DNA of 19,501 nucleotides from the UHGV virus genome UHGV-0193858. One strand, 5' to 3'. Source of the stretch: a virus. Shown piece after piece: positions 1-19,501 of this stretch. The stretch's first letter is position 1, and the number at the start of each line of letters is the position of its first letter. The position numbers were made by a program, and so were the translations under genes. The notes under the pieces were generated by a model, which was given only the letters and a program-made list of their open reading frames with translations, did no database searches and was not told where the DNA came from.

Positions 1-158
1 ATTGTTTTCACGTCTACGCCTGTCACATCAGCCACCTGCTGCCGGGTAGCGCCGTTCTCCAGCATTCTGCGGCACCGCTCCACCACTTCTTCAGTCATTA
101 TCCGGCGGCGGCCGCCGACTCTCTCCTGCTCCATCGCTGCGGACCGACTCGGATGCAT
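1..158 (-). CDS. Partial CDS: serine-recombinase (Hin/Gin/Pin-type) C-terminal HTH domain; runs off the window start, no catalytic domain found upstream
   Basis: Minus-strand translation from ATG at 158..156 reads MHPSRSAAMEQERVGGRRRIMTEEVVERCRRMLENGATRQQVADVTGVDVKT. The GGR linker followed by G.TRQQVA...GV.VKT matches the invertase C-terminal HTH as I remember it (Hin: GHPRQQLAIIFGIGVSTLYRYFP). An in-frame stop lies at 198..200 and no resolvase catalytic motifs appear in any frame of 160..970. Confidence 0.35.
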   Translation of the reverse strand, partial: MHPSRSAAMEQERVGGRRRIMTEEVVERCRRMLENGATRQQVADVTGVDVKT

Positions 159-168
159 TCGGCAAATT

Positions 169-969
169 CTAGGCCGTGATTTTTCCAATCCTCTCCATCA
201 GATATGCCAGGATGACATCCAGTGTGCTGGTCCCATATGCATATTTGCCGGGGAAAACCAAACATTCTGACAAAACGGATGTTAACGGAGACACTGAACC
301 ATTGCCTGCTCCGCCAATACTCATTTTTTGAGACGGGCTATACGCTGGGATTGTATAGCCCGTCACTTGTCGGCTGGTCACTGCAGACTGATCTGACCGC
401 TGGTATGCAATTGCATAGGATCCAGCAGCCTTGTTAGAGCACATAACTACAGCGCAGAATAAAGATTGCCCTATATTGTTAGGAGTAAATGCCAGATCGG
501 CCTCGATCCCTCCATTCAGAAAAATCGGGAATGAACCTGCTGACGTTGTACGAATGCCGACGCCATGAGGTGTGCTTTCCTGGGTTGCGATAACCGCTCT
601 GTCCTGTGGCGTAGCCGGAAGCGCCCCACCTGGCAGCTGATAGATGAATGCAAAAGTATTGATGTTTGCGTCCATAACCACCGCCGTATCACCAGCCATG
701 CCGGATGCACCGGAGAAATTAAGCCCCTGCAAAACAGAACCATTCAGCTTTGTGGATGGCTCGAGGGTCTCCAGTGACTTGAAAAGTCCGCCATCTAATC
801 GGTTAGAGATAGCTACTACTTTTGCACCAGACCCCATTTTTAGAAACTCTGTCTTCACTGGTGTCCATACTGATGGGGATAGTTCTGAGATCGCTTTCTC
901 TGCCGCTGTTTGTGAGTACACAGGGAGTAAGGGGTTATTCAGTCCAGTTAGTGTGTAAATCAGTCTCAT
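169..969 (-). CDS. Hypothetical protein (266 aa) co-transcribed immediately downstream of the tailspike gene; possible tail-fibre accessory or receptor-binding component
   Basis: Long ORF whose ATG lies 10 nt after the stop of the 687-aa gene, preceded by a GAGGA Shine-Dalgarno on the minus strand. No motif I recognise. Confidence 0.5.
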   Translation of the reverse strand: MRLIYTLTGLNNPLLPVYSQTAAEKAISELSPSVWTPVKTEFLKMGSGAKVVAISNRLDGGLFKSLETLEPSTKLNGSVLQGLNFSGASGMAGDTAVVMDANINTFAFIYQLPGGALPATPQDRAVIATQESTPHGVGIRTTSAGSFPIFLNGGIEADLAFTPNNIGQSLFCAVVMCSNKAAGSYAIAYQRSDQSAVTSRQVTGYTIPAYSPSQKMSIGGAGNGSVSPLTSVLSECLVFPGKYAYGTSTLDVILAYLMERIGKITA

Positions 970-978
970 TTTTTATCC

Positions 979-3042
979 TCAGAAAACGTTAATACGAAAA
1001 GCGGGGAGCCAGTCGTAAAGAGTCACGGATGTGTCATACACCCATATGATTCCAGCGGAAGATCGAACACACCCTCTTGCACCAAGAGTCCGCCCGGAAG
1101 GTTTTACAGATGCGCCGCTCTGAAGTGGGTTTTCTGCTGTCGCATAGGAAACGCGCCCAAAACGTCCAGAGGGGGCGGTCGCCAGGTTAATCAGCACGCC
1201 CTTGCCGTCCGAGCTGATCGCGATGCTCGATATAGCAGGTGGAGCACCAGTCTCATCCGTGTAGCTAAAGCCGTAATTGGCCAGACCGGAGGTGTTGATC
1301 GTAGTCGTGTCCAGCACCAGGTTCGTATACGCTGGGACATTGATTTGTATCTGCGTGGGTGAGTTCCACACGAAACTGGTCGGAACCATCCCTGACCAGC
1401 CGCTCGTAAACCACTCCTGGAGAAGCGCTCTCGCCACAGCTGCTCCGCGCCGGTTCTGGCCCGCACACGTCAAGTGCAGACCGTCTGAAATAAAATCGTA
1501 CTGGTACAAACTATTGACCAGCCTGAATTGCTCTTTTCCGTGCAATCGCGTCGACGCCAGTCGCGCGTACTGGCCTGTAAATGCACCATGCCCGTCATTG
1601 ACATACCCCAGCTGGGTAATGGCGATAATCGGCGGTTCGTTTTGACCCGTTCTTGCGATGATGTCGCTGGTGATTTGTCTCTGGTACTGCCTCATCCGTG
1701 ATTCATACATTCCTTCTCGTAATCCTGACCAGTCCTCGTCGGACTCTCCCTGCATCCAGTCAACGCAGAGAACAATCGGCAGCCAGCCGCGTGCTTTACA
1801 GGCCGTTACGCAGTCTTCGATTGAATCGAGCAGATACTGATATACCTGGTTACCCCGTTTCTGGTACTCGTAAGCCTGACCAGACTGCGCACATACGATT
1901 GATAGCGTGCGCGGCATGATTCCGGTAGCTGCAGCCATATCGCGAATGAAGGTGTTCGCGAGGCCGCTTGCGGCCGTTTCTTTATCTGTCCCACTTACTG
2001 CCTCAACCAGTGGCACCAGAGTAGTGCTGCGTGTCCCTGTACGCCTAACCCCGCCGCTGAGCATGAAAGCGTTATCAGGATATATCGGCGTTGCTGCGAC
2101 AATGGTTTGATCGGCGTCAGGACAATATCCTCGAGCGTTGGATTGCCCAGCAGTCACAAAGATAAAACATACAGGCACTGTCTCTGAGTAGGGGTACACA
2201 GTAGACCCTGACAAATGAAGTCCATACTCAGGGAGCTGGTTGGCATCATCGTCGCCACCACCACCGCCATTTCCGTTATTAACAGCTACCAGGCCACCGT
2301 CTGAGTAAATCCAGTGCTTCCCACCAACCGTATAAGCTTCAACGATCTGGTTTGTGGTTGAATCAACCGTCATCCGCCACACTTTTTCACCGCCAATAAA
2401 CTGCGGTATAGAACCCTCCCGGCCCAGCGCATAGAGTTCGGATTCTTGTTGGGTTAAAAGTTCGTAATATTTTCCGTCAGGACCGATTTGAATTAATCTG
2501 CCGCTTGTATTTAAAAATGGAGCCACGCGGGAAGTCTCCGGATCATATGCTGCCAGGGTCACGCTGTCTGGCGATACCTGGTATGCGTAGTCGTCACGAA
2601 CCATCCGCCGTCCGGTTGGCTGCAGCGTTCCAGCGAGGTTGATATACTCATCGGCCAGAGAGCTTCCGTCCTGACTGCGGACATAGGTTGTTGAACCTGC
2701 CGGAATATTCGCAATATCCGCCTGCGCCGCCGCCAGCGTCATGTACTGCCGGCTGAGAGGGATCAGGTTTTGGCGGGCTTCATCAATAACAGCGTCGGTA
2801 GCAGCTGCCATTTTTTTAGTAGCCCCAATTATCGTATCCTGGGCGTTACCAAAACGATCTATAAAAGTATCGCTTTCGCTGTTCAGGAAATCATCGTACG
2901 CCAGGGCGTTATCATTCAGATCCTTCATGCTATTTGAAGGTCTTGGATTGCCGGTATTATATCTTTTGTCCATACCTGTTCCTGTCTTCATCTTTTCAAT
3001 GAAGCAATTAAGATTGACGCCCCGCCCCTTCAGGGCTAACAT
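979..3042 (-). CDS. Tailspike/tail-fibre protein with a central SGNH/SASA-type carbohydrate esterase domain; true start probably internal (ATG at 2973 or 2991)
   Basis: 687-aa ORF. The central segment VCFIFVTAGQSNARGY carries the GQSN(M)xG nucleophile motif of the SASA/DUF303 esterases, and DGLH near the end of the domain fits the Asp-x-x-His of the triad. A glycine run (NGNGGGGGDDD) precedes it. MDKRYNT at 2973 has an AGGAACAGGT Shine-Dalgarno upstream. Confidence 0.65.
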   Translation of the reverse strand: MLALKGRGVNLNCFIEKMKTGTGMDKRYNTGNPRPSNSMKDLNDNALAYDDFLNSESDTFIDRFGNAQDTIIGATKKMAAATDAVIDEARQNLIPLSRQYMTLAAAQADIANIPAGSTTYVRSQDGSSLADEYINLAGTLQPTGRRMVRDDYAYQVSPDSVTLAAYDPETSRVAPFLNTSGRLIQIGPDGKYYELLTQQESELYALGREGSIPQFIGGEKVWRMTVDSTTNQIVEAYTVGGKHWIYSDGGLVAVNNGNGGGGGDDDANQLPEYGLHLSGSTVYPYSETVPVCFIFVTAGQSNARGYCPDADQTIVAATPIYPDNAFMLSGGVRRTGTRSTTLVPLVEAVSGTDKETAASGLANTFIRDMAAATGIMPRTLSIVCAQSGQAYEYQKRGNQVYQYLLDSIEDCVTACKARGWLPIVLCVDWMQGESDEDWSGLREGMYESRMRQYQRQITSDIIARTGQNEPPIIAITQLGYVNDGHGAFTGQYARLASTRLHGKEQFRLVNSLYQYDFISDGLHLTCAGQNRRGAAVARALLQEWFTSGWSGMVPTSFVWNSPTQIQINVPAYTNLVLDTTTINTSGLANYGFSYTDETGAPPAISSIAISSDGKGVLINLATAPSGRFGRVSYATAENPLQSGASVKPSGRTLGARGCVRSSAGIIWVYDTSVTLYDWLPAFRINVF

Positions 3043-3050
3043 CGCCTTAC

Positions 3051-3338
3051 GTGTTTAAACGGTTAAATAAGAGAATGATTTTAATAAATAAATACACCCC
3101 TCCAACGCAGGAAGATTTAGCCAGACTGAAATCCGCACTAAATTACTCCGGAAACCAAATGGCAGGGCTCGCAGGTGTAGCCAGCGATAGCCAATGGCGG
3201 AAATACACTGGCGGAGAGAGCCCCAGGGTAATGTCAAGACACATACTGTTTTATATTGCAGCTCAGCTTGTTCTGTCTGATGAGCAACTTAACAATGTAA
3301 TAAATAAAATGCGCGATATTGGCGCGGAGATAAAATAA
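3051..3338 (+). CDS. Small XRE-like helix-turn-helix protein (putative regulator); start uncertain (GTG at 3051 or ATG at 3075)
   Basis: 95-aa ORF. The segment SGNQMAGLAGVASDSQWRKYTGGE resembles a Cro/CI-type HTH. Its stop overlaps the acyltransferase start (ATAATG), suggesting translational coupling. Confidence 0.4.
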   Translation: MFKRLNKRMILINKYTPPTQEDLARLKSALNYSGNQMAGLAGVASDSQWRKYTGGESPRVMSRHILFYIAAQLVLSDEQLNNVINKMRDIGAEIK

Positions 3339-4429
3339 TGCTTGGCCTAATAAGGTTTTTTTTGGCATCGTGCGTCATTGCTTTTCACTTAACGGCTCGC
3401 ATACCTGCACTTGGCAACTTTGCAGTGAATTGCTTCTATGTTATTAGTGGTTTTTTAATAACATACATTTTGCATGAAACATACAAGTTCAACTTCTCTA
3501 TGTTTTGGAAAAATAGAATACTGAGGTTATTCCCGGCATATATATTTTTTCTCGTCATGGGCTTTCTTATTATAAAATTAATTCCATCCGCAAAGGAATT
3601 CCACTCAAACTGGACAGGCAATTTCTTACCTGGAGATTTATTAGGAAACCTCTTAATCTTCCCCTGGGCTTTCCTTTCTGATAATGCTGTAGCAAATCCA
3701 TTCGGTGCCTTTTCATCCATTTATCACTTTGCTATTGATGGTAATAGATTCAGAATAGTCACATCATCATGGTCAGTGGGTGTTGAGATAACATGTTATT
3801 TTTTATTGTGGCTTTTCATAGCCCGAAATAAATTTACAGCCATTACGTCGATTCTGCTTTCACTGCTTTATCATGCTTACGTATATGTAGTACACCATTC
3901 TTTTGATATGGCGTATTTCCCATTCCTTGCTGCAACACTTCCTTTTAGCATGGGTTCTCTGGGTTATTTTGCCCATAGAAAGTTCAAAGCTATGTATCTT
4001 TCTCCACACAAAGCTTTTTTAATAACATTTATTTGCATCGGGATTTTTATTACCAATTGGCATTTATATACAATTAATCCATTAGGTCAGTACAACATAA
4101 TACTTTACTACACCAATAATGTAATAGCATTGTTTACAACCCTGGTATTATTAAAAATAAAGACAAACATACATCTTGAGAAAATACTCAAGTGGTTTGG
4201 TGACCTGGCCTATCCAATTTTTCTTTGTCAATATTTTGGTGGATTTCTAGCATGGCTTGCTATTGGTGGTGAAAATCGTGGCTTATCCATCTTTTTATTA
4301 GGCTACCCAATATCAATTGCACTTGGGATCGTTTGTGTAATATTAATAGACAAGCCACTAATTAAAATTAGAGCAAAAATAAGGGCGGACGCTCAAAGCA
4401 AAAATAATCAGGAAAACTCTTCAAGGTAA
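3338..4429 (+). CDS. Acyltransferase family 3 integral membrane protein (polysaccharide O-acetyltransferase-like, Oac/WecH type)
   Basis: 363-aa ORF, strongly hydrophobic throughout. The N-terminus has the family pattern: His in the first helix (CVIAFH) and FYVISGFLIT (FFxxSGFLIT motif). The region is visibly AT-rich compared with its neighbours and lies on the opposite strand to the phage structural genes. Confidence 0.75.
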   Translation: MLGLIRFFLASCVIAFHLTARIPALGNFAVNCFYVISGFLITYILHETYKFNFSMFWKNRILRLFPAYIFFLVMGFLIIKLIPSAKEFHSNWTGNFLPGDLLGNLLIFPWAFLSDNAVANPFGAFSSIYHFAIDGNRFRIVTSSWSVGVEITCYFLLWLFIARNKFTAITSILLSLLYHAYVYVVHHSFDMAYFPFLAATLPFSMGSLGYFAHRKFKAMYLSPHKAFLITFICIGIFITNWHLYTINPLGQYNIILYYTNNVIALFTTLVLLKIKTNIHLEKILKWFGDLAYPIFLCQYFGGFLAWLAIGGENRGLSIFLLGYPISIALGIVCVILIDKPLIKIRAKIRADAQSKNNQENSSR

Positions 4430-5192
4430 ACTAAACCATTCGCTCCTTTTCCTGATGAATAGTTACCATTCCCCCCGGCACCACCTGAGCCGGGGAAACC
4501 GCCATCATCGCCAGAACTACCGAAGTGGCCATTGCCACCCGTTGATGAAAATGCAGATCCTCCAGCCCCGCCAATAAAAGCATCAGAACCATAATACAGA
4601 CCACCTTGAGATATTCCGCCAGTAATATTTAAAATGTTCCCGCCACTTCCGATACCTCCAGCAGGAACTGTAGCCCCGCCACCACTCCCTCCAGTAGCTG
4701 AGATTAAACTCCCGAACCTTGTATCACCACCATTCCCGCCTTTAGACGAGACACCAGCAGCAACAGCACTGCCACCAGTACCTATCGTCACAGATATAGT
4801 TTCGTTATCAGAAATATTAAATAACCCTTCCGAAAATCCACCAGCACAACCTCCAGATGCGCCCACACTAACTGGAGCATTCTGGCCACCTCCCCCGCTC
4901 CCCAAACTTTCACCCGCACTCTTTTCGTCCCTTTAGTTGGAGTGTAAGTCCCTGACTTAGTAAAGGTGACAATATTAAGCAGGCGACCGCCACCAATCGC
5001 TTTAAGAACCTGTGAATCATCATCAGGATCAAGCTCAAGCCCCGCGCCCTCAACAACGTTTACCAGCTCACGCTGAAAGGTATTCATCATCTCAGCATTA
5101 ATTATTGTCGGTGAAATACCATTAGCGACATTACCATTAGTGTATTCACCATTAGCATCAGCGGTGTCAGTTGTACTGCCAACTTTTCTCAT
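4408..5192 (-). CDS. Tail fibre protein (conserved N-terminal domain plus glycine-rich C-terminal domain), split between two frames by a 1-nt frameshift in a G-run
   Basis: ORF 4788..5192 encodes an N-terminus typical of Mu/P2-type fibres (FQRELVNVVEGAGLELDPDDDSQVLKAI ... TFTKSGTYTPTKGTKRVRVKVWGAG). ORF 4408..4905 encodes the Gly-rich continuation in another frame and has a TTG start. Both frames are open across 4788..4932. Adding one G to the GGGGG run (plus-strand C5 at 4892..4896) gives a continuous 261-codon ORF reading ...VKVWGAGGGGGQNAPVSVG... Confidence 0.6.
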
Positions 5193-5218
5193 ATAAACCT
5201 TCTTTTTAAATGTCTGAA

Positions 5219-5893
5219 TTAAACGTAACCGGAAGCGATATCAAATATTTTGGCAAACTCAGGCGTGACTTCGTAAACCCCCTCATCGTTAAAACCGAAA
5301 TAGATATAGCCGAATTTGACCAGGGTGTATGAGGGGGCGAGGGCATTAATCCGGCATTCAAGCTGACGATTACCCCAGGAACGTAATGGATCGCCACAAT
5401 AACTCAGACCCGCACGGGCATAAGTTATCGTTGTGTCTTCCGCCTCTACCAGCCAGACAAATGGCCAGTCATCCCCATTTAGCCCGTCACCACATACCGA
5501 TAAGCCAGCACGCGCCTGCCGGTATTCCTTAATCGAAATCGTATAACCCATTGCTGCGGCAATACTGATGAAATAGCTCTTTGACTGCCCGCCGGTACTG
5601 ATGAGTTTCGATACAATGTCAGACTGACGCTTCGCAATCGTATCCACTTCGCCAATCGAGCAATCATCAGGTAAGCCGAGTGTTTTTTCCCACTCGGTGA
5701 GCATAATCGTCGCAGTTTTTGGAAAGGCACCGCGCAGCAATGCAAGTGCGTCGTTATCACTTCGCTGGAAACTGGCCGCAATGGCCCGCAGTACAGCGGC
5801 CTGAACAGCTTTTGGATCCCGTGTCCACGCTCGGCCGGTGGGGATAAGCGCCTGCAGTGCCTTCTGATAATCGTCTGTTGAGAAAAGGCTCAT
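5219..5893 (-). CDS. Phage tail protein, DUF2313 family (Mu gp48 / P2 gpI / e14 YmfQ-like)
   Basis: 224 aa, position directly after the J-like gene, and the N-terminal pattern LIPTGRAW ... LTEWEKTLGLP typical of this family. Its start overlaps the J-like stop. Confidence 0.7.
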   Translation of the reverse strand: MSLFSTDDYQKALQALIPTGRAWTRDPKAVQAAVLRAIAASFQRSDNDALALLRGAFPKTATIMLTEWEKTLGLPDDCSIGEVDTIAKRQSDIVSKLISTGGQSKSYFISIAAAMGYTISIKEYRQARAGLSVCGDGLNGDDWPFVWLVEAEDTTITYARAGLSYCGDPLRSWGNRQLECRINALAPSYTLVKFGYIYFGFNDEGVYEVTPEFAKIFDIASGYV

Positions 5894-7038
5894 GTGTAGT
5901 TCACCTCACCACGAACAGCCAGCTCCCCAACTCCCGGCTCAATATTCGCAGAAGGCGACACAAGGATATAACCTGAAGTACCGGCAACATCCCCTATCGC
6001 ACGGTTGAGATCTGAAAGGTAAATTTTCCCTGTGCCGAGCGGGTTAGCGGATTCAAACAATACCCCGTCAATCGCATCAGCAATGGCCGCAGTCGTTGCG
6101 CTGTCGGCATCAGATATCCCGCCTATTTCAAAATCGATAACGCGTTCGATGGGAGAGCAGACATAGTTAAGGGAAGTAACCGGCGCAAGCGGATACATAT
6201 AATCGGCAACTCTCCCCTGATCCCCGGTGGCTTTTACAGCCCCCCACTCTTCCAGTTGAGAGACACCGTCAGTTCCTACAGGGAATCCATGATTGGTTTT
6301 ATCATCGCCGTCGCACATGATGTAAATCACCACGGTACCCGGCCCCATCCCCCGGCGCCGTATCCATGCCCTGGTAATCCCCGACACGGATAAAGCCCAG
6401 CTTTTATAATCAGTGTCACTCCCGCCCTGCGGGGGATTCTGATACGCCAGCAGACCACGTAATCGGAAATCCTCTTCACTTTCAATGTTGGCGCCGCCGG
6501 TGGCGGGCTCAATCAGCGTAACCGAGCTGTCTATGCCGGGGGCATTAGCATCCAGTGTAAGAATGGTGCCAGCATCGGCATTTCCGGAAGCGCCTCCTCC
6601 TGTCACATCGTCTGTGATATCCGGCAAAACCGCTGTTACAGCAACCGACGCACTGCCAGCAGTGTTTATCGTTATGGCATCATCGGTTGTGTACTGGTAA
6701 CCATCATCACGGTTTAACACCGCCCCTTTTGACAGTGTTTTCCCCGGCGTTCCGGTAACGGTCGCCGCCGGAGAGCGTGCTGCCGTTGCGGCTTTTCGGT
6801 AAATCTGCTTTAGCGCCATCCATCCGGCAAGCCACTCATCGGTAGAGGTGAAAGGCGTGCTCTGACGGGCAATATAATCCAGGTAGGCGTAGTGCAGATG
6901 GGCCATGCCCGCATCCATATCAGCGAGCACCTTAAGGTTGCCAAACCGTAACAGCGCGCCAACACTTTCAAGCTCTGCCTGCATAAACTGGCGATTCTCC
7001 TGCCGGAGCTCGCTCAGTGTTTTCCGCTTAAATGGCAT
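5890..7038 (-). CDS. Baseplate J-like protein (Mu gp47-like)
   Basis: 382 aa, placed between the gp46-like and DUF2313 genes, with overlapping stop/start codons on both sides as in Mu-type baseplate operons. Confidence 0.75.
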   Translation of the reverse strand: MPFKRKTLSELRQENRQFMQAELESVGALLRFGNLKVLADMDAGMAHLHYAYLDYIARQSTPFTSTDEWLAGWMALKQIYRKAATAARSPAATVTGTPGKTLSKGAVLNRDDGYQYTTDDAITINTAGSASVAVTAVLPDITDDVTGGGASGNADAGTILTLDANAPGIDSSVTLIEPATGGANIESEEDFRLRGLLAYQNPPQGGSDTDYKSWALSVSGITRAWIRRRGMGPGTVVIYIMCDGDDKTNHGFPVGTDGVSQLEEWGAVKATGDQGRVADYMYPLAPVTSLNYVCSPIERVIDFEIGGISDADSATTAAIADAIDGVLFESANPLGTGKIYLSDLNRAIGDVAGTSGYILVSPSANIEPGVGELAVRGEVNYT

Positions 7039-7477
7039 TATTCAGTTGCTCCCATAGCCAGAAGAATTTGAACTCCTGCCAGTCCCCCGCCGGCGGCAAA
7101 TACCGGATGATGAGGTTCAGCCTATTCGGGAAAACAATCTCTGACTGAGCCTCTATCGCTGCTGCAATACCATCCGACTTCATCCAGGCCAGAGCCTCTT
7201 CGGCATAATCTTCAGCTCTCATCGCCACTTCGCGCGTCAGTTTTTCACGCCGCAGTAGCCACAGCCTTGAGCCAATATTCCGGTCGTTGTCCAGATCCCC
7301 CCACCAGCCGCGGCGGTCAGTTCCTTCATAATCATCATCAGCGCGCGCCAGTCCGTCAGTAAACAAACTGATAATTATGGCCGTGTGCATATCATTCTCA
7401 GATGTCAGTACGCCGTTACCGGTTTGCCAGTCAGCATGAATGGCATCCACATCCCAGAATGAGGAAATATCACTCAT
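7028..7477 (-). CDS. Baseplate protein, GP46 family (Mu gp46 / P2 gpW-like)
   Basis: 149 aa, with N-terminal W..DL....GDL and a TAIIISLFTD segment as I remember for GP46-family proteins. Position between the V-like and J-like genes. Confidence 0.65.
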   Translation of the reverse strand: MSDISSFWDVDAIHADWQTGNGVLTSENDMHTAIIISLFTDGLARADDDYEGTDRRGWWGDLDNDRNIGSRLWLLRREKLTREVAMRAEDYAEEALAWMKSDGIAAAIEAQSEIVFPNRLNLIIRYLPPAGDWQEFKFFWLWEQLNNAI

Positions 7478-8055
7478 ACCTGACTCTCTGTTTTTTCGCT
7501 TATGATCGTGCTATCGCCGGACTGAACTTTTTTAACGTCATGGTCATGATCGTTGTGAGCATCCCGCAGCGCTTTGAGCGTTGAATTGTTCGTCTCGCAG
7601 TTATCGATGATGTCACCCGTCACCAGGAGTTTGGGGGTAACCAGCTTTACCTGTTCCGTTGCCGTCGCGGTGATGTTTCTGGCATTATTGATCTCTACAT
7701 CTTTGCCTTTCGCATCAATGAAAATTCCCTCCTCGGTCAGATGAATATTCATCCCCTGCTGGTTATAGACCACGGTTTCGCCTGGCTTAAGCCCGGTATA
7801 CCGGAAGCTTTGATGGTTAGAGGCAATGACGACAGGACTGGAGCGGTCCCCGCCGAGAAAGGCAATAAGCACATCCGATCCCGCCGGTAACCCCGATGAA
7901 AAACCAAAATCAGAGAGCCGTGGGGCGCTGGCCACTTCCAGCGGAGTCTGGTACTGGATTTCCTGCACAACCCCGCTATCTTTCTGCGTGGTAATACGGC
8001 CAATGCCCAGCATGCCGGCGATGCGCGTGGCCGATTTCTTTAAATTTTGATTCAT
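7474..8055 (-). CDS. Baseplate assembly protein V / central spike (Mu gp45-like)
   Basis: 193 aa, size and position after the hub gene, and a C-terminal histidine cluster (HNDHDHD) reminiscent of metal-binding spike tips. Confidence 0.65.
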   Translation of the reverse strand: MNQNLKKSATRIAGMLGIGRITTQKDSGVVQEIQYQTPLEVASAPRLSDFGFSSGLPAGSDVLIAFLGGDRSSPVVIASNHQSFRYTGLKPGETVVYNQQGMNIHLTEEGIFIDAKGKDVEINNARNITATATEQVKLVTPKLLVTGDIIDNCETNNSTLKALRDAHNDHDHDVKKVQSGDSTIISEKTESQV

Positions 8056-9137
8056 TGGTTTAGTCCGGGTATTTGCTGGTAGAAAGCATAAGGCTGGACA
8101 GCGAAAGCCTCCGGGGGCATCAGATAAAGGCGCGCATGGGTGCCGTCACTGTCTCTGATATAAGTCACCTCTGCGATAAGCAATTCGGTGTCAGGCAGCT
8201 GCAGACTCGGGATGTTGACCGGGATAAGCGTATTCGGCTCCCATAATTTCCCGGATTTATCGCGCCAGGAATCAATCGTCACCGTTAACTGACGGGAACG
8301 GCCGTATCGGCGGTTCATCTCCCAGTCAATCGCTCGCTGAGCCTGTTGTGAAGCCATCAGTGTACTTTCAACAATAATGATCCGTTTTCGGTAACGCATA
8401 CTGGCCGCCTCAGGATCGCGGGCCGTCGCCAGCGTCACCGAATCATAAGCCGTATCTGGCGAGAATCCTGCAATCGGCGAAATGCTCATCGATACGCCGA
8501 CGTAATCAGAAAAGCGGTCAGCCATCGAACGGCGGTAATAAGCCTGTTCGATATTTACCCCTTCTGCGATACCGCTGGCCGCGCGCTTTGTCCCCACCCG
8601 GGTCAGAAATAAGTTACCGTCAGGCTGATCGTAATAAAGCAATGCCGACCAGCGGGAGACACGATCAAGTATTTCCTGTGGCGATTCCCCCCAGTTCAGG
8701 GAAAATTGCGGAACTTTCACCAGATCATCAACGTCTGTACTTACGCCAATGTTGTAATGGGATGCGAGGCGGGAGGCTATATCAAGCGCATTACTGTTAT
8801 TGATGACGTTATTTGGCCATTCAGCAGAGCAATCAACGAGATCTGCGCACTTACTGCGGCCTGAGGCTCTGACTTCATGGCGCGAACGGGAAATAGCAGG
8901 CGACCAGTCATCAACATACCCCGTCACTACCAGGTCGTTACCAAGCTTTACCTGACAAGGCATCCCTTCCTTTACCAGCTGCTTCTGGTCACTTCCCGGA
9001 AAATAATCCATCAGTCCCAGGTCAAAATCGGAGGGAAAACGCTCAATGCCACGGGTCACCCGCACAGAGTCCCATCCTTCAATGATTTTTCCGCCCACTG
9101 TCAGGGAGACAATATCCTGATCATTATCCGTACTCAT
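8052..9137 (-). CDS. Baseplate hub / tail protein (Mu gp44, P2 gpD-like)
   Basis: 361 aa, lying immediately upstream of the V-like, gp46-like and J-like genes in Mu order. Called from position and size; I do not recall a diagnostic motif. Confidence 0.6.
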   Translation of the reverse strand: MSTDNDQDIVSLTVGGKIIEGWDSVRVTRGIERFPSDFDLGLMDYFPGSDQKQLVKEGMPCQVKLGNDLVVTGYVDDWSPAISRSRHEVRASGRSKCADLVDCSAEWPNNVINNSNALDIASRLASHYNIGVSTDVDDLVKVPQFSLNWGESPQEILDRVSRWSALLYYDQPDGNLFLTRVGTKRAASGIAEGVNIEQAYYRRSMADRFSDYVGVSMSISPIAGFSPDTAYDSVTLATARDPEAASMRYRKRIIIVESTLMASQQAQRAIDWEMNRRYGRSRQLTVTIDSWRDKSGKLWEPNTLIPVNIPSLQLPDTELLIAEVTYIRDSDGTHARLYLMPPEAFAVQPYAFYQQIPGLNQ

Positions 9138-9520
9138 TGTCTCAACACCTTCATCGTCGTCGGCATAAATGCCGGATGCGGTACGCTGGCCTCCTGTATC
9201 AGTTCATTTGCCCGCGAGGCATCCTGATACAGGCGGTTGGCCAGTACCAGGGCAGGAACCGGCACCGCAGTATTGATTTGCATCAACTCACTCAGTCCGG
9301 ATGAAGTCTGAGCCATGGTATTCAGAAAAGCGGTTCTCACGTCCATCAATGCCGTATAAAGATCATCATCGCCACGGTCGCCCGCCAGTAGTAACGCGGT
9401 ATCCAGTTGCCCGGCCACGCGTTGAGTGATTTCTTCGGCCTCATTACGACTGGTTGGGTTGTAATCTGCAGCAGCATCCGTCATGGCTCCGGTACATAGC
9501 ACTACGATCAGCGTGTTCAT
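9134..9520 (-). CDS. Probable C-terminal remnant of the tail gene upstream of the hub (Mu gp43-like?), truncated by a deletion
   Basis: 128-aa ORF translationally coupled to the hub gene (ATGA overlap). Its frame is closed by a stop about 20 codons upstream of the first ATG. Its 5' end overlaps the 3' end of the decoration-protein ORF by 77 nt. Confidence 0.35.
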   Translation of the reverse strand: MNTLIVVLCTGAMTDAAADYNPTSRNEAEEITQRVAGQLDTALLLAGDRGDDDLYTALMDVRTAFLNTMAQTSSGLSELMQINTAVPVPALVLANRLYQDASRANELIQEASVPHPAFMPTTMKVLRQ

Positions 9521-9953
9521 GGTGCCAGCCAGTTGCTGGCTGCTTTCGGAACGCTGGTAAAGGTGCCTGGGCGCTGTCTTTCAGGAAGATGGCCAGCGGA
9601 CGTAGTGCTGTTTTCAGTTCCGGCGCAGTCCAGGAATCGTCAAAAATAATATGATTCTGGTTGAACTCGCCCATCAGGTACAGGCCGCCGGACTGATCGC
9701 CATGGGTGGAAGCGTCAACATCATCAACCAGAATGGCCGCTGGCGTCTCGCTACCATCCGTTGCGGTTTTCACACTGGCTGTATATTTGCCACTGGCGGT
9801 GATCATGCCAAGCACAGTGCCACGCTTATACACACCGCCGGTGATCGTGCCGGTGTCAGTGACCAGTTGCAGCGTACCGGCAATTAACTGATCCGGCACA
9901 AACACTGAACTCTTCATGCCAGGTGCAAAGGCATTCTGACCAAATTGATCCAT
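9444..9953 (-). CDS. Head decoration protein (lambda gpD-like) with an aberrant C-terminal extension
   Basis: The first ~125 aa resemble lambda gpD in length and pattern (TDG ... GILV ... GGLY ... W, ending ...LAIFLKDS). The last ~40 aa (AQAPLPAFRKQ...CCCRLQPNQS) have no counterpart and overlap the next ORF. Confidence 0.55.
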   Translation of the reverse strand: MDQFGQNAFAPGMKSSVFVPDQLIAGTLQLVTDTGTITGGVYKRGTVLGMITASGKYTASVKTATDGSETPAAILVDDVDASTHGDQSGGLYLMGEFNQNHIIFDDSWTAPELKTALRPLAIFLKDSAQAPLPAFRKQPATGWHHEHADRSAMYRSHDGCCCRLQPNQS

Positions 9954-10543
9954 TATTTCTCTCCTTTAATGGAGTTGTAGAGGCCGGTCATCTGGTTTAC
10001 CAGTGCCGATTTACCGTTCTCTTTCTTGCCGCCATCCGGATTCAGACGGACATCATGGCTTTCCTGCATGCGCTGATCGAGAGAGCGCCCGCGCGTTGCC
10101 TTTGGTTGCAAGGCTGGCGCCGTGGATGCCAGAACATCGATAGCGGCGGTAGAGCTCATCCCGGTATTGAATGCGAGTGAAGCGGCCAGTGACGGATTCG
10201 CCGCAGCGTGCTTACTGCCGAAGATACGGGCGCAACGTTTACGCTCGGCGGCGCGGGCATTTTTCACCGCTTTGCTTTCTTTGCGGTCATCGTCGCCGTC
10301 ATCTTCGGAATCGTCATCGTCTTCAGCCGCATCCAGGTCGTCACCGTCATCTTCAGCGTCATCATCACGATCGTCGTTTTCCGCGTCATCTTCGCGTTCA
10401 TCGTCCCCGGCATCATCTTCGCGCTCATCCTCTTCCGCGCGACGGCCTTTCGCTTTTTTGGCCTTTTTGTCCTCTTCCTCTTCGGAAGCAGTCGCGCCAC
10501 GGCCAATAAGATGAGCAAAACTAAAAGTCTTTTTCTTCGCCAT
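9953..10543 (-). CDS. Head scaffolding protein (lambda Nu3-like C-terminus) with a ~70-residue acidic Asp/Glu-rich insert; start taken at MAKKK
   Basis: The C-terminal segment AAERKRCARIFGSKHAAANPSLAASLAFNTGMSSTAAIDVLASTAP aligns with the lambda C/Nu3 C-terminus as I recall it. The ATG at 10543 lies 2 nt after the protease stop. The ORF track extends the start to 10627, overlapping the protease. Confidence 0.55.
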   Translation of the reverse strand: MAKKKTFSFAHLIGRGATASEEEEDKKAKKAKGRRAEEDEREDDAGDDEREDDAENDDRDDDAEDDGDDLDAAEDDDDSEDDGDDDRKESKAVKNARAAERKRCARIFGSKHAAANPSLAASLAFNTGMSSTAAIDVLASTAPALQPKATRGRSLDQRMQESHDVRLNPDGGKKENGKSALVNQMTGLYNSIKGEK

Positions 10544-10544
10544 T

Positions 10545-11411
10545 TCAGGCTCCTGTTTTTTCAAGTAAGTTTCTGAACGCAGCATCAGGAGGACACACCT
10601 CATCAGCCAGTCCAAGTTCCACACCATCAGCAGCCATAAAACAGGCAGCCTGAGTACTTTTGATAACCTTTGCGCTAATCCCCCGATTTCTGGCGACGGT
10701 ATTCACAAACAATTCGCCCATGGTGTTGATGTCCTGCTGAATAGCCGCCAGCGCTTCATCTGACAGCTCTCTCAGCGGTGCCCCCTCAGCCTTACGGGAA
10801 CCGTAGGTGATGATGGTGACTTTGAGGCCGTCATCTTTTATCCGCTGGGTCCAGTCAAGGTGCATAGTGATCACACCAACTGAACCCACACCACCGGTTC
10901 GGGGAACAGAAATCCGGTCCGCCGCACTGGCAATCGCATAGGCGGCGGAATAGGCGCTTTCCGTCAGAATGGCATGGATGGGCTTTTTCCCGCGGGCGCC
11001 ATAAATGACATCGACCAGATCGAAACATCCGGCGACCTCGCCTCCTGGCGAATCAATATCCAGGCAGATCCCTGTAATATCGGGGTCTTCCATCGCAGTC
11101 AGGAAGGCCTGACGAATGCCGTCATAGCCTGTCATGCCACTGTATGGGCGCAGGCTACCCAGCTTCTGCACCAGGGTCCCACATATCGGGATGACAGCGA
11201 CGCCCAACACATTGTCATAACCCGGGTCGCTACGGGATTCCCGCCCCCTGTTATCGTCGTATCCATACCAGTCATCATCCATGGCAAGAGAGGATTCGAT
11301 TTTACTGATGCCAAACCGGTCCATAACGGATGCCATGATGACTTCAGCTTTACTTGGGTGCAGCGCCAGCGGTGTATTAAAAAGGCGCTGGGCCAGATGA
11401 GGTAGATTCAC
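10545..11411 (-). CDS. Prohead protease, S49 (ClpP/SppA-like) family, lambda gpC N-terminal domain-like
   Basis: 288 aa. LRPYSGMTGYDGIRQAF ... ICLDIDSPGGEVAGCFDLVDVI closely matches the lambda gpC protease domain (LQPYSGMTGYNGI ... LLDMDTPGGMVAGAFD). Confidence 0.85.
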   Translation of the reverse strand: MNLPHLAQRLFNTPLALHPSKAEVIMASVMDRFGISKIESSLAMDDDWYGYDDNRGRESRSDPGYDNVLGVAVIPICGTLVQKLGSLRPYSGMTGYDGIRQAFLTAMEDPDITGICLDIDSPGGEVAGCFDLVDVIYGARGKKPIHAILTESAYSAAYAIASAADRISVPRTGGVGSVGVITMHLDWTQRIKDDGLKVTIITYGSRKAEGAPLRELSDEALAAIQQDINTMGELFVNTVARNRGISAKVIKSTQAACFMAADGVELGLADEVCPPDAAFRNLLEKTGA

Positions 11412-13042
11412 TTTTCCTCCGGATCGGTAATTGTCTGGCTGGCGAACTGGTCCGCCTGCGCCCAGCTAGGTAATGGAAGTCCGCGCTTCAGGCAGGACTC
11501 AATTTCCCGCTGGCGCTGATCAAGTATCTCTTCCCAGTCCTCACCCACGTTTTCACCCACTTCAATTTCGAGAGTGGAAAGGCCGGCATCGAGGCCGAGA
11601 ATGGCGCCTTTTTTCTCTGCCACCGGATCAACCCATCCTCGCCCCGGCCCCATCCAGCGCGCACGGGAATACGCTGCCCGGGCATCAACAAAATCAGGGG
11701 CATCATTAGGTAGAGGTAAATCCTCGTTATCGTGAACTTCCTCCACAAAGGCCGTCAGAAGCGGCTGAGCGGTACCCATGGAGAAATCATCACGTCGGCG
11801 GGTGAGCGTTTTCCATGCCTCCAGCAAGGAAGATCGCGCAGAGCTGTAATTCACATCAGACCAGTCCTGTGTAACCTGCTGAGGAGATAACCCCGTACCG
11901 GATGAGAAATTACGCAATACTGCAGACTCGAAAACCTCAAAGTTGCTGTAAGGGCGGGCAGCGTTGACCGTTGTTATTCTCTCCCCTGGATAAAGGATCG
12001 GCATACGGGCGCCATTCTGCAGCGTCAAACGGCGATCATTATGAAACTCTGCACGACCATCCTGGTATGCTCCCAATCCCTCTTCGAAGTTTTCCCCCAG
12101 CGCGGACTGGATCATTTCGGGATCGTATGGAGACTCAATATACGCGGCGAAGATAGCATTCAGAATTGCTGCTTCCAGCTCGCTCTGGTCGTACTTCACC
12201 AGCATCTTCAGACGTTGCACTACTGGAGTCAGAATGCCATTCCCCCGATGCTGAGCTCCACGCTCATGGTCAAAGTCGTGCACAACGTGCGGGCGCCCCC
12301 ATGCGGTTTCGCGCGGGATTCGTCGCCATGTCATTGTTTTGGCGCCACTCCACCAGTCACCGATATGTGCTTCACGTATGTGATAAGCCACAGGTGCGCC
12401 GTCAGCATCAATTTCAACGCCGCCGCGGATATTCGGCATATCAAAATTCTGCTGCGGGTTACTGAGTCTGTCGGGATCAACAACCTGCACCGTCGTGGCA
12501 TAACGCCCCTTACCTGGTCCAAGGCGATCGGTGCGATACTGAAGCACCATCAGGGCATCGCCATCAATCAGCTTGTGGCGAAAGGCCAGACGCAACATTT
12601 GTGGAACGGTTAGCTTGCGCTCAACGTCACAATAACGGCCTGTGTCGTATGCCCAGGTTCTCCAGTGGGAAGCGAGTGCTTTTCCGTACTCTTCCGCCCA
12701 TACTGCGTCAAAACTTTTATTACCTGTCATCATCCGTAATACACGATAGTCAGGCTTCATGATCGGACGGAAATTGGCGCCGACCGCATTATCAAGCAGG
12801 CGAGTTATGGCACCATTGGCCCATCCATCATTTCGGACCAGATCCCGCGCACGGGAAACTATACGGTCACGGTAGATATTAATTTCGTTATCCGGTGACC
12901 ATAGTGCGGGCTGCCAGTTCGCCAGTTGATCGCTGAAGGAATCCCCGGCGTCATATGGCACCCGGCTACCGCCCGTCAACATGCTGGGTTTTGGTGCCTG
13001 ATAAGGTCTCCCGTCAGGACCAAGGATTTGCACTTTATTCAT
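11408..13042 (-). CDS. Portal protein, lambda gpB-like
   Basis: 544 aa. ARDLVRNDGWANGAI matches lambda gpB ADDLVRNNGYAANAI. Size and position between the gpW-like and protease genes. Confidence 0.85.
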   Translation of the reverse strand: MNKVQILGPDGRPYQAPKPSMLTGGSRVPYDAGDSFSDQLANWQPALWSPDNEINIYRDRIVSRARDLVRNDGWANGAITRLLDNAVGANFRPIMKPDYRVLRMMTGNKSFDAVWAEEYGKALASHWRTWAYDTGRYCDVERKLTVPQMLRLAFRHKLIDGDALMVLQYRTDRLGPGKGRYATTVQVVDPDRLSNPQQNFDMPNIRGGVEIDADGAPVAYHIREAHIGDWWSGAKTMTWRRIPRETAWGRPHVVHDFDHERGAQHRGNGILTPVVQRLKMLVKYDQSELEAAILNAIFAAYIESPYDPEMIQSALGENFEEGLGAYQDGRAEFHNDRRLTLQNGARMPILYPGERITTVNAARPYSNFEVFESAVLRNFSSGTGLSPQQVTQDWSDVNYSSARSSLLEAWKTLTRRRDDFSMGTAQPLLTAFVEEVHDNEDLPLPNDAPDFVDARAAYSRARWMGPGRGWVDPVAEKKGAILGLDAGLSTLEIEVGENVGEDWEEILDQRQREIESCLKRGLPLPSWAQADQFASQTITDPEEK

Positions 13043-13305
13043 CAGAATCTGAACCTCACTGGCTTCCGTGGCCGGGCGACAATTCCCAGTTGCGCCTGCA
13101 GCAACTGAATCAGCGCCAGCAGGTCGGCGAGAGAGCTTTGCTGATAGGAGACAGAGCGCGTCCCATCACCCTGCGTATAGGAGAATGAGACGCCACGGCT
13201 GCCGGTAGTCAGGTCGATATAAGCCTGCTGCGCTTTCTGCAGAGCGTCTCTGAGCTGCTCATCAGTCATCCCACCAGCAAGTAAGCTCGTGTTTCGGTTA
13301 AACAT
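13042..13305 (-). CDS. Head-tail joining protein, lambda gpW-like
   Basis: 87 aa, between terminase and portal. Pattern similarity to lambda gpW (DLTTGSRGVSF ... SLADLLALIQLLQAQLG versus DLMTGKRVATV ... SVSDLKKYIAELEVQTG). Confidence 0.6.
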   Translation of the reverse strand: MFNRNTSLLAGGMTDEQLRDALQKAQQAYIDLTTGSRGVSFSYTQGDGTRSVSYQQSSLADLLALIQLLQAQLGIVARPRKPVRFRF

Positions 13306-13313
13306 GGTTTTCC

Positions 13314-15446
13314 TTATTGCGGCAGGAGTTTAGAAATGTTCTTACGCTTAACAGGAGCCATAGCCTCATCCACGATGGCACCCGGTAATTCGTAATTGAT
13401 TTTTTCTTCTGGCTCGGCTGGCGCCGGCAGGAACTTATCGGGATCGGCCTGAAGGTTAGCGGCCCGAACATTGAGTTTTAATCCCATATGTTTCAGCCCA
13501 CACAACGCGGCATAGCTGTAAACGAGGCAGTCGAGTGCTTCGTTCGCCCGTCCGGGGATAGGCTCCCAGACACTGAATCGCTGACCGGCCACCACTTTAT
13601 AAACCAGTCGCTCGGCCAGCAGCTGGTTGAAATAGCCGAGGTCACGATCATCCGGGAAGTGCATATAGCCCGCACCGGCAGTACCTAAAGCTGGCGGTTC
13701 AAGATGCAGACGACCACGGACAACATCTTTCGCAGAGTTCACGCCAAGTATAATTGGCCTGAAGCTGGCTTTACTTTTCGATGTCGGTCGCTTGGTTGGC
13801 CAGACGGGGTTGCGTTTCCCACCCTGCGCAGATTCGCCCTTGATAGCCCAGACGCGGCGCCCAAGGCGATCTTTGCAGAACTCATAAACCTTTTGCGTGT
13901 GGTGACCGCCGGAGTCCATACATGCAGCCAGAATATTCAGCCCTCGCCCGTCGCCGCGTCGCCATATCTGTTTCAGGTACGCATCGAGGCGCTTCCAGGG
14001 TTCCTCAGTCTCCAGATCGCCATAAATGACGTCATGCGCAACTGACCACGATTCCTCGTCCCGCCCCCAGCCAGTGATCGTGATTTCGAATCGGTCATCC
14101 TGAGTATCGACGCCCGCAGTTAACAATGCCACGCCATCAGGAACGACGGCCGGGAAGACTTCACGGCGCGCCAGCAGGACATCAACCGGGAGCTGTTTCC
14201 CGTGGTTAGGCCGGTGCGGCAACCCCATCTGGGTGTTCCACCAGGCCTGTTCCTTATCCGGATCCCCTTTCGCATCGAGGTATTTCTTTGCAATGTCCGA
14301 TGGCTTGTCTTTTTGCCAGGGACTGAAGAGTTTTGACGCCTGGTACCCGGCGTGGTGATTATCCAGCGCCTCGGCCCCGCAGTCCGGGCAAATCGCCCGG
14401 TATACGGCATGCCGTTCCGACTCTGACCAGCGCCAGACGGCATCAACACTGCCCTCGTCTCCTTCATGCCATTTCTGGTCGTATTCCATTAATGGTGAAT
14501 GGCGGGAACCACAACATTCAAACGGTTTGGTCTGATGCCAGCGGATTGTCTGTAATGCCCGCAGACGCTCACCCTCTGACCAGCCAGCACCACAACATTC
14601 ACAATGGATCATGGCCGCTTTGGTCAGGTGCTTATCACCTTCTTTTGGCCATTGAACATGTTTGAAGAAATCAAGGAACTGTCGGTGCCCGCAATGGGGG
14701 CAAACTACAGAGGCCCGCCGCTGATCTGAATCTTCGTAACTGTCAGCAATCCGGCTTTCATCTTCGATCGTCGGCGAACAAGCCCGCACGGACAGCCAGT
14801 TAAGGCCAAATGTGGCGGTTCGCTCTTCCGCCAGAGCGATGGGATCGCCCTCACGGGTAATCGGATATTTATCCACCTCATCTGCCAGCAGAACACGGAT
14901 CGGACGGCGCGCAAGGTTATCTGGACTACCGGCGCCGGCCAGCGCCAGAAATCCGCCGGTGAAAGCTTTATACAGAATGGTTTCTTTTGAACTCTTCTGC
15001 TTTGAGTCACCTATGATGTTACGCAGAACTGGCGTTACCCTAACCAGCGGGCTGATGCGTTCTTTGGAAAACTGCTCAGCGGCCTCTTCCTTCGGCTGCA
15101 GGAGCAAAATCGGACATGGGTCGAGGTGCGCAAAATAACCAAACAGGTTTTCCAGCAGCGCGGTTTTCATTAACTGGGTACAGCACATCACGGTGATAAT
15201 GTGGACGCCCGATTCCGTCGCGGCCAGCATAGGACCGCGGGCAATTTCAACCGTTGATGTTTCCCAGTTCCCGGAGGTACTGCCAGCTTCTTTCGCCAGC
15301 TTCCGGTAGTCATCGGCCCATTGCGGGACGCTGATCCGCGGCGGCGGTGTCCACCCTTTCCGGACACTCAGTTGAAGACGCTCAATCTTCCGCTGGGTTA
15401 AACTCTGGTTCTCCGAGGACTGAGATATGTTTGTGGACATGTTCAA
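13314..15446 (-). CDS. Terminase large subunit, lambda gpA-like
   Basis: 710 aa. Contains the VVCPHCG zinc-finger-like motif (lambda VACPHCG), TAGVDTQDDRFEITITGWGRDEESW (lambda TAGIDSQLDRYEMRVWGWGPGEESW) and C-terminal RANEALDCLVYSYAAL (lambda RNEALDCFVYALAAL). Confidence 0.9.
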   Translation of the reverse strand: MNMSTNISQSSENQSLTQRKIERLQLSVRKGWTPPPRISVPQWADDYRKLAKEAGSTSGNWETSTVEIARGPMLAATESGVHIITVMCCTQLMKTALLENLFGYFAHLDPCPILLLQPKEEAAEQFSKERISPLVRVTPVLRNIIGDSKQKSSKETILYKAFTGGFLALAGAGSPDNLARRPIRVLLADEVDKYPITREGDPIALAEERTATFGLNWLSVRACSPTIEDESRIADSYEDSDQRRASVVCPHCGHRQFLDFFKHVQWPKEGDKHLTKAAMIHCECCGAGWSEGERLRALQTIRWHQTKPFECCGSRHSPLMEYDQKWHEGDEGSVDAVWRWSESERHAVYRAICPDCGAEALDNHHAGYQASKLFSPWQKDKPSDIAKKYLDAKGDPDKEQAWWNTQMGLPHRPNHGKQLPVDVLLARREVFPAVVPDGVALLTAGVDTQDDRFEITITGWGRDEESWSVAHDVIYGDLETEEPWKRLDAYLKQIWRRGDGRGLNILAACMDSGGHHTQKVYEFCKDRLGRRVWAIKGESAQGGKRNPVWPTKRPTSKSKASFRPIILGVNSAKDVVRGRLHLEPPALGTAGAGYMHFPDDRDLGYFNQLLAERLVYKVVAGQRFSVWEPIPGRANEALDCLVYSYAALCGLKHMGLKLNVRAANLQADPDKFLPAPAEPEEKINYELPGAIVDEAMAPVKRKNISKLLPQ

Positions 15447-15945
15447 TCAGCACCTCTGTCATCCTGTCCGCCGGCACATTCAGATCGGCGGCTATCAGCG
15501 GTGCCACGCGTGAAGGCCAGTTCAGCCAGGCATCACGCTGCTGGCGAAAGGCGTTAAACAGAACCTCCTCGGCGATGGCCAATTCAATTGTCTGGCCGCT
15601 GTCTTTTTCATACTGGAGCTTTGCCTGCAGGGCCATGTAATTTTCACGGATCCGCGCGGCCTCTTCCCTGGAAAGGACTGCACCTTCTGTAAGCATTATC
15701 TGGCGAACGGTTTCATCAATTTCATCGTCGCCATCATTCCGGGGTGCTGGGGCTTTTTTCTTCTTCGCGTTTGATGCCCGCGGATCTTTTCCATCACGGT
15801 TTTTCTTCAGCGCGGCATCGCTCGCCTCAACATCAATCAGGTCGCCATCCATGACGATAAACCGACCAGCCTTGATCCATCGGCCAATAGTCTTGCGATC
15901 GACGCCTGAATGTTGCGCGTACTGACTCTGGTTCATCGTGGTCAT
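15382..15945 (-). CDS. Terminase small subunit, lambda Nu1-like (winged-HTH N-terminus)
   Basis: N-terminal MNQSQYAQHSGVDRKTIGRWIKAG parallels lambda Nu1 VNKKQLADIFGASIRTIQNWQEQG. Lies immediately upstream of the large subunit, overlapping it by 65 nt. Confidence 0.75.
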   Translation of the reverse strand: MTTMNQSQYAQHSGVDRKTIGRWIKAGRFIVMDGDLIDVEASDAALKKNRDGKDPRASNAKKKKAPAPRNDGDDEIDETVRQIMLTEGAVLSREEAARIRENYMALQAKLQYEKDSGQTIELAIAEEVLFNAFRQQRDAWLNWPSRVAPLIAADLNVPADRMTEVLIEHVHKHISVLGEPEFNPAED

Positions 15946-16092
15946 GGGACATCACCTGGGACATTTTTGGGGTGGGACATTTACCTGGGACATTTTTTCA
16001 ATGTCCCACACGAATGTCCCACTGGAATAAATGGAATAATCCGTGCTGGCTCTGGCGTGGCTGGCGATCCCTTGGGGTGGGACATGGGACAC
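15946..16092. repeat. Array of about eight GGGACAY heptamers in both orientations directly upstream of the small terminase gene; candidate cosB-like terminase-binding sites
   Basis: GGGACAT at 15946, 15958, 15974 and 15987; inverted ATGTCCC at 16001 and 16014; GGGACAT at 16079 and GGGACAC at 16086. The placement mirrors lambda cosB (R sites between cosN and Nu1). Confidence 0.5.
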
Positions 16093-16192
16093 AAAATAAA
16101 AGTTTGTAGCTAGGAAAACACTGCGGCGCGCAATGCCCGTGCCTTACAAAAGTCTCAGGAAGGACCCAAACCCTATGGGGTAGGTATTCAGG

Positions 16193-16717
16193 TCATTTTG
16201 CCGTTCGAATCGCTTCCTCAATCGCCCTACTCAGCGCGCCGGGCATTAAGCCGGCTGCCATTGACCGTGAGCGGTTCATGTAGTCAAGCGTAGGCGTAAC
16301 AGGTAGAGCATCACCAAACCTCACCAGCAGCTTAGGAGCACGCTGTTTCCGCTTTGGTCTGCGCGTACCATTCGCTGAGCGCCGGGCTCGTTTCTTTTTC
16401 GCCTTCTTCGGTTTACGCCTCTGCCAGACAGCATCAACACCATTGACCTCACCTACGAACACATTCGGCTTCGCTTTCAACTGCGACAGCTTATTTCGCG
16501 GCATGTTGCCGTATTTGTTCAGTTTGATGTTCTTTGGATTGAGCAGCGCCTGGCTGTTCAGTTTATGTTCACCACCAAATTCAAAGGGTTCGAGATATTC
16601 AGCGGCGACATCGCGCACAAAGACTTTTGCGCGGAGGTTGTTCTTTCTGGCGCCAGCAGAGCCCACTGAGTTGACGGTGAACGGCGTCGGCGATTCCAGT
16701 TTTCGCCCCAGTGCCAC
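16193..16717 (-). CDS. Hypothetical basic protein (174 aa) with a Lys/Arg-rich tract, lying between the integrase remnant and the cos/terminase region
   Basis: Long open frame on the minus strand with no comparable plus-strand ORF. Contains RRKPKKAKKKRARRSANGTRRPKRKQRAPK. No family recognised. Confidence 0.4.
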   Translation of the reverse strand: MALGRKLESPTPFTVNSVGSAGARKNNLRAKVFVRDVAAEYLEPFEFGGEHKLNSQALLNPKNIKLNKYGNMPRNKLSQLKAKPNVFVGEVNGVDAVWQRRKPKKAKKKRARRSANGTRRPKRKQRAPKLLVRFGDALPVTPTLDYMNRSRSMAAGLMPGALSRAIEEAIRTAK

Positions 16718-17313
16718 CTTTTGCGCTGCGGCGATATCAGCGTGGTTATGTACCAGGTAATCCGTGTGTTGGTGTCGATAAGTTTCCTAAACCCCAGCGC
16801 GACCGCTACATAACTGATGAAGAGTACATAGCTATCTTCACTCATGCGACACCTGCAGTTAAAGCCGCGATGGAAATTGCGTATCTTTGCGCTGCAAGGG
16901 TATCTGATGTTCTTAAAATGAACTGGAATCAGATTCTTGATAAAGGAATTTTCATACAGCAAGGTAAAACTGGTATTAAACAGATCAAAGCCTGGACTGA
17001 GCGTCTTAGTGCGGCTGTGGATATTTGCAGGGAATGGGGACAGGATGGCCCTGTTATCAGGACAATGTATGGTGAGCGTTATTCATACAAGGGATTTAAT
17101 GAAGCATGGAGAAAAGCGAGAAACGCGGCTTCTGAAGAACTTGGTAGGCCACTTGATTGCACCTTCCATGATCTAAAGGCTAAAGGGATCTCAGACTATG
17201 AAGGATCTGGCAGGGATAAGCAAAAATTCAGTGGTCATAAGACAGAATCACAGGTACTTGTTTACGACAGGAAAGTTAAAATCAGCCCAACGTTGAACAA
17301 GAAAATGAGATGA
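16711..17313 (+). pseudogene. Tyrosine integrase, C-terminal catalytic domain only (about 170 N-terminal residues missing); convergent with the tRNA
   Basis: The 200-aa ORF aligns with the lambda Int catalytic half: RDRYITDEEYIAIF versus RSRLTADEYLKIY, FIQQGKTGIKQIKA versus YVEQSKTGVKIAIP, and TFHDLKAKG ... SGHKTESQVLVYDR versus TFHELRSLS ... LGHKSDTMASQYRD. No arm-binding or core-binding N-terminal domain is encoded upstream in any frame. Confidence 0.65.
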
Positions 17314-17320
17314 TTCTTTG

Positions 17321-17355
17321 GCGTCGGAGCATGCTTCGGCGCTAGAATTTTTCTC
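17321..17355 (+). terminator. Candidate intrinsic terminator after the integrase remnant
   Basis: Inverted repeat GCGTCGGAGC / GCTTCGGCGC at 17321..17342 (9-10 bp stem with two G-U pairs) followed by AATTTTTCTC. Confidence 0.45.
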
Positions 17356-17425
17356 AGTGGATTTTCTCAATTTTTCTCATCGGGATGCAGGTCACTGAAA
17401 GGGAATGCTGTAAGTGTTTGAATAG

Positions 17426-17515
17426 TGGCGGAGAGAGGGGGATTTGAACCCCCGGTAGAGTTGCCCCTACTCCGGTTTTCGAGACCGGTCCGTTCAGCCG
17501 CTCCGGCATCTCTCC
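17426..17515 (-). tRNA. serU: tRNA-Ser (anticodon CGA), class II with long variable arm
   Basis: Minus-strand sequence GGAGAGATGCCGGAGCGGCTGAACGGACCGGTCTCGAAAACCGGAGTAGGGGCAACTCTACCGGGGGTTCAAATCCCCCTCTCTCCGCCA. It has a 7-bp acceptor stem (GGAGAGA/TCTCTCC), anticodon stem CCGGT/ACCGG with loop CTCGAAA, T-arm GGGGG-TTCAAAT-CCCCC and a 3' CCA. The serU symbol is from memory of the enterobacterial tRNA-Ser(CGA). Confidence 0.9.
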
Positions 17516-17757
17516 GTTCAGATGGTTGCCATGATGCCAGGAAATTTACACACAACCTTTTCAATAAGTTAGCCATCTTCAAAACTTCATTTTCTCATGA
17601 AATTTTGACATTAGCCCTTAATGATTGGCTGGGAATGCTTTCGCCTCTGAAAGGAGTTGCGAGTGCCTTTCCAGTATCGAATGGCGCTACTTTACCAGCA
17701 TGTTTTTATAGGCTCTTCATCCAGGGGTAAGGATGAAATTTAGGTGCGCACCACTTT

Positions 17758-18150
17758 TCATATTACTGGATAATCATCATCATCCTTCCCTATCCGATTG
17801 ATAACGAATGTCACTACCCCGACAACTGTAACATCATCCAGGGCCTCACCTTCCAACGCTTCACCGTCTCGTGTAATAAATGCCCGGCCCATAATTTTTG
17901 CAAAATCAGTGCCGCCGCCGTATTGAATTAAAACGGTATCTCCTTGCTTTGGTTTTACGAAGCAATCCACTACGGCATAGCCGGTTTCTGTTTGTACTAT
18001 CCGAGTATTGGGGCCGGTACCGCAGAGTGAATCAACGGTCAGACGCCGTTCAACATAGTCAGCAGCTGGCGACGGAAATCCCACGTTATAGCCCTCCGTT
18101 TGGGTTGTATAACTGGAACGTGAGCTCATCGCCTTCCTGCGTTGAGACAT
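17758..18150 (-). CDS. UmuD-like (peptidase S24 fold) protein that appears to lack the serine-nucleophile loop
   Basis: 130 aa. NVGFPSPAADYVERR matches the UmuD cleavage-site region (QCGFPSPAADYVEQR). The C-terminal part aligns with UmuD (GDTVLIQ versus GDIVIAA, FAKIM versus TVKKL, GVVTFVI versus GVVIHVV). No GDSM/GxSM motif is present; the alignment suggests about 12 residues spanning it are absent. Confidence 0.6.
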   Translation of the reverse strand: MSQRRKAMSSRSSYTTQTEGYNVGFPSPAADYVERRLTVDSLCGTGPNTRIVQTETGYAVVDCFVKPKQGDTVLIQYGGGTDFAKIMGRAFITRDGEALEGEALDDVTVVGVVTFVINRIGKDDDDYPVI

Positions 18151-18159
18151 CCCGGAATG

Positions 18160-18318
18160 TCAGTGCTCTATCCACTGGTTAGCCTGGCGCGGTGACCATA
18201 TCCAGTTAACTTTTGCGAGTTCCCGGATAAAACCGGACGTTGTCACGGTGCGACGGCCATTAGGCTCAATGACAATTGCCTGACGCCAGGCTATTTCGAT
18301 ATCTGAGTTTCGCGGCAT
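18160..18318 (-). CDS. Small protein (52 aa), first gene of the LexA-box operon; function unknown
   Basis: ATG at 18318 is preceded by a GGAGGTG Shine-Dalgarno. The 67-aa ORF-track version starts at 18363 and would include the LexA box, so the internal ATG is the more plausible start. The stop lies 9 nt before the UmuD-like start. Confidence 0.45.
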   Translation of the reverse strand: MPRNSDIEIAWRQAIVIEPNGRRTVTTSGFIRELAKVNWIWSPRQANQWIEH

Positions 18319-18336
18319 AACTTCACCTCCCGAAAA

Positions 18337-18356
18337 TACTGTTTTTATATACAGTA
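18337..18356. promoter_or_regulatory. LexA (SOS) box, perfect CTGT-N8-ACAG palindrome
   Basis: Plus strand TACTGTTTTTATATACAGTA; reverse complement TACTGTATATAAAAACAGTA. It lies 18 nt upstream of the small-protein start codon, where it would overlap the promoter -10/start site. Confidence 0.8.
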
Positions 18357-18528
18357 GATTCATTAAGAGATCTGATCAATACAGGTTCCAGCTATCAATC
18401 AGGAACACTGAGGAGGAAACCAGTCACCTTTTAGCCTCTGATATTGGTTTCACTTATTGATTATGTTGTCTATGTGCCAACTATGAACTATCTTTTCTCA
18501 AAACCTGCTACTGCAAAATGGATATAAG

Positions 18529-18654
18529 ATGTCACAGACGGACTTGCTGATTGTTGTTTTTACTCTGGGCATTTTAGCCTTTGGCTATTCCATATGGTTC
18601 ATTTCGAACAGAATACTTTGCTCTATATTTCATAGACTTACAAAGAATATATGA
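18529..18654 (+). CDS. Possible small hydrophobic peptide (41 aa, one predicted TM helix), divergent from the LexA-box operon
   Basis: ATG at 18529 reads MSQTDLLIVVFTLGILAFGYSIWFISNRILCSIFHRLTKNI. The ribosome-binding site is weak; too short to appear in the ORF track. Speculative. Confidence 0.2.
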   Translation: MSQTDLLIVVFTLGILAFGYSIWFISNRILCSIFHRLTKNI

Positions 18655-18793
18655 ATTGGGATGGTATAGACCCAAATTCATGGTCATTGCCCCTCGACGT
18701 CGGAAGGTACTTACAGATCATCTTCGCTCTTAACCTATCACATCGGCACCTACTCCATGATGTAACAGCTCAGACCAGAAATATCTGGAAGCT

Positions 18794-19411
18794 TTAGGCA
18801 TATTCTTGGAAGATAGACGAGCGCAAAGACGCACACAGCAATGATGTTATGTAGTATTTTCCCCTTGAGTGTGCCTGCTCAAGGGGGTTTTTATCGCCGT
18901 ATTGTACTGGCAAATATTTGTAAATAGTCTTCACCCCCACGCCTGTCACATCGGCCACACGCGACTGGACAGGCGGTTAGTCCGGTATGTTTCTCGCGCT
19001 ACTACTGCTTACGTTAACGTCTGGTAATGATCTAGCGGCGCGACGTAAAGCGGCGTTGAAAGCAATTATAGTGACCGGCCGGCATTGGTACTTCACACGG
19101 TTAGAATGGCTCTGAAATAAAAAAACATCTTCTGGATAGCGTTCTCTTCTACGAGCAATGATCCCCTCCACTGGAGGGGTTGATTTAACACGTAGCTCCT
19201 TCAGGTGACCCTGTTTTCGTATCAGTATCAAGTCACCATCAATATCATCATATCGAATACTCAGCAGCCTTCCAGCGCTTAAACCCGTGTGAAAAATTAA
19301 CGCCCACAAATCAGCCCATGTATCTGAGATGGAAACAAGATTGCTGTTAATAGTTAAAAATTGCTCAAAACTTATTGTTTTCTTACCGTTCACGAACAAA
19401 CCAAACTGTTT
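18794..19411 (-). pseudogene. Recombinase-like gene remnant: tyrosine-recombinase-like N-terminal part, in-frame TAA, then a Hin-like HTH segment; no ATG start
   Basis: ORF 18977..19399 (TTG start) has the pattern HTGLSAGRLLSIRYDDIDGDLILIRKQG ... DVFLFQSHSNRVKYQCRPVTIIAFNAALRRAA, like a tyrosine recombinase core but with the expected Arg and His-x-x-Arg positions altered. After TAA at 18977..18979 the same frame stays open for 60 codons (PPVQSRVADVTGVGVKTIYKYLP...). Confidence 0.4.
18861..18892 (+). terminator. Candidate intrinsic terminator (plus strand)
   Basis: Perfect 9-bp stem CCCCTTGAG / CTCAAGGGG with an 8-nt loop, followed by GTTTTT. Confidence 0.5.
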
Positions 19412-19501
19412 TCAAAGCTGAATGAATTGATTAAGCCAAACGTAACATATCAGGAAAAGTAGTGAAATCTTTGCCTTCAAGTCGCCGGGAGGTACTTGTA
19501 G

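Follow-up and report, generated by a model that had tools for sequence, protein, structure and literature searches.

A minus-strand gene in a 19,501-nucleotide stretch of viral DNA (UHGV virus genome UHGV-0193858; the whole stretch is called the window here) encodes a protein whose profile matches and structural model support its assignment as a modular tail fibre, with a SASA/SGNH carbohydrate O-acetylesterase as its distal domain. An acyltransferase gene lies nearby on the other strand, and across the genomes compared the two genes assort independently rather than as the matched write/erase pair that the initial annotation had suggested. Both genes belong to known kinds, and we consider it highly probable that the locus is best explained by an esterase-tipped receptor-binding fibre and a separate acyltransferase moron. 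The features concerned are the following (residues in the numbering of the 687-aa form unless stated otherwise):

169..969, minus strand: 266-aa partner protein, without a Pfam, PHROG or NCBIfam match
979..2973, minus strand: receptor-binding protein (tail fibre) whose tip is a SASA-type esterase; upstream, the reading frame stays open as far as an ATG at 3042
982..1416, minus strand: C-terminal beta-rich domain of the fibre, with conserved G591, G650, G654, R656 and W678
1417..2163, minus strand: SASA (PF03629) SGNH esterase domain, assigned by Pfam profile, motifs and fold model
1474-1476 (His523), 1483-1485 (Asp520), 1738-1752 (QGESD) and 2140-2142 (Ser301), minus strand: codons of the esterase motifs
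2245..2274, minus strand: Gly/Asp-rich linker GNGGGGGDDD, residues 257-266
2602..2973, minus strand: N-terminal anchor, approximately aa 1-124 of the 664-aa form, common to fibres with unrelated tips
3078..3338, plus strand: 87-aa ORF (phrog_20491) between the fibre and the acyltransferase, abutting the acyltransferase start
3338..4429, plus strand: AT3-only membrane O-acyltransferase of 363 aa (PF01757, phrog_3333)
4408..5192, minus strand: Gly_rich_2 tail fibre, whose gene converges on the acyltransferase gene with a 22-nt overlap
5219..9137, minus strand: gp44 hub, gp45, gp46, gp47/J and gp48, the Mu-type baseplate module that the fibres are part of

The window is a defective prophage with a Mu-type baseplate, from the commensal E. 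coli HS (O9), that is devoid of capsid, sheath, tube and tape-measure genes. The prophage of E. coli HS, like that of PCN061-type strains, has no tail genes, so that the element by itself cannot at present supply a virion in which the fibre would function. The fibre ORF itself (979-3042) is real and gives 687 aa from its first ATG; RefSeq and most homologues start at Met24, which is probably the start of the gene and yields a 664-aa protein. The AGQSNARGY motif, the downstream DGLH and the Gly-rich linker that had been read from the 687-aa ORF are all present, and the proposed tail-fibre character is upheld by a match to phrog_4201 ("tail fiber protein", E 1.3e-66), by N-terminal matches to many PHROG fibre families and by the slot of the gene directly downstream of the Mu gp44-gp48 baseplate module. 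Neither the fibre nor the acyltransferase nor the partner proteins matched an NCBIfam model.

The tip of the fibre is exchangeable, the conserved N-terminal anchor being shared with at least eight different tips: the same anchor was found on SASA, GDSL, TolB-like, CotH-like, beta-helix and unnamed tips, the recombination breakpoints fall at approximately aa 90-124, and matches between genomes begin at window positions 2602-2705. The esterase module, for its part, sits behind a Tail_spike_N domain (PF18668) in the lytic phage AV124. Two elements accompany the esterase domain: the C-terminal beta-rich domain is its constant companion, and the 266-aa partner gene lies immediately downstream of the SASA fibre in every phage backbone examined. 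A single-sequence structure model of the partner reached a pLDDT of 31, and no mutual similarity was found between the partner proteins of different tips.

The esterase assignment rests on profile, conservation and fold. First, the Pfam SASA profile (PF03629) matches residues 294-542 over profile positions 4-226 of 226 (E 1.8e-11; 44.6 bits at a curated cut-off of 24.8) and is present in all homologues, a significant match of the kind that the initial annotation had predicted for a SASA/SGNH search. Second, the domain carries GQSN (299-302, including Ser301), QGESD (431-435) and DGLH (520-523), and among 111 representatives of 28-54% identity Q300, S301 and H523 are conserved in 100%, G299 in 99%, E433 in 94% and D520 in 70%; a second alignment (A1) returned identical invariant residues, and a homologue search with a diverse alignment mostly recovered the same close relatives again. 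Because PF03629 matches the domain and conservation among the 111 distant relatives peaks at the motif residues, the alignments indicate that the GQSN and DGLH motifs are not there by chance. Since Asp520 is conserved in only 70%, some family members may rely on a Ser-His dyad.

Third, an AlphaFold (AF2) monomer model of the distal part (pLDDT 92.7, pTM 0.91) predicts the SGNH fold, and the Ser, His and Asp residues are all in place; model residues 1-11, corresponding to 268-278, have a pLDDT below 50, and the linker lies upstream of the modelled segment. The best solved match of the model in Foldseek is the Pan3 tailspike (9vyh; E 6e-25, TM 0.78), followed by the SASA-type acetylesterases 7kmm, 2apj, 1zmb, 3pt5 (NanS) and 9ega, at probability 1.00, and fold matches in BFVD include the ViI and PP99 spikes. 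A profile search against PDB sequences also found 9vyh (hmmsearch E 1.4e-25) and 2apj with GQSN and DxxH aligned, the fibre blocks coinciding with GQSN and DNLH of 2apj. When the fibre sequence alone was compared with PDB sequences by phmmer, the only matches, to aminoglycoside acetyltransferases (E ~0.1), were at chance level.

A domain that only binds its receptor, as a lectin-like module devoid of catalysis, or that survives as the inert relic of a dead prophage, would fit the defective state of the prophage in HS and PCN061-type strains and the variability of Asp520 in the family. Yet Ser301, His523, Gly299 and Gln300 are held at 99-100% in the 111 distant relatives, the ORF is intact, its distal part is 99% identical to copies in apparently complete Klebsiella prophages, and related SASA and SGNH fibres are active, so that we regard a non-catalytic or decayed tip as very unlikely. 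Among the active relatives are SGNH/SASA tail fibres of Klebsiella prophages that hydrolyse pNP-acetate (164_08-KL2 and 174_38-KL55; PLoS Biol 2026, PMC13123978). Like these two, the protein described here is a temperate-phage tail fibre with a predicted C-terminal SGNH-superfamily esterase, and 164_08 is annotated with the same SASA profile, PF03629. Unlike 164_08, whose shown sequence fragment is unrelated in detail, it belongs to another SASA subfamily, 164_08 being nearer to the mammalian SIAE (8F9O). The same paper, which deals with a Klebsiella host, proposes capsule deacetylation as an infection step for such fibres and mentions prophage acetyltransferases, and the specific adjacency to an acyltransferase is not described there (PMC13123978).

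The closest structural relative is likewise a virion protein. Both the SASA and the C-terminal beta domain of the fibre match the Pan3 tailspike (9vyh, released 2025-11-26), the latter aligning to the Pan3 C-terminus, although identity is 18%, Pan3 is a cyanobacterial podophage and its tailspike has a different N-terminal part. The G7C gp63.1, Vi-phage and PP99 tailspikes are also receptor-binding proteins, which deacetylate O antigen or capsule rather than cutting it; they differ from the present fibre in coming from more distant SGNH families (TM 0.31-0.45), in belonging to lytic phages and in having substrates that were defined experimentally, whereas the substrate here is predicted. For G7C, acetylation of the receptor is required for infection (PMC10743462).

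The RefSeq record of the fibre (WP_001565623.1) bears the name "sialate O-acetylesterase", which raises the possibility of a true sialate O-acetylesterase that acts on sialic acids of host mucin, for bacterial growth or for adherence of the phage to mucus. NanS of E. coli (YjhS, 3pt5) and the prophage enzyme NanS-p are of the same SASA family and have in common with the fibre both the nucleophile block GQSN and the C-terminal His block; NanS is found by the fold search at E 8e-8. This match is distant, however (14% identity, TM 0.42-0.54), and a phage tailspike is the best one. As nutritional enzymes that are soluble or periplasmic, or as Stx-prophage cargo, NanS and NanS-p are not anchored to a fibre, unlike the present protein, which has a fibre anchor, is encoded in the fibre slot after the baseplate, shows neither a signal peptide nor a hydrophobic segment in a sequence scan, and whose module follows the N-domain of a tailspike in a lytic phage. 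The RefSeq name, moreover, appears to derive from the SASA domain match and not from experiment, no NCBIfam model having matched. The fibre context argues for a bacterial polysaccharide, not sialic acid, as the substrate, and we hold a nutritional or mucus-directed enzyme to be extremely improbable. A further candidate, an arrangement of the OafA/OatA kind in which the AT3 protein would have the SGNH domain of the fibre as its periplasmic transferase partner, was rejected, as this is a virion protein that lacks a signal peptide and a membrane segment.

We therefore interpret the protein as the modular receptor-binding fibre of a temperate myophage whose baseplate is of the Mu type. An N-terminal anchor of approximately 120 residues would fix the presumably trimeric protein to the virion and be followed by a shaft segment, the Gly-rich hinge, the SASA-type SGNH esterase and the C-terminal beta domain. 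If it works like the esterase spikes G7C gp63.1 and those of the Vi phages and PP99, and like the fibres of the Klebsiella prophages, the tip would bind an O-acetylated surface polysaccharide, capsule or O antigen, and strip its acetyl groups, with Ser301 as the putative nucleophile, His523 and Asp520 as base and relay, and an oxyanion hole formed by the GQSN and QGESD blocks. Deacetylation would then constitute a step of adsorption and penetration. The esterase part and the 266-aa downstream gene form a mobile cassette that is swapped among phages of E. coli and Klebsiella. Esterase-tipped fibres of this kind increasingly emerge as one of the main means of capsule and O-antigen recognition in temperate phages of Enterobacteria.

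The neighbour on the other strand had been described as an acyltransferase-3 membrane protein beside the fibre gene; the Acyl_transf_3 identity holds (PF01757 at E 2e-15, above the cut-off; phrog_3333, "O-acetyltransferase", at E 5.8e-22; "acyltransferase family protein" in RefSeq), but direct adjacency does not, as the 87-aa ORF intervenes. A crude hydropathy scan, unable to count helices, detects several strong hydrophobic segments in the protein. Active O-antigen acetylases of the AT3 type carry R/K-X10-H in TMH1, an FFXISG-like motif in TMH2 and RXXR (PMC7448272), and the counterparts here are R6-X10-H17, FYVISG (33-38) and RILR (R60-x-x-R63), making the protein a credible O-acetyltransferase. 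It resembles Sf6 Oac and other AT3-only O-antigen acetylases of phages, which act in lysogenic conversion, by these three motifs and as a prophage moron beside receptor-binding genes; it is set apart by its length of 363 aa, by the 87-aa ORF in front and by its overlap with the 3' end of the Gly_rich_2 fibre gene. The region is low in GC (36-39%, versus ~52-55% in the structural genes), and a scan for promoters and terminators around the gene yielded sites no more numerous than in shuffled sequence. In one RefSeq record the 87-aa ORF is named "transcriptional regulator".

Several observations tie the acyltransferase to the other fibre of the locus. The 87-aa ORF is co-oriented with it and kept with it in other phages, and its cassette with the Gly_rich_2 tip recurs across unrelated backbones at 75%, 64% and 73% identity, the identity being lower where the tip too has diverged. 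From these comparisons, the acyltransferase is evolutionarily linked to the Gly_rich_2 fibre tip and travels as a cassette with it and the 87-aa ORF. In the window, a homopolymer difference at 4892 (C5 versus C6) breaks the Gly_rich_2 gene into two ORFs; the gene is intact (261 aa) in E. coli HS. We propose that the acyltransferase is a separate lysogenic-conversion moron, an AT3-only O-acetylase that would be expressed from the prophage together with the 87-aa ORF, that lies at the fibre module's distal end and moves with the Gly_rich_2 tip. Its likeliest role would be the acetylation of a glycan of the host, for which the O9 polymannan or some other glycan present in O9 hosts is a plausible candidate, and this would alter phage susceptibility or serology. 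Prophage acetylases are of interest in that they alter serotype and phage sensitivity.

The remaining suggestion of the initial annotation was that the acyltransferase acetylates a surface glycan from which the esterase fibre removes that same acetyl group. Such a pair would give the phage a private key to a receptor masked against competitors or a receptor-destroying activity for progeny release. The two genes are neighbours, both look catalytically competent from their motifs, no acetyltransferase is annotated in the K loci of HS and PCN061, and there is a general proposal of an interplay between acetylation and deacetylation in temperate phages (PMC13123978). When the neighbourhood of the acyltransferase was surveyed in 32 E. 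coli genomes with the same allele (at least 97% identity), an esterase-type tip, from two different esterase families, was present in 24 of them. These 24 genomes, however, represent approximately three independent tip acquisitions, SGNH tips are the commonest enzymatic domain of prophage receptor-binding proteins anyway, and the same allele is flanked not only by SASA and two GDSL-type tips but also by beta-helix, TolB-like, CotH-like and two unknown fibre tips. No esterase fibre adjoins any of six more distant relatives of the acyltransferase, and variation in the acyltransferase goes along with that in the tip of the other fibre. Conversely, the SASA fibre and its 266-aa partner occur without any acyltransferase in at least five other phage backbones, where they are most abundant: lambda-type prophages of Klebsiella and other siphophage-type prophages, another E. 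coli myophage lineage and a lytic Vequintavirinae phage.

Co-inheritance of acyltransferase and esterase across lineages was thus not found, and the proposal of a write/erase pair is not supported. The sole pointer to a substrate shared by the two enzymes is the adjacency in this one lineage, and we judge the joint action of the two genes on one acetyl group to be improbable. A "writer" adjoining an "eraser" in a mosaic fibre region is no evidence of joint action. The 24 of 32 esterase-type tips, despite comprising only about three independent tip types, nevertheless leave room for a functional link.

A further reading is an arms race over acetylation, in which the acyltransferase would modify the polymannan O antigen common to O9 E. 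coli and O3 Klebsiella, or another shared glycan, and the SASA and GDSL tips, repeatedly recruited, would be counter-measures. A literature check found no report of an O-acetylated O9/O3 polymannan, and we rate this scenario as unlikely. If it were true, esterase tips would let related phages infect lysogens masked by the acyltransferase, and the locus would record a conflict of acetylation and deacetylation inside one phage family. The prophage family that bears the acyltransferase is strongly restricted to O9 hosts. The locus is a clean and well-populated example, with near-identical copies in E. coli O9 and K. pneumoniae, and could therefore be used to find the acetylated receptor that these hosts share.

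The SASA fibre, a tail fibre whose tip is predicted to be a SASA-type esterase, contains all the motifs for which it was singled out in the initial annotation (AGQSNARGY, DGLH and a Gly-rich linker), along with a third SGNH-type block:

979-3042, minus strand: SASA fibre ORF, 687 aa counted from the first ATG
Residues 257-266 (687-aa frame): GNGGGGGDDD linker
Residues 299-302: GQSN of the AGQSNARGY motif
Residues 429-435: WMQGESD, third SGNH-type block
Residues 520-523: DGLH motif

Met24 (MDKRYNTGNPRP...) is the start used by RefSeq and by the majority of the more than 1900 homologues, and this start yields 664 aa (979-2973). The initial annotation had proposed a profile search and a structure prediction as checks on its esterase call, and both supported it. 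First, residues 294-542 matched Pfam SASA (PF03629) across the whole model and above the curated threshold (E 1.8e-11). Second, an AlphaFold2 model of residues 268-687, computed from 38 diverse sequences, was confident (pLDDT 92.7, pTM 0.91) and had as its top solved structure the cyanopodophage Pan3 tailspike (9vyh, E 6e-25, TM 0.78), which shares the same two-domain tip, the match extending over the esterase domain as well as the beta domain at the C-terminus. SASA-type carbohydrate acetylesterases ranked next, namely XAC1771 (7kmm), At4g34215 (2apj), 1zmb, NanS (3pt5) and a CE20 enzyme. The sequence profile likewise reached 9vyh (E 1.4e-25) and also 2apj, the GQSN and DxxH blocks falling in register, and viral-model matches included the ViI Vi-capsule esterase spike and the PP99 deacetylating spike. 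When 1.8 billion representatives were searched exhaustively, 1287 relatives came up; in 111 of these, with 28-54% identity, Q300, S301 and H523 were invariant and G299 (99%), G397 (97%), E433 (94%) and D520 (70%) were conserved. None of these computational results contradicts the esterase call, and the prediction that the distal domain is a SASA-type esterase is solid on both profile and model.

Esterase spikes are established in G7C, Vi phages and PP99 (PMC10743462). In Klebsiella prophages, according to a PLoS Biology study of 2026, SGNH domains rank with the commonest enzymatic RBP domains; the study also demonstrated activity on pNP-acetate for two SGNH-domain fibres, of which 164_08 carries the annotation SASA PF03629 (PMC13123978). 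Given these precedents and the solved 9vyh tailspike, the SASA fibre gene is of a kind already known. A RefSeq name also pre-exists, "sialate O-acetylesterase" in E. coli HS, in which "sialate" probably overstates the known specificity.

The SASA fibre gene comes last in a baseplate module of the Mu type (gp44-gp48). It matched PHROG 4201 ("tail fiber protein", E 1.3e-66), and several PHROG fibre families matched its N-terminus only. Across E. coli genomes a conserved anchor takes up roughly the first 90-124 residues, and the tips beyond it are unrelated: SASA, two GDSL-type esterases, a right-handed beta-helix, TolB-like, CotH-like and two without a detectable domain. The PHROG matches and these exchangeable tips bear out the proposal that the 687-aa protein is a tail fibre. 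The downstream partner differs with each tip (unrelated proteins of 250-460 aa), and the SASA fibre is always followed by a 266-aa partner (169-969, minus strand) that gave no Pfam, PHROGs or NCBIfam match. Starting near residue 125, the SASA part moves with this partner gene as one unit. Klebsiella carries the unit in lambda-type prophages and, like E. coli, in other siphophage-type tails; it recurs in a further E. coli myophage lineage and in AV124, a lytic Vequintavirinae phage, where a CBA120/G7C-type Tail_spike_N domain precedes it. The nearest Klebsiella copy is 99% identical across the distal 420 residues. The SASA fibre is thus predicted to be a receptor-binding fibre made of exchangeable parts. 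One partner of another tip on the same anchor gave a weak ConA-like lectin match.

The acetylase lies in a separate cassette:

3078-3338, plus strand: conserved 87-aa ORF (phrog_20491), directly preceding the acyltransferase
3338-4429, plus strand: acyltransferase, 363 aa, Acyl_transf_3
4408-5192, minus strand: Gly_rich_2 fibre gene

The acyltransferase ("acyltransferase family protein" in RefSeq for E. coli HS) scores above the PF01757 threshold and also has a match in PHROG 3333 ("O-acetyltransferase"). It is AT3-only and has all three motifs that are essential in characterised O-antigen acetylases (PMC7448272), R6-X10-H17, FYVISG 33-38 and R60-x-x-R63. GC content around it is low (36-39% versus ~52-55% for structural genes). 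The same three genes occur in L005 (5738-8039), a phage with another baseplate (87-aa ORF 73%, acyltransferase 64%, Gly_rich_2 distal domain 75%), and in both phages the acyltransferase and Gly_rich_2 genes converge, their 3' ends overlapping by 22 nt, while the baseplates and the Gly_rich_2 fibre N-termini are unrelated. A Klebsiella relative that shares the baseplate shows divergence in both the Gly_rich_2 tip and the acyltransferase, the latter down to 49%. As judged by sequence comparison, the acyltransferase is coupled to the Gly_rich_2 fibre and not to the SASA fibre. At 4892 the window reads C5, whereas C6 stands in E. coli HS and in every other match, and the Gly_rich_2 gene is thereby broken into two ORFs that overlap; either a sequencing error in the homopolymer or slipped-strand variation inside Gly codons accounts for this.

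The initial annotation had suggested that acyltransferase and esterase fibre form a write/erase pair acting on a surface polysaccharide, with action on one and the same acetyl group as an inference. Profiles, motifs and fold make both enzymes credible, and interplay of acetylation and deacetylation has been discussed for prophages, 5-30% of which carry acetyltransferases (PMC13123978), but three comparisons argue against an obligate acetyltransferase/esterase pair. First, the acyltransferase allele (≥97% identity), present in 32 complete E. coli genomes, lies beside SASA tips in 16 and GDSL tips in 8, but also beside non-esterase tips, the remaining genomes having beta-helix, TolB-like, CotH-like or unknown ones; counted by independent tip type, the esterase share is ~3/8. 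Second, an esterase fibre adjoined the gene in none of six inspected neighbourhoods of distant acyltransferase relatives (48-64% identity). Five of these relatives occupy the distal end of a fibre module (Gly_rich_2; lambda-type S74; Gp53-like with Caudo_TAP; a no-Pfam fibre with an arabinofuranosidase-like partner), and the only context of the sixth, P0140, is an adjoining integrase close to the contig end. Third, no acyltransferase was found near the SASA fibre in any other backbone examined. The acyltransferase is instead conserved together with the Gly_rich_2 tip, and a matched pair is quite unlikely. Since the genes assort independently and the acyltransferase is coupled to the Gly_rich_2 fibre, it would, on the best-supported and probable reading, be a conventional lysogenic-conversion moron that closes the fibre module and is followed by a second, swappable fibre. 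What stands of the earlier interpretation is a credible esterase fibre and a credible acetylase; a matching of the two is not supported.

O9-family wzt/wbdD genes were present in at least 28 of the 32 genomes with the acyltransferase allele, host kinship being uncontrolled, against a baseline of 264/5426 complete genomes (4.9%), and the prophage family bearing it is almost confined to O9-family hosts. These prophages occupy several integration sites and so do not represent one clone, although host relatedness is uncontrolled. Two E. coli genomes with the SASA fibre and without the acyltransferase are also O9. The polymannans of E. coli O9 and Klebsiella O3 are identical in structure, which fits the presence of the module in both genera; the literature checked held no report of O-acetylation of this polymannan. 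E. coli HS and PCN061 have O9 in common and differ in their group 1 capsule loci. In E. coli HS (2125000-2174000), a group 1 capsule locus resembling those of Klebsiella (wzc, wbaP, wzy, flippase and rml genes), with no acetyltransferase annotation, lies beside the O9 polymannan cluster, separated from it by IS1.

The window matches the chromosome of the commensal E. coli HS (serogroup O9) at 99.97% identity, and its prophage is defective. A lambda-D-like head decoration gene is directly followed by a 128-aa ORF (9134-9520; junction region 9134-9953) that equals the last 128 residues of a Mu-type DNA circularisation protein (100% identity), indicating that one deletion took the genes for the major capsid protein, connector, sheath, tube and tape measure. 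The integrase is truncated. At 16193-17313 a minor tail protein remnant (phrog_1924) abuts this opposite-strand tyrosine integrase just ahead of tRNA-Ser, adding evidence for internal deletions. Two features mark the attachment site:

17411-17547: att repeat, 137 bp, tRNA-Ser
17426-17515, minus strand: tRNA-Ser(cga)

The last 2.1 kb of the window (17411-19501) match, at 97.9%, the E. coli HS sequence that directly flanks window position 1 on its left. The window is a circular permutation of a ~19.5-kb prophage remnant, joined through the att repeat; this join could stem from a circle that was truly excised, from a tandem junction or from an assembly that looped through the repeat. At the same tRNA-Ser site, ten further E. 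coli genomes carry a different decay product that lacks any morphogenesis gene and retains the 266-aa gene, the fibre, the 87-aa ORF and the acyltransferase intact. In E. coli PCN061, whose remnant derives from the same prophage by a separate course of decay, the retained segment (9000-13260 of locus L024) is 100% identical to window 169-4429 and adjoins lambdoid early genes (a RusA remnant, Dam and RacR).

What the first reader, a model, noticed from the sequence alone, without database searches (positions are those of the whole stretch)
3043..4430. AT-rich moron cassette (HTH protein plus acyltransferase-3) inserted antisense in the tail-fibre locus
The sequence at 3340..4430 is conspicuously AT-rich against GC-rich flanks, as judged by eye. 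It encodes a multi-pass acyltransferase-3 protein preceded by a small XRE-like HTH ORF whose stop overlaps its start, and the pair runs opposite to all structural genes. This is typical of a laterally acquired lysogenic-conversion gene (O-antigen or capsule acetylation). Its 3' end overlaps the 3' end of the tail fibre gene by 22 nt (convergent), so the insertion also separates the fibre gene from the tailspike gene.
Basis: partly seen in the sequence, partly recalled or inferred. Interest (0 to 1): 0.5.

Follow-up and report, generated by a model that had tools for sequence, protein, structure and literature searches.

The report
Prophage sugar-acetylation cassette with its own regulator
A decaying E. 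coli prophage carries an intact, AT-rich membrane acyltransferase gene behind a small DNA-binding regulator, placed backwards between its tail-fibre and tailspike genes; this is an ordinary kind of surface-sugar "conversion" gene, but its regulator, promoter and fibre linkage are unusually informative.

Summary
The gene at 3338-4429 has GC 0.352 (GC3 0.327), against about 0.52 for the rest of the window (z = -5.3). It is a full-length Acyl_transf_3 protein with the family's R-X10-H and RxxR motifs and ten long predicted helices. An 87-aa gene precedes it. Its true start is ATG 3075, not GTG 3051. It has no Pfam hit but belongs to a conserved family with an XRE-type fold. The pair is antisense to every structural gene, and the acyltransferase overlaps the fibre 3' end by 22 nt.

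New points:
- The pair has a conserved sigma-70 promoter (3014-3042) with a dyad in its spacer, which suggests autoregulation.
- The HTH gene is a conserved "head". In other Enterobacterales it precedes unrelated glycan-modifying genes (AT3, hexapeptide acetyltransferases, GT2, GT4, Wzy+GT25).
- The exchanged unit is the acyltransferase plus the fibre C-terminal domain, not HTH plus acyltransferase.
- The neighbouring tailspike is an acetyl-esterase.
- Two independently decayed forms of the prophage both keep this block.

The same architecture was described in Serratia phage BZS1 (PMC7556043). Verdict: a new member of a known kind. No function has been demonstrated.

The parts
3014..3042 (+). 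Sigma-70-type promoter of the cassette (TTGACG-N17-TAACAT)
   Evidence: The consensus scan finds it. It aligns with a conserved TTGACA-N17-TATTAT promoter upstream of the homologous unit in BZS1, Serratia L027 and L091. The same motif occurs at the equivalent position in 22 of the 34 comparison loci scanned.
3022..3038 (.). Dyad (operator-like) element in the promoter spacer. It is partly degenerate here (CCGCCCC-TTC-AGGGCTA) compared with the consensus TAGCACC-N3-GGGGCTA.
   Evidence: Across 19 loci, 86.5% of cells are complementary, against 17-51% when the partner column is slid, and one pair covaries (CG/GC/AU). The dyad variant tracks the residues at the start of the HTH recognition helix. 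In the window only 4 of 7 pairs are kept. Binding is inferred, not shown.
3075..3338 (+). 87-aa XRE-fold HTH protein gene (phrog_20491, function unknown)
   Evidence: 87 homologues at 55-72% identity, typically 87 aa, with an invariant WRKYTGG..PR motif. The AF2 model has pLDDT 88 and five helices. All top Foldseek PDB hits are XRE-fold proteins (Aca10, Aca1, HigA, C.AhdI, 434 Cro), but E is at least 0.046. No Pfam, NCBIfam or PADLOC hit.
3338..4429 (+). AT3-only membrane acyltransferase (363 aa), the AT-rich cargo gene
   Evidence: Pfam PF01757, 57.1 bits, full length. phrog_3333 O-acetyltransferase. R6-X10-H17 and R60-x-x-R63 are conserved (motifs as defined in PMC9558356). AF2 pLDDT 93.3 with ten long helices. 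Nine hydrophobic segments. GC 0.352.
4408..4429 (.). 22-nt overlap of the convergent 3' ends of the AT3 and fibre genes
   Evidence: ORF coordinates. The same 22-nt overlap is kept in L091, a phage with a different baseplate type, and in E. coli ES2 and 20KM2222. No terminator was predicted here.
4408..5192 (-). Tail-fibre gene: N-terminal anchor plus glycine-rich C-terminal domain. It is frameshifted in this window at the C5 run 4892-4896.
   Evidence: Gly_rich_2 scores 23.9 bits, just under the cut-off. PHROG tail-fibre families match. The gene is an intact 261 aa in HS. The 1-nt gap is shown. The C-terminal domain is exchanged together with the AT3 gene.
979..2973 (-). Tailspike/tail-fibre protein with a SASA (SGNH-type acetyl-esterase) domain, divergent from the cassette
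   Evidence: Pfam SASA, 44.6 bits, aa 294-542 of the 687-aa ORF. phrog_4201 tail fiber. The N-terminal anchor is 44% identical to the BZS1 virion protein p27 (mass spectrometry in PMC7556043). GQSN and DGLH motifs are visible in the translation.
169..969 (-). 266-aa ORF downstream of the tailspike, in the position of BZS1 virion-associated protein p28
   Evidence: Synteny with BZS1 p28 and with the 801-nt ORF of Klebsiella phage ST16-OXA48phi5.2. No family hit.

Best explanation
This is the lysogenic-conversion locus of a Mu-tail/lambda-head-type temperate phage, kept intact inside a decaying prophage of E. coli HS-like strains.

Proposed mechanism:
- A sigma-70 promoter (3014-3042) drives a two-gene, translationally coupled operon that runs antisense to the late genes.
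- The first gene encodes an 87-aa XRE-fold protein. It most likely binds the dyad in its own promoter spacer and holds expression at a low, steady level. This is the logic of C-proteins of restriction-modification systems and Aca proteins of anti-CRISPR operons.
- The second gene encodes an AT3-only, ten-helix inner-membrane acyltransferase. It takes an acyl (probably acetyl) group from cytoplasmic acyl-CoA and puts it on an extracytoplasmic glycan (O-antigen, capsule or similar).
- The modified glycan is most likely the structure read by the co-inherited glycine-rich fibre domain and/or processed by the neighbouring esterase tailspike. The lysogen would thus change its surface towards phages of the same receptor class.

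What is shown:
- composition bias;
- AT3 family membership and motifs;
- conservation of the promoter and dyad;
- the variable-cargo pattern behind the HTH gene;
- co-exchange of the AT3 gene with the fibre C-terminal domain;
- retention of the block in decayed prophages.

What is inferred:
- DNA binding by the HTH protein;
- expression in the lysogen;
- the acyl donor and the acceptor glycan;
- any effect on phage adsorption.
For: - AT3 identity and integrity.
- Foreign composition. Cargo genes behind homologous HTH genes are mostly also AT-rich (0.33-0.42 against 0.44-0.52 for their loci; one Wzy gene is not).
- Own promoter conserved across genera, with a dyad in the spacer. The dyad type tracks the recognition-helix residues.
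- XRE fold.
- The HTH gene is followed on the same strand by AT3 (Lonsdalea, two Serratia, Symbiopectobacterium, L091, Klebsiella), hexapeptide acetyltransferases (3 loci), GT2, GT4, and Wzy_C+GT25 (2 loci). Every identifiable cargo in Enterobacterales is an envelope-glycan enzyme.
- These cassettes sit convergent to tail-fibre or fibre-assembly genes at prophage ends.
- The same slot in related E. coli prophages holds a co-oriented AT3 or an antisense gtrA-gtrB cluster followed by a large unannotated gene in the gtrC position.
- Promoter and HTH are 100% identical between E. coli and Klebsiella, while AT3 plus the fibre C-terminus are replaced. L091 shares HTH, AT3 and fibre C-terminus.
- Two different deletion derivatives at the tRNA-Ser locus both keep the same region (orf266, tailspike, HTH region, AT3); the annotated orf266 and AT3 proteins are identical, the tailspike accessions differ. 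The region 2900-4500 is present in 32 of 5426 complete genomes at 95% identity or more.
- BZS1 has the same gene order, and its esterase tail protein p27 was found in virions.
Against: - There are no expression, binding or chemistry data.
- The HTH protein has no Pfam hit, and the Foldseek E-values are weak (at least 0.046).
- The window's dyad is degenerate, with 4 of 7 pairs kept. Autoregulation may be weakened here.
- The small-ORF/HTH pair also occurs with no cargo at all in Klebsiella-type lambdoid prophages. In Burkholderiales it sits next to unrelated genes (DHPS, PALP, resolvase). The HTH protein is therefore not tied to glycan genes by necessity.
- The same AT3 allele occurs with at least three tailspike types (SASA esterase, CotH-type, unknown). 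Esterase and AT3 are not an obligatory pair.
- Co-exchange of AT3 and the fibre C-terminus could reflect simple adjacency.
- E. coli O9 polymannan is not known to me to be O-acetylated (own knowledge).
Confidence: 0.7

Rival explanations
1. The HTH protein is not a dedicated regulator of the acyltransferase. It is the surviving half of an older two-gene unit: a 57-aa coiled-coil/C-terminal-TM protein followed by the HTH protein. That unit would work as a toxin-antitoxin-like, exclusion or membrane-signalling module, and the AT3 gene merely uses its promoter.
For: The small-TM ORF precedes the HTH gene in 51 of 89 sequences scanned. The pair occurs without any cargo. Fold hits include HigA antitoxins. 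A conserved GC hairpin plus T-run (-13 to -18.6 kcal/mol) separates the two genes. The BZS1 authors state they have 'no clue' about p25/p26.
Against: The window, Klebsiella L094, and the Lonsdalea, L025, L026 and L028 loci lack the small ORF but keep HTH plus cargo. The HTH protein therefore stays useful without it. There is no PADLOC hit for either protein. The dyad lies in the promoter that also drives the cargo, so the HTH protein would control the cargo in either case.
Confidence: 0.2
2. The acyltransferase modifies a glycan unrelated to phage receptors (peptidoglycan, enterobacterial common antigen, osmoregulated glucans or colanic acid). Its benefit would be host physiology or immune evasion, not phage exclusion.
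For: AT3-only enzymes act on all these substrates (PMC9558356). The AT3 allele is not tied to one tailspike type. The block is retained in prophage remnants that can no longer make virions, which points to host-level selection. The closest homologue in an isolated phage is only 28% identical.
Against: There is a constant convergent linkage to tail-fibre genes across several phage types. The AT3 gene is co-replaced with the fibre C-terminal domain. The same slot is occupied by gtr genes (gtrA, gtrB and a large gene in the gtrC position), a classical O-antigen conversion operon.
Confidence: 0.2
3. The cassette is an inert remnant of a dead prophage, and its AT-richness only reflects membrane-protein composition.
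For: The element lacks the major capsid, tail sheath/tube and early genes. Its integrase is truncated and its fibre frameshifted.
Against: GC3 is 0.327 against 0.51-0.65, so synonymous sites are biased too. The ORFs are intact, and the AT3 protein (and orf266) is identical in two independent decay forms. All family motifs are kept. The promoter is conserved.
Confidence: 0.05

Closest known systems
Serratia phage vB_SspM_BZS1 genes p23-p28 (Bujak et al. 2020, PMC7556043)
   Same: Same gene order: Mu-type baseplate, short fibre, then an antisense AT3 and an antisense HTH gene, then a divergent tail protein with an acetyl-esterase domain and a virion-associated protein. The HTH protein is 67% identical. 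The tailspike N-terminus is 44% identical. The promoter is homologous. The authors already proposed a deacetylase for entry and an acetylase for conversion, and noted that HTH/TM pairs sit next to acetyltransferases in Serratia prophages.
   Different: The AT3 proteins are barely related (E = 0.018). The fibre C-terminus is different. BZS1 keeps the 57-aa TM ORF and the hairpin, which the window has lost. BZS1 is a viable phage; the window is a remnant.
Oac / OacB-type O-antigen acetyltransferases of Shigella phage Sf6 and relatives (AT3-only serotype converters)
   Same: AT3-only architecture. The RxxR motif is essential in Oac (PMC9558356). The gene is transcribed opposite to the structural genes and lies at the edge of the tail region of a temperate phage (as cited in PMC7556043).
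   Different: Sequence similarity to Oac was not measured here. No HTH head gene is described for oac in the papers read here; the oac locus was not examined. The acceptor sugar of the window's enzyme is unknown.
OafB (GtrC of prophage BTP1) and gtrABC conversion operons next to tailspike genes
   Same: A prophage glycan-modifying gene next to the receptor-binding protein. The modification blocks the phage's own tailspike (PMC9558356). gtr genes (gtrA, gtrB and a large gene in the gtrC position) occupy the same slot in a related E. coli prophage.
   Different: OafB is an AT3-SGNH fusion. gtr operons are phase-variable through Dam/OxyR (own knowledge). The window's 2974-3074 region has no GATC (read). 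Here control appears to rest on an XRE-type protein.
Controller (C) proteins of restriction-modification systems and Aca proteins of anti-CRISPR operons
   Same: A small XRE-fold protein encoded first in a mobile operon, with a palindromic operator in its own promoter controlling a potentially harmful downstream gene. These are the top structural neighbours of the model (Aca10, Aca1, C.AhdI, C.Kpn2I).
   Different: There is no detectable sequence relationship (best profile hit against PDB sequences E = 0.06). The cargo is a glycan enzyme. Binding is not demonstrated.
Esterase tailspikes (phage G7C gp63.1, Vi-phage tailspikes)
   Same: A virion receptor-binding protein with an SGNH/SASA-type acetyl-esterase domain. 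The Vi-phage and phage c341 precedents are cited in PMC7556043. G7C is from own knowledge.
   Different: There is no sequence hit to any solved structure. The substrate is unknown. Here the esterase gene lies back-to-back with an acyltransferase operon.

Membership tests
Acyltransferase-3 (PF01757, AT3-only class) | Profile match above the curated threshold over the whole domain | tested here: met
   57.1 bits against 31, residues 4-336 on profile positions 6-323 of 326. phrog_3333 O-acetyltransferase, E = 5.8e-22.
Acyltransferase-3 (PF01757, AT3-only class) | R/K-X10-H motif in TM1 and RxxR motif in the first cytoplasmic loop (PMC9558356) | tested here: met
   R6...H17 are nearly invariant, and R60 and R63 invariant, among 25-28 homologues.
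Acyltransferase-3 (PF01757, AT3-only class) | About ten transmembrane helices and no fused SGNH domain | tested here: met
   The AF2 model (pLDDT 93.3) has ten long helices. There are nine hydrophobic 19-mers at KD of at least 1.4. The protein ends at residue 363 with no extra domain.
Acyltransferase-3 (PF01757, AT3-only class) | Transfers an acyl group to an extracytoplasmic glycan | not testable with these tools
   This needs NMR or mass spectrometry of LPS, capsule or ECA with and without the gene.
XRE / lambda-repressor-like HTH regulators | Match to an HTH_3-type sequence profile | tested here: not met
   No Pfam or NCBIfam family at E of 0.01 or better. The best PDB sequence-profile hit is AcrIF24, E = 0.06.
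XRE / lambda-repressor-like HTH regulators | Five-helix fold with helix-turn-helix at helices 2-3 | tested here: inconclusive
   AF2 pLDDT 88, five helices. All 50 listed Foldseek hits but a few are XRE-fold proteins (TM to target up to 0.84, rmsd 1.6 A over 58 columns for Aca10), yet no E-value is below 0.046.
XRE / lambda-repressor-like HTH regulators | Binds a palindromic operator | not testable with these tools
   A conserved 7-3-7 dyad lies in the promoter spacer, and its variants track recognition-helix residues. This is suggestive only.
Phage moron (independent, compositionally distinct transcription unit between genes that are adjacent in related phages) | Distinct base composition | tested here: met
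   GC 0.352 against 0.52, z = -5.3.
Phage moron (independent, compositionally distinct transcription unit between genes that are adjacent in related phages) | Own promoter | tested here: met
   A predicted promoter is conserved across genera. Transcription itself was not measured.
Phage moron (independent, compositionally distinct transcription unit between genes that are adjacent in related phages) | Own terminator | tested here: not met
   No terminator-like site lies at the 3' end, and the ORF overlaps the fibre gene by 22 nt.
Phage moron (independent, compositionally distinct transcription unit between genes that are adjacent in related phages) | Flanking genes adjacent in a related phage | tested here: met
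   In Klebsiella phage ST16-OXA48phi5.2 the fibre gene is followed after 22 nt by the homologous esterase tailspike (78-84% nucleotide identity) with no cassette. Its baseplate module is of another type, so it is not a close isogenic comparison.
SGNH/SASA acetyl-esterase tailspike | SASA profile match and catalytic Ser (GQSN) and His (DxxH) blocks | tested here: met
   PF03629, 44.6 bits against 24.8. AGQSNARG and SDGLHLT are seen in the translation. Activity was not tested.

The most novel reading that the evidence does not exclude
The 87-aa protein and its promoter-dyad form a widespread, undescribed 'expression head' for interchangeable surface-glycan-modifying genes in prophages of Enterobacterales, Pseudomonas and Burkholderiales. 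The ancestral form also has a 57-aa TM protein and an internal terminator hairpin. In this phage lineage the acyltransferase and the fibre's receptor-binding domain are exchanged as a matched pair, welded together by overlapping 3' ends. An esterase tailspike sits alongside as the eraser. Together these would make a writer/reader/eraser set for one acetyl mark on the host surface.
Probability: 0.35. Interest if true: 0.6.

Novelty: new member of a known kind. Interest (0 to 1): 0.4.

Why it matters
Acetylation of O-antigen or capsule changes serotype, vaccine epitopes and phage susceptibility. This cassette occurs in the commensal reference strain E. coli HS and in about 30 other complete genomes. 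It survives while the rest of the prophage decays, which suggests the host benefits from it.

Two features could be useful beyond this locus. First, the conserved HTH/promoter head could serve as a search handle for finding prophage glycan-modifying genes of any enzyme family. Second, the co-exchange of acyltransferase and fibre domain offers a way to pair receptor-binding proteins with the chemical mark they read. That would help predict phage host range.

Tried and rejected
- Invertible-segment idea (Mu G-segment-like, because a Pin/Gin-type recombinase lies at the prophage end in relatives). No convincing inverted repeats flank the cassette in the window, L089 or L090. Dropped.
- I first read GCCCC-TTCA-GGGC at about 3028-3040 as a remnant of the conserved terminator hairpin. 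The alignment shows it is the promoter spacer and dyad instead.
- Strict pairing of the AT3 gene with an esterase tailspike is rejected. The same AT3 allele occurs with CotH-type and unknown tailspikes.
- GC3 cannot mark the fibre N/C junction, because both parts have GC3 of about 0.33.
- No hit came from NCBIfam, from PADLOC, from Foldseek of the AT3 model against the PDB, or from a sequence search of the tailspike against the PDB.
- A tblastn of the AT3 protein against isolated phages found nothing closer than 28%.
- I fetched the wrong side of the L37 prophage. That call was uninformative.
- Literature searches found no study of this HTH family beyond the BZS1 remark.
- No GATC sites occur in the 2974-3074 control region (read), so there is no sign of Dam/OxyR-type phase variation.
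Full report
**What is in the sequence.** In 300-nt windows the stretch 3301-4350 has GC 0.32-0.38, between flanks of 0.47-0.58. The ORF at 3338-4429 has GC 0.352 and GC3 0.327. The structural genes have GC 0.51-0.56 and GC3 0.51-0.65. No other 1092-nt window of the sequence falls below 0.422, giving z = -5.3. Two plus-strand ORFs, 3051..3338 and 3338..4429, share a TAATG stop/start overlap. The second overlaps the 3' end of the minus-strand ORF 4408..4905 by 22 nt. Every other long ORF is on the minus strand.

**The acyltransferase.** The 363-aa product matches Pfam Acyl_transf_3 over its whole length (57.1 bits against a cut-off of 31) and PHROG 3333, 'O-acetyltransferase'. In alignments with 24-27 homologues, R6 and H17 (the R/K-X10-H motif of TM1) are nearly invariant and R60 and R63 (the RxxR motif) are invariant. 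The motifs are defined in PMC9558356. An AlphaFold model (pLDDT 93.3, pTM 0.91) has ten long helices, and a hydropathy scan finds nine hydrophobic segments. There is no fused SGNH domain, so this is an AT3-only enzyme. No solved structure resembles it.

**The small gene.** It gives no Pfam, NCBIfam or PADLOC hit. It does belong to a conserved family: 87 hits at 55-72% identity, nearly all 87 aa, with an invariant WRKYTGG..PR motif. NCBI names some members 'XRE family transcriptional regulator', and PHROGs lists the family as phrog_20491 with unknown function. The homologues and RefSeq (WP_024186701.1) fix the start at ATG 3075, not GTG 3051. An AlphaFold model (pLDDT 88) has five helices. Its Foldseek neighbours in the PDB are almost all XRE-fold proteins (Aca10, Aca1, HigA, C.AhdI, C.Kpn2I, 434 Cro, lambda repressor), but the E-values are no better than 0.046. 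'XRE-like HTH' is therefore supported at fold level only.

**Where the window comes from.** It is 99.97% identical to a prophage remnant next to tRNA-Ser/mtfA in E. coli HS. The element has lambda-type head genes (terminase, gpW, portal, S49 protease, decoration protein). These abut Mu-type baseplate genes (gp44-48). The major capsid, sheath, tube and tape-measure genes and the whole early region are missing, and the integrase is truncated. Intact relatives exist at other chromosomal sites. The region 2900-4500 occurs in 32 of 5426 complete E. coli genomes, always chromosomal.

**The neighbours.** The minus-strand gene 979-2973 starts at 2973, as shown by RefSeq and by the BZS1 homologue. It has a conserved tail-anchor N-terminus and a SASA (SGNH-type acetyl-esterase) domain (44.6 bits), with GQSN and DGLH blocks visible in the translation. 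It matches PHROG tail-fibre families. The fibre gene 4408-5192 has an N-terminal anchor and a glycine-rich C-terminal domain. In the window it is split by a 1-nt deletion (C5 instead of C6 at 4892-4896) relative to HS, ES2 and 20KM2222.

**The same architecture is already in the literature.** Serratia phage vB_SspM_BZS1 has this order: Mu-type baseplate, short fibre, antisense AT3 (p24), antisense HTH (p25), an antisense 57-aa single-TM ORF (p26), then a divergent tail protein with an acetyl-esterase domain (p27) and a virion-associated protein (p28). Bujak et al. (PMC7556043) found p27 and p28 in virions by mass spectrometry. They proposed that the esterase serves entry and the acetylase serves conversion. 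They also noted that p25/p26-like pairs always sit beside an acetyltransferase in Serratia prophages, and wrote that they had 'no clue' about p25/p26. The window's HTH protein is 67% identical to p25. The tailspike N-termini are 44% identical and the esterase parts 26%. The two AT3 proteins are essentially unrelated (E = 0.018).

**A conserved promoter and dyad.** Aligning the window's 2960-3090 with BZS1, Serratia L027 and L091 shows that 3010-3074 is homologous to the promoter and leader that precede the small TM ORF in those loci. The window lineage has lost that ORF and the following hairpin, so the HTH ATG now sits about 30 nt after the -10 box. The promoter is TTGACA-N17-TATTAT (TTGACG-N17-TAACAT in the window, also found by the scan). 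It recurs at the equivalent position in 22 of the 34 comparison loci scanned, from Enterobacterales, Pseudomonas, Bordetella and Burkholderiales.

Its spacer holds a 7-3-7 dyad, TAGCACC-N3-GGGGCTA. Across 19 loci, 86.5% of cells are complementary, against 17-51% when the partner column is slid, and one position covaries (CG 13, GC 4, AU 1). The dyad variant goes with the residues at the start of the predicted recognition helix:
- ASNS with GCACC/GGGGC;
- SDGR with GGCCC/GGGCC;
- AGGE with GACCC/GGGTC;
- AGGQ with GCCCC/GGGGC.

Shared ancestry confounds this pattern, but it is what a protein binding its own promoter would give. In the window only four of the seven pairs survive (GCCC...GGGC), and the helix reads ASDS. 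I infer that the HTH protein autoregulates the operon. This is not shown.

**The HTH gene is a conserved head with variable cargo.** I examined 77 loci from a one-genome-per-species scan, plus loci found by exact-protein look-ups. The gene that follows on the same strand differs from locus to locus. In Enterobacterales every cargo that could be identified is an envelope-glycan enzyme:
- AT3 (Lonsdalea, Serratia quinivorans, BZS1, Symbiopectobacterium long form, L091, Klebsiella);
- hexapeptide acetyltransferases (Scandinavium, Citrobacter, Buttiauxella);
- GT2 (Buttiauxella);
- GT4 (Salmonella arizonae);
- Wzy_C plus GT25 (Kosakonia, Enterobacter).

The cargo is usually AT-rich relative to its locus. 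These cassettes typically lie convergent to tail-fibre or fibre-assembly genes at a prophage end. Against a strict link, the TM-ORF/HTH pair stands alone between Q and the lysis genes in Klebsiella-type lambdoid prophages. In Burkholderiales the neighbours are miscellaneous. The 57-aa TM ORF is found upstream in 51 of 89 sequences scanned. It is separated from the HTH gene by an invariant GCCCC-tetraloop-GGGGC hairpin with a T-run (-13 to -18.6 kcal/mol).

**What is actually exchanged.** Between the window and a Klebsiella pneumoniae prophage (L094), the promoter and HTH gene are identical at every nucleotide. The baseplate and fibre N-terminus (4922-7100) are 98.5% identical. The AT3 gene diverges from its first codons (77 differences in 198 nt; 49% protein identity overall). 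The fibre C-terminal domain is of another subtype. The replaced block is therefore 3338-4921: the AT3 gene plus the fibre receptor-side domain. Conversely, L091 has a different baseplate type (Phage_Wedge1, Sheath_initiator). It shares the 3' two-thirds of the HTH gene, the AT3 gene (64% aa) and the glycine-rich fibre domain with the window (3143-4989 at 68% nucleotide identity). It also keeps the same 22-nt overlap. Adjacency alone could explain co-transfer. Still, the overlapping 3' ends make the two genes hard to separate, and a functional match (the enzyme modifying what the fibre reads) is a reasonable inference.

**The slot.** In related E. coli prophages the same position after the fibre gene holds other conversion genes. 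Strain MB51 has a co-oriented AT3 with no HTH gene. Strain D53-1 has antisense gtrA and gtrB (GT2) genes followed by a large unannotated gene in the gtrC position. Klebsiella phage ST16-OXA48phi5.2 has the fibre gene followed directly by the homologue of this esterase tailspike (78-84% nucleotide identity) and the orf266 homologue, with no cassette. The same AT3 allele occurs with SASA-esterase, CotH-type and unknown tailspikes. The esterase and the acyltransferase are therefore frequent neighbours rather than an obligatory pair.

**Retention.** At the same tRNA-Ser site there are two different deletion derivatives. The HS type keeps head and baseplate genes and has lost the early region. The 13P484A type keeps the Dam methylase, RacR-type repressor, ParB and an intact integrase, but has lost the baseplate and head genes. 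Both keep the same region (orf266, tailspike, HTH region, AT3). The annotated orf266 and AT3 proteins are identical; the tailspike carries different protein accessions. This points to selection on the block in the host.

**Mechanism and limits.** The best-supported model has four steps.
1. In the lysogen the 3014-3042 promoter drives the HTH and AT3 genes.
2. The HTH protein damps its own promoter.
3. The AT3 enzyme acylates an exported glycan.
4. Late transcription from the fibre side runs antisense through the cassette to reach the tailspike. No separate minus-strand promoter was predicted in 2974-3100.

The acceptor glycan, the acyl group, expression and any exclusion phenotype are all untested. 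E. coli O9 polymannan is not known to me to be acetylated (own knowledge), so capsule, ECA or colanic acid remain possible.

**Verdict.** It is a new member of a known kind. The conserved HTH/promoter head and the AT3-fibre co-exchange are the parts worth following up.

Noticed in passing
window 17411-17547 and the window ends (1 / 19501): The window is a circular permutation of the E. coli HS element. Positions 1-17547 equal HS locus L001 17102-34649 (99.97%). Positions 17411-19501 equal L001 15010-17101 (97.9%), so the window end abuts the window start. The tRNA-Ser copy is an attP-like junction. No complete E. coli genome (0 of 5426 at 80% coverage or more) and no IMG/VR contig carries this junction. 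It may be an excised circle, a tandem copy, or an artefact of how the record was built.
   Followed up: partly
window 4892-4896 (minus-strand fibre gene 4408-5192): A homopolymer run is C5 here but C6 in HS, ES2 and 20KM2222. This splits the 261-aa fibre into 134-aa and 165-aa ORFs. It could be a real inactivating mutation, slippage or a sequencing error.
   Followed up: partly
L087 6790-7000, L006 5787-6000, L027, L091 and about 50 other loci (absent from the window): A conserved 54-58-aa protein (coiled coil plus a C-terminal TM helix; phrog_6330/9071, unknown function) precedes the HTH gene. It is followed by an invariant GCCCC-tetraloop-GGGGC hairpin with a T-run 10-15 nt before the HTH start. 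This looks like an internal attenuator or terminator.
   Followed up: partly
window 9134-9953: The head decoration gene and a 128-aa ORF directly abut the Mu gp44-type baseplate gene. Intact relatives carry about 7.8 kb more here (major capsid, sheath, DNA-circulation genes). This is an internal deletion in the HS-type element.
   Followed up: partly
window 1-140 (minus strand) and L090 907-1455: RefSeq annotates a partial HTH-domain protein at the window start. Intact relatives have a 182-aa serine recombinase (Pin/Gin-like) there. No invertible segment could be identified.
   Followed up: partly
window 979-2787 against L103 (Klebsiella phage ST16-OXA48phi5.2) and Escherichia phage AV124: The esterase tailspike body and orf266 are 78-84% identical at DNA level to genes of a K. 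pneumoniae ST16 prophage. They are about 80% identical to a gene of a 145-kb E. coli phage. This suggests a shared receptor glycan between E. coli O9-type strains and Klebsiella.
   Followed up: no
L105 (E. coli 13P484A) against L001 (HS): Two alternative deletion derivatives of one ancestral prophage sit at the same tRNA-Ser site. One keeps late genes and the other keeps early genes. Both retain the tailspike-HTH-AT3 block.
   Followed up: partly
L089 2912-5074, L100 2945-4876: Some relatives carry a tailspike with a CotH-kinase-like domain (66-71 bits) in place of the esterase. This is an unusual domain for a phage receptor-binding protein.
   Followed up: no

Follow-up and report, generated by a model that had tools for sequence, protein, structure and literature searches.

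Why does a lambda-like head module run directly into a Mu-like baseplate module, with no gene for a major capsid, sheath, tube or tape-measure protein between them? The question arises near the middle of a stretch of 19,501 nucleotides (hereafter the window), in which the first-pass annotation had flagged positions 9440-9600 as a deletion junction that fused two unlike modules, had placed the break near 9570-9590, and had judged the element probably unable to form virions.

Origin of the window and layout of its genes

A megablast search against complete E. coli genomes identified the window, at 100% identity, as a prophage remnant at serU, a tRNA-Ser gene, in E. coli HS (NC_009800.1). The HS chromosome shows the duplicated core of an element that integrated at a tRNA attachment site: a second copy of the 62-nt 3' part of tRNA-Ser lies 19,502 bp from the first, and an integrase gene fragment adjoins the tRNA. 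The window is almost certainly a defective (cryptic) prophage of the tRNA-Ser (serU)-mtfA locus of E. coli HS, and no paper describing this HS element was found in the literature.

The window is not collinear with the HS chromosome. Positions 1-17547 correspond to 2064644-2082191 of NC_009800.1 and positions 17548-19501 to 2062690-2064643, the chromosomal segment immediately to the left of window position 1; the record is a circular permutation of the 19,502-bp stretch 2062690-2082191, and the length of this circle in HS equals the spacing of the two copies of the 62-nt att core. The join at 17547/17548 is not a canonical attP: the full tRNA-Ser is still there, with 30 nt of flanking host DNA, and the first 60 nt at the left end of the element are missing. 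Searches for it in 5,426 complete E. coli genomes and in collections of viral, metagenome and species-representative genomes gave no match. Its likeliest cause, though unproven, is that an extracted prophage region was circularised or rotated by computation. A run of C at 4892-4896 is five long in the window and six long in HS and in 26 other near-identical complete genomes. This shortening by one nucleotide, which is either a homopolymer sequencing error or a private frameshift, splits a 261-aa glycine-rich tail-fibre gene into ORFs 4408-4905 and 4788-5192. Neither the permuted join nor the short C-run affects the deletion described below.

Genes were called from Pfam and PHROGs profile scans. 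From the small terminase to gp48 the calls below draw on the two collections together, and the head, packaging and baseplate genes all lie on the minus strand.

17426-17515, minus strand: tRNA-Ser(cga), the attachment site, whose 3' 62 nt are repeated at the element's other end in the HS chromosome
16735-17313, plus strand: integrase gene fragment, 5'-truncated
16193-16738, minus strand: late-region gene, 5'-truncated (PHROG 1924)
15382-15945, minus strand: small terminase
13314-15446, minus strand: gpA-type large terminase
13042-13305, minus strand: gpW
11408-13042, minus strand: lambda-family portal
10545-11411, minus strand: S49 protease
9953-10543, minus strand: acidic scaffold-like protein
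9444-9953, minus strand: gpD-like head-decoration ORF, 169 aa
9134-9559, minus strand: 3' fragment of a DNA-circularisation (Mu gp43-like) tail/baseplate gene
9134-9520, minus strand: 128-aa ORF within that fragment, without a Pfam match and matching PHROG 184 in its C-terminal part only
8052-9137, minus strand: Mu gp44-like hub
7474-8055, minus strand: gp45
7028-7477, minus strand: gp46
5890-7038, minus strand: J/gp47
5219-5893, minus strand: gp48/DUF2313
4408-5192, minus strand: glycine-rich tail fibre gene, split by the C-run in the window only
3338-4429, plus strand: acyltransferase
3051-3338: small ORF upstream of the acyltransferase
979-3042: SASA-esterase (sialate-O-acetylesterase-like) tail-spike-like protein

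The profile scans give the order that had been read from the letters alone: terminase, gpW, portal, protease, scaffold, decoration, a short ORF and then the baseplate genes. The head and packaging genes from the scaffold-like protein to the small terminase (9953-15945, minus strand) are all full length when compared with those of an intact prophage in strain W21, and the baseplate and fibre genes that are kept (4408-9137, minus strand) comprise the gp44-like hub, gp45, gp46, J/gp47, gp48 and the glycine-rich fibre.

The deletion junction at 9558/9559

Prophages at yecE/yecD in W21 (NZ_CP163122.1) and DY612 (NZ_CP047469.1) share the kept late module with the window at 99% DNA identity and have undeleted breakpoints, but they differ from it in their integrase and attachment site, their lambda-like early region, their distal tail fibre or spike, and the lack of any deletion. 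By blastn, window positions 2702-9559 align to 5334-12192 of the W21 locus (L001; about 6.9 kb) and positions 9555-15574 to 20001-26021 of the same locus (about 6.0 kb), both at 99.0% identity. The two flanks therefore form one contiguous module from which 7,814 bp are missing in the window; measured against DY612, where the gene order and the breakpoint sequences are the same as in W21, the absent segment is 7,815 bp. In a base-by-base comparison with W21 the left flank extends as far as base 9559 and the right flank can be followed without a gap from base 9558; the sequence across this junction is TTCGGAACGCTGGTAAAGGTGCCTGGGCGC. The deletion suspected in the first-pass annotation is thus borne out by the W21 alignment, at a position 12-30 nt from the one proposed, yet inside the flagged interval.

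The W21 prophage contains exactly the contiguous block that the window lacks. After its decoration gene (135 aa) come, in this order, the major capsid (349 aa, Phage_cap_E), a protein of 125 aa, a head-tail protein of the Phage_attach family, a neck protein of 181 aa, DUF2635, the sheath (Phage_sheath_1), the tube (Tail_tube), a TAC_7 chaperone (Phage_TAC_7), a tape-measure-like protein of 617 aa and a DNA-circularisation protein of 466 aa whose N-terminal part is a DNA_circ_N domain; the hub gene stands behind all of these. The nine W21 proteins that are fully deleted, among them the capsid, sheath, tube, tape-measure and neck proteins, have no match in any of the six frames of the window (tblastn; best E > 0.1), which agrees with the earlier failure to recognise a major capsid, sheath, tube or tape-measure ORF. 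Nor did I find an intact relative in which gpD directly precedes the 128-aa gene.

Both genes at the junction are broken. By tblastn, residues 1-132 of the 135 in W21 gpD lie at window 9953-9558 with 100% identity (E = 2e-87), and residues 326-466 of the 466 in the W21 circularisation protein lie at 9559-9137, again with 100% identity (E = 6e-90). With protein matches of this strength, and with about 99% DNA identity in both flanks, chance does not account for the arrangement. The two reading frames are offset at the junction, and the gpD-like ORF therefore reads 37 nonsense codons: codons 1-132 are native (132/132 identical to W21 gpD), codons 133-169 (9557-9447) run through the circularisation gene out of frame, and the stop is at 9444. 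The ORF matches the HDPD domain (PF02924) with E = 1.9e-22 over profile positions 9-112 of 116, and its homology to gpD ends at residue 121 (Pfam), 131 (PHROG) or 132 (W21 and Citrobacter phage phiNP proteins), the last three native residues having been replaced by 37 unrelated ones without a counterpart. The unmatched tail, which had been put at about 40 aa, is thus 37 aa long, and the 77-nt overlap that had been reported with the next ORF (9444-9520) is real. Judged from its sequence, the 169-aa ORF would be a member of the lambda gpD family by descent, and its function is doubtful.

On the other side of the junction, the remaining part of the circularisation gene is 141/141 identical to W21 over its residues. 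The 128-aa ORF runs from the internal Met339 (ATG at 9520) to the native stop, and the frame is closed just upstream of this ATG, as had been noticed before, by a stop at 9581-9583, 20 codons away. It matches PHROG 184 only at profile positions 282-407 of 411, and it lacks the DNA_circ_N domain (PF07157), which occupies residues 24-117 of the full-length W21 protein and is deleted here. The ORF reads as a gene fragment with a fortuitous internal ATG, not as a functional member of the Mu gp43-like family. Two entries of the HS annotation, WP_000371938.1 ("head decoration protein", 169 aa) and its neighbour WP_000128594.1 ("hypothetical protein"), are deletion-scar products, not genuine genes, and the HS prophage region should be scored as defective.

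The junction is common to six records that are uninterrupted over window positions 8000-11500 and 99.9-100% identical across them: four HS assemblies (the 2007 reference and three later ones) and two O9:H10 pig isolates from Quebec, which carry it at the same locus as HS, with an identical junction in strain Res13. It also occurs in an IMG/VR provirus record. The next matches listed (91-99.7% identity) cover only 9555-11500, and each has a second matching place elsewhere; this pattern is the signature of an indel at about 9555. The 7.8-kb loss is an ordinary internal deletion that has been inherited vertically since, an instance of ordinary prophage decay, and its scar matters little beyond annotation.

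As to how the deletion arose, intact relatives have a TA dinucleotide at both breakpoints, a 2-bp exact microhomology that lies within an imperfect extended match (CTGGTA / GTGGTTA). So short an exact match constrains the mechanism only weakly. Homologous recombination between repeats was considered and rejected, because only the TA is exactly shared, together with the imperfect TGGT(T)A.

The history that best accounts for the present arrangement, and very probably the true one, begins with a temperate, lambdoid-regulated myovirus of the type of phages phiNP and BZS1 (see below). Phages of this group have one late operon, in which the genes of a lambda-type head (terminase A, W, portal B, protease C, scaffold, D and E) precede those of a contractile tail and baseplate of Mu type. 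One illegitimate deletion of about 7.8 kb, associated with microhomology and probably due to replication slippage or another RecA-independent end-joining at short homology, then took away the end of the decoration gene (its last three codons), the DNA-circularisation gene as far as codon 325, and all that lay between: the major capsid, three head-tail connector/neck genes, DUF2635, the sheath, the tube, the tail chaperone and the tape measure. The out-of-frame join gave the decoration ORF its nonsense tail and left the distal gene as a C-terminal fragment, and a second deletion took the lysis, antitermination, replication and immunity genes along with the 5' part of the integrase.

A second deletion and the decay of the element at serU

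The junction of this second deletion lies at 16735-16738, with a TATC microhomology, and fuses the truncated PHROG 1924 gene head-to-head with the truncated integrase gene. The latter keeps residues 133-324 of 324, of which 192/192 are identical to the intact integrase of a serU remnant in strain 13P484A (NZ_CP019280.1), and lacks the N-terminal 132 aa. In W21 and DY612 the position of the second junction is occupied by lysis, Q, nin, replication and immunity genes, all of which are absent from the HS element; the repressor is likewise gone. Having lost its early and lysis genes and the 5' part of its integrase here, and its capsid and tail genes at the first junction, the remnant would have no working integrase of its own for excision and no means of replicating, of building capsids or tails, or of lysing the cell. 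The second deletion thereby strengthens the earlier suspicion that the element probably cannot form virions.

The remnant in 13P484A has the same attachment site as the HS element, the same integrase, and a left end that is identical up to window position 5062, inside the fibre gene. Unlike the HS element, it has kept its early genes and an intact integrase and has lost the whole late module from the fibre gene on. After the point that corresponds to 5062, this remnant (L006 6910-20790) continues into early genes for a methylase, YmfL, a RacR-like repressor and ParB, and it carries an ISKpn26 insertion. The different deletion pattern of 13P484A shows that one ancestral serU element decayed independently in separate E. 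coli lineages, and the pair HS and 13P484A is a clean example of such decay, with microhomology-associated deletions that differ from lineage to lineage.

Integrases of the 13P484A type are shared at 98.9% identity or more by at least 14 complete genomes. In one relative, SCU-308 (NZ_CP053281.1; L010 1183-41206), the same tRNA-Ser site is occupied by a prophage of about 40 kb that looks intact and has related left-end genes and an integrase that is 98.9-99.4% identical in DNA to the window's fragment. Its late module is of the HK97-type siphovirus kind, unrelated to that of the window, and an Acb2/Tad1-domain gene is present. This shows that whole late operons are exchanged as modules within this integrase group. 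No undeleted orthologue of the HS element was found at serU, where the integrase-sharing strains hold either the other remnant (13P484A) or an unrelated late module (SCU-308), and the ancestral state is therefore reconstructed from the shared mosaic module. The late module is a mosaic block that occurs with different integrases, the intact 99% copies at yecE/yecD being accompanied by another one.

Might the genes that remain be more than leftovers? A remnant kept by selection for a host function would be a domesticated module and not just a decaying one, and several parts could be proposed for such a role, expressed in HS and its relatives: the terminase-portal set (which incoming phages like phiNP might, for instance, exploit or be hindered by), the baseplate-fibre-acetylesterase set, or the gpD fusion. 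In keeping with this, the late ORFs that remain are all full length in the HS reference, and the left-end acyltransferase and sialate-O-acetylesterase-like tail spike persist in both independently decayed remnants. I nevertheless regard domestication as very unlikely, for the selection, the relatives and the gene content all speak against it. HS and the pig isolates differ at only about seven nucleotides over the element (an estimate from the bit-score difference), and five of these are amino-acid replacements (hub R202H, protease P274S, portal L522F, acyltransferase G311S and G145S in a hypothetical protein). Such a proportion is what neutral change would give and carries no sign of purifying selection, with numbers too small for a firm statement. 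Strains of the 13P484A type, moreover, have lost the whole late module. Finally, a baseplate that lacks tube and sheath is not known to form any particle, and neither is a portal that lacks a capsid. The element has neither the sheath and tube that a tailocin would need beside its baseplate, nor the capsid that a gene transfer agent would need beside its portal and terminase.

If any part has been domesticated, it is more plausibly the left-end acyltransferase and acetylesterase than the terminase-portal set, the baseplate-fibre set or the gpD fusion. In 13P484A these left-end genes, with the small ORF between them, lie at L006 9964-13414. They may have been retained because a surface-modification function is under selection, or simply because they lie near the left end. 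For the late genes, full length after about seven substitutions between lineages is compatible with recent decay and may also leave room for some selection; most simply, the terminase, portal and baseplate genes look intact in that they have not yet accumulated disabling mutations.

The cryptic prophages of E. coli K-12 (e14, Rac, Qin, DLP12, CP4-57 and others) are chromosomally fixed and vertically inherited, and have lost essential morphogenesis, lysis or integration genes by deletions. The HS element resembles them in these respects, and differs from them in its parental phage type and in that it is not known to benefit its host. PMC3105296 describes cryptic prophages as defective phage remnants.

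Native architecture of the late operon

A megablast search of the phage collection returned nothing, and two phages were recovered in distant mode only: Citrobacter phage phiNP (OR565852.1) and Serratia phage vB_SspM_BZS1 (MT843275.1). Their late genes follow the order of the window, with terS, terL, W, portal, S49 protease, scaffold and decoration on the head side, and a Mu-type circularisation protein, hub, gp45, gp46, gp47, gp48 and fibres on the tail side. In DNA the window is 74% identical to phiNP over the head genes and 67% identical to BZS1 over the baseplate genes. Unlike the window, phiNP has capsid, connectors, sheath, tube, chaperone, tape measure and a full circularisation gene between D and the hub, has lysis and early genes, and forms plaques. 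The proteins of the two broken genes tell the same story: phiNP gpD is 135 aa long and aligns to the window over residues 1-132 (72% identical), and of the 467-aa phiNP circularisation protein only residues 327-467 find a partner in the window's fragment (66% identical).

phiNP is a temperate myovirus of C. rodentium whose tail is contractile in electron micrographs; it forms plaques on E. coli K-12 and integrates at ssrA (PMC6456863), not at a tRNA-Ser gene as the HS element does. The pairing of a lambda-type head with a Mu-type contractile tail in one late operon is native to the phiNP-type group, because this viable phage has the same gene order, at 66-74% identity. The combination should not be read as evidence of fusion. 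The first-pass annotation was right that a deletion junction lies between the lambda-like head and the Mu-like baseplate; it does not join two phages.

It is extremely unlikely that the window is a chimera of two co-resident prophages, one a siphovirus that gave the lambda-like head and the other a myovirus that gave the Mu-like baseplate. The idea draws on the names of the Pfam families, which honour different phages on the two sides (lambda gpA/W/B/C/D; Mu gp44-48), and on the mobility of the late module, which is met with different integrases. Yet W21, DY612 and at least a dozen other genomes contain one contiguous late operon that both flanks match at about 99% identity. The flanks are also syntenic with phiNP and BZS1, and a simple internal deletion explains everything.

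An assembly artefact, in which the strain has the 7.8-kb segment and the assembly collapsed or skipped it, has next to no credibility: the source record is admittedly not error-free, since its shorter C-run and permuted layout are absent from every complete genome, but the junction is identical in the HS reference of 2007, the three later HS assemblies and the two independent pig isolates, which rules out misassembly, and the breakpoints share 2 bp and no collapsible repeat. Scarcely better can be said of the reverse polarity, with the short arrangement ancestral and the capsid-to-tape-measure block gained by the relatives, which has the formal symmetry of any indel in its favour and nothing else; against it, both junction genes are truncated relative to full-length homologues in several prophages and a viable phage (gpD without its last three residues and with an out-of-frame tail, the circularisation gene without 325 N-terminal codons including DNA_circ_N), and a tailed phage that lacked the genes for capsid, sheath and tube would not be viable.

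The late module that underwent this internal deletion shows one further difference from W21. Window positions 15575-16097, which take in the 5' portion of the small-terminase gene along with sequence farther upstream, have no alignment to W21, while the flanks are 99% identical, and DY612 matches positions 15500-16738 at 97%. The segment looks like a local mosaic replacement within the late module.

Follow-up and report, generated by a model that had tools for sequence, protein, structure and literature searches.

A heptamer array beside the small terminase gene as a probable cosB subsite in an enterobacterial prophage family

What role could be played by a dense cluster of short repeats that reaches to the very start codon of a phage terminase gene? 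In the window analyzed here (the whole 19,501-nt stretch of viral DNA), the motif GGGACAY occurs ten times, and eight of these ten copies are packed into positions 15946-16092. The sequence-only reading of this locus had described eight copies of GGGACAT or GGGACAC, present in both orientations within about 150 bp and beginning at the base beside the start codon of the small terminase gene (terS). It had proposed that they are recognition elements of the small terminase (TerS), comparable to the R sites of phage lambda, with the cutting site cosN probably in 16093..16190. Below we describe the array, its conservation, the cos elements and terminase proteins that accompany it, and the relationship between the repeat word and the class of TerS. 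Together these argue that the array is very probably the cosB subsite of a lambda-type cohesive-end packaging site, an assignment made by comparison of sequences.

Layout and conservation of the heptamer array

The motif scan bears out the described arrangement. Six copies of GGGACAY start on the plus strand (at 15946, 15958, 15974, 15987, 16079 and 16086) and two on the minus strand (at 16001 and 16014); seven read GGGACAT, and the one at 16086 reads GGGACAC. The copy at 15946-15952 directly adjoins the terS ATG (15945-15943, minus strand), as had been noted. All eight copies conform to the extended 8-mer TGGGACAY. The remaining 19.35 kb of the window holds only two copies. Shuffled windows contained 4.69 copies each, which corresponds to about 0.035 expected per 147 bp, and the Poisson probability of finding at least eight copies in 147 bp, calculated from this expectation, is about 1e-16. 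The features of the array region are as follows.

15946..16092, minus strand: cosB-like array of eight TGGGACAY words, a proximal six and a distal pair (motif scan, conservation footprint, co-variation with TerS class)
15946..15952, plus strand: heptamer 8 (numbered from cosN), GGGACAT, adjoining the terS ATG (motif scan)
15958..15964, plus strand: heptamer 7, GGGACAT (motif scan)
15974..15980, plus strand: heptamer 6, GGGACAT, within the palindrome arm 15972-15994 (motif and repeat scans)
15987..15993, plus strand: heptamer 5, GGGACAT, within the same palindrome arm 15972-15994 (motif and repeat scans)
16001..16007, minus strand: heptamer 4, GGGACAT, within the opposite palindrome arm 16000-16022 (motif and repeat scans)
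16014..16020, minus strand: heptamer 3, GGGACAT (motif and repeat scans)
16023..16039, no strand: two direct repeats of TGGAATAA, 9 bp apart (repeat scan; kept in E. coli-like class A relatives)
16040..16078, no strand: spacer of variable sequence and preserved length (58-68 bp from the distal pair to the proximal cluster in class A; alignment)
16079..16092, plus strand: distal heptamer pair, GGGACAT and GGGACAC, occupying bp 45-58 as counted from the left cohesive end (motif scan)

The heptamers thus fall into a proximal group of six (15946-16020) and a distal group of two (16079-16092) with 58 bp between them. Read along the terS strand, their orientation is two reverse, two forward and four reverse. 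The four proximal heptamers at 15974-16020 make up a palindrome whose arms measure 23 nt, and the sequence ACCTGGGACATTTTT is present twice within the array, 29 bp apart. The coding sequence of terS in the window, which belongs to the class that we designate A (see below), has no internal heptamer. The TGGAATAA repeats, which are missing from the class A loci of Morganella and Rahnella, are possibly a bend or a host-factor site. A consensus scan, which weak or non-canonical sites may escape, found no match to the IHF consensus WATCAANNNNTTR with at most one mismatch in 15946-16170; since the consensus is absent from the cos region, we did not adopt the I1 bending model of lambda. A literature search returned no earlier description of TGGGACAT heptamers in connection with a terminase, or of cosB heptamers.

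Positions 1-17547 of the window are 99.97% identical to E. coli HS, in whose RefSeq annotation the region appears as a degraded prophage with the head-decoration gene followed almost directly by baseplate genes. Because genes for the major capsid, the tail sheath and lysis are missing from the prophage in the window, the present function of its array copy is doubtful, and without a helper phage that shares its specificity this copy is probably out of use. Upstream of cos lies a truncated gene that is joined to an integrase fragment next to tRNA-Ser; the fragment (16711-17313) and the tRNA-Ser att region lie about 0.7-1.4 kb from the array. This neighborhood would suit a reading in which the repeats are arm-type sites of an integrase or excisionase, or replication iterons, that lie beside terS by chance, as such sites are also short repeats in mixed orientation. 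We rejected both versions on synteny and consider them barely credible. Homology with intact relatives stops at about 16738, so the integrase fragment marks a deletion junction. The intact relatives, which are 41-48 kb long and carry the same array, have no integrase near it; a lysis module, a p72-like gene and cos lie on one flank and terS on the opposite flank, and in all relatives the array is inherited together with terS.

The family is common among enterobacterial prophages. In IMG/VR, 236 stretches encode a relative of TerS, and the best 80 of these 236 are at least 87% identical to it; family matches were also found in 63 of 5,426 complete E. coli genomes. Among sequenced phage isolates we found no class A TerS (best tblastn identity 33%, with all 19 matching records below 60%). 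Two distant relatives among phages were identified, Serratia phage vB_SspM_BZS1 (BZS1 below) and Citrobacter phage phiNP.

The alignment of 52 distinct class A cos regions yielded a clear conservation footprint. Agreement with the reference reaches 97% in the heptamer columns and 75% in the other array columns (Mann-Whitney p=2.5e-11, a value that overstates independence, as the relatives are phylogenetically linked), and the spacer between the two groups is the least conserved stretch of the region. In Morganella, Rahnella, Ewingella and one IMG/VR variant, the spacer and the sequence between the sites are unrelated to those of the window, yet each has the distal pair GTGTCCC-ATGTCCC at bp 45-59, a spacer of 58-68 bp, and a proximal cluster of two or three forward and three to six reverse copies. 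The last heptamer adjoins the ATG in window-like class A loci and in Morganella, Rahnella and Ewingella; in the IMG/VR variant (L251) the ATG-adjoining copy is degenerate and reads TTGTCCC. We also asked whether the repeats are absent from relatives with homologous terminases, and found them retained.

Judged by this footprint, the heptamers are under selective conservation. The defective state of the host prophage, together with single-base changes in one or two heptamers of individual relatives, could instead point to a decaying relic or a slippage product without sequence-specific function. We regard this as very unlikely for the array as such, given that the heptamer columns are far better kept than their neighbors across several genera, that none of the eight window copies departs from the consensus, and that intact prophages share the array. 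What is likely is the present-day disuse of this one defective copy.

The putative cos elements and the terminase proteins

The elements on the far side of the array, and the two terminase genes, were assigned as follows.

16161..16167, minus strand: cosQ-like heptamer GGGTCCT, within the 10-mer GGGTCCTTCC at 16158-16167 (match to lambda and relatives)
16125..16136, minus strand: cosN cohesive-end sequence, GCATTGCGCGCC on the terS strand (identity to the mapped 12-nt 5' overhang of BZS1; nicks placed by homology, +/-1 nt)
16093..16124, minus strand: conserved T-tract segment from cosN to the first heptamer (alignment; position matching lambda I2)
15382..15945, minus strand: terS, 187 aa (PHROG 57 match, alignment, AF2 model)
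13314..15446, minus strand: terL, of the lambda gpA family, with ATPase and nuclease domains (PF05876, PF20454)

The assignment of cosN relies on Serratia phage BZS1, for which a 12-nt 5' overhang was determined from virion reads with PhageTerm and checked against the virion DNA ends by means of a PCR product that spans the prophage cos (PMC7556043). The BZS1 record has at its start the annotation 'cosL; left cohesive end', GCATTGCGCGCC. When the ends of this record are joined, they read ...ATGGGTCCTTCC-N21-CACGG / GCATTGCGCGCC / GCGTTCTGCGTCTAGCTA..., and the terS strand of the window reads ...TTGGGTCCTTCC-N21-CACGG / GCATTGCGCGCC / GCAGTGTTTTCCTAGCTA.... The BZS1 12-mer and its conserved flanks are therefore found identically in the window, with the 12-mer at 16125-16136, inside the interval in which cosN had been predicted. 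As alignment with lambda would put the BZS1 nick 1 nt further to the left than where it lies, the nick positions carry an uncertainty of 1 nt.

A second element is shared with lambda itself. Lambda bp 48,473-48,479, which are reported to be cosQ (Wieczorek and Feiss 2001), read GGGTCCT, and the right end of lambda reads ...ACGGGTCCTTTCCGGTGATCCGACAGGTTACG followed by GGGCGGCGACCT. The distance from GGGTCCT to ACGGG is 27 nt in both lambda and the window. Moreover, GGGTCCT is kept in about 40 cos loci, and the homology among relatives begins sharply at GGGTCC regardless of the gene upstream. By these comparisons, the conserved cos module has its left border at the heptamer in 16161-16167. In lambda, cosQ is a highly conserved site of 7 bp (PMC4669245) that is required for termination (PMC4669245; PMC4856287). 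Between cosN and the array, the window has GTTTTC at bp 18-23, as does lambda, and T-tracts that reach bp 44; the corresponding lambda segment is I2, as defined in PMC4856287. Inverted and rearranged halves of cosN at 16234-16247 were considered as a second cos element and set aside as probably due to chance. The IMG/VR matches to the cohesive end all looked internal, in a locus table that does not give the position inside the contig.

The presence of these elements bears on a further reading, namely that the array is the pac-type region of a headful packager, with the cut in the 58-bp gap. The pac sites of P1 and SPP1 consist of two clusters of short repeats around a spacer (hexamers in P1, pacL and pacR in SPP1), which the two heptamer groups resemble. 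This reading is, in our judgment, highly improbable: TerL is a gpA-family protein, the locus has a cosQ like that of lambda, and the spacer in which the cut would fall is the least conserved part of the region. BZS1, whose TerL is 49% identical to that of the window, has defined 12-nt cohesive ends, and their sequence is kept here outside the array. The SPP1 pac site is treated in PMC4669245.

The terminase proteins agree with a cos assignment. For TerS, the match to PHROG 57 'terminase small subunit' is full-length (E=1.7e-34, residues 1-186), and the genes downstream follow the order terS, gpA-family terL, gpW, lambda-type portal and S49 protease. TerL matches PF05876 at 5.6e-66 and PF20454 at 3.4e-81; it is 28% identical to lambda gpA over 665 aligned columns, and the nuclease half of the BZS1 protein looks much closer to it in the alignment than the overall 49% identity. 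For TerS, a Pfam search found no family at E<=0.01 except a spurious DUF4604, a sequence search of the PDB gave no match, and a BLASTP comparison with lambda Nu1 (E=0.26) did not place it in Phage_Nu1. Among the resources consulted, PHROGs alone gave TerS a name. The listed TerS homologues are almost all nameless or 'hypothetical protein', with one UniRef entry given as terminase small subunit.

The AlphaFold (AF2) model of TerS, built with 22 homologues as input, has a mean pLDDT of 66, which indicates no more than moderate confidence overall. Residues 1-50 are modeled as beta-helix-helix-beta-beta-helix with a pLDDT of about 80, residues 52-77 as a disordered linker, and long helices follow; the C-terminal part is highly conserved from about residue 100. 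For the N-terminal domain, the top PDB neighbors in Foldseek, none of them significant (E>=0.56), were a chain of 6hn7 (deposited under the title 'Hijacking the Hijackers'), lambda Nu1 (1j9i), Pukovnik Xis, RacA and BldC, with the 6hn7 chain and Nu1 at the top (E 0.56-0.59). The modeled fold is consistent with a Nu1-like or MerR-like winged HTH.

Repeat words, TerS classes and a natural swap

If the heptamers are recognized by TerS, the repeat word may be expected to change with the protein. We scanned one genome per species for the 19-mer CACGGGCATTGCGCGCCGC and obtained 92 stretches, about 40 of which also have GGGTCC[T/C]TC upstream and represent genuine cos sites. Their hosts are Enterobacterales, Chromobacterium, Aquitalea, Burkholderiales and Dyella. 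For the 36 loci with a readable TerS, we determined the commonest strand-collapsed 7-mer between cosN and terS, with no motif preset. The following classes were distinguished.

Class A: TerS motif YAQHSGVDRKTIGRW; word TGGGACA (GGGACAT); 7-9 copies
Class B: TerS motif FAKLHGVSRKTVTxWKARG; word GGTAACA; 2-8 copies upstream and up to 8 in terS
Class C1: TerS motif SRRSFYNWES; word TTCACACT (AGTGTGA); 4-5 copies
Class C2: TerS motif SRQALYTWE; word TTGACACT (AGTGTCA); 5 copies
Class D (Chromobacterium): word GTTCGCA; 1 copy upstream and 7 in terS
Class E (Trinickia, a single locus): word TGTCCGC; 4 copies in terS

The repeat word follows the N-terminal class of TerS with no exception among these 36 loci, which have a common cosN. 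The words of classes A, B, C and D do not occur at all in the arrays of other classes, and the class E word is also found once or twice in some genes of other classes. The first repeat site is fixed at bp 45 from cosN in classes A, B and C. In an alignment of TerS across classes, the differences are mostly confined to the first ~95 residues, and the sequences are nearly uniform from about residue 100. The same pairing was seen in 79 distinct cos loci from IMG/VR, 58 of which combine class A with TGGGACA and 20 class B with GGTAACA; the single locus missed by the pattern proved to be class A on inspection.

The most direct comparison comes from E. coli Ec1117, which delimits the following feature in the window.

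15589..16098, minus strand: specificity cassette, comprising TerS residues 1-119 and the eight heptamers (comparison with Ec1117)

In Ec1117 these 510 bp are swapped for a class B N-terminus and a GGTAACA array, and the flanks are 99.4% (16738 to 16099) and 95.4% (15588 downwards) identical to the window. The swapped segment contains no gene besides the N-terminal 119 aa of TerS. The proposal that the array consists of recognition elements for the small terminase is thus upheld, at the level of sequence, by four lines of evidence: position, footprint, co-variation with TerS class and the Ec1117 swap.

The same evidence bears on the reading of the heptamers as operators, at which another DNA-binding protein (a late regulator, an Xis- or Cox-like protein or a host factor) would control the terminase operon. 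The last two heptamers, 7 and 8, flank a Shine-Dalgarno-like AGGTGA on the terS strand and reach to the start codon, as operators might, and TerS itself has a weak match to PHROG 66 'excisionase and transcriptional regulator' (E=9.4e-5). In addition, Xis, BldC and RacA, which stand alongside Nu1 among the nearest, non-significant fold neighbors of its N-terminal domain (E above 0.5), are regulators that bind cooperatively to arrays of short repeats; they have no known packaging role. Control by another protein appears very unlikely to us. The N-terminus of TerS is the only coding sequence that changes with the repeat word, and the Ec1117 swap holds nothing else. A scan of 15850-16350 found no promoter-like (sigma-70-like) or terminator-like site. 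Finally, the array holds a constant position relative to cosN, its first site being at bp 45 in each of the classes A, B and C; a packaging signal would be expected to behave in this way, an operator would not.

A predicted packaging site and its relation to known systems

With cosB as the preferred assignment of the array, the elements on the terS (minus) strand would follow the order cosQ, cosN, I2-like T-tract, distal pair, 58-bp spacer, six proximal heptamers, terS and terL. In the mechanism that we propose, TerS would act as an oligomer in which each N-terminal winged-HTH-like domain reads one word of 7-8 bp (ATGTCCCA). Its cooperative binding to the distal and proximal clusters would bend or wrap about 150 bp of DNA. 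Bound TerS would then anchor the gpA-type TerL, which would nick cosN in a staggered fashion at a distance of about 33 bp from the distal pair, and packaging would proceed in the direction of terS and stop at the next cosQ-cosN. TerS binding, its stoichiometry, DNA wrapping and the exact nick positions are the parts of this scheme that we infer. TerS at the heptamers might also autoregulate the terminase operon.

The predicted site resembles lambda cos in the order and spacing of cosQ, cosN, I2-like segment, cosB, terS and terL, in the 12-nt 5' overhang (here by homology to BZS1), in a second cluster that lies nearer terS, in a TerL of the gpA family and in the overall cos length of about 220 bp. 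The first TerS-type site is at about bp 45-58, where R3 lies in lambda (PMC4669245). The features of a cosQ-cosN-cosB site that can be checked in silico, namely a gpA-type TerL, a cosN match, cosQ and repeats matched to TerS, are all found at this putative site.

The details of cosB differ. In place of the three R sites of ~16 bp in lambda there are eight words of 7-8 bp, their orientation is 2 + 2 + 4, whereas R2 of lambda is inverted relative to R3 and R1, and the 58-bp spacer has no IHF consensus, unlike I1 of lambda with its IHF site. The array therefore has neither the three long R sites nor the IHF site that characterize the 'complex' cosB of lambda. In addition, the cohesive ends of lambda share 5 of 12 bases with those of the window, and TerS has no detectable sequence similarity to Nu1. 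The parallel with lambda R sites drawn in the sequence-only reading consequently holds for position and predicted function, but not for sequence and architecture. The known concept of cos packaging is unchanged, and the heptamer array would be a new form of cosB.

The closest precedent for the exchange of specificities is given by lambda and phage 21, which have a common cosQ and cosN but a different cosB and TerS recognition helix, and whose viable hybrids swap about 600 bp (PMC4669245). The hybrids lambda-21 hy51 and lambda-N15 hy4 define cosB/TerS specificity (PMC4669245). Similarly, in the family studied here cosQ and cosN are identical or nearly so, and the cosB word and the TerS N-terminus change jointly; by this analogy, what the lambda-21 and lambda-N15 hybrids are among constructed phages, the Ec1117 recombinant is in nature. 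The difference lies in number, with at least six putative specificity classes per cosN here versus two or three for lambda.

Two other systems show related arrangements. BZS1 and phiNP, which have a class B cos, share with the window cosQ, cosN, the T-tract, a homologous TerS and a p72-like gene upstream of cos. They differ in the word, GGTAACA, which is present in three copies in a 62-bp spacer and four to seven copies inside terS, and in a TerS that is about 30% identical to that of the window. The BZS1 paper gives the cohesive ends, and the term 'cosB' does not appear in it (PMC7556043). Phage N15 has a 'simple' cosB, with R3 and an accessory inverted rR2 within the TerS gene (PMC4669245). 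The short-spacer classes B, D and E are like N15 in having repeat words inside terS; class A differs in having no heptamer there, and in carrying many sites rather than one critical site.

A broader and more speculative interpretation is that the cos family constitutes a natural combinatorial library of packaging specificities. One module for cutting, made up of cosQ, cosN and the half of TerS that binds TerL, would be combined with at least six exchangeable cassettes, each consisting of one small winged HTH and its word of 7-8 bp. The roughly 7-10 words per cos, placed upstream of terS or within it, would correspond to about one per subunit of a TerS ring, and about 150 bp would be wrapped in a nucleosome-like manner without IHF. 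We put this forward tentatively and think it rather doubtful as a whole.

A cosB in a cos phage will not surprise a specialist, and the points of moderate interest are the reach of cosQ, the at least six cassettes with one cutting module in common, and the natural swap. The lambda cosQ word and its spacing persist here with a TerL that is only 28% identical to gpA and with a different cohesive end, and the conservation of cosQ reaches far beyond the lambda-like cohesive-end group. On the practical side, the cos elements provide a signature by which the genome ends of predicted prophages may be placed, and gene calling near them requires caution, as a gene caller may mistake the array for additional N-terminal codons of terS.

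For the family itself, which is common among enterobacterial prophages, the analysis yields a putative packaging site that is complete from cosQ and cosN through the I2-like segment to cosB, and it supplies several natural pairs of TerS and DNA word, together with a near-isogenic swap, as material for studying how small terminases choose their DNA. Were the combinatorial library to prove true, the recognition code would be readable from the C1/C2 and A/B pairs, and the packaging of cos phages could be reprogrammed.

Layout and defects of the prophage

The window was compared with the chromosome of E. coli HS, where positions 2064644-2082191 correspond to window positions 1-17547 at 99.97% identity. 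The remaining part of the window (17411-19501) matches the HS segment located directly to the left of the counterpart of window position 1, with 97.9% identity, and the two HS-matching pieces share 137 bp at the tRNA-Ser / 'tRNA-OTHER' att repeat. By this alignment, the window is a circular permutation of the HS element. Because of the order of the matches and the overlap at the att repeat, it looks like a joined-ends form (either excised or tandem) that originates from a strain other than HS.

In the head module (window 9444-10627, and the HS annotation, L002 16135-17544), baseplate genes come almost directly after the genes for an S49 protease and for a gpD-like decoration protein. The annotation lists no gene for a major capsid protein, sheath, tube, or tape measure, and therefore the prophage is unable to form particles by itself. 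Two further features lie upstream of cos:

16193-16717, p72-like gene, homologue of p72 of Serratia phage BZS1, matching PHROG 1924 ('minor tail protein')
16711-17313, N-terminally truncated tyrosine integrase fragment, 97-100% identical to Klebsiella phage integrases

The p72-like gene always directly precedes cos in the relatives. In the window it lacks its 5' part and runs into the integrase fragment, and this fusion marks a deletion junction at which the lysis and early regions were removed. The cosN-region halves GCGCGCCG and CGGGCATT recur within the p72-like gene at 16234-16247, inverted and in swapped order, which is probably due to chance.

The cosQ-like word and the spacer repeats

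Both lambda (ends L178/L179) and the window group have the word GGGTCCT (window 16161-16167) and a distance of 27 nt from it to ACGGG; in lambda, this position is cosQ. In contrast, the TerL proteins of the window group are only 28% identical to gpA, and a base-by-base comparison of the group's cohesive end with that of lambda gives 5 identical bases out of 12. Members from Burkholderiales carry GGGTCCCTCC in place of GGGTCCT. The spacer between the heptamer clusters contains the following feature:

16023-16039, two direct repeats of TGGAATAA, 9 bp apart

This pair is kept in the class A relatives (those sharing the window's TerS N-terminal class) from E. coli, Kluyvera, Citrobacter, and Salmonella, and is missing from those in Morganella, Rahnella, and Ewingella. 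No IHF consensus was found at the spacer repeats.

Repeat words and the terS reading frame

In four compared loci, from Morganella (L098, L120), Rahnella (L142), and Ewingella (L162), the heptamer array is open in the same reading frame as terS and translates as ...WDMS..MSH..CP.. and then MTTMN. Mechanical ORF calling therefore runs terS into cosB in these loci, lengthening the gene by 20-30 codons. In classes with a short cosN-terS spacer (~60 bp), the majority of repeat words are within terS itself. Class B loci (BZS1, L083; L108, L133, L136, and others) have 3-8 in-gene copies of GGTAACA, which give the TerS linker its Gly-Asn repeats, and two Chromobacterium loci (L099, L104) have seven copies of GTTCGCA. 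Counting upstream and in-gene words together, most classes have approximately 7-10 words per cos.

The Ec1117 locus

Compared with window 15589-16098, E. coli Ec1117 (L181, NZ_CP126602) has a class B cassette that replaces the N-terminal 119 amino acids of TerS together with the entire heptamer array, and the flanks of the replaced segment are 95% and 99.4% identical to the window. Ec1117 is a natural recombinant. Together with the window-type element it makes a near-isogenic pair, ready-made for specificity experiments.

Follow-up and report, generated by a model that had tools for sequence, protein, structure and literature searches.

The closest described relatives of the locus considered here are the humD gene of phage P1 and its counterpart in phage phiKO2, and regulation by LexA has been shown experimentally for both the lxr/humD locus of P1 and the phiKO2 locus. 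Small SOS-induced proteins encoded with, or 5′ of, an SOS effector in a mobile element are likewise familiar from tum of phage 186, the dinI-antirepressor operons of Gifsy prophages, and impCAB. GenBank places the P1 LexA site between lxr and humD, and the single phiKO2 LexA site between dinI and a 127-aa UmuD-like gene (gp23). Going by the title of McLenigan et al. 1999, P1 HumD is reportedly a functional homologue of UmuD′. LexA-controlled umuD′ look-alikes of phages and plasmids can alter host mutation after DNA damage, including damage caused by antibiotics.

Here we consider a locus in a stretch of DNA of 19,501 nucleotides from a virus genome (UHGV-0193858; the whole stretch is called the window below), in which a LexA (SOS) box is followed on the minus strand by two short genes, A and B. 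We think it probable, though by no means assured, that this locus is a decaying copy of a cargo cassette of mobile elements with the order LexA box, A, B, and that B is a HumD-type analogue of UmuD′ that works via the SOS mutagenesis proteins of the host. The window copy is a pseudogenised remnant and of little functional interest itself. The cassette at large matters more, as B is usually coupled to an unstudied winged-helix gene, A, which moreover adjoins the "umuD" landmark of the IncX3 NDM plasmids, now spread worldwide.

The window copy and its gene models

The cassette in the window is a decayed remnant beside serU, situated between two truncated integrases. Downstream of it lies the tRNA-Ser(CGA) gene serU (17426-17515, minus strand), in the attachment-site region at which the cassette-bearing arm of the prophage terminates. 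A preliminary description of this DNA had the operon end at a tRNA-Ser gene, which is confirmed, and the cassette ends at the tRNA because the prophage ends there. On the 5′ side of the cassette is a 140-aa fragment of a truncated tyrosine integrase (18977-19399, minus strand), annotated as "site-specific integrase" in a near-identical E. coli locus; the other truncated integrase occupies 16711-17313. The prophage itself is defective: over positions 1-17313 of the window, genes for terminase, portal, an S49 protease and decoration proteins run straight into baseplate genes, and there are no sheath, tube or tape-measure genes. The island also carries cargo in the form of a sialate O-acetylesterase (979-3042) and an acyltransferase (3338-4429).

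The window and the serU island of E. coli HS are exact circular permutations of one another: in HS, base 19501 of the window directly precedes its base 1. At the junction (17516-17560), a full tRNA-Ser with 33 nt of attR-side flank is joined to attL-side flank where GAAATTT meets ACACACAACC; none of 5,426 complete E. coli genomes contains this junction, the best match being 96.8% over 17411-18700. The window may come from a circular form of the island, from a tandem one, or from an assembly cycle. At attL of E. coli HS (locus L001, 8017-8153), PGAP annotates a 137-nt "tRNA-OTHER", named "tRNA-Ser" in E. coli L37, which combines the duplicated 3′ half of serU with about 60 nt of unrelated sequence and seems to be an annotation artefact produced by the att duplication.

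Gene A survives in the window as its first 52 codons (18160-18318, minus strand), read from an ATG at 18318, which is preceded by the Shine-Dalgarno sequence GGGAGGTG (18331-18324), to a TGA at 18162-18160. The preliminary description listed this 52-aa ORF with a strong ribosome-binding site, and was right about the coordinates and the site, but the ORF is not an intact gene: it is a truncated pseudogene of the conserved 79-aa gene A, which encodes a winged-helix protein (phrog_3893). In an alignment of the loci, 7 bp (ATGTGAC) that are present in SX45, MIN9 and L37 are missing from the window and from E. coli HS, and this deletion, at about 18161/18162, generates the TGA that ends the 52-aa ORF. 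With the 7 bp in place, intact A runs to 79 aa, ends in ...FQLYNPNGGL and meets gene B at the junction CTA TAA C GTG GGA TTT. The deletion thereby costs gene A its conserved last 27 residues, with TFRDVSTQEGExRTFQLFNPNGGL, which are the most conserved part of the family. The former 3′ end of the gene (18086-18159, minus strand) is now out of frame, has its old TAA at 18088-18086 and contains the Shine-Dalgarno sequence of gene B, GGAGGG (18097-18092). PGAP, too, calls the identical E. coli HS copy of A a frameshifted pseudogene. An intact relative of A matches phrog_3893 with an E-value of 1.1e-37; the window copy ends after residue 52 and is devoid of the conserved C-terminal FRDVSxxEGExRTFxxFNPNGG.

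The start of gene B also calls for revision. A 130-aa protein with the motif GFPSPAADYVE and a Val-Gly cleavage dipeptide had been proposed. Both the ORF (18150-17758, beginning 9 nt after the 52-aa ORF) and the motif are present, but the length is wrong, the real product being the 108 aa read from GTG 18084 to TGA 17758 (17758-18084, minus strand), a HumD/UmuD′-like protein of the S24 fold that ends in DDDDYPVI. In intact relatives, the stretch of the first 22 codons is shared, in a different reading frame, with the 3′ end of the 79-aa gene, and a 1-nt insertion in MIN9 and L37 breaks this extension, so that the ORF there comprises exactly 108 aa from the GTG. GTG 18084 sits 7 nt after GGAGGG, about 150 relatives begin with ATG-GGC-TTT (MGFPSPA) at the position of the B start, and in phage mEp390 the A/B junction reads TGATGG, stop and start overlapping. 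Comparison of the alleles thus shows the first 22 codons to be non-coding and GTG 18084 to be the true start, from which B begins MGFPSPA, the exact post-cleavage N-terminus of UmuD′, as does phage P1 HumD. The supposed Val-Gly dipeptide is the initiator codon (fMet) followed by Gly, and there is no cleavable leader with an Ala/Cys-Gly bond as in S24/UmuD proteins, translation beginning one codon before the Gly. A read-through or fusion protein was also considered and rejected: although the 52-aa ORF and the 130-aa ORF share a frame across the TGA, they were brought into it by the loss of the 7 bp, and in intact alleles the two genes lie in different frames. A Pfam search of the read-through fusion returned no match.

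The LexA box and predicted SOS control

The LexA box reads TACTGTATATAAAAACAGTA on the minus strand (18356-18337), 18 nt 5′ of the gene A start, and in plus-strand orientation, TACTGTTTTTATATACAGTA at 18337-18356, it is the sole CTGT-N8-ACAG match in the window, where 0.2 would be expected by chance. It had been presented as a perfect SOS box 18 nt upstream of the 52-aa ORF; the box, its coordinates and its distance all stand, and the box itself is near-consensus. It overlaps the likely -10 region of a candidate sigma-70 promoter (18351-18379, minus strand), read by eye from the sequence, with TTGATC at 18379-18374, a 17-nt spacer and TACTGT at 18356-18351 within the LexA box; a consensus promoter scan called no promoter at the box. 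The LexA site annotated in phiKO2 is immediately adjacent to both -10 signals.

The position of the box is shared by more than 100 related loci. In a first comparison, 11 of 13 loci had a CTGT-N8-ACAG box in the same place. A subsequent genome survey comprised 80 loci from as many species, of which about 77 are true B loci; here the box is found in approximately 48 of the 55 loci that contain A, at -32 to -41 of the A start, and in 14 of the 22 loci with B only, at an equal distance from the B start. It is also present in 68 of 80 viral loci from IMG/VR. Ahead of the first gene, whichever that is, the box has been kept at -30 to -41 in phages and prophages of Escherichia, Klebsiella, Enterobacter, Erwinia, Pantoea and Cronobacter. 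A promoter CTGT-N8-ACAG box that is conserved among orthologous loci is the mark of a LexA regulon member, and its conservation across the phages and prophages of six genera supports the prediction that the cassette is under SOS control, and with it the earlier suggestion of a damage-inducible module.

The box has also been a site of insertion. In E. coli L37 (locus L003, about 3950-5240) and in IncX3/IncX1 plasmids (L098, 2179-3500; L099, 2183-3500), ISKox3 is inserted inside the LexA box 5′ of gene A and replaces its left half-site, which, judging from the sequence, should uncouple the cassette from LexA. That the same box is hit points to a common origin of these copies or to a target that ISKox3 prefers.

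Fold, distribution and possible functions of A and B

The S24 beta-barrel fold is recognisable in B, and its catalytic dyad is missing. hhalign aligns B with UmuD at 96% probability, setting Ala37 against UmuD Ser60 and following it with a 12-residue gap, and MAFFT opens an 11-residue gap at the nucleophile loop in all six divergent family members aligned. At the Ser60 equivalent the close family has A, V or T and never Ser; among 71 species-level sequences, 85% have Ala there and just 64% have the Lys. The alignments to UmuD thus bear out the reported deletion of the GDSM nucleophile segment, reveal no Ser-Lys catalytic dyad (UmuD S60/K97) in B, and support the proposal of a non-proteolytic UmuD scaffold. 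The accompanying idea of a decoy for RecA-mediated cleavage is not supported, as B starts at the post-cleavage Gly and therefore has no scissile bond. In the window allele of B, residue 42 is Phe (F42), at a position where Ser is near-invariant in its clade. This S42 was weighed as an alternative nucleophile and rejected, for it is kept solely in the Klebsiella/E. coli clade and in 39% of sequences across the family.

Profile searches gave a mixed outcome. Pfam yielded no match for B, Peptidase_S24 included, and the NCBIfam profiles fell below their cut-offs: PRK10276 scored 27.3 bits against 110, and the HumD profile (NF051876) 33.7 bits against 120, over profile positions 1-27 only, from the GTG onward. 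The phage families matched, phrog_3893 for intact A and, for B, phrog_3469 "UmuD-like protein" (E 1.1e-49, residues 1-104 aligned to positions 1-104 of a 106-position profile). Full-length homology between B and HumD is seen solely via the mEp390 orthologue, which aligns with P1 HumD over its full length at 29.8% identity (E 4e-4). By its other features B is of the HumD type: it starts MGFPSPA without a leader, has a LexA box upstream and has no umuC in cis, and the HumD-type proteins of phiKO2 and of IncX plasmids are likewise without the dyad. The arm MGFPSPAxDY is the most conserved segment of B (at least 96%), and the family further shares an ITxDGExxEG hairpin that is missing from UmuD. 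Among divergent B alleles dN/dS is 0.07-0.10, so the B family is functional; the short, loop-less form is a distinct family under purifying selection.

An alternative is that the cassette does not activate Pol V but is an SOS damper, in which B heterodimerises with UmuD/UmuD′ or occupies the RecA* groove or UmuC, and so limits mutagenesis or RecA* co-protease activity while the element is being induced or transferred. The S24 dimerisation fold, the deleted active-site loop and the very acidic character of B (median pI 4.35), reminiscent of the UmuD patch that contacts RecA, would all suit such a role, as would the frequent divergent pairing of B with phage dinI, which encodes a RecA-filament binder, across the same LexA box. 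We consider it unlikely nonetheless, because the UmuD residues of the RecA L2 pocket, Y52 and F94, are not obviously kept in B, and because P1 HumD, the experimentally studied relative, promotes mutagenesis, if the title of McLenigan et al. 1999 is taken at its word. On our analysis, a role of B as a surrogate of UmuD′ is preferred over that of a damper because of the HumD precedent and the rare links to umuC. Several points count against the surrogate role: the low NCBIfam scores of B against HumD and UmuD and its lack of a Pfam match, the UmuD residues of the RecA L2 pocket that B does not obviously keep, and the 11-12 residue deletion together with the ITxDGExxEG hairpin, which could mean a different partner.

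The genomic setting of B is recurrent. In lambdoid prophages, a LexA box followed by A-B or by B alone is situated at the end nearest att. In mEp390, Eeyore, Midgardsormr38, phiES15, AH07 and 716R3 the tail fibre genes come first, then optionally a divergent dinI, then the LexA box with A and B, and finally attP and int. The pair is thus an att-proximal cargo cassette of lambdoid phages, and the suggestion of a control module for the neighbouring island is not supported. Gene A stands directly 5′ of B in approximately 55 of the 77 or so true B loci of the genome survey, with a stop/start overlap or a gap of 1-2 nt, and B occurs without A in about 22 of the 77. Among 80 IMG/VR loci found with A, B is just downstream in 78, and in 30 of those 78 it is the last gene of the predicted prophage. 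Apart from the rearranged loci L087 and L097, no umuC lies beside a true B in about 75 genome loci or in the 80 IMG/VR loci. The statement that the operon has no UmuC partner therefore holds well beyond the window, which contains no polymerase gene: in relatives, umuC almost never adjoins B, the A-B pairing recurs, and homologues are not tied to umuC.

As for the two rearranged loci, in L097 (4854-6647) the LexA box and A precede a near full-length umuC, after which come the last 60 residues of B, and in L087 (5727-6417) A and a frameshifted B are followed by a 3′ fragment of umuC, its last 33 codons. These links may be the trace of an A-humD-umuC ancestor.

Gene A extends beyond phages. It is present on 1,095 PLSDB plasmids, mostly conjugative IncX3 blaNDM plasmids (for example L098, 3501-4099, and L099, 3501-4125), where it is 65-69% identical and stands directly 5′ of a 127-aa HumD-type "umuD". 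This protein, which is without the dyad, is the "umuD" landmark of the resistance-plasmid literature, and in NDM-5 plasmids it is truncated by IS26.

Both the phage niche and the plasmid carriage bear on the idea that A-B is an SOS-triggered antirepressor or induction-timing module, B docking on the S24-type C-terminal domain of a phage repressor. The LexA-controlled tum of phage 186 and the dinI-linked antirepressors of Gifsy prophages are the analogues, and the niche is the same, a cargo operon under LexA control that lies between the tail fibre genes and att. However, the cassette also resides on IncX conjugative plasmids, which have no phage repressor, and in phages of many immunity types; it bears no sequence similarity to known antirepressors, and it persists as an isolated remnant. 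We therefore hold a role in prophage induction to be quite improbable.

The arrangement of the genes invites comparison with type II toxin-antitoxin loci, in which B would be the toxin of about 100 aa overlapping a preceding gene for a small DNA-binding antitoxin, A. Order, sizes and overlap resemble those of such loci, and in the window the loss of A coincides with S42F in B. Yet B is a UmuD′/HumD homologue with the S24 fold and not a toxin fold, intact loci with B alone behind its own LexA box are common, and neither PADLOC nor Pfam returned a toxin-antitoxin match, making this reading extremely unlikely.

Gene A itself is predicted to have the topology H-S-H-H-S-S, and winged-helix domains are its sole fold matches. 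Pfam returned no match for the 52-aa protein, DinI included, and a BFVD fold search with A retrieved its own family only. Kinship with DinI or ImpC was rejected given the winged-helix fold and the missing match to the Pfam DinI family, and homology to the N-terminal domain of LexA was rejected at the sequence level (hhalign probability 0.1%). Searched against 1.84 billion representative proteins, the A profile found 182 clusters, all short except for a few frameshift or fusion products, with no informative domain fusion apart from one A-UmuC junction. Sporadic in-frame fusions of A with B or with the long HumD do occur, as does a deletion through which the N-terminal half of A continues into the C-terminal half of B (P0273, P0312, P0357, P0337). 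Frameshift or deletion has probably produced them all, though they would also fit a functional link of A with B. In phage HK225 (L011, 1501-1800), a 99-aa A follows dinI and the LexA box and is itself followed by a DNA invertase gene, with no B, which indicates that A can occur alone.

It is tempting to read the two genes as one LexA/CI-like regulator split in two, with A as the winged-helix DNA-binding part and B as the S24-like oligomerisation part, with its start at the Gly of the cleavage site. The fold of A, the coupling of the genes by stop/start overlap or a 1-2 nt gap, and the occasional fusions would all fit. But the comparison of A with LexA by hhalign finds nothing, A is not basic (median pI 6.8), the fusions have the appearance of frameshift or deletion products, and each gene is found without the other: about 22 of 77 species loci have B alone, with a LexA box of its own, and HK225 has A alone. 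We judge a split regulator very unlikely.

Gene A is without a counterpart in P1 and phiKO2, and so the two-gene unit may do something that the HumD precedent leaves unexplained. A possible reading, which we hold only tentatively, is that A and the loop-deleted B act together as an SOS-induced two-protein unit with a task beyond that of a plain UmuD′ for the UmuC of the host; A might, for instance, bring B to DNA, RecA filaments or a polymerase, and so control the mutagenesis or replication restart of the element. If true, the pair would represent an uncharacterised SOS effector, and a widely disseminated one, because A is carried by around 1,000 IncX3-type carbapenemase plasmids and hundreds of prophages.

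For the favoured reading, of B as a HumD-type analogue of UmuD′, we envisage the following sequence of events. In an intact cassette, LexA would repress a promoter that overlaps the box; DNA damage would remove LexA, and the two translationally coupled genes would be expressed. B would then be made directly in the already-cleaved form, with no need for RecA-stimulated self-cleavage, the Ser loop and, in many members, the Lys having been lost. It would most likely work through protein contacts with the host SOS mutagenesis machinery, where it may replace or compete with UmuD′ at host UmuC, UmuD or RecA*, as for P1 HumD, its conserved arm and dimer surface acting on host UmuC, UmuD′ or RecA*. 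The 79-aa winged-helix protein A would be produced stoichiometrically with B and may be an adaptor or regulator. In the window copy, with A truncated, the coupling to B lost and B altered by S42F, at most a solitary B could still be made.

Comparison with known systems

E. coli UmuD provides the first point of reference. The arm GFPSPAADYVE of B is identical to UmuD residues 25-35, and gene B is predicted to be SOS-regulated, as umuD is. In contrast to UmuD, B has neither the 24-residue leader nor the Cys-Gly bond; the Ser60 loop is gone, and the Lys97 equivalent is not conserved. There is also no umuC downstream of B, which is a gene of mobile elements and not of the chromosome core.

The small proteins of the 186 tum, Gifsy and impCAB loci are more distant. 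Gene A encodes a winged-helix protein, not one of the DinI fold, and has no sequence relation to them. Much closer are the IncX3 blaNDM/blaSHV plasmids, in which gene A stands directly 5′ of "umuD" with the same 1-2 nt junction, and which share with E. coli L37 the same ISKox3 insertion in the LexA box; here the difference is that the plasmid partner of A is of the long, 127-aa HumD type.

Closest of all are P1 HumD, N15 gp26 and phiKO2 gp23, with which B has in common a start at Met-Gly-Phe-Pro-Ser-Pro and the lack of a cleavable leader. As in the P1 HumD group, the LexA box is directly 5′, the element has no umuC and the carriers are temperate phages; as in P1 HumD, the C-terminal tail of the protein is ...PVI. 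The group can also dispense with the catalytic dyad, which the phiKO2 and IncX versions lack. Given the precedent of P1 and phiKO2, an SOS box ahead of a pre-processed UmuD′ homologue without umuC is of a known kind, and the architecture loses the novelty that might have been claimed for it, being the situation of P1 humD and phiKO2 gp23. Against this background, B is about 20 residues shorter than the P1 HumD group, with an 11-12 residue deletion that takes the nucleophile loop; its loop before the last strands is also shorter, and it has the conserved ITxDGExxEG hairpin. Unlike in P1 and phiKO2, neither of which has A, gene B is usually preceded by gene A and translationally coupled to it. 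The cassette is thus not a new system, and its new aspects are the loop deletion in B and the coupled gene A.
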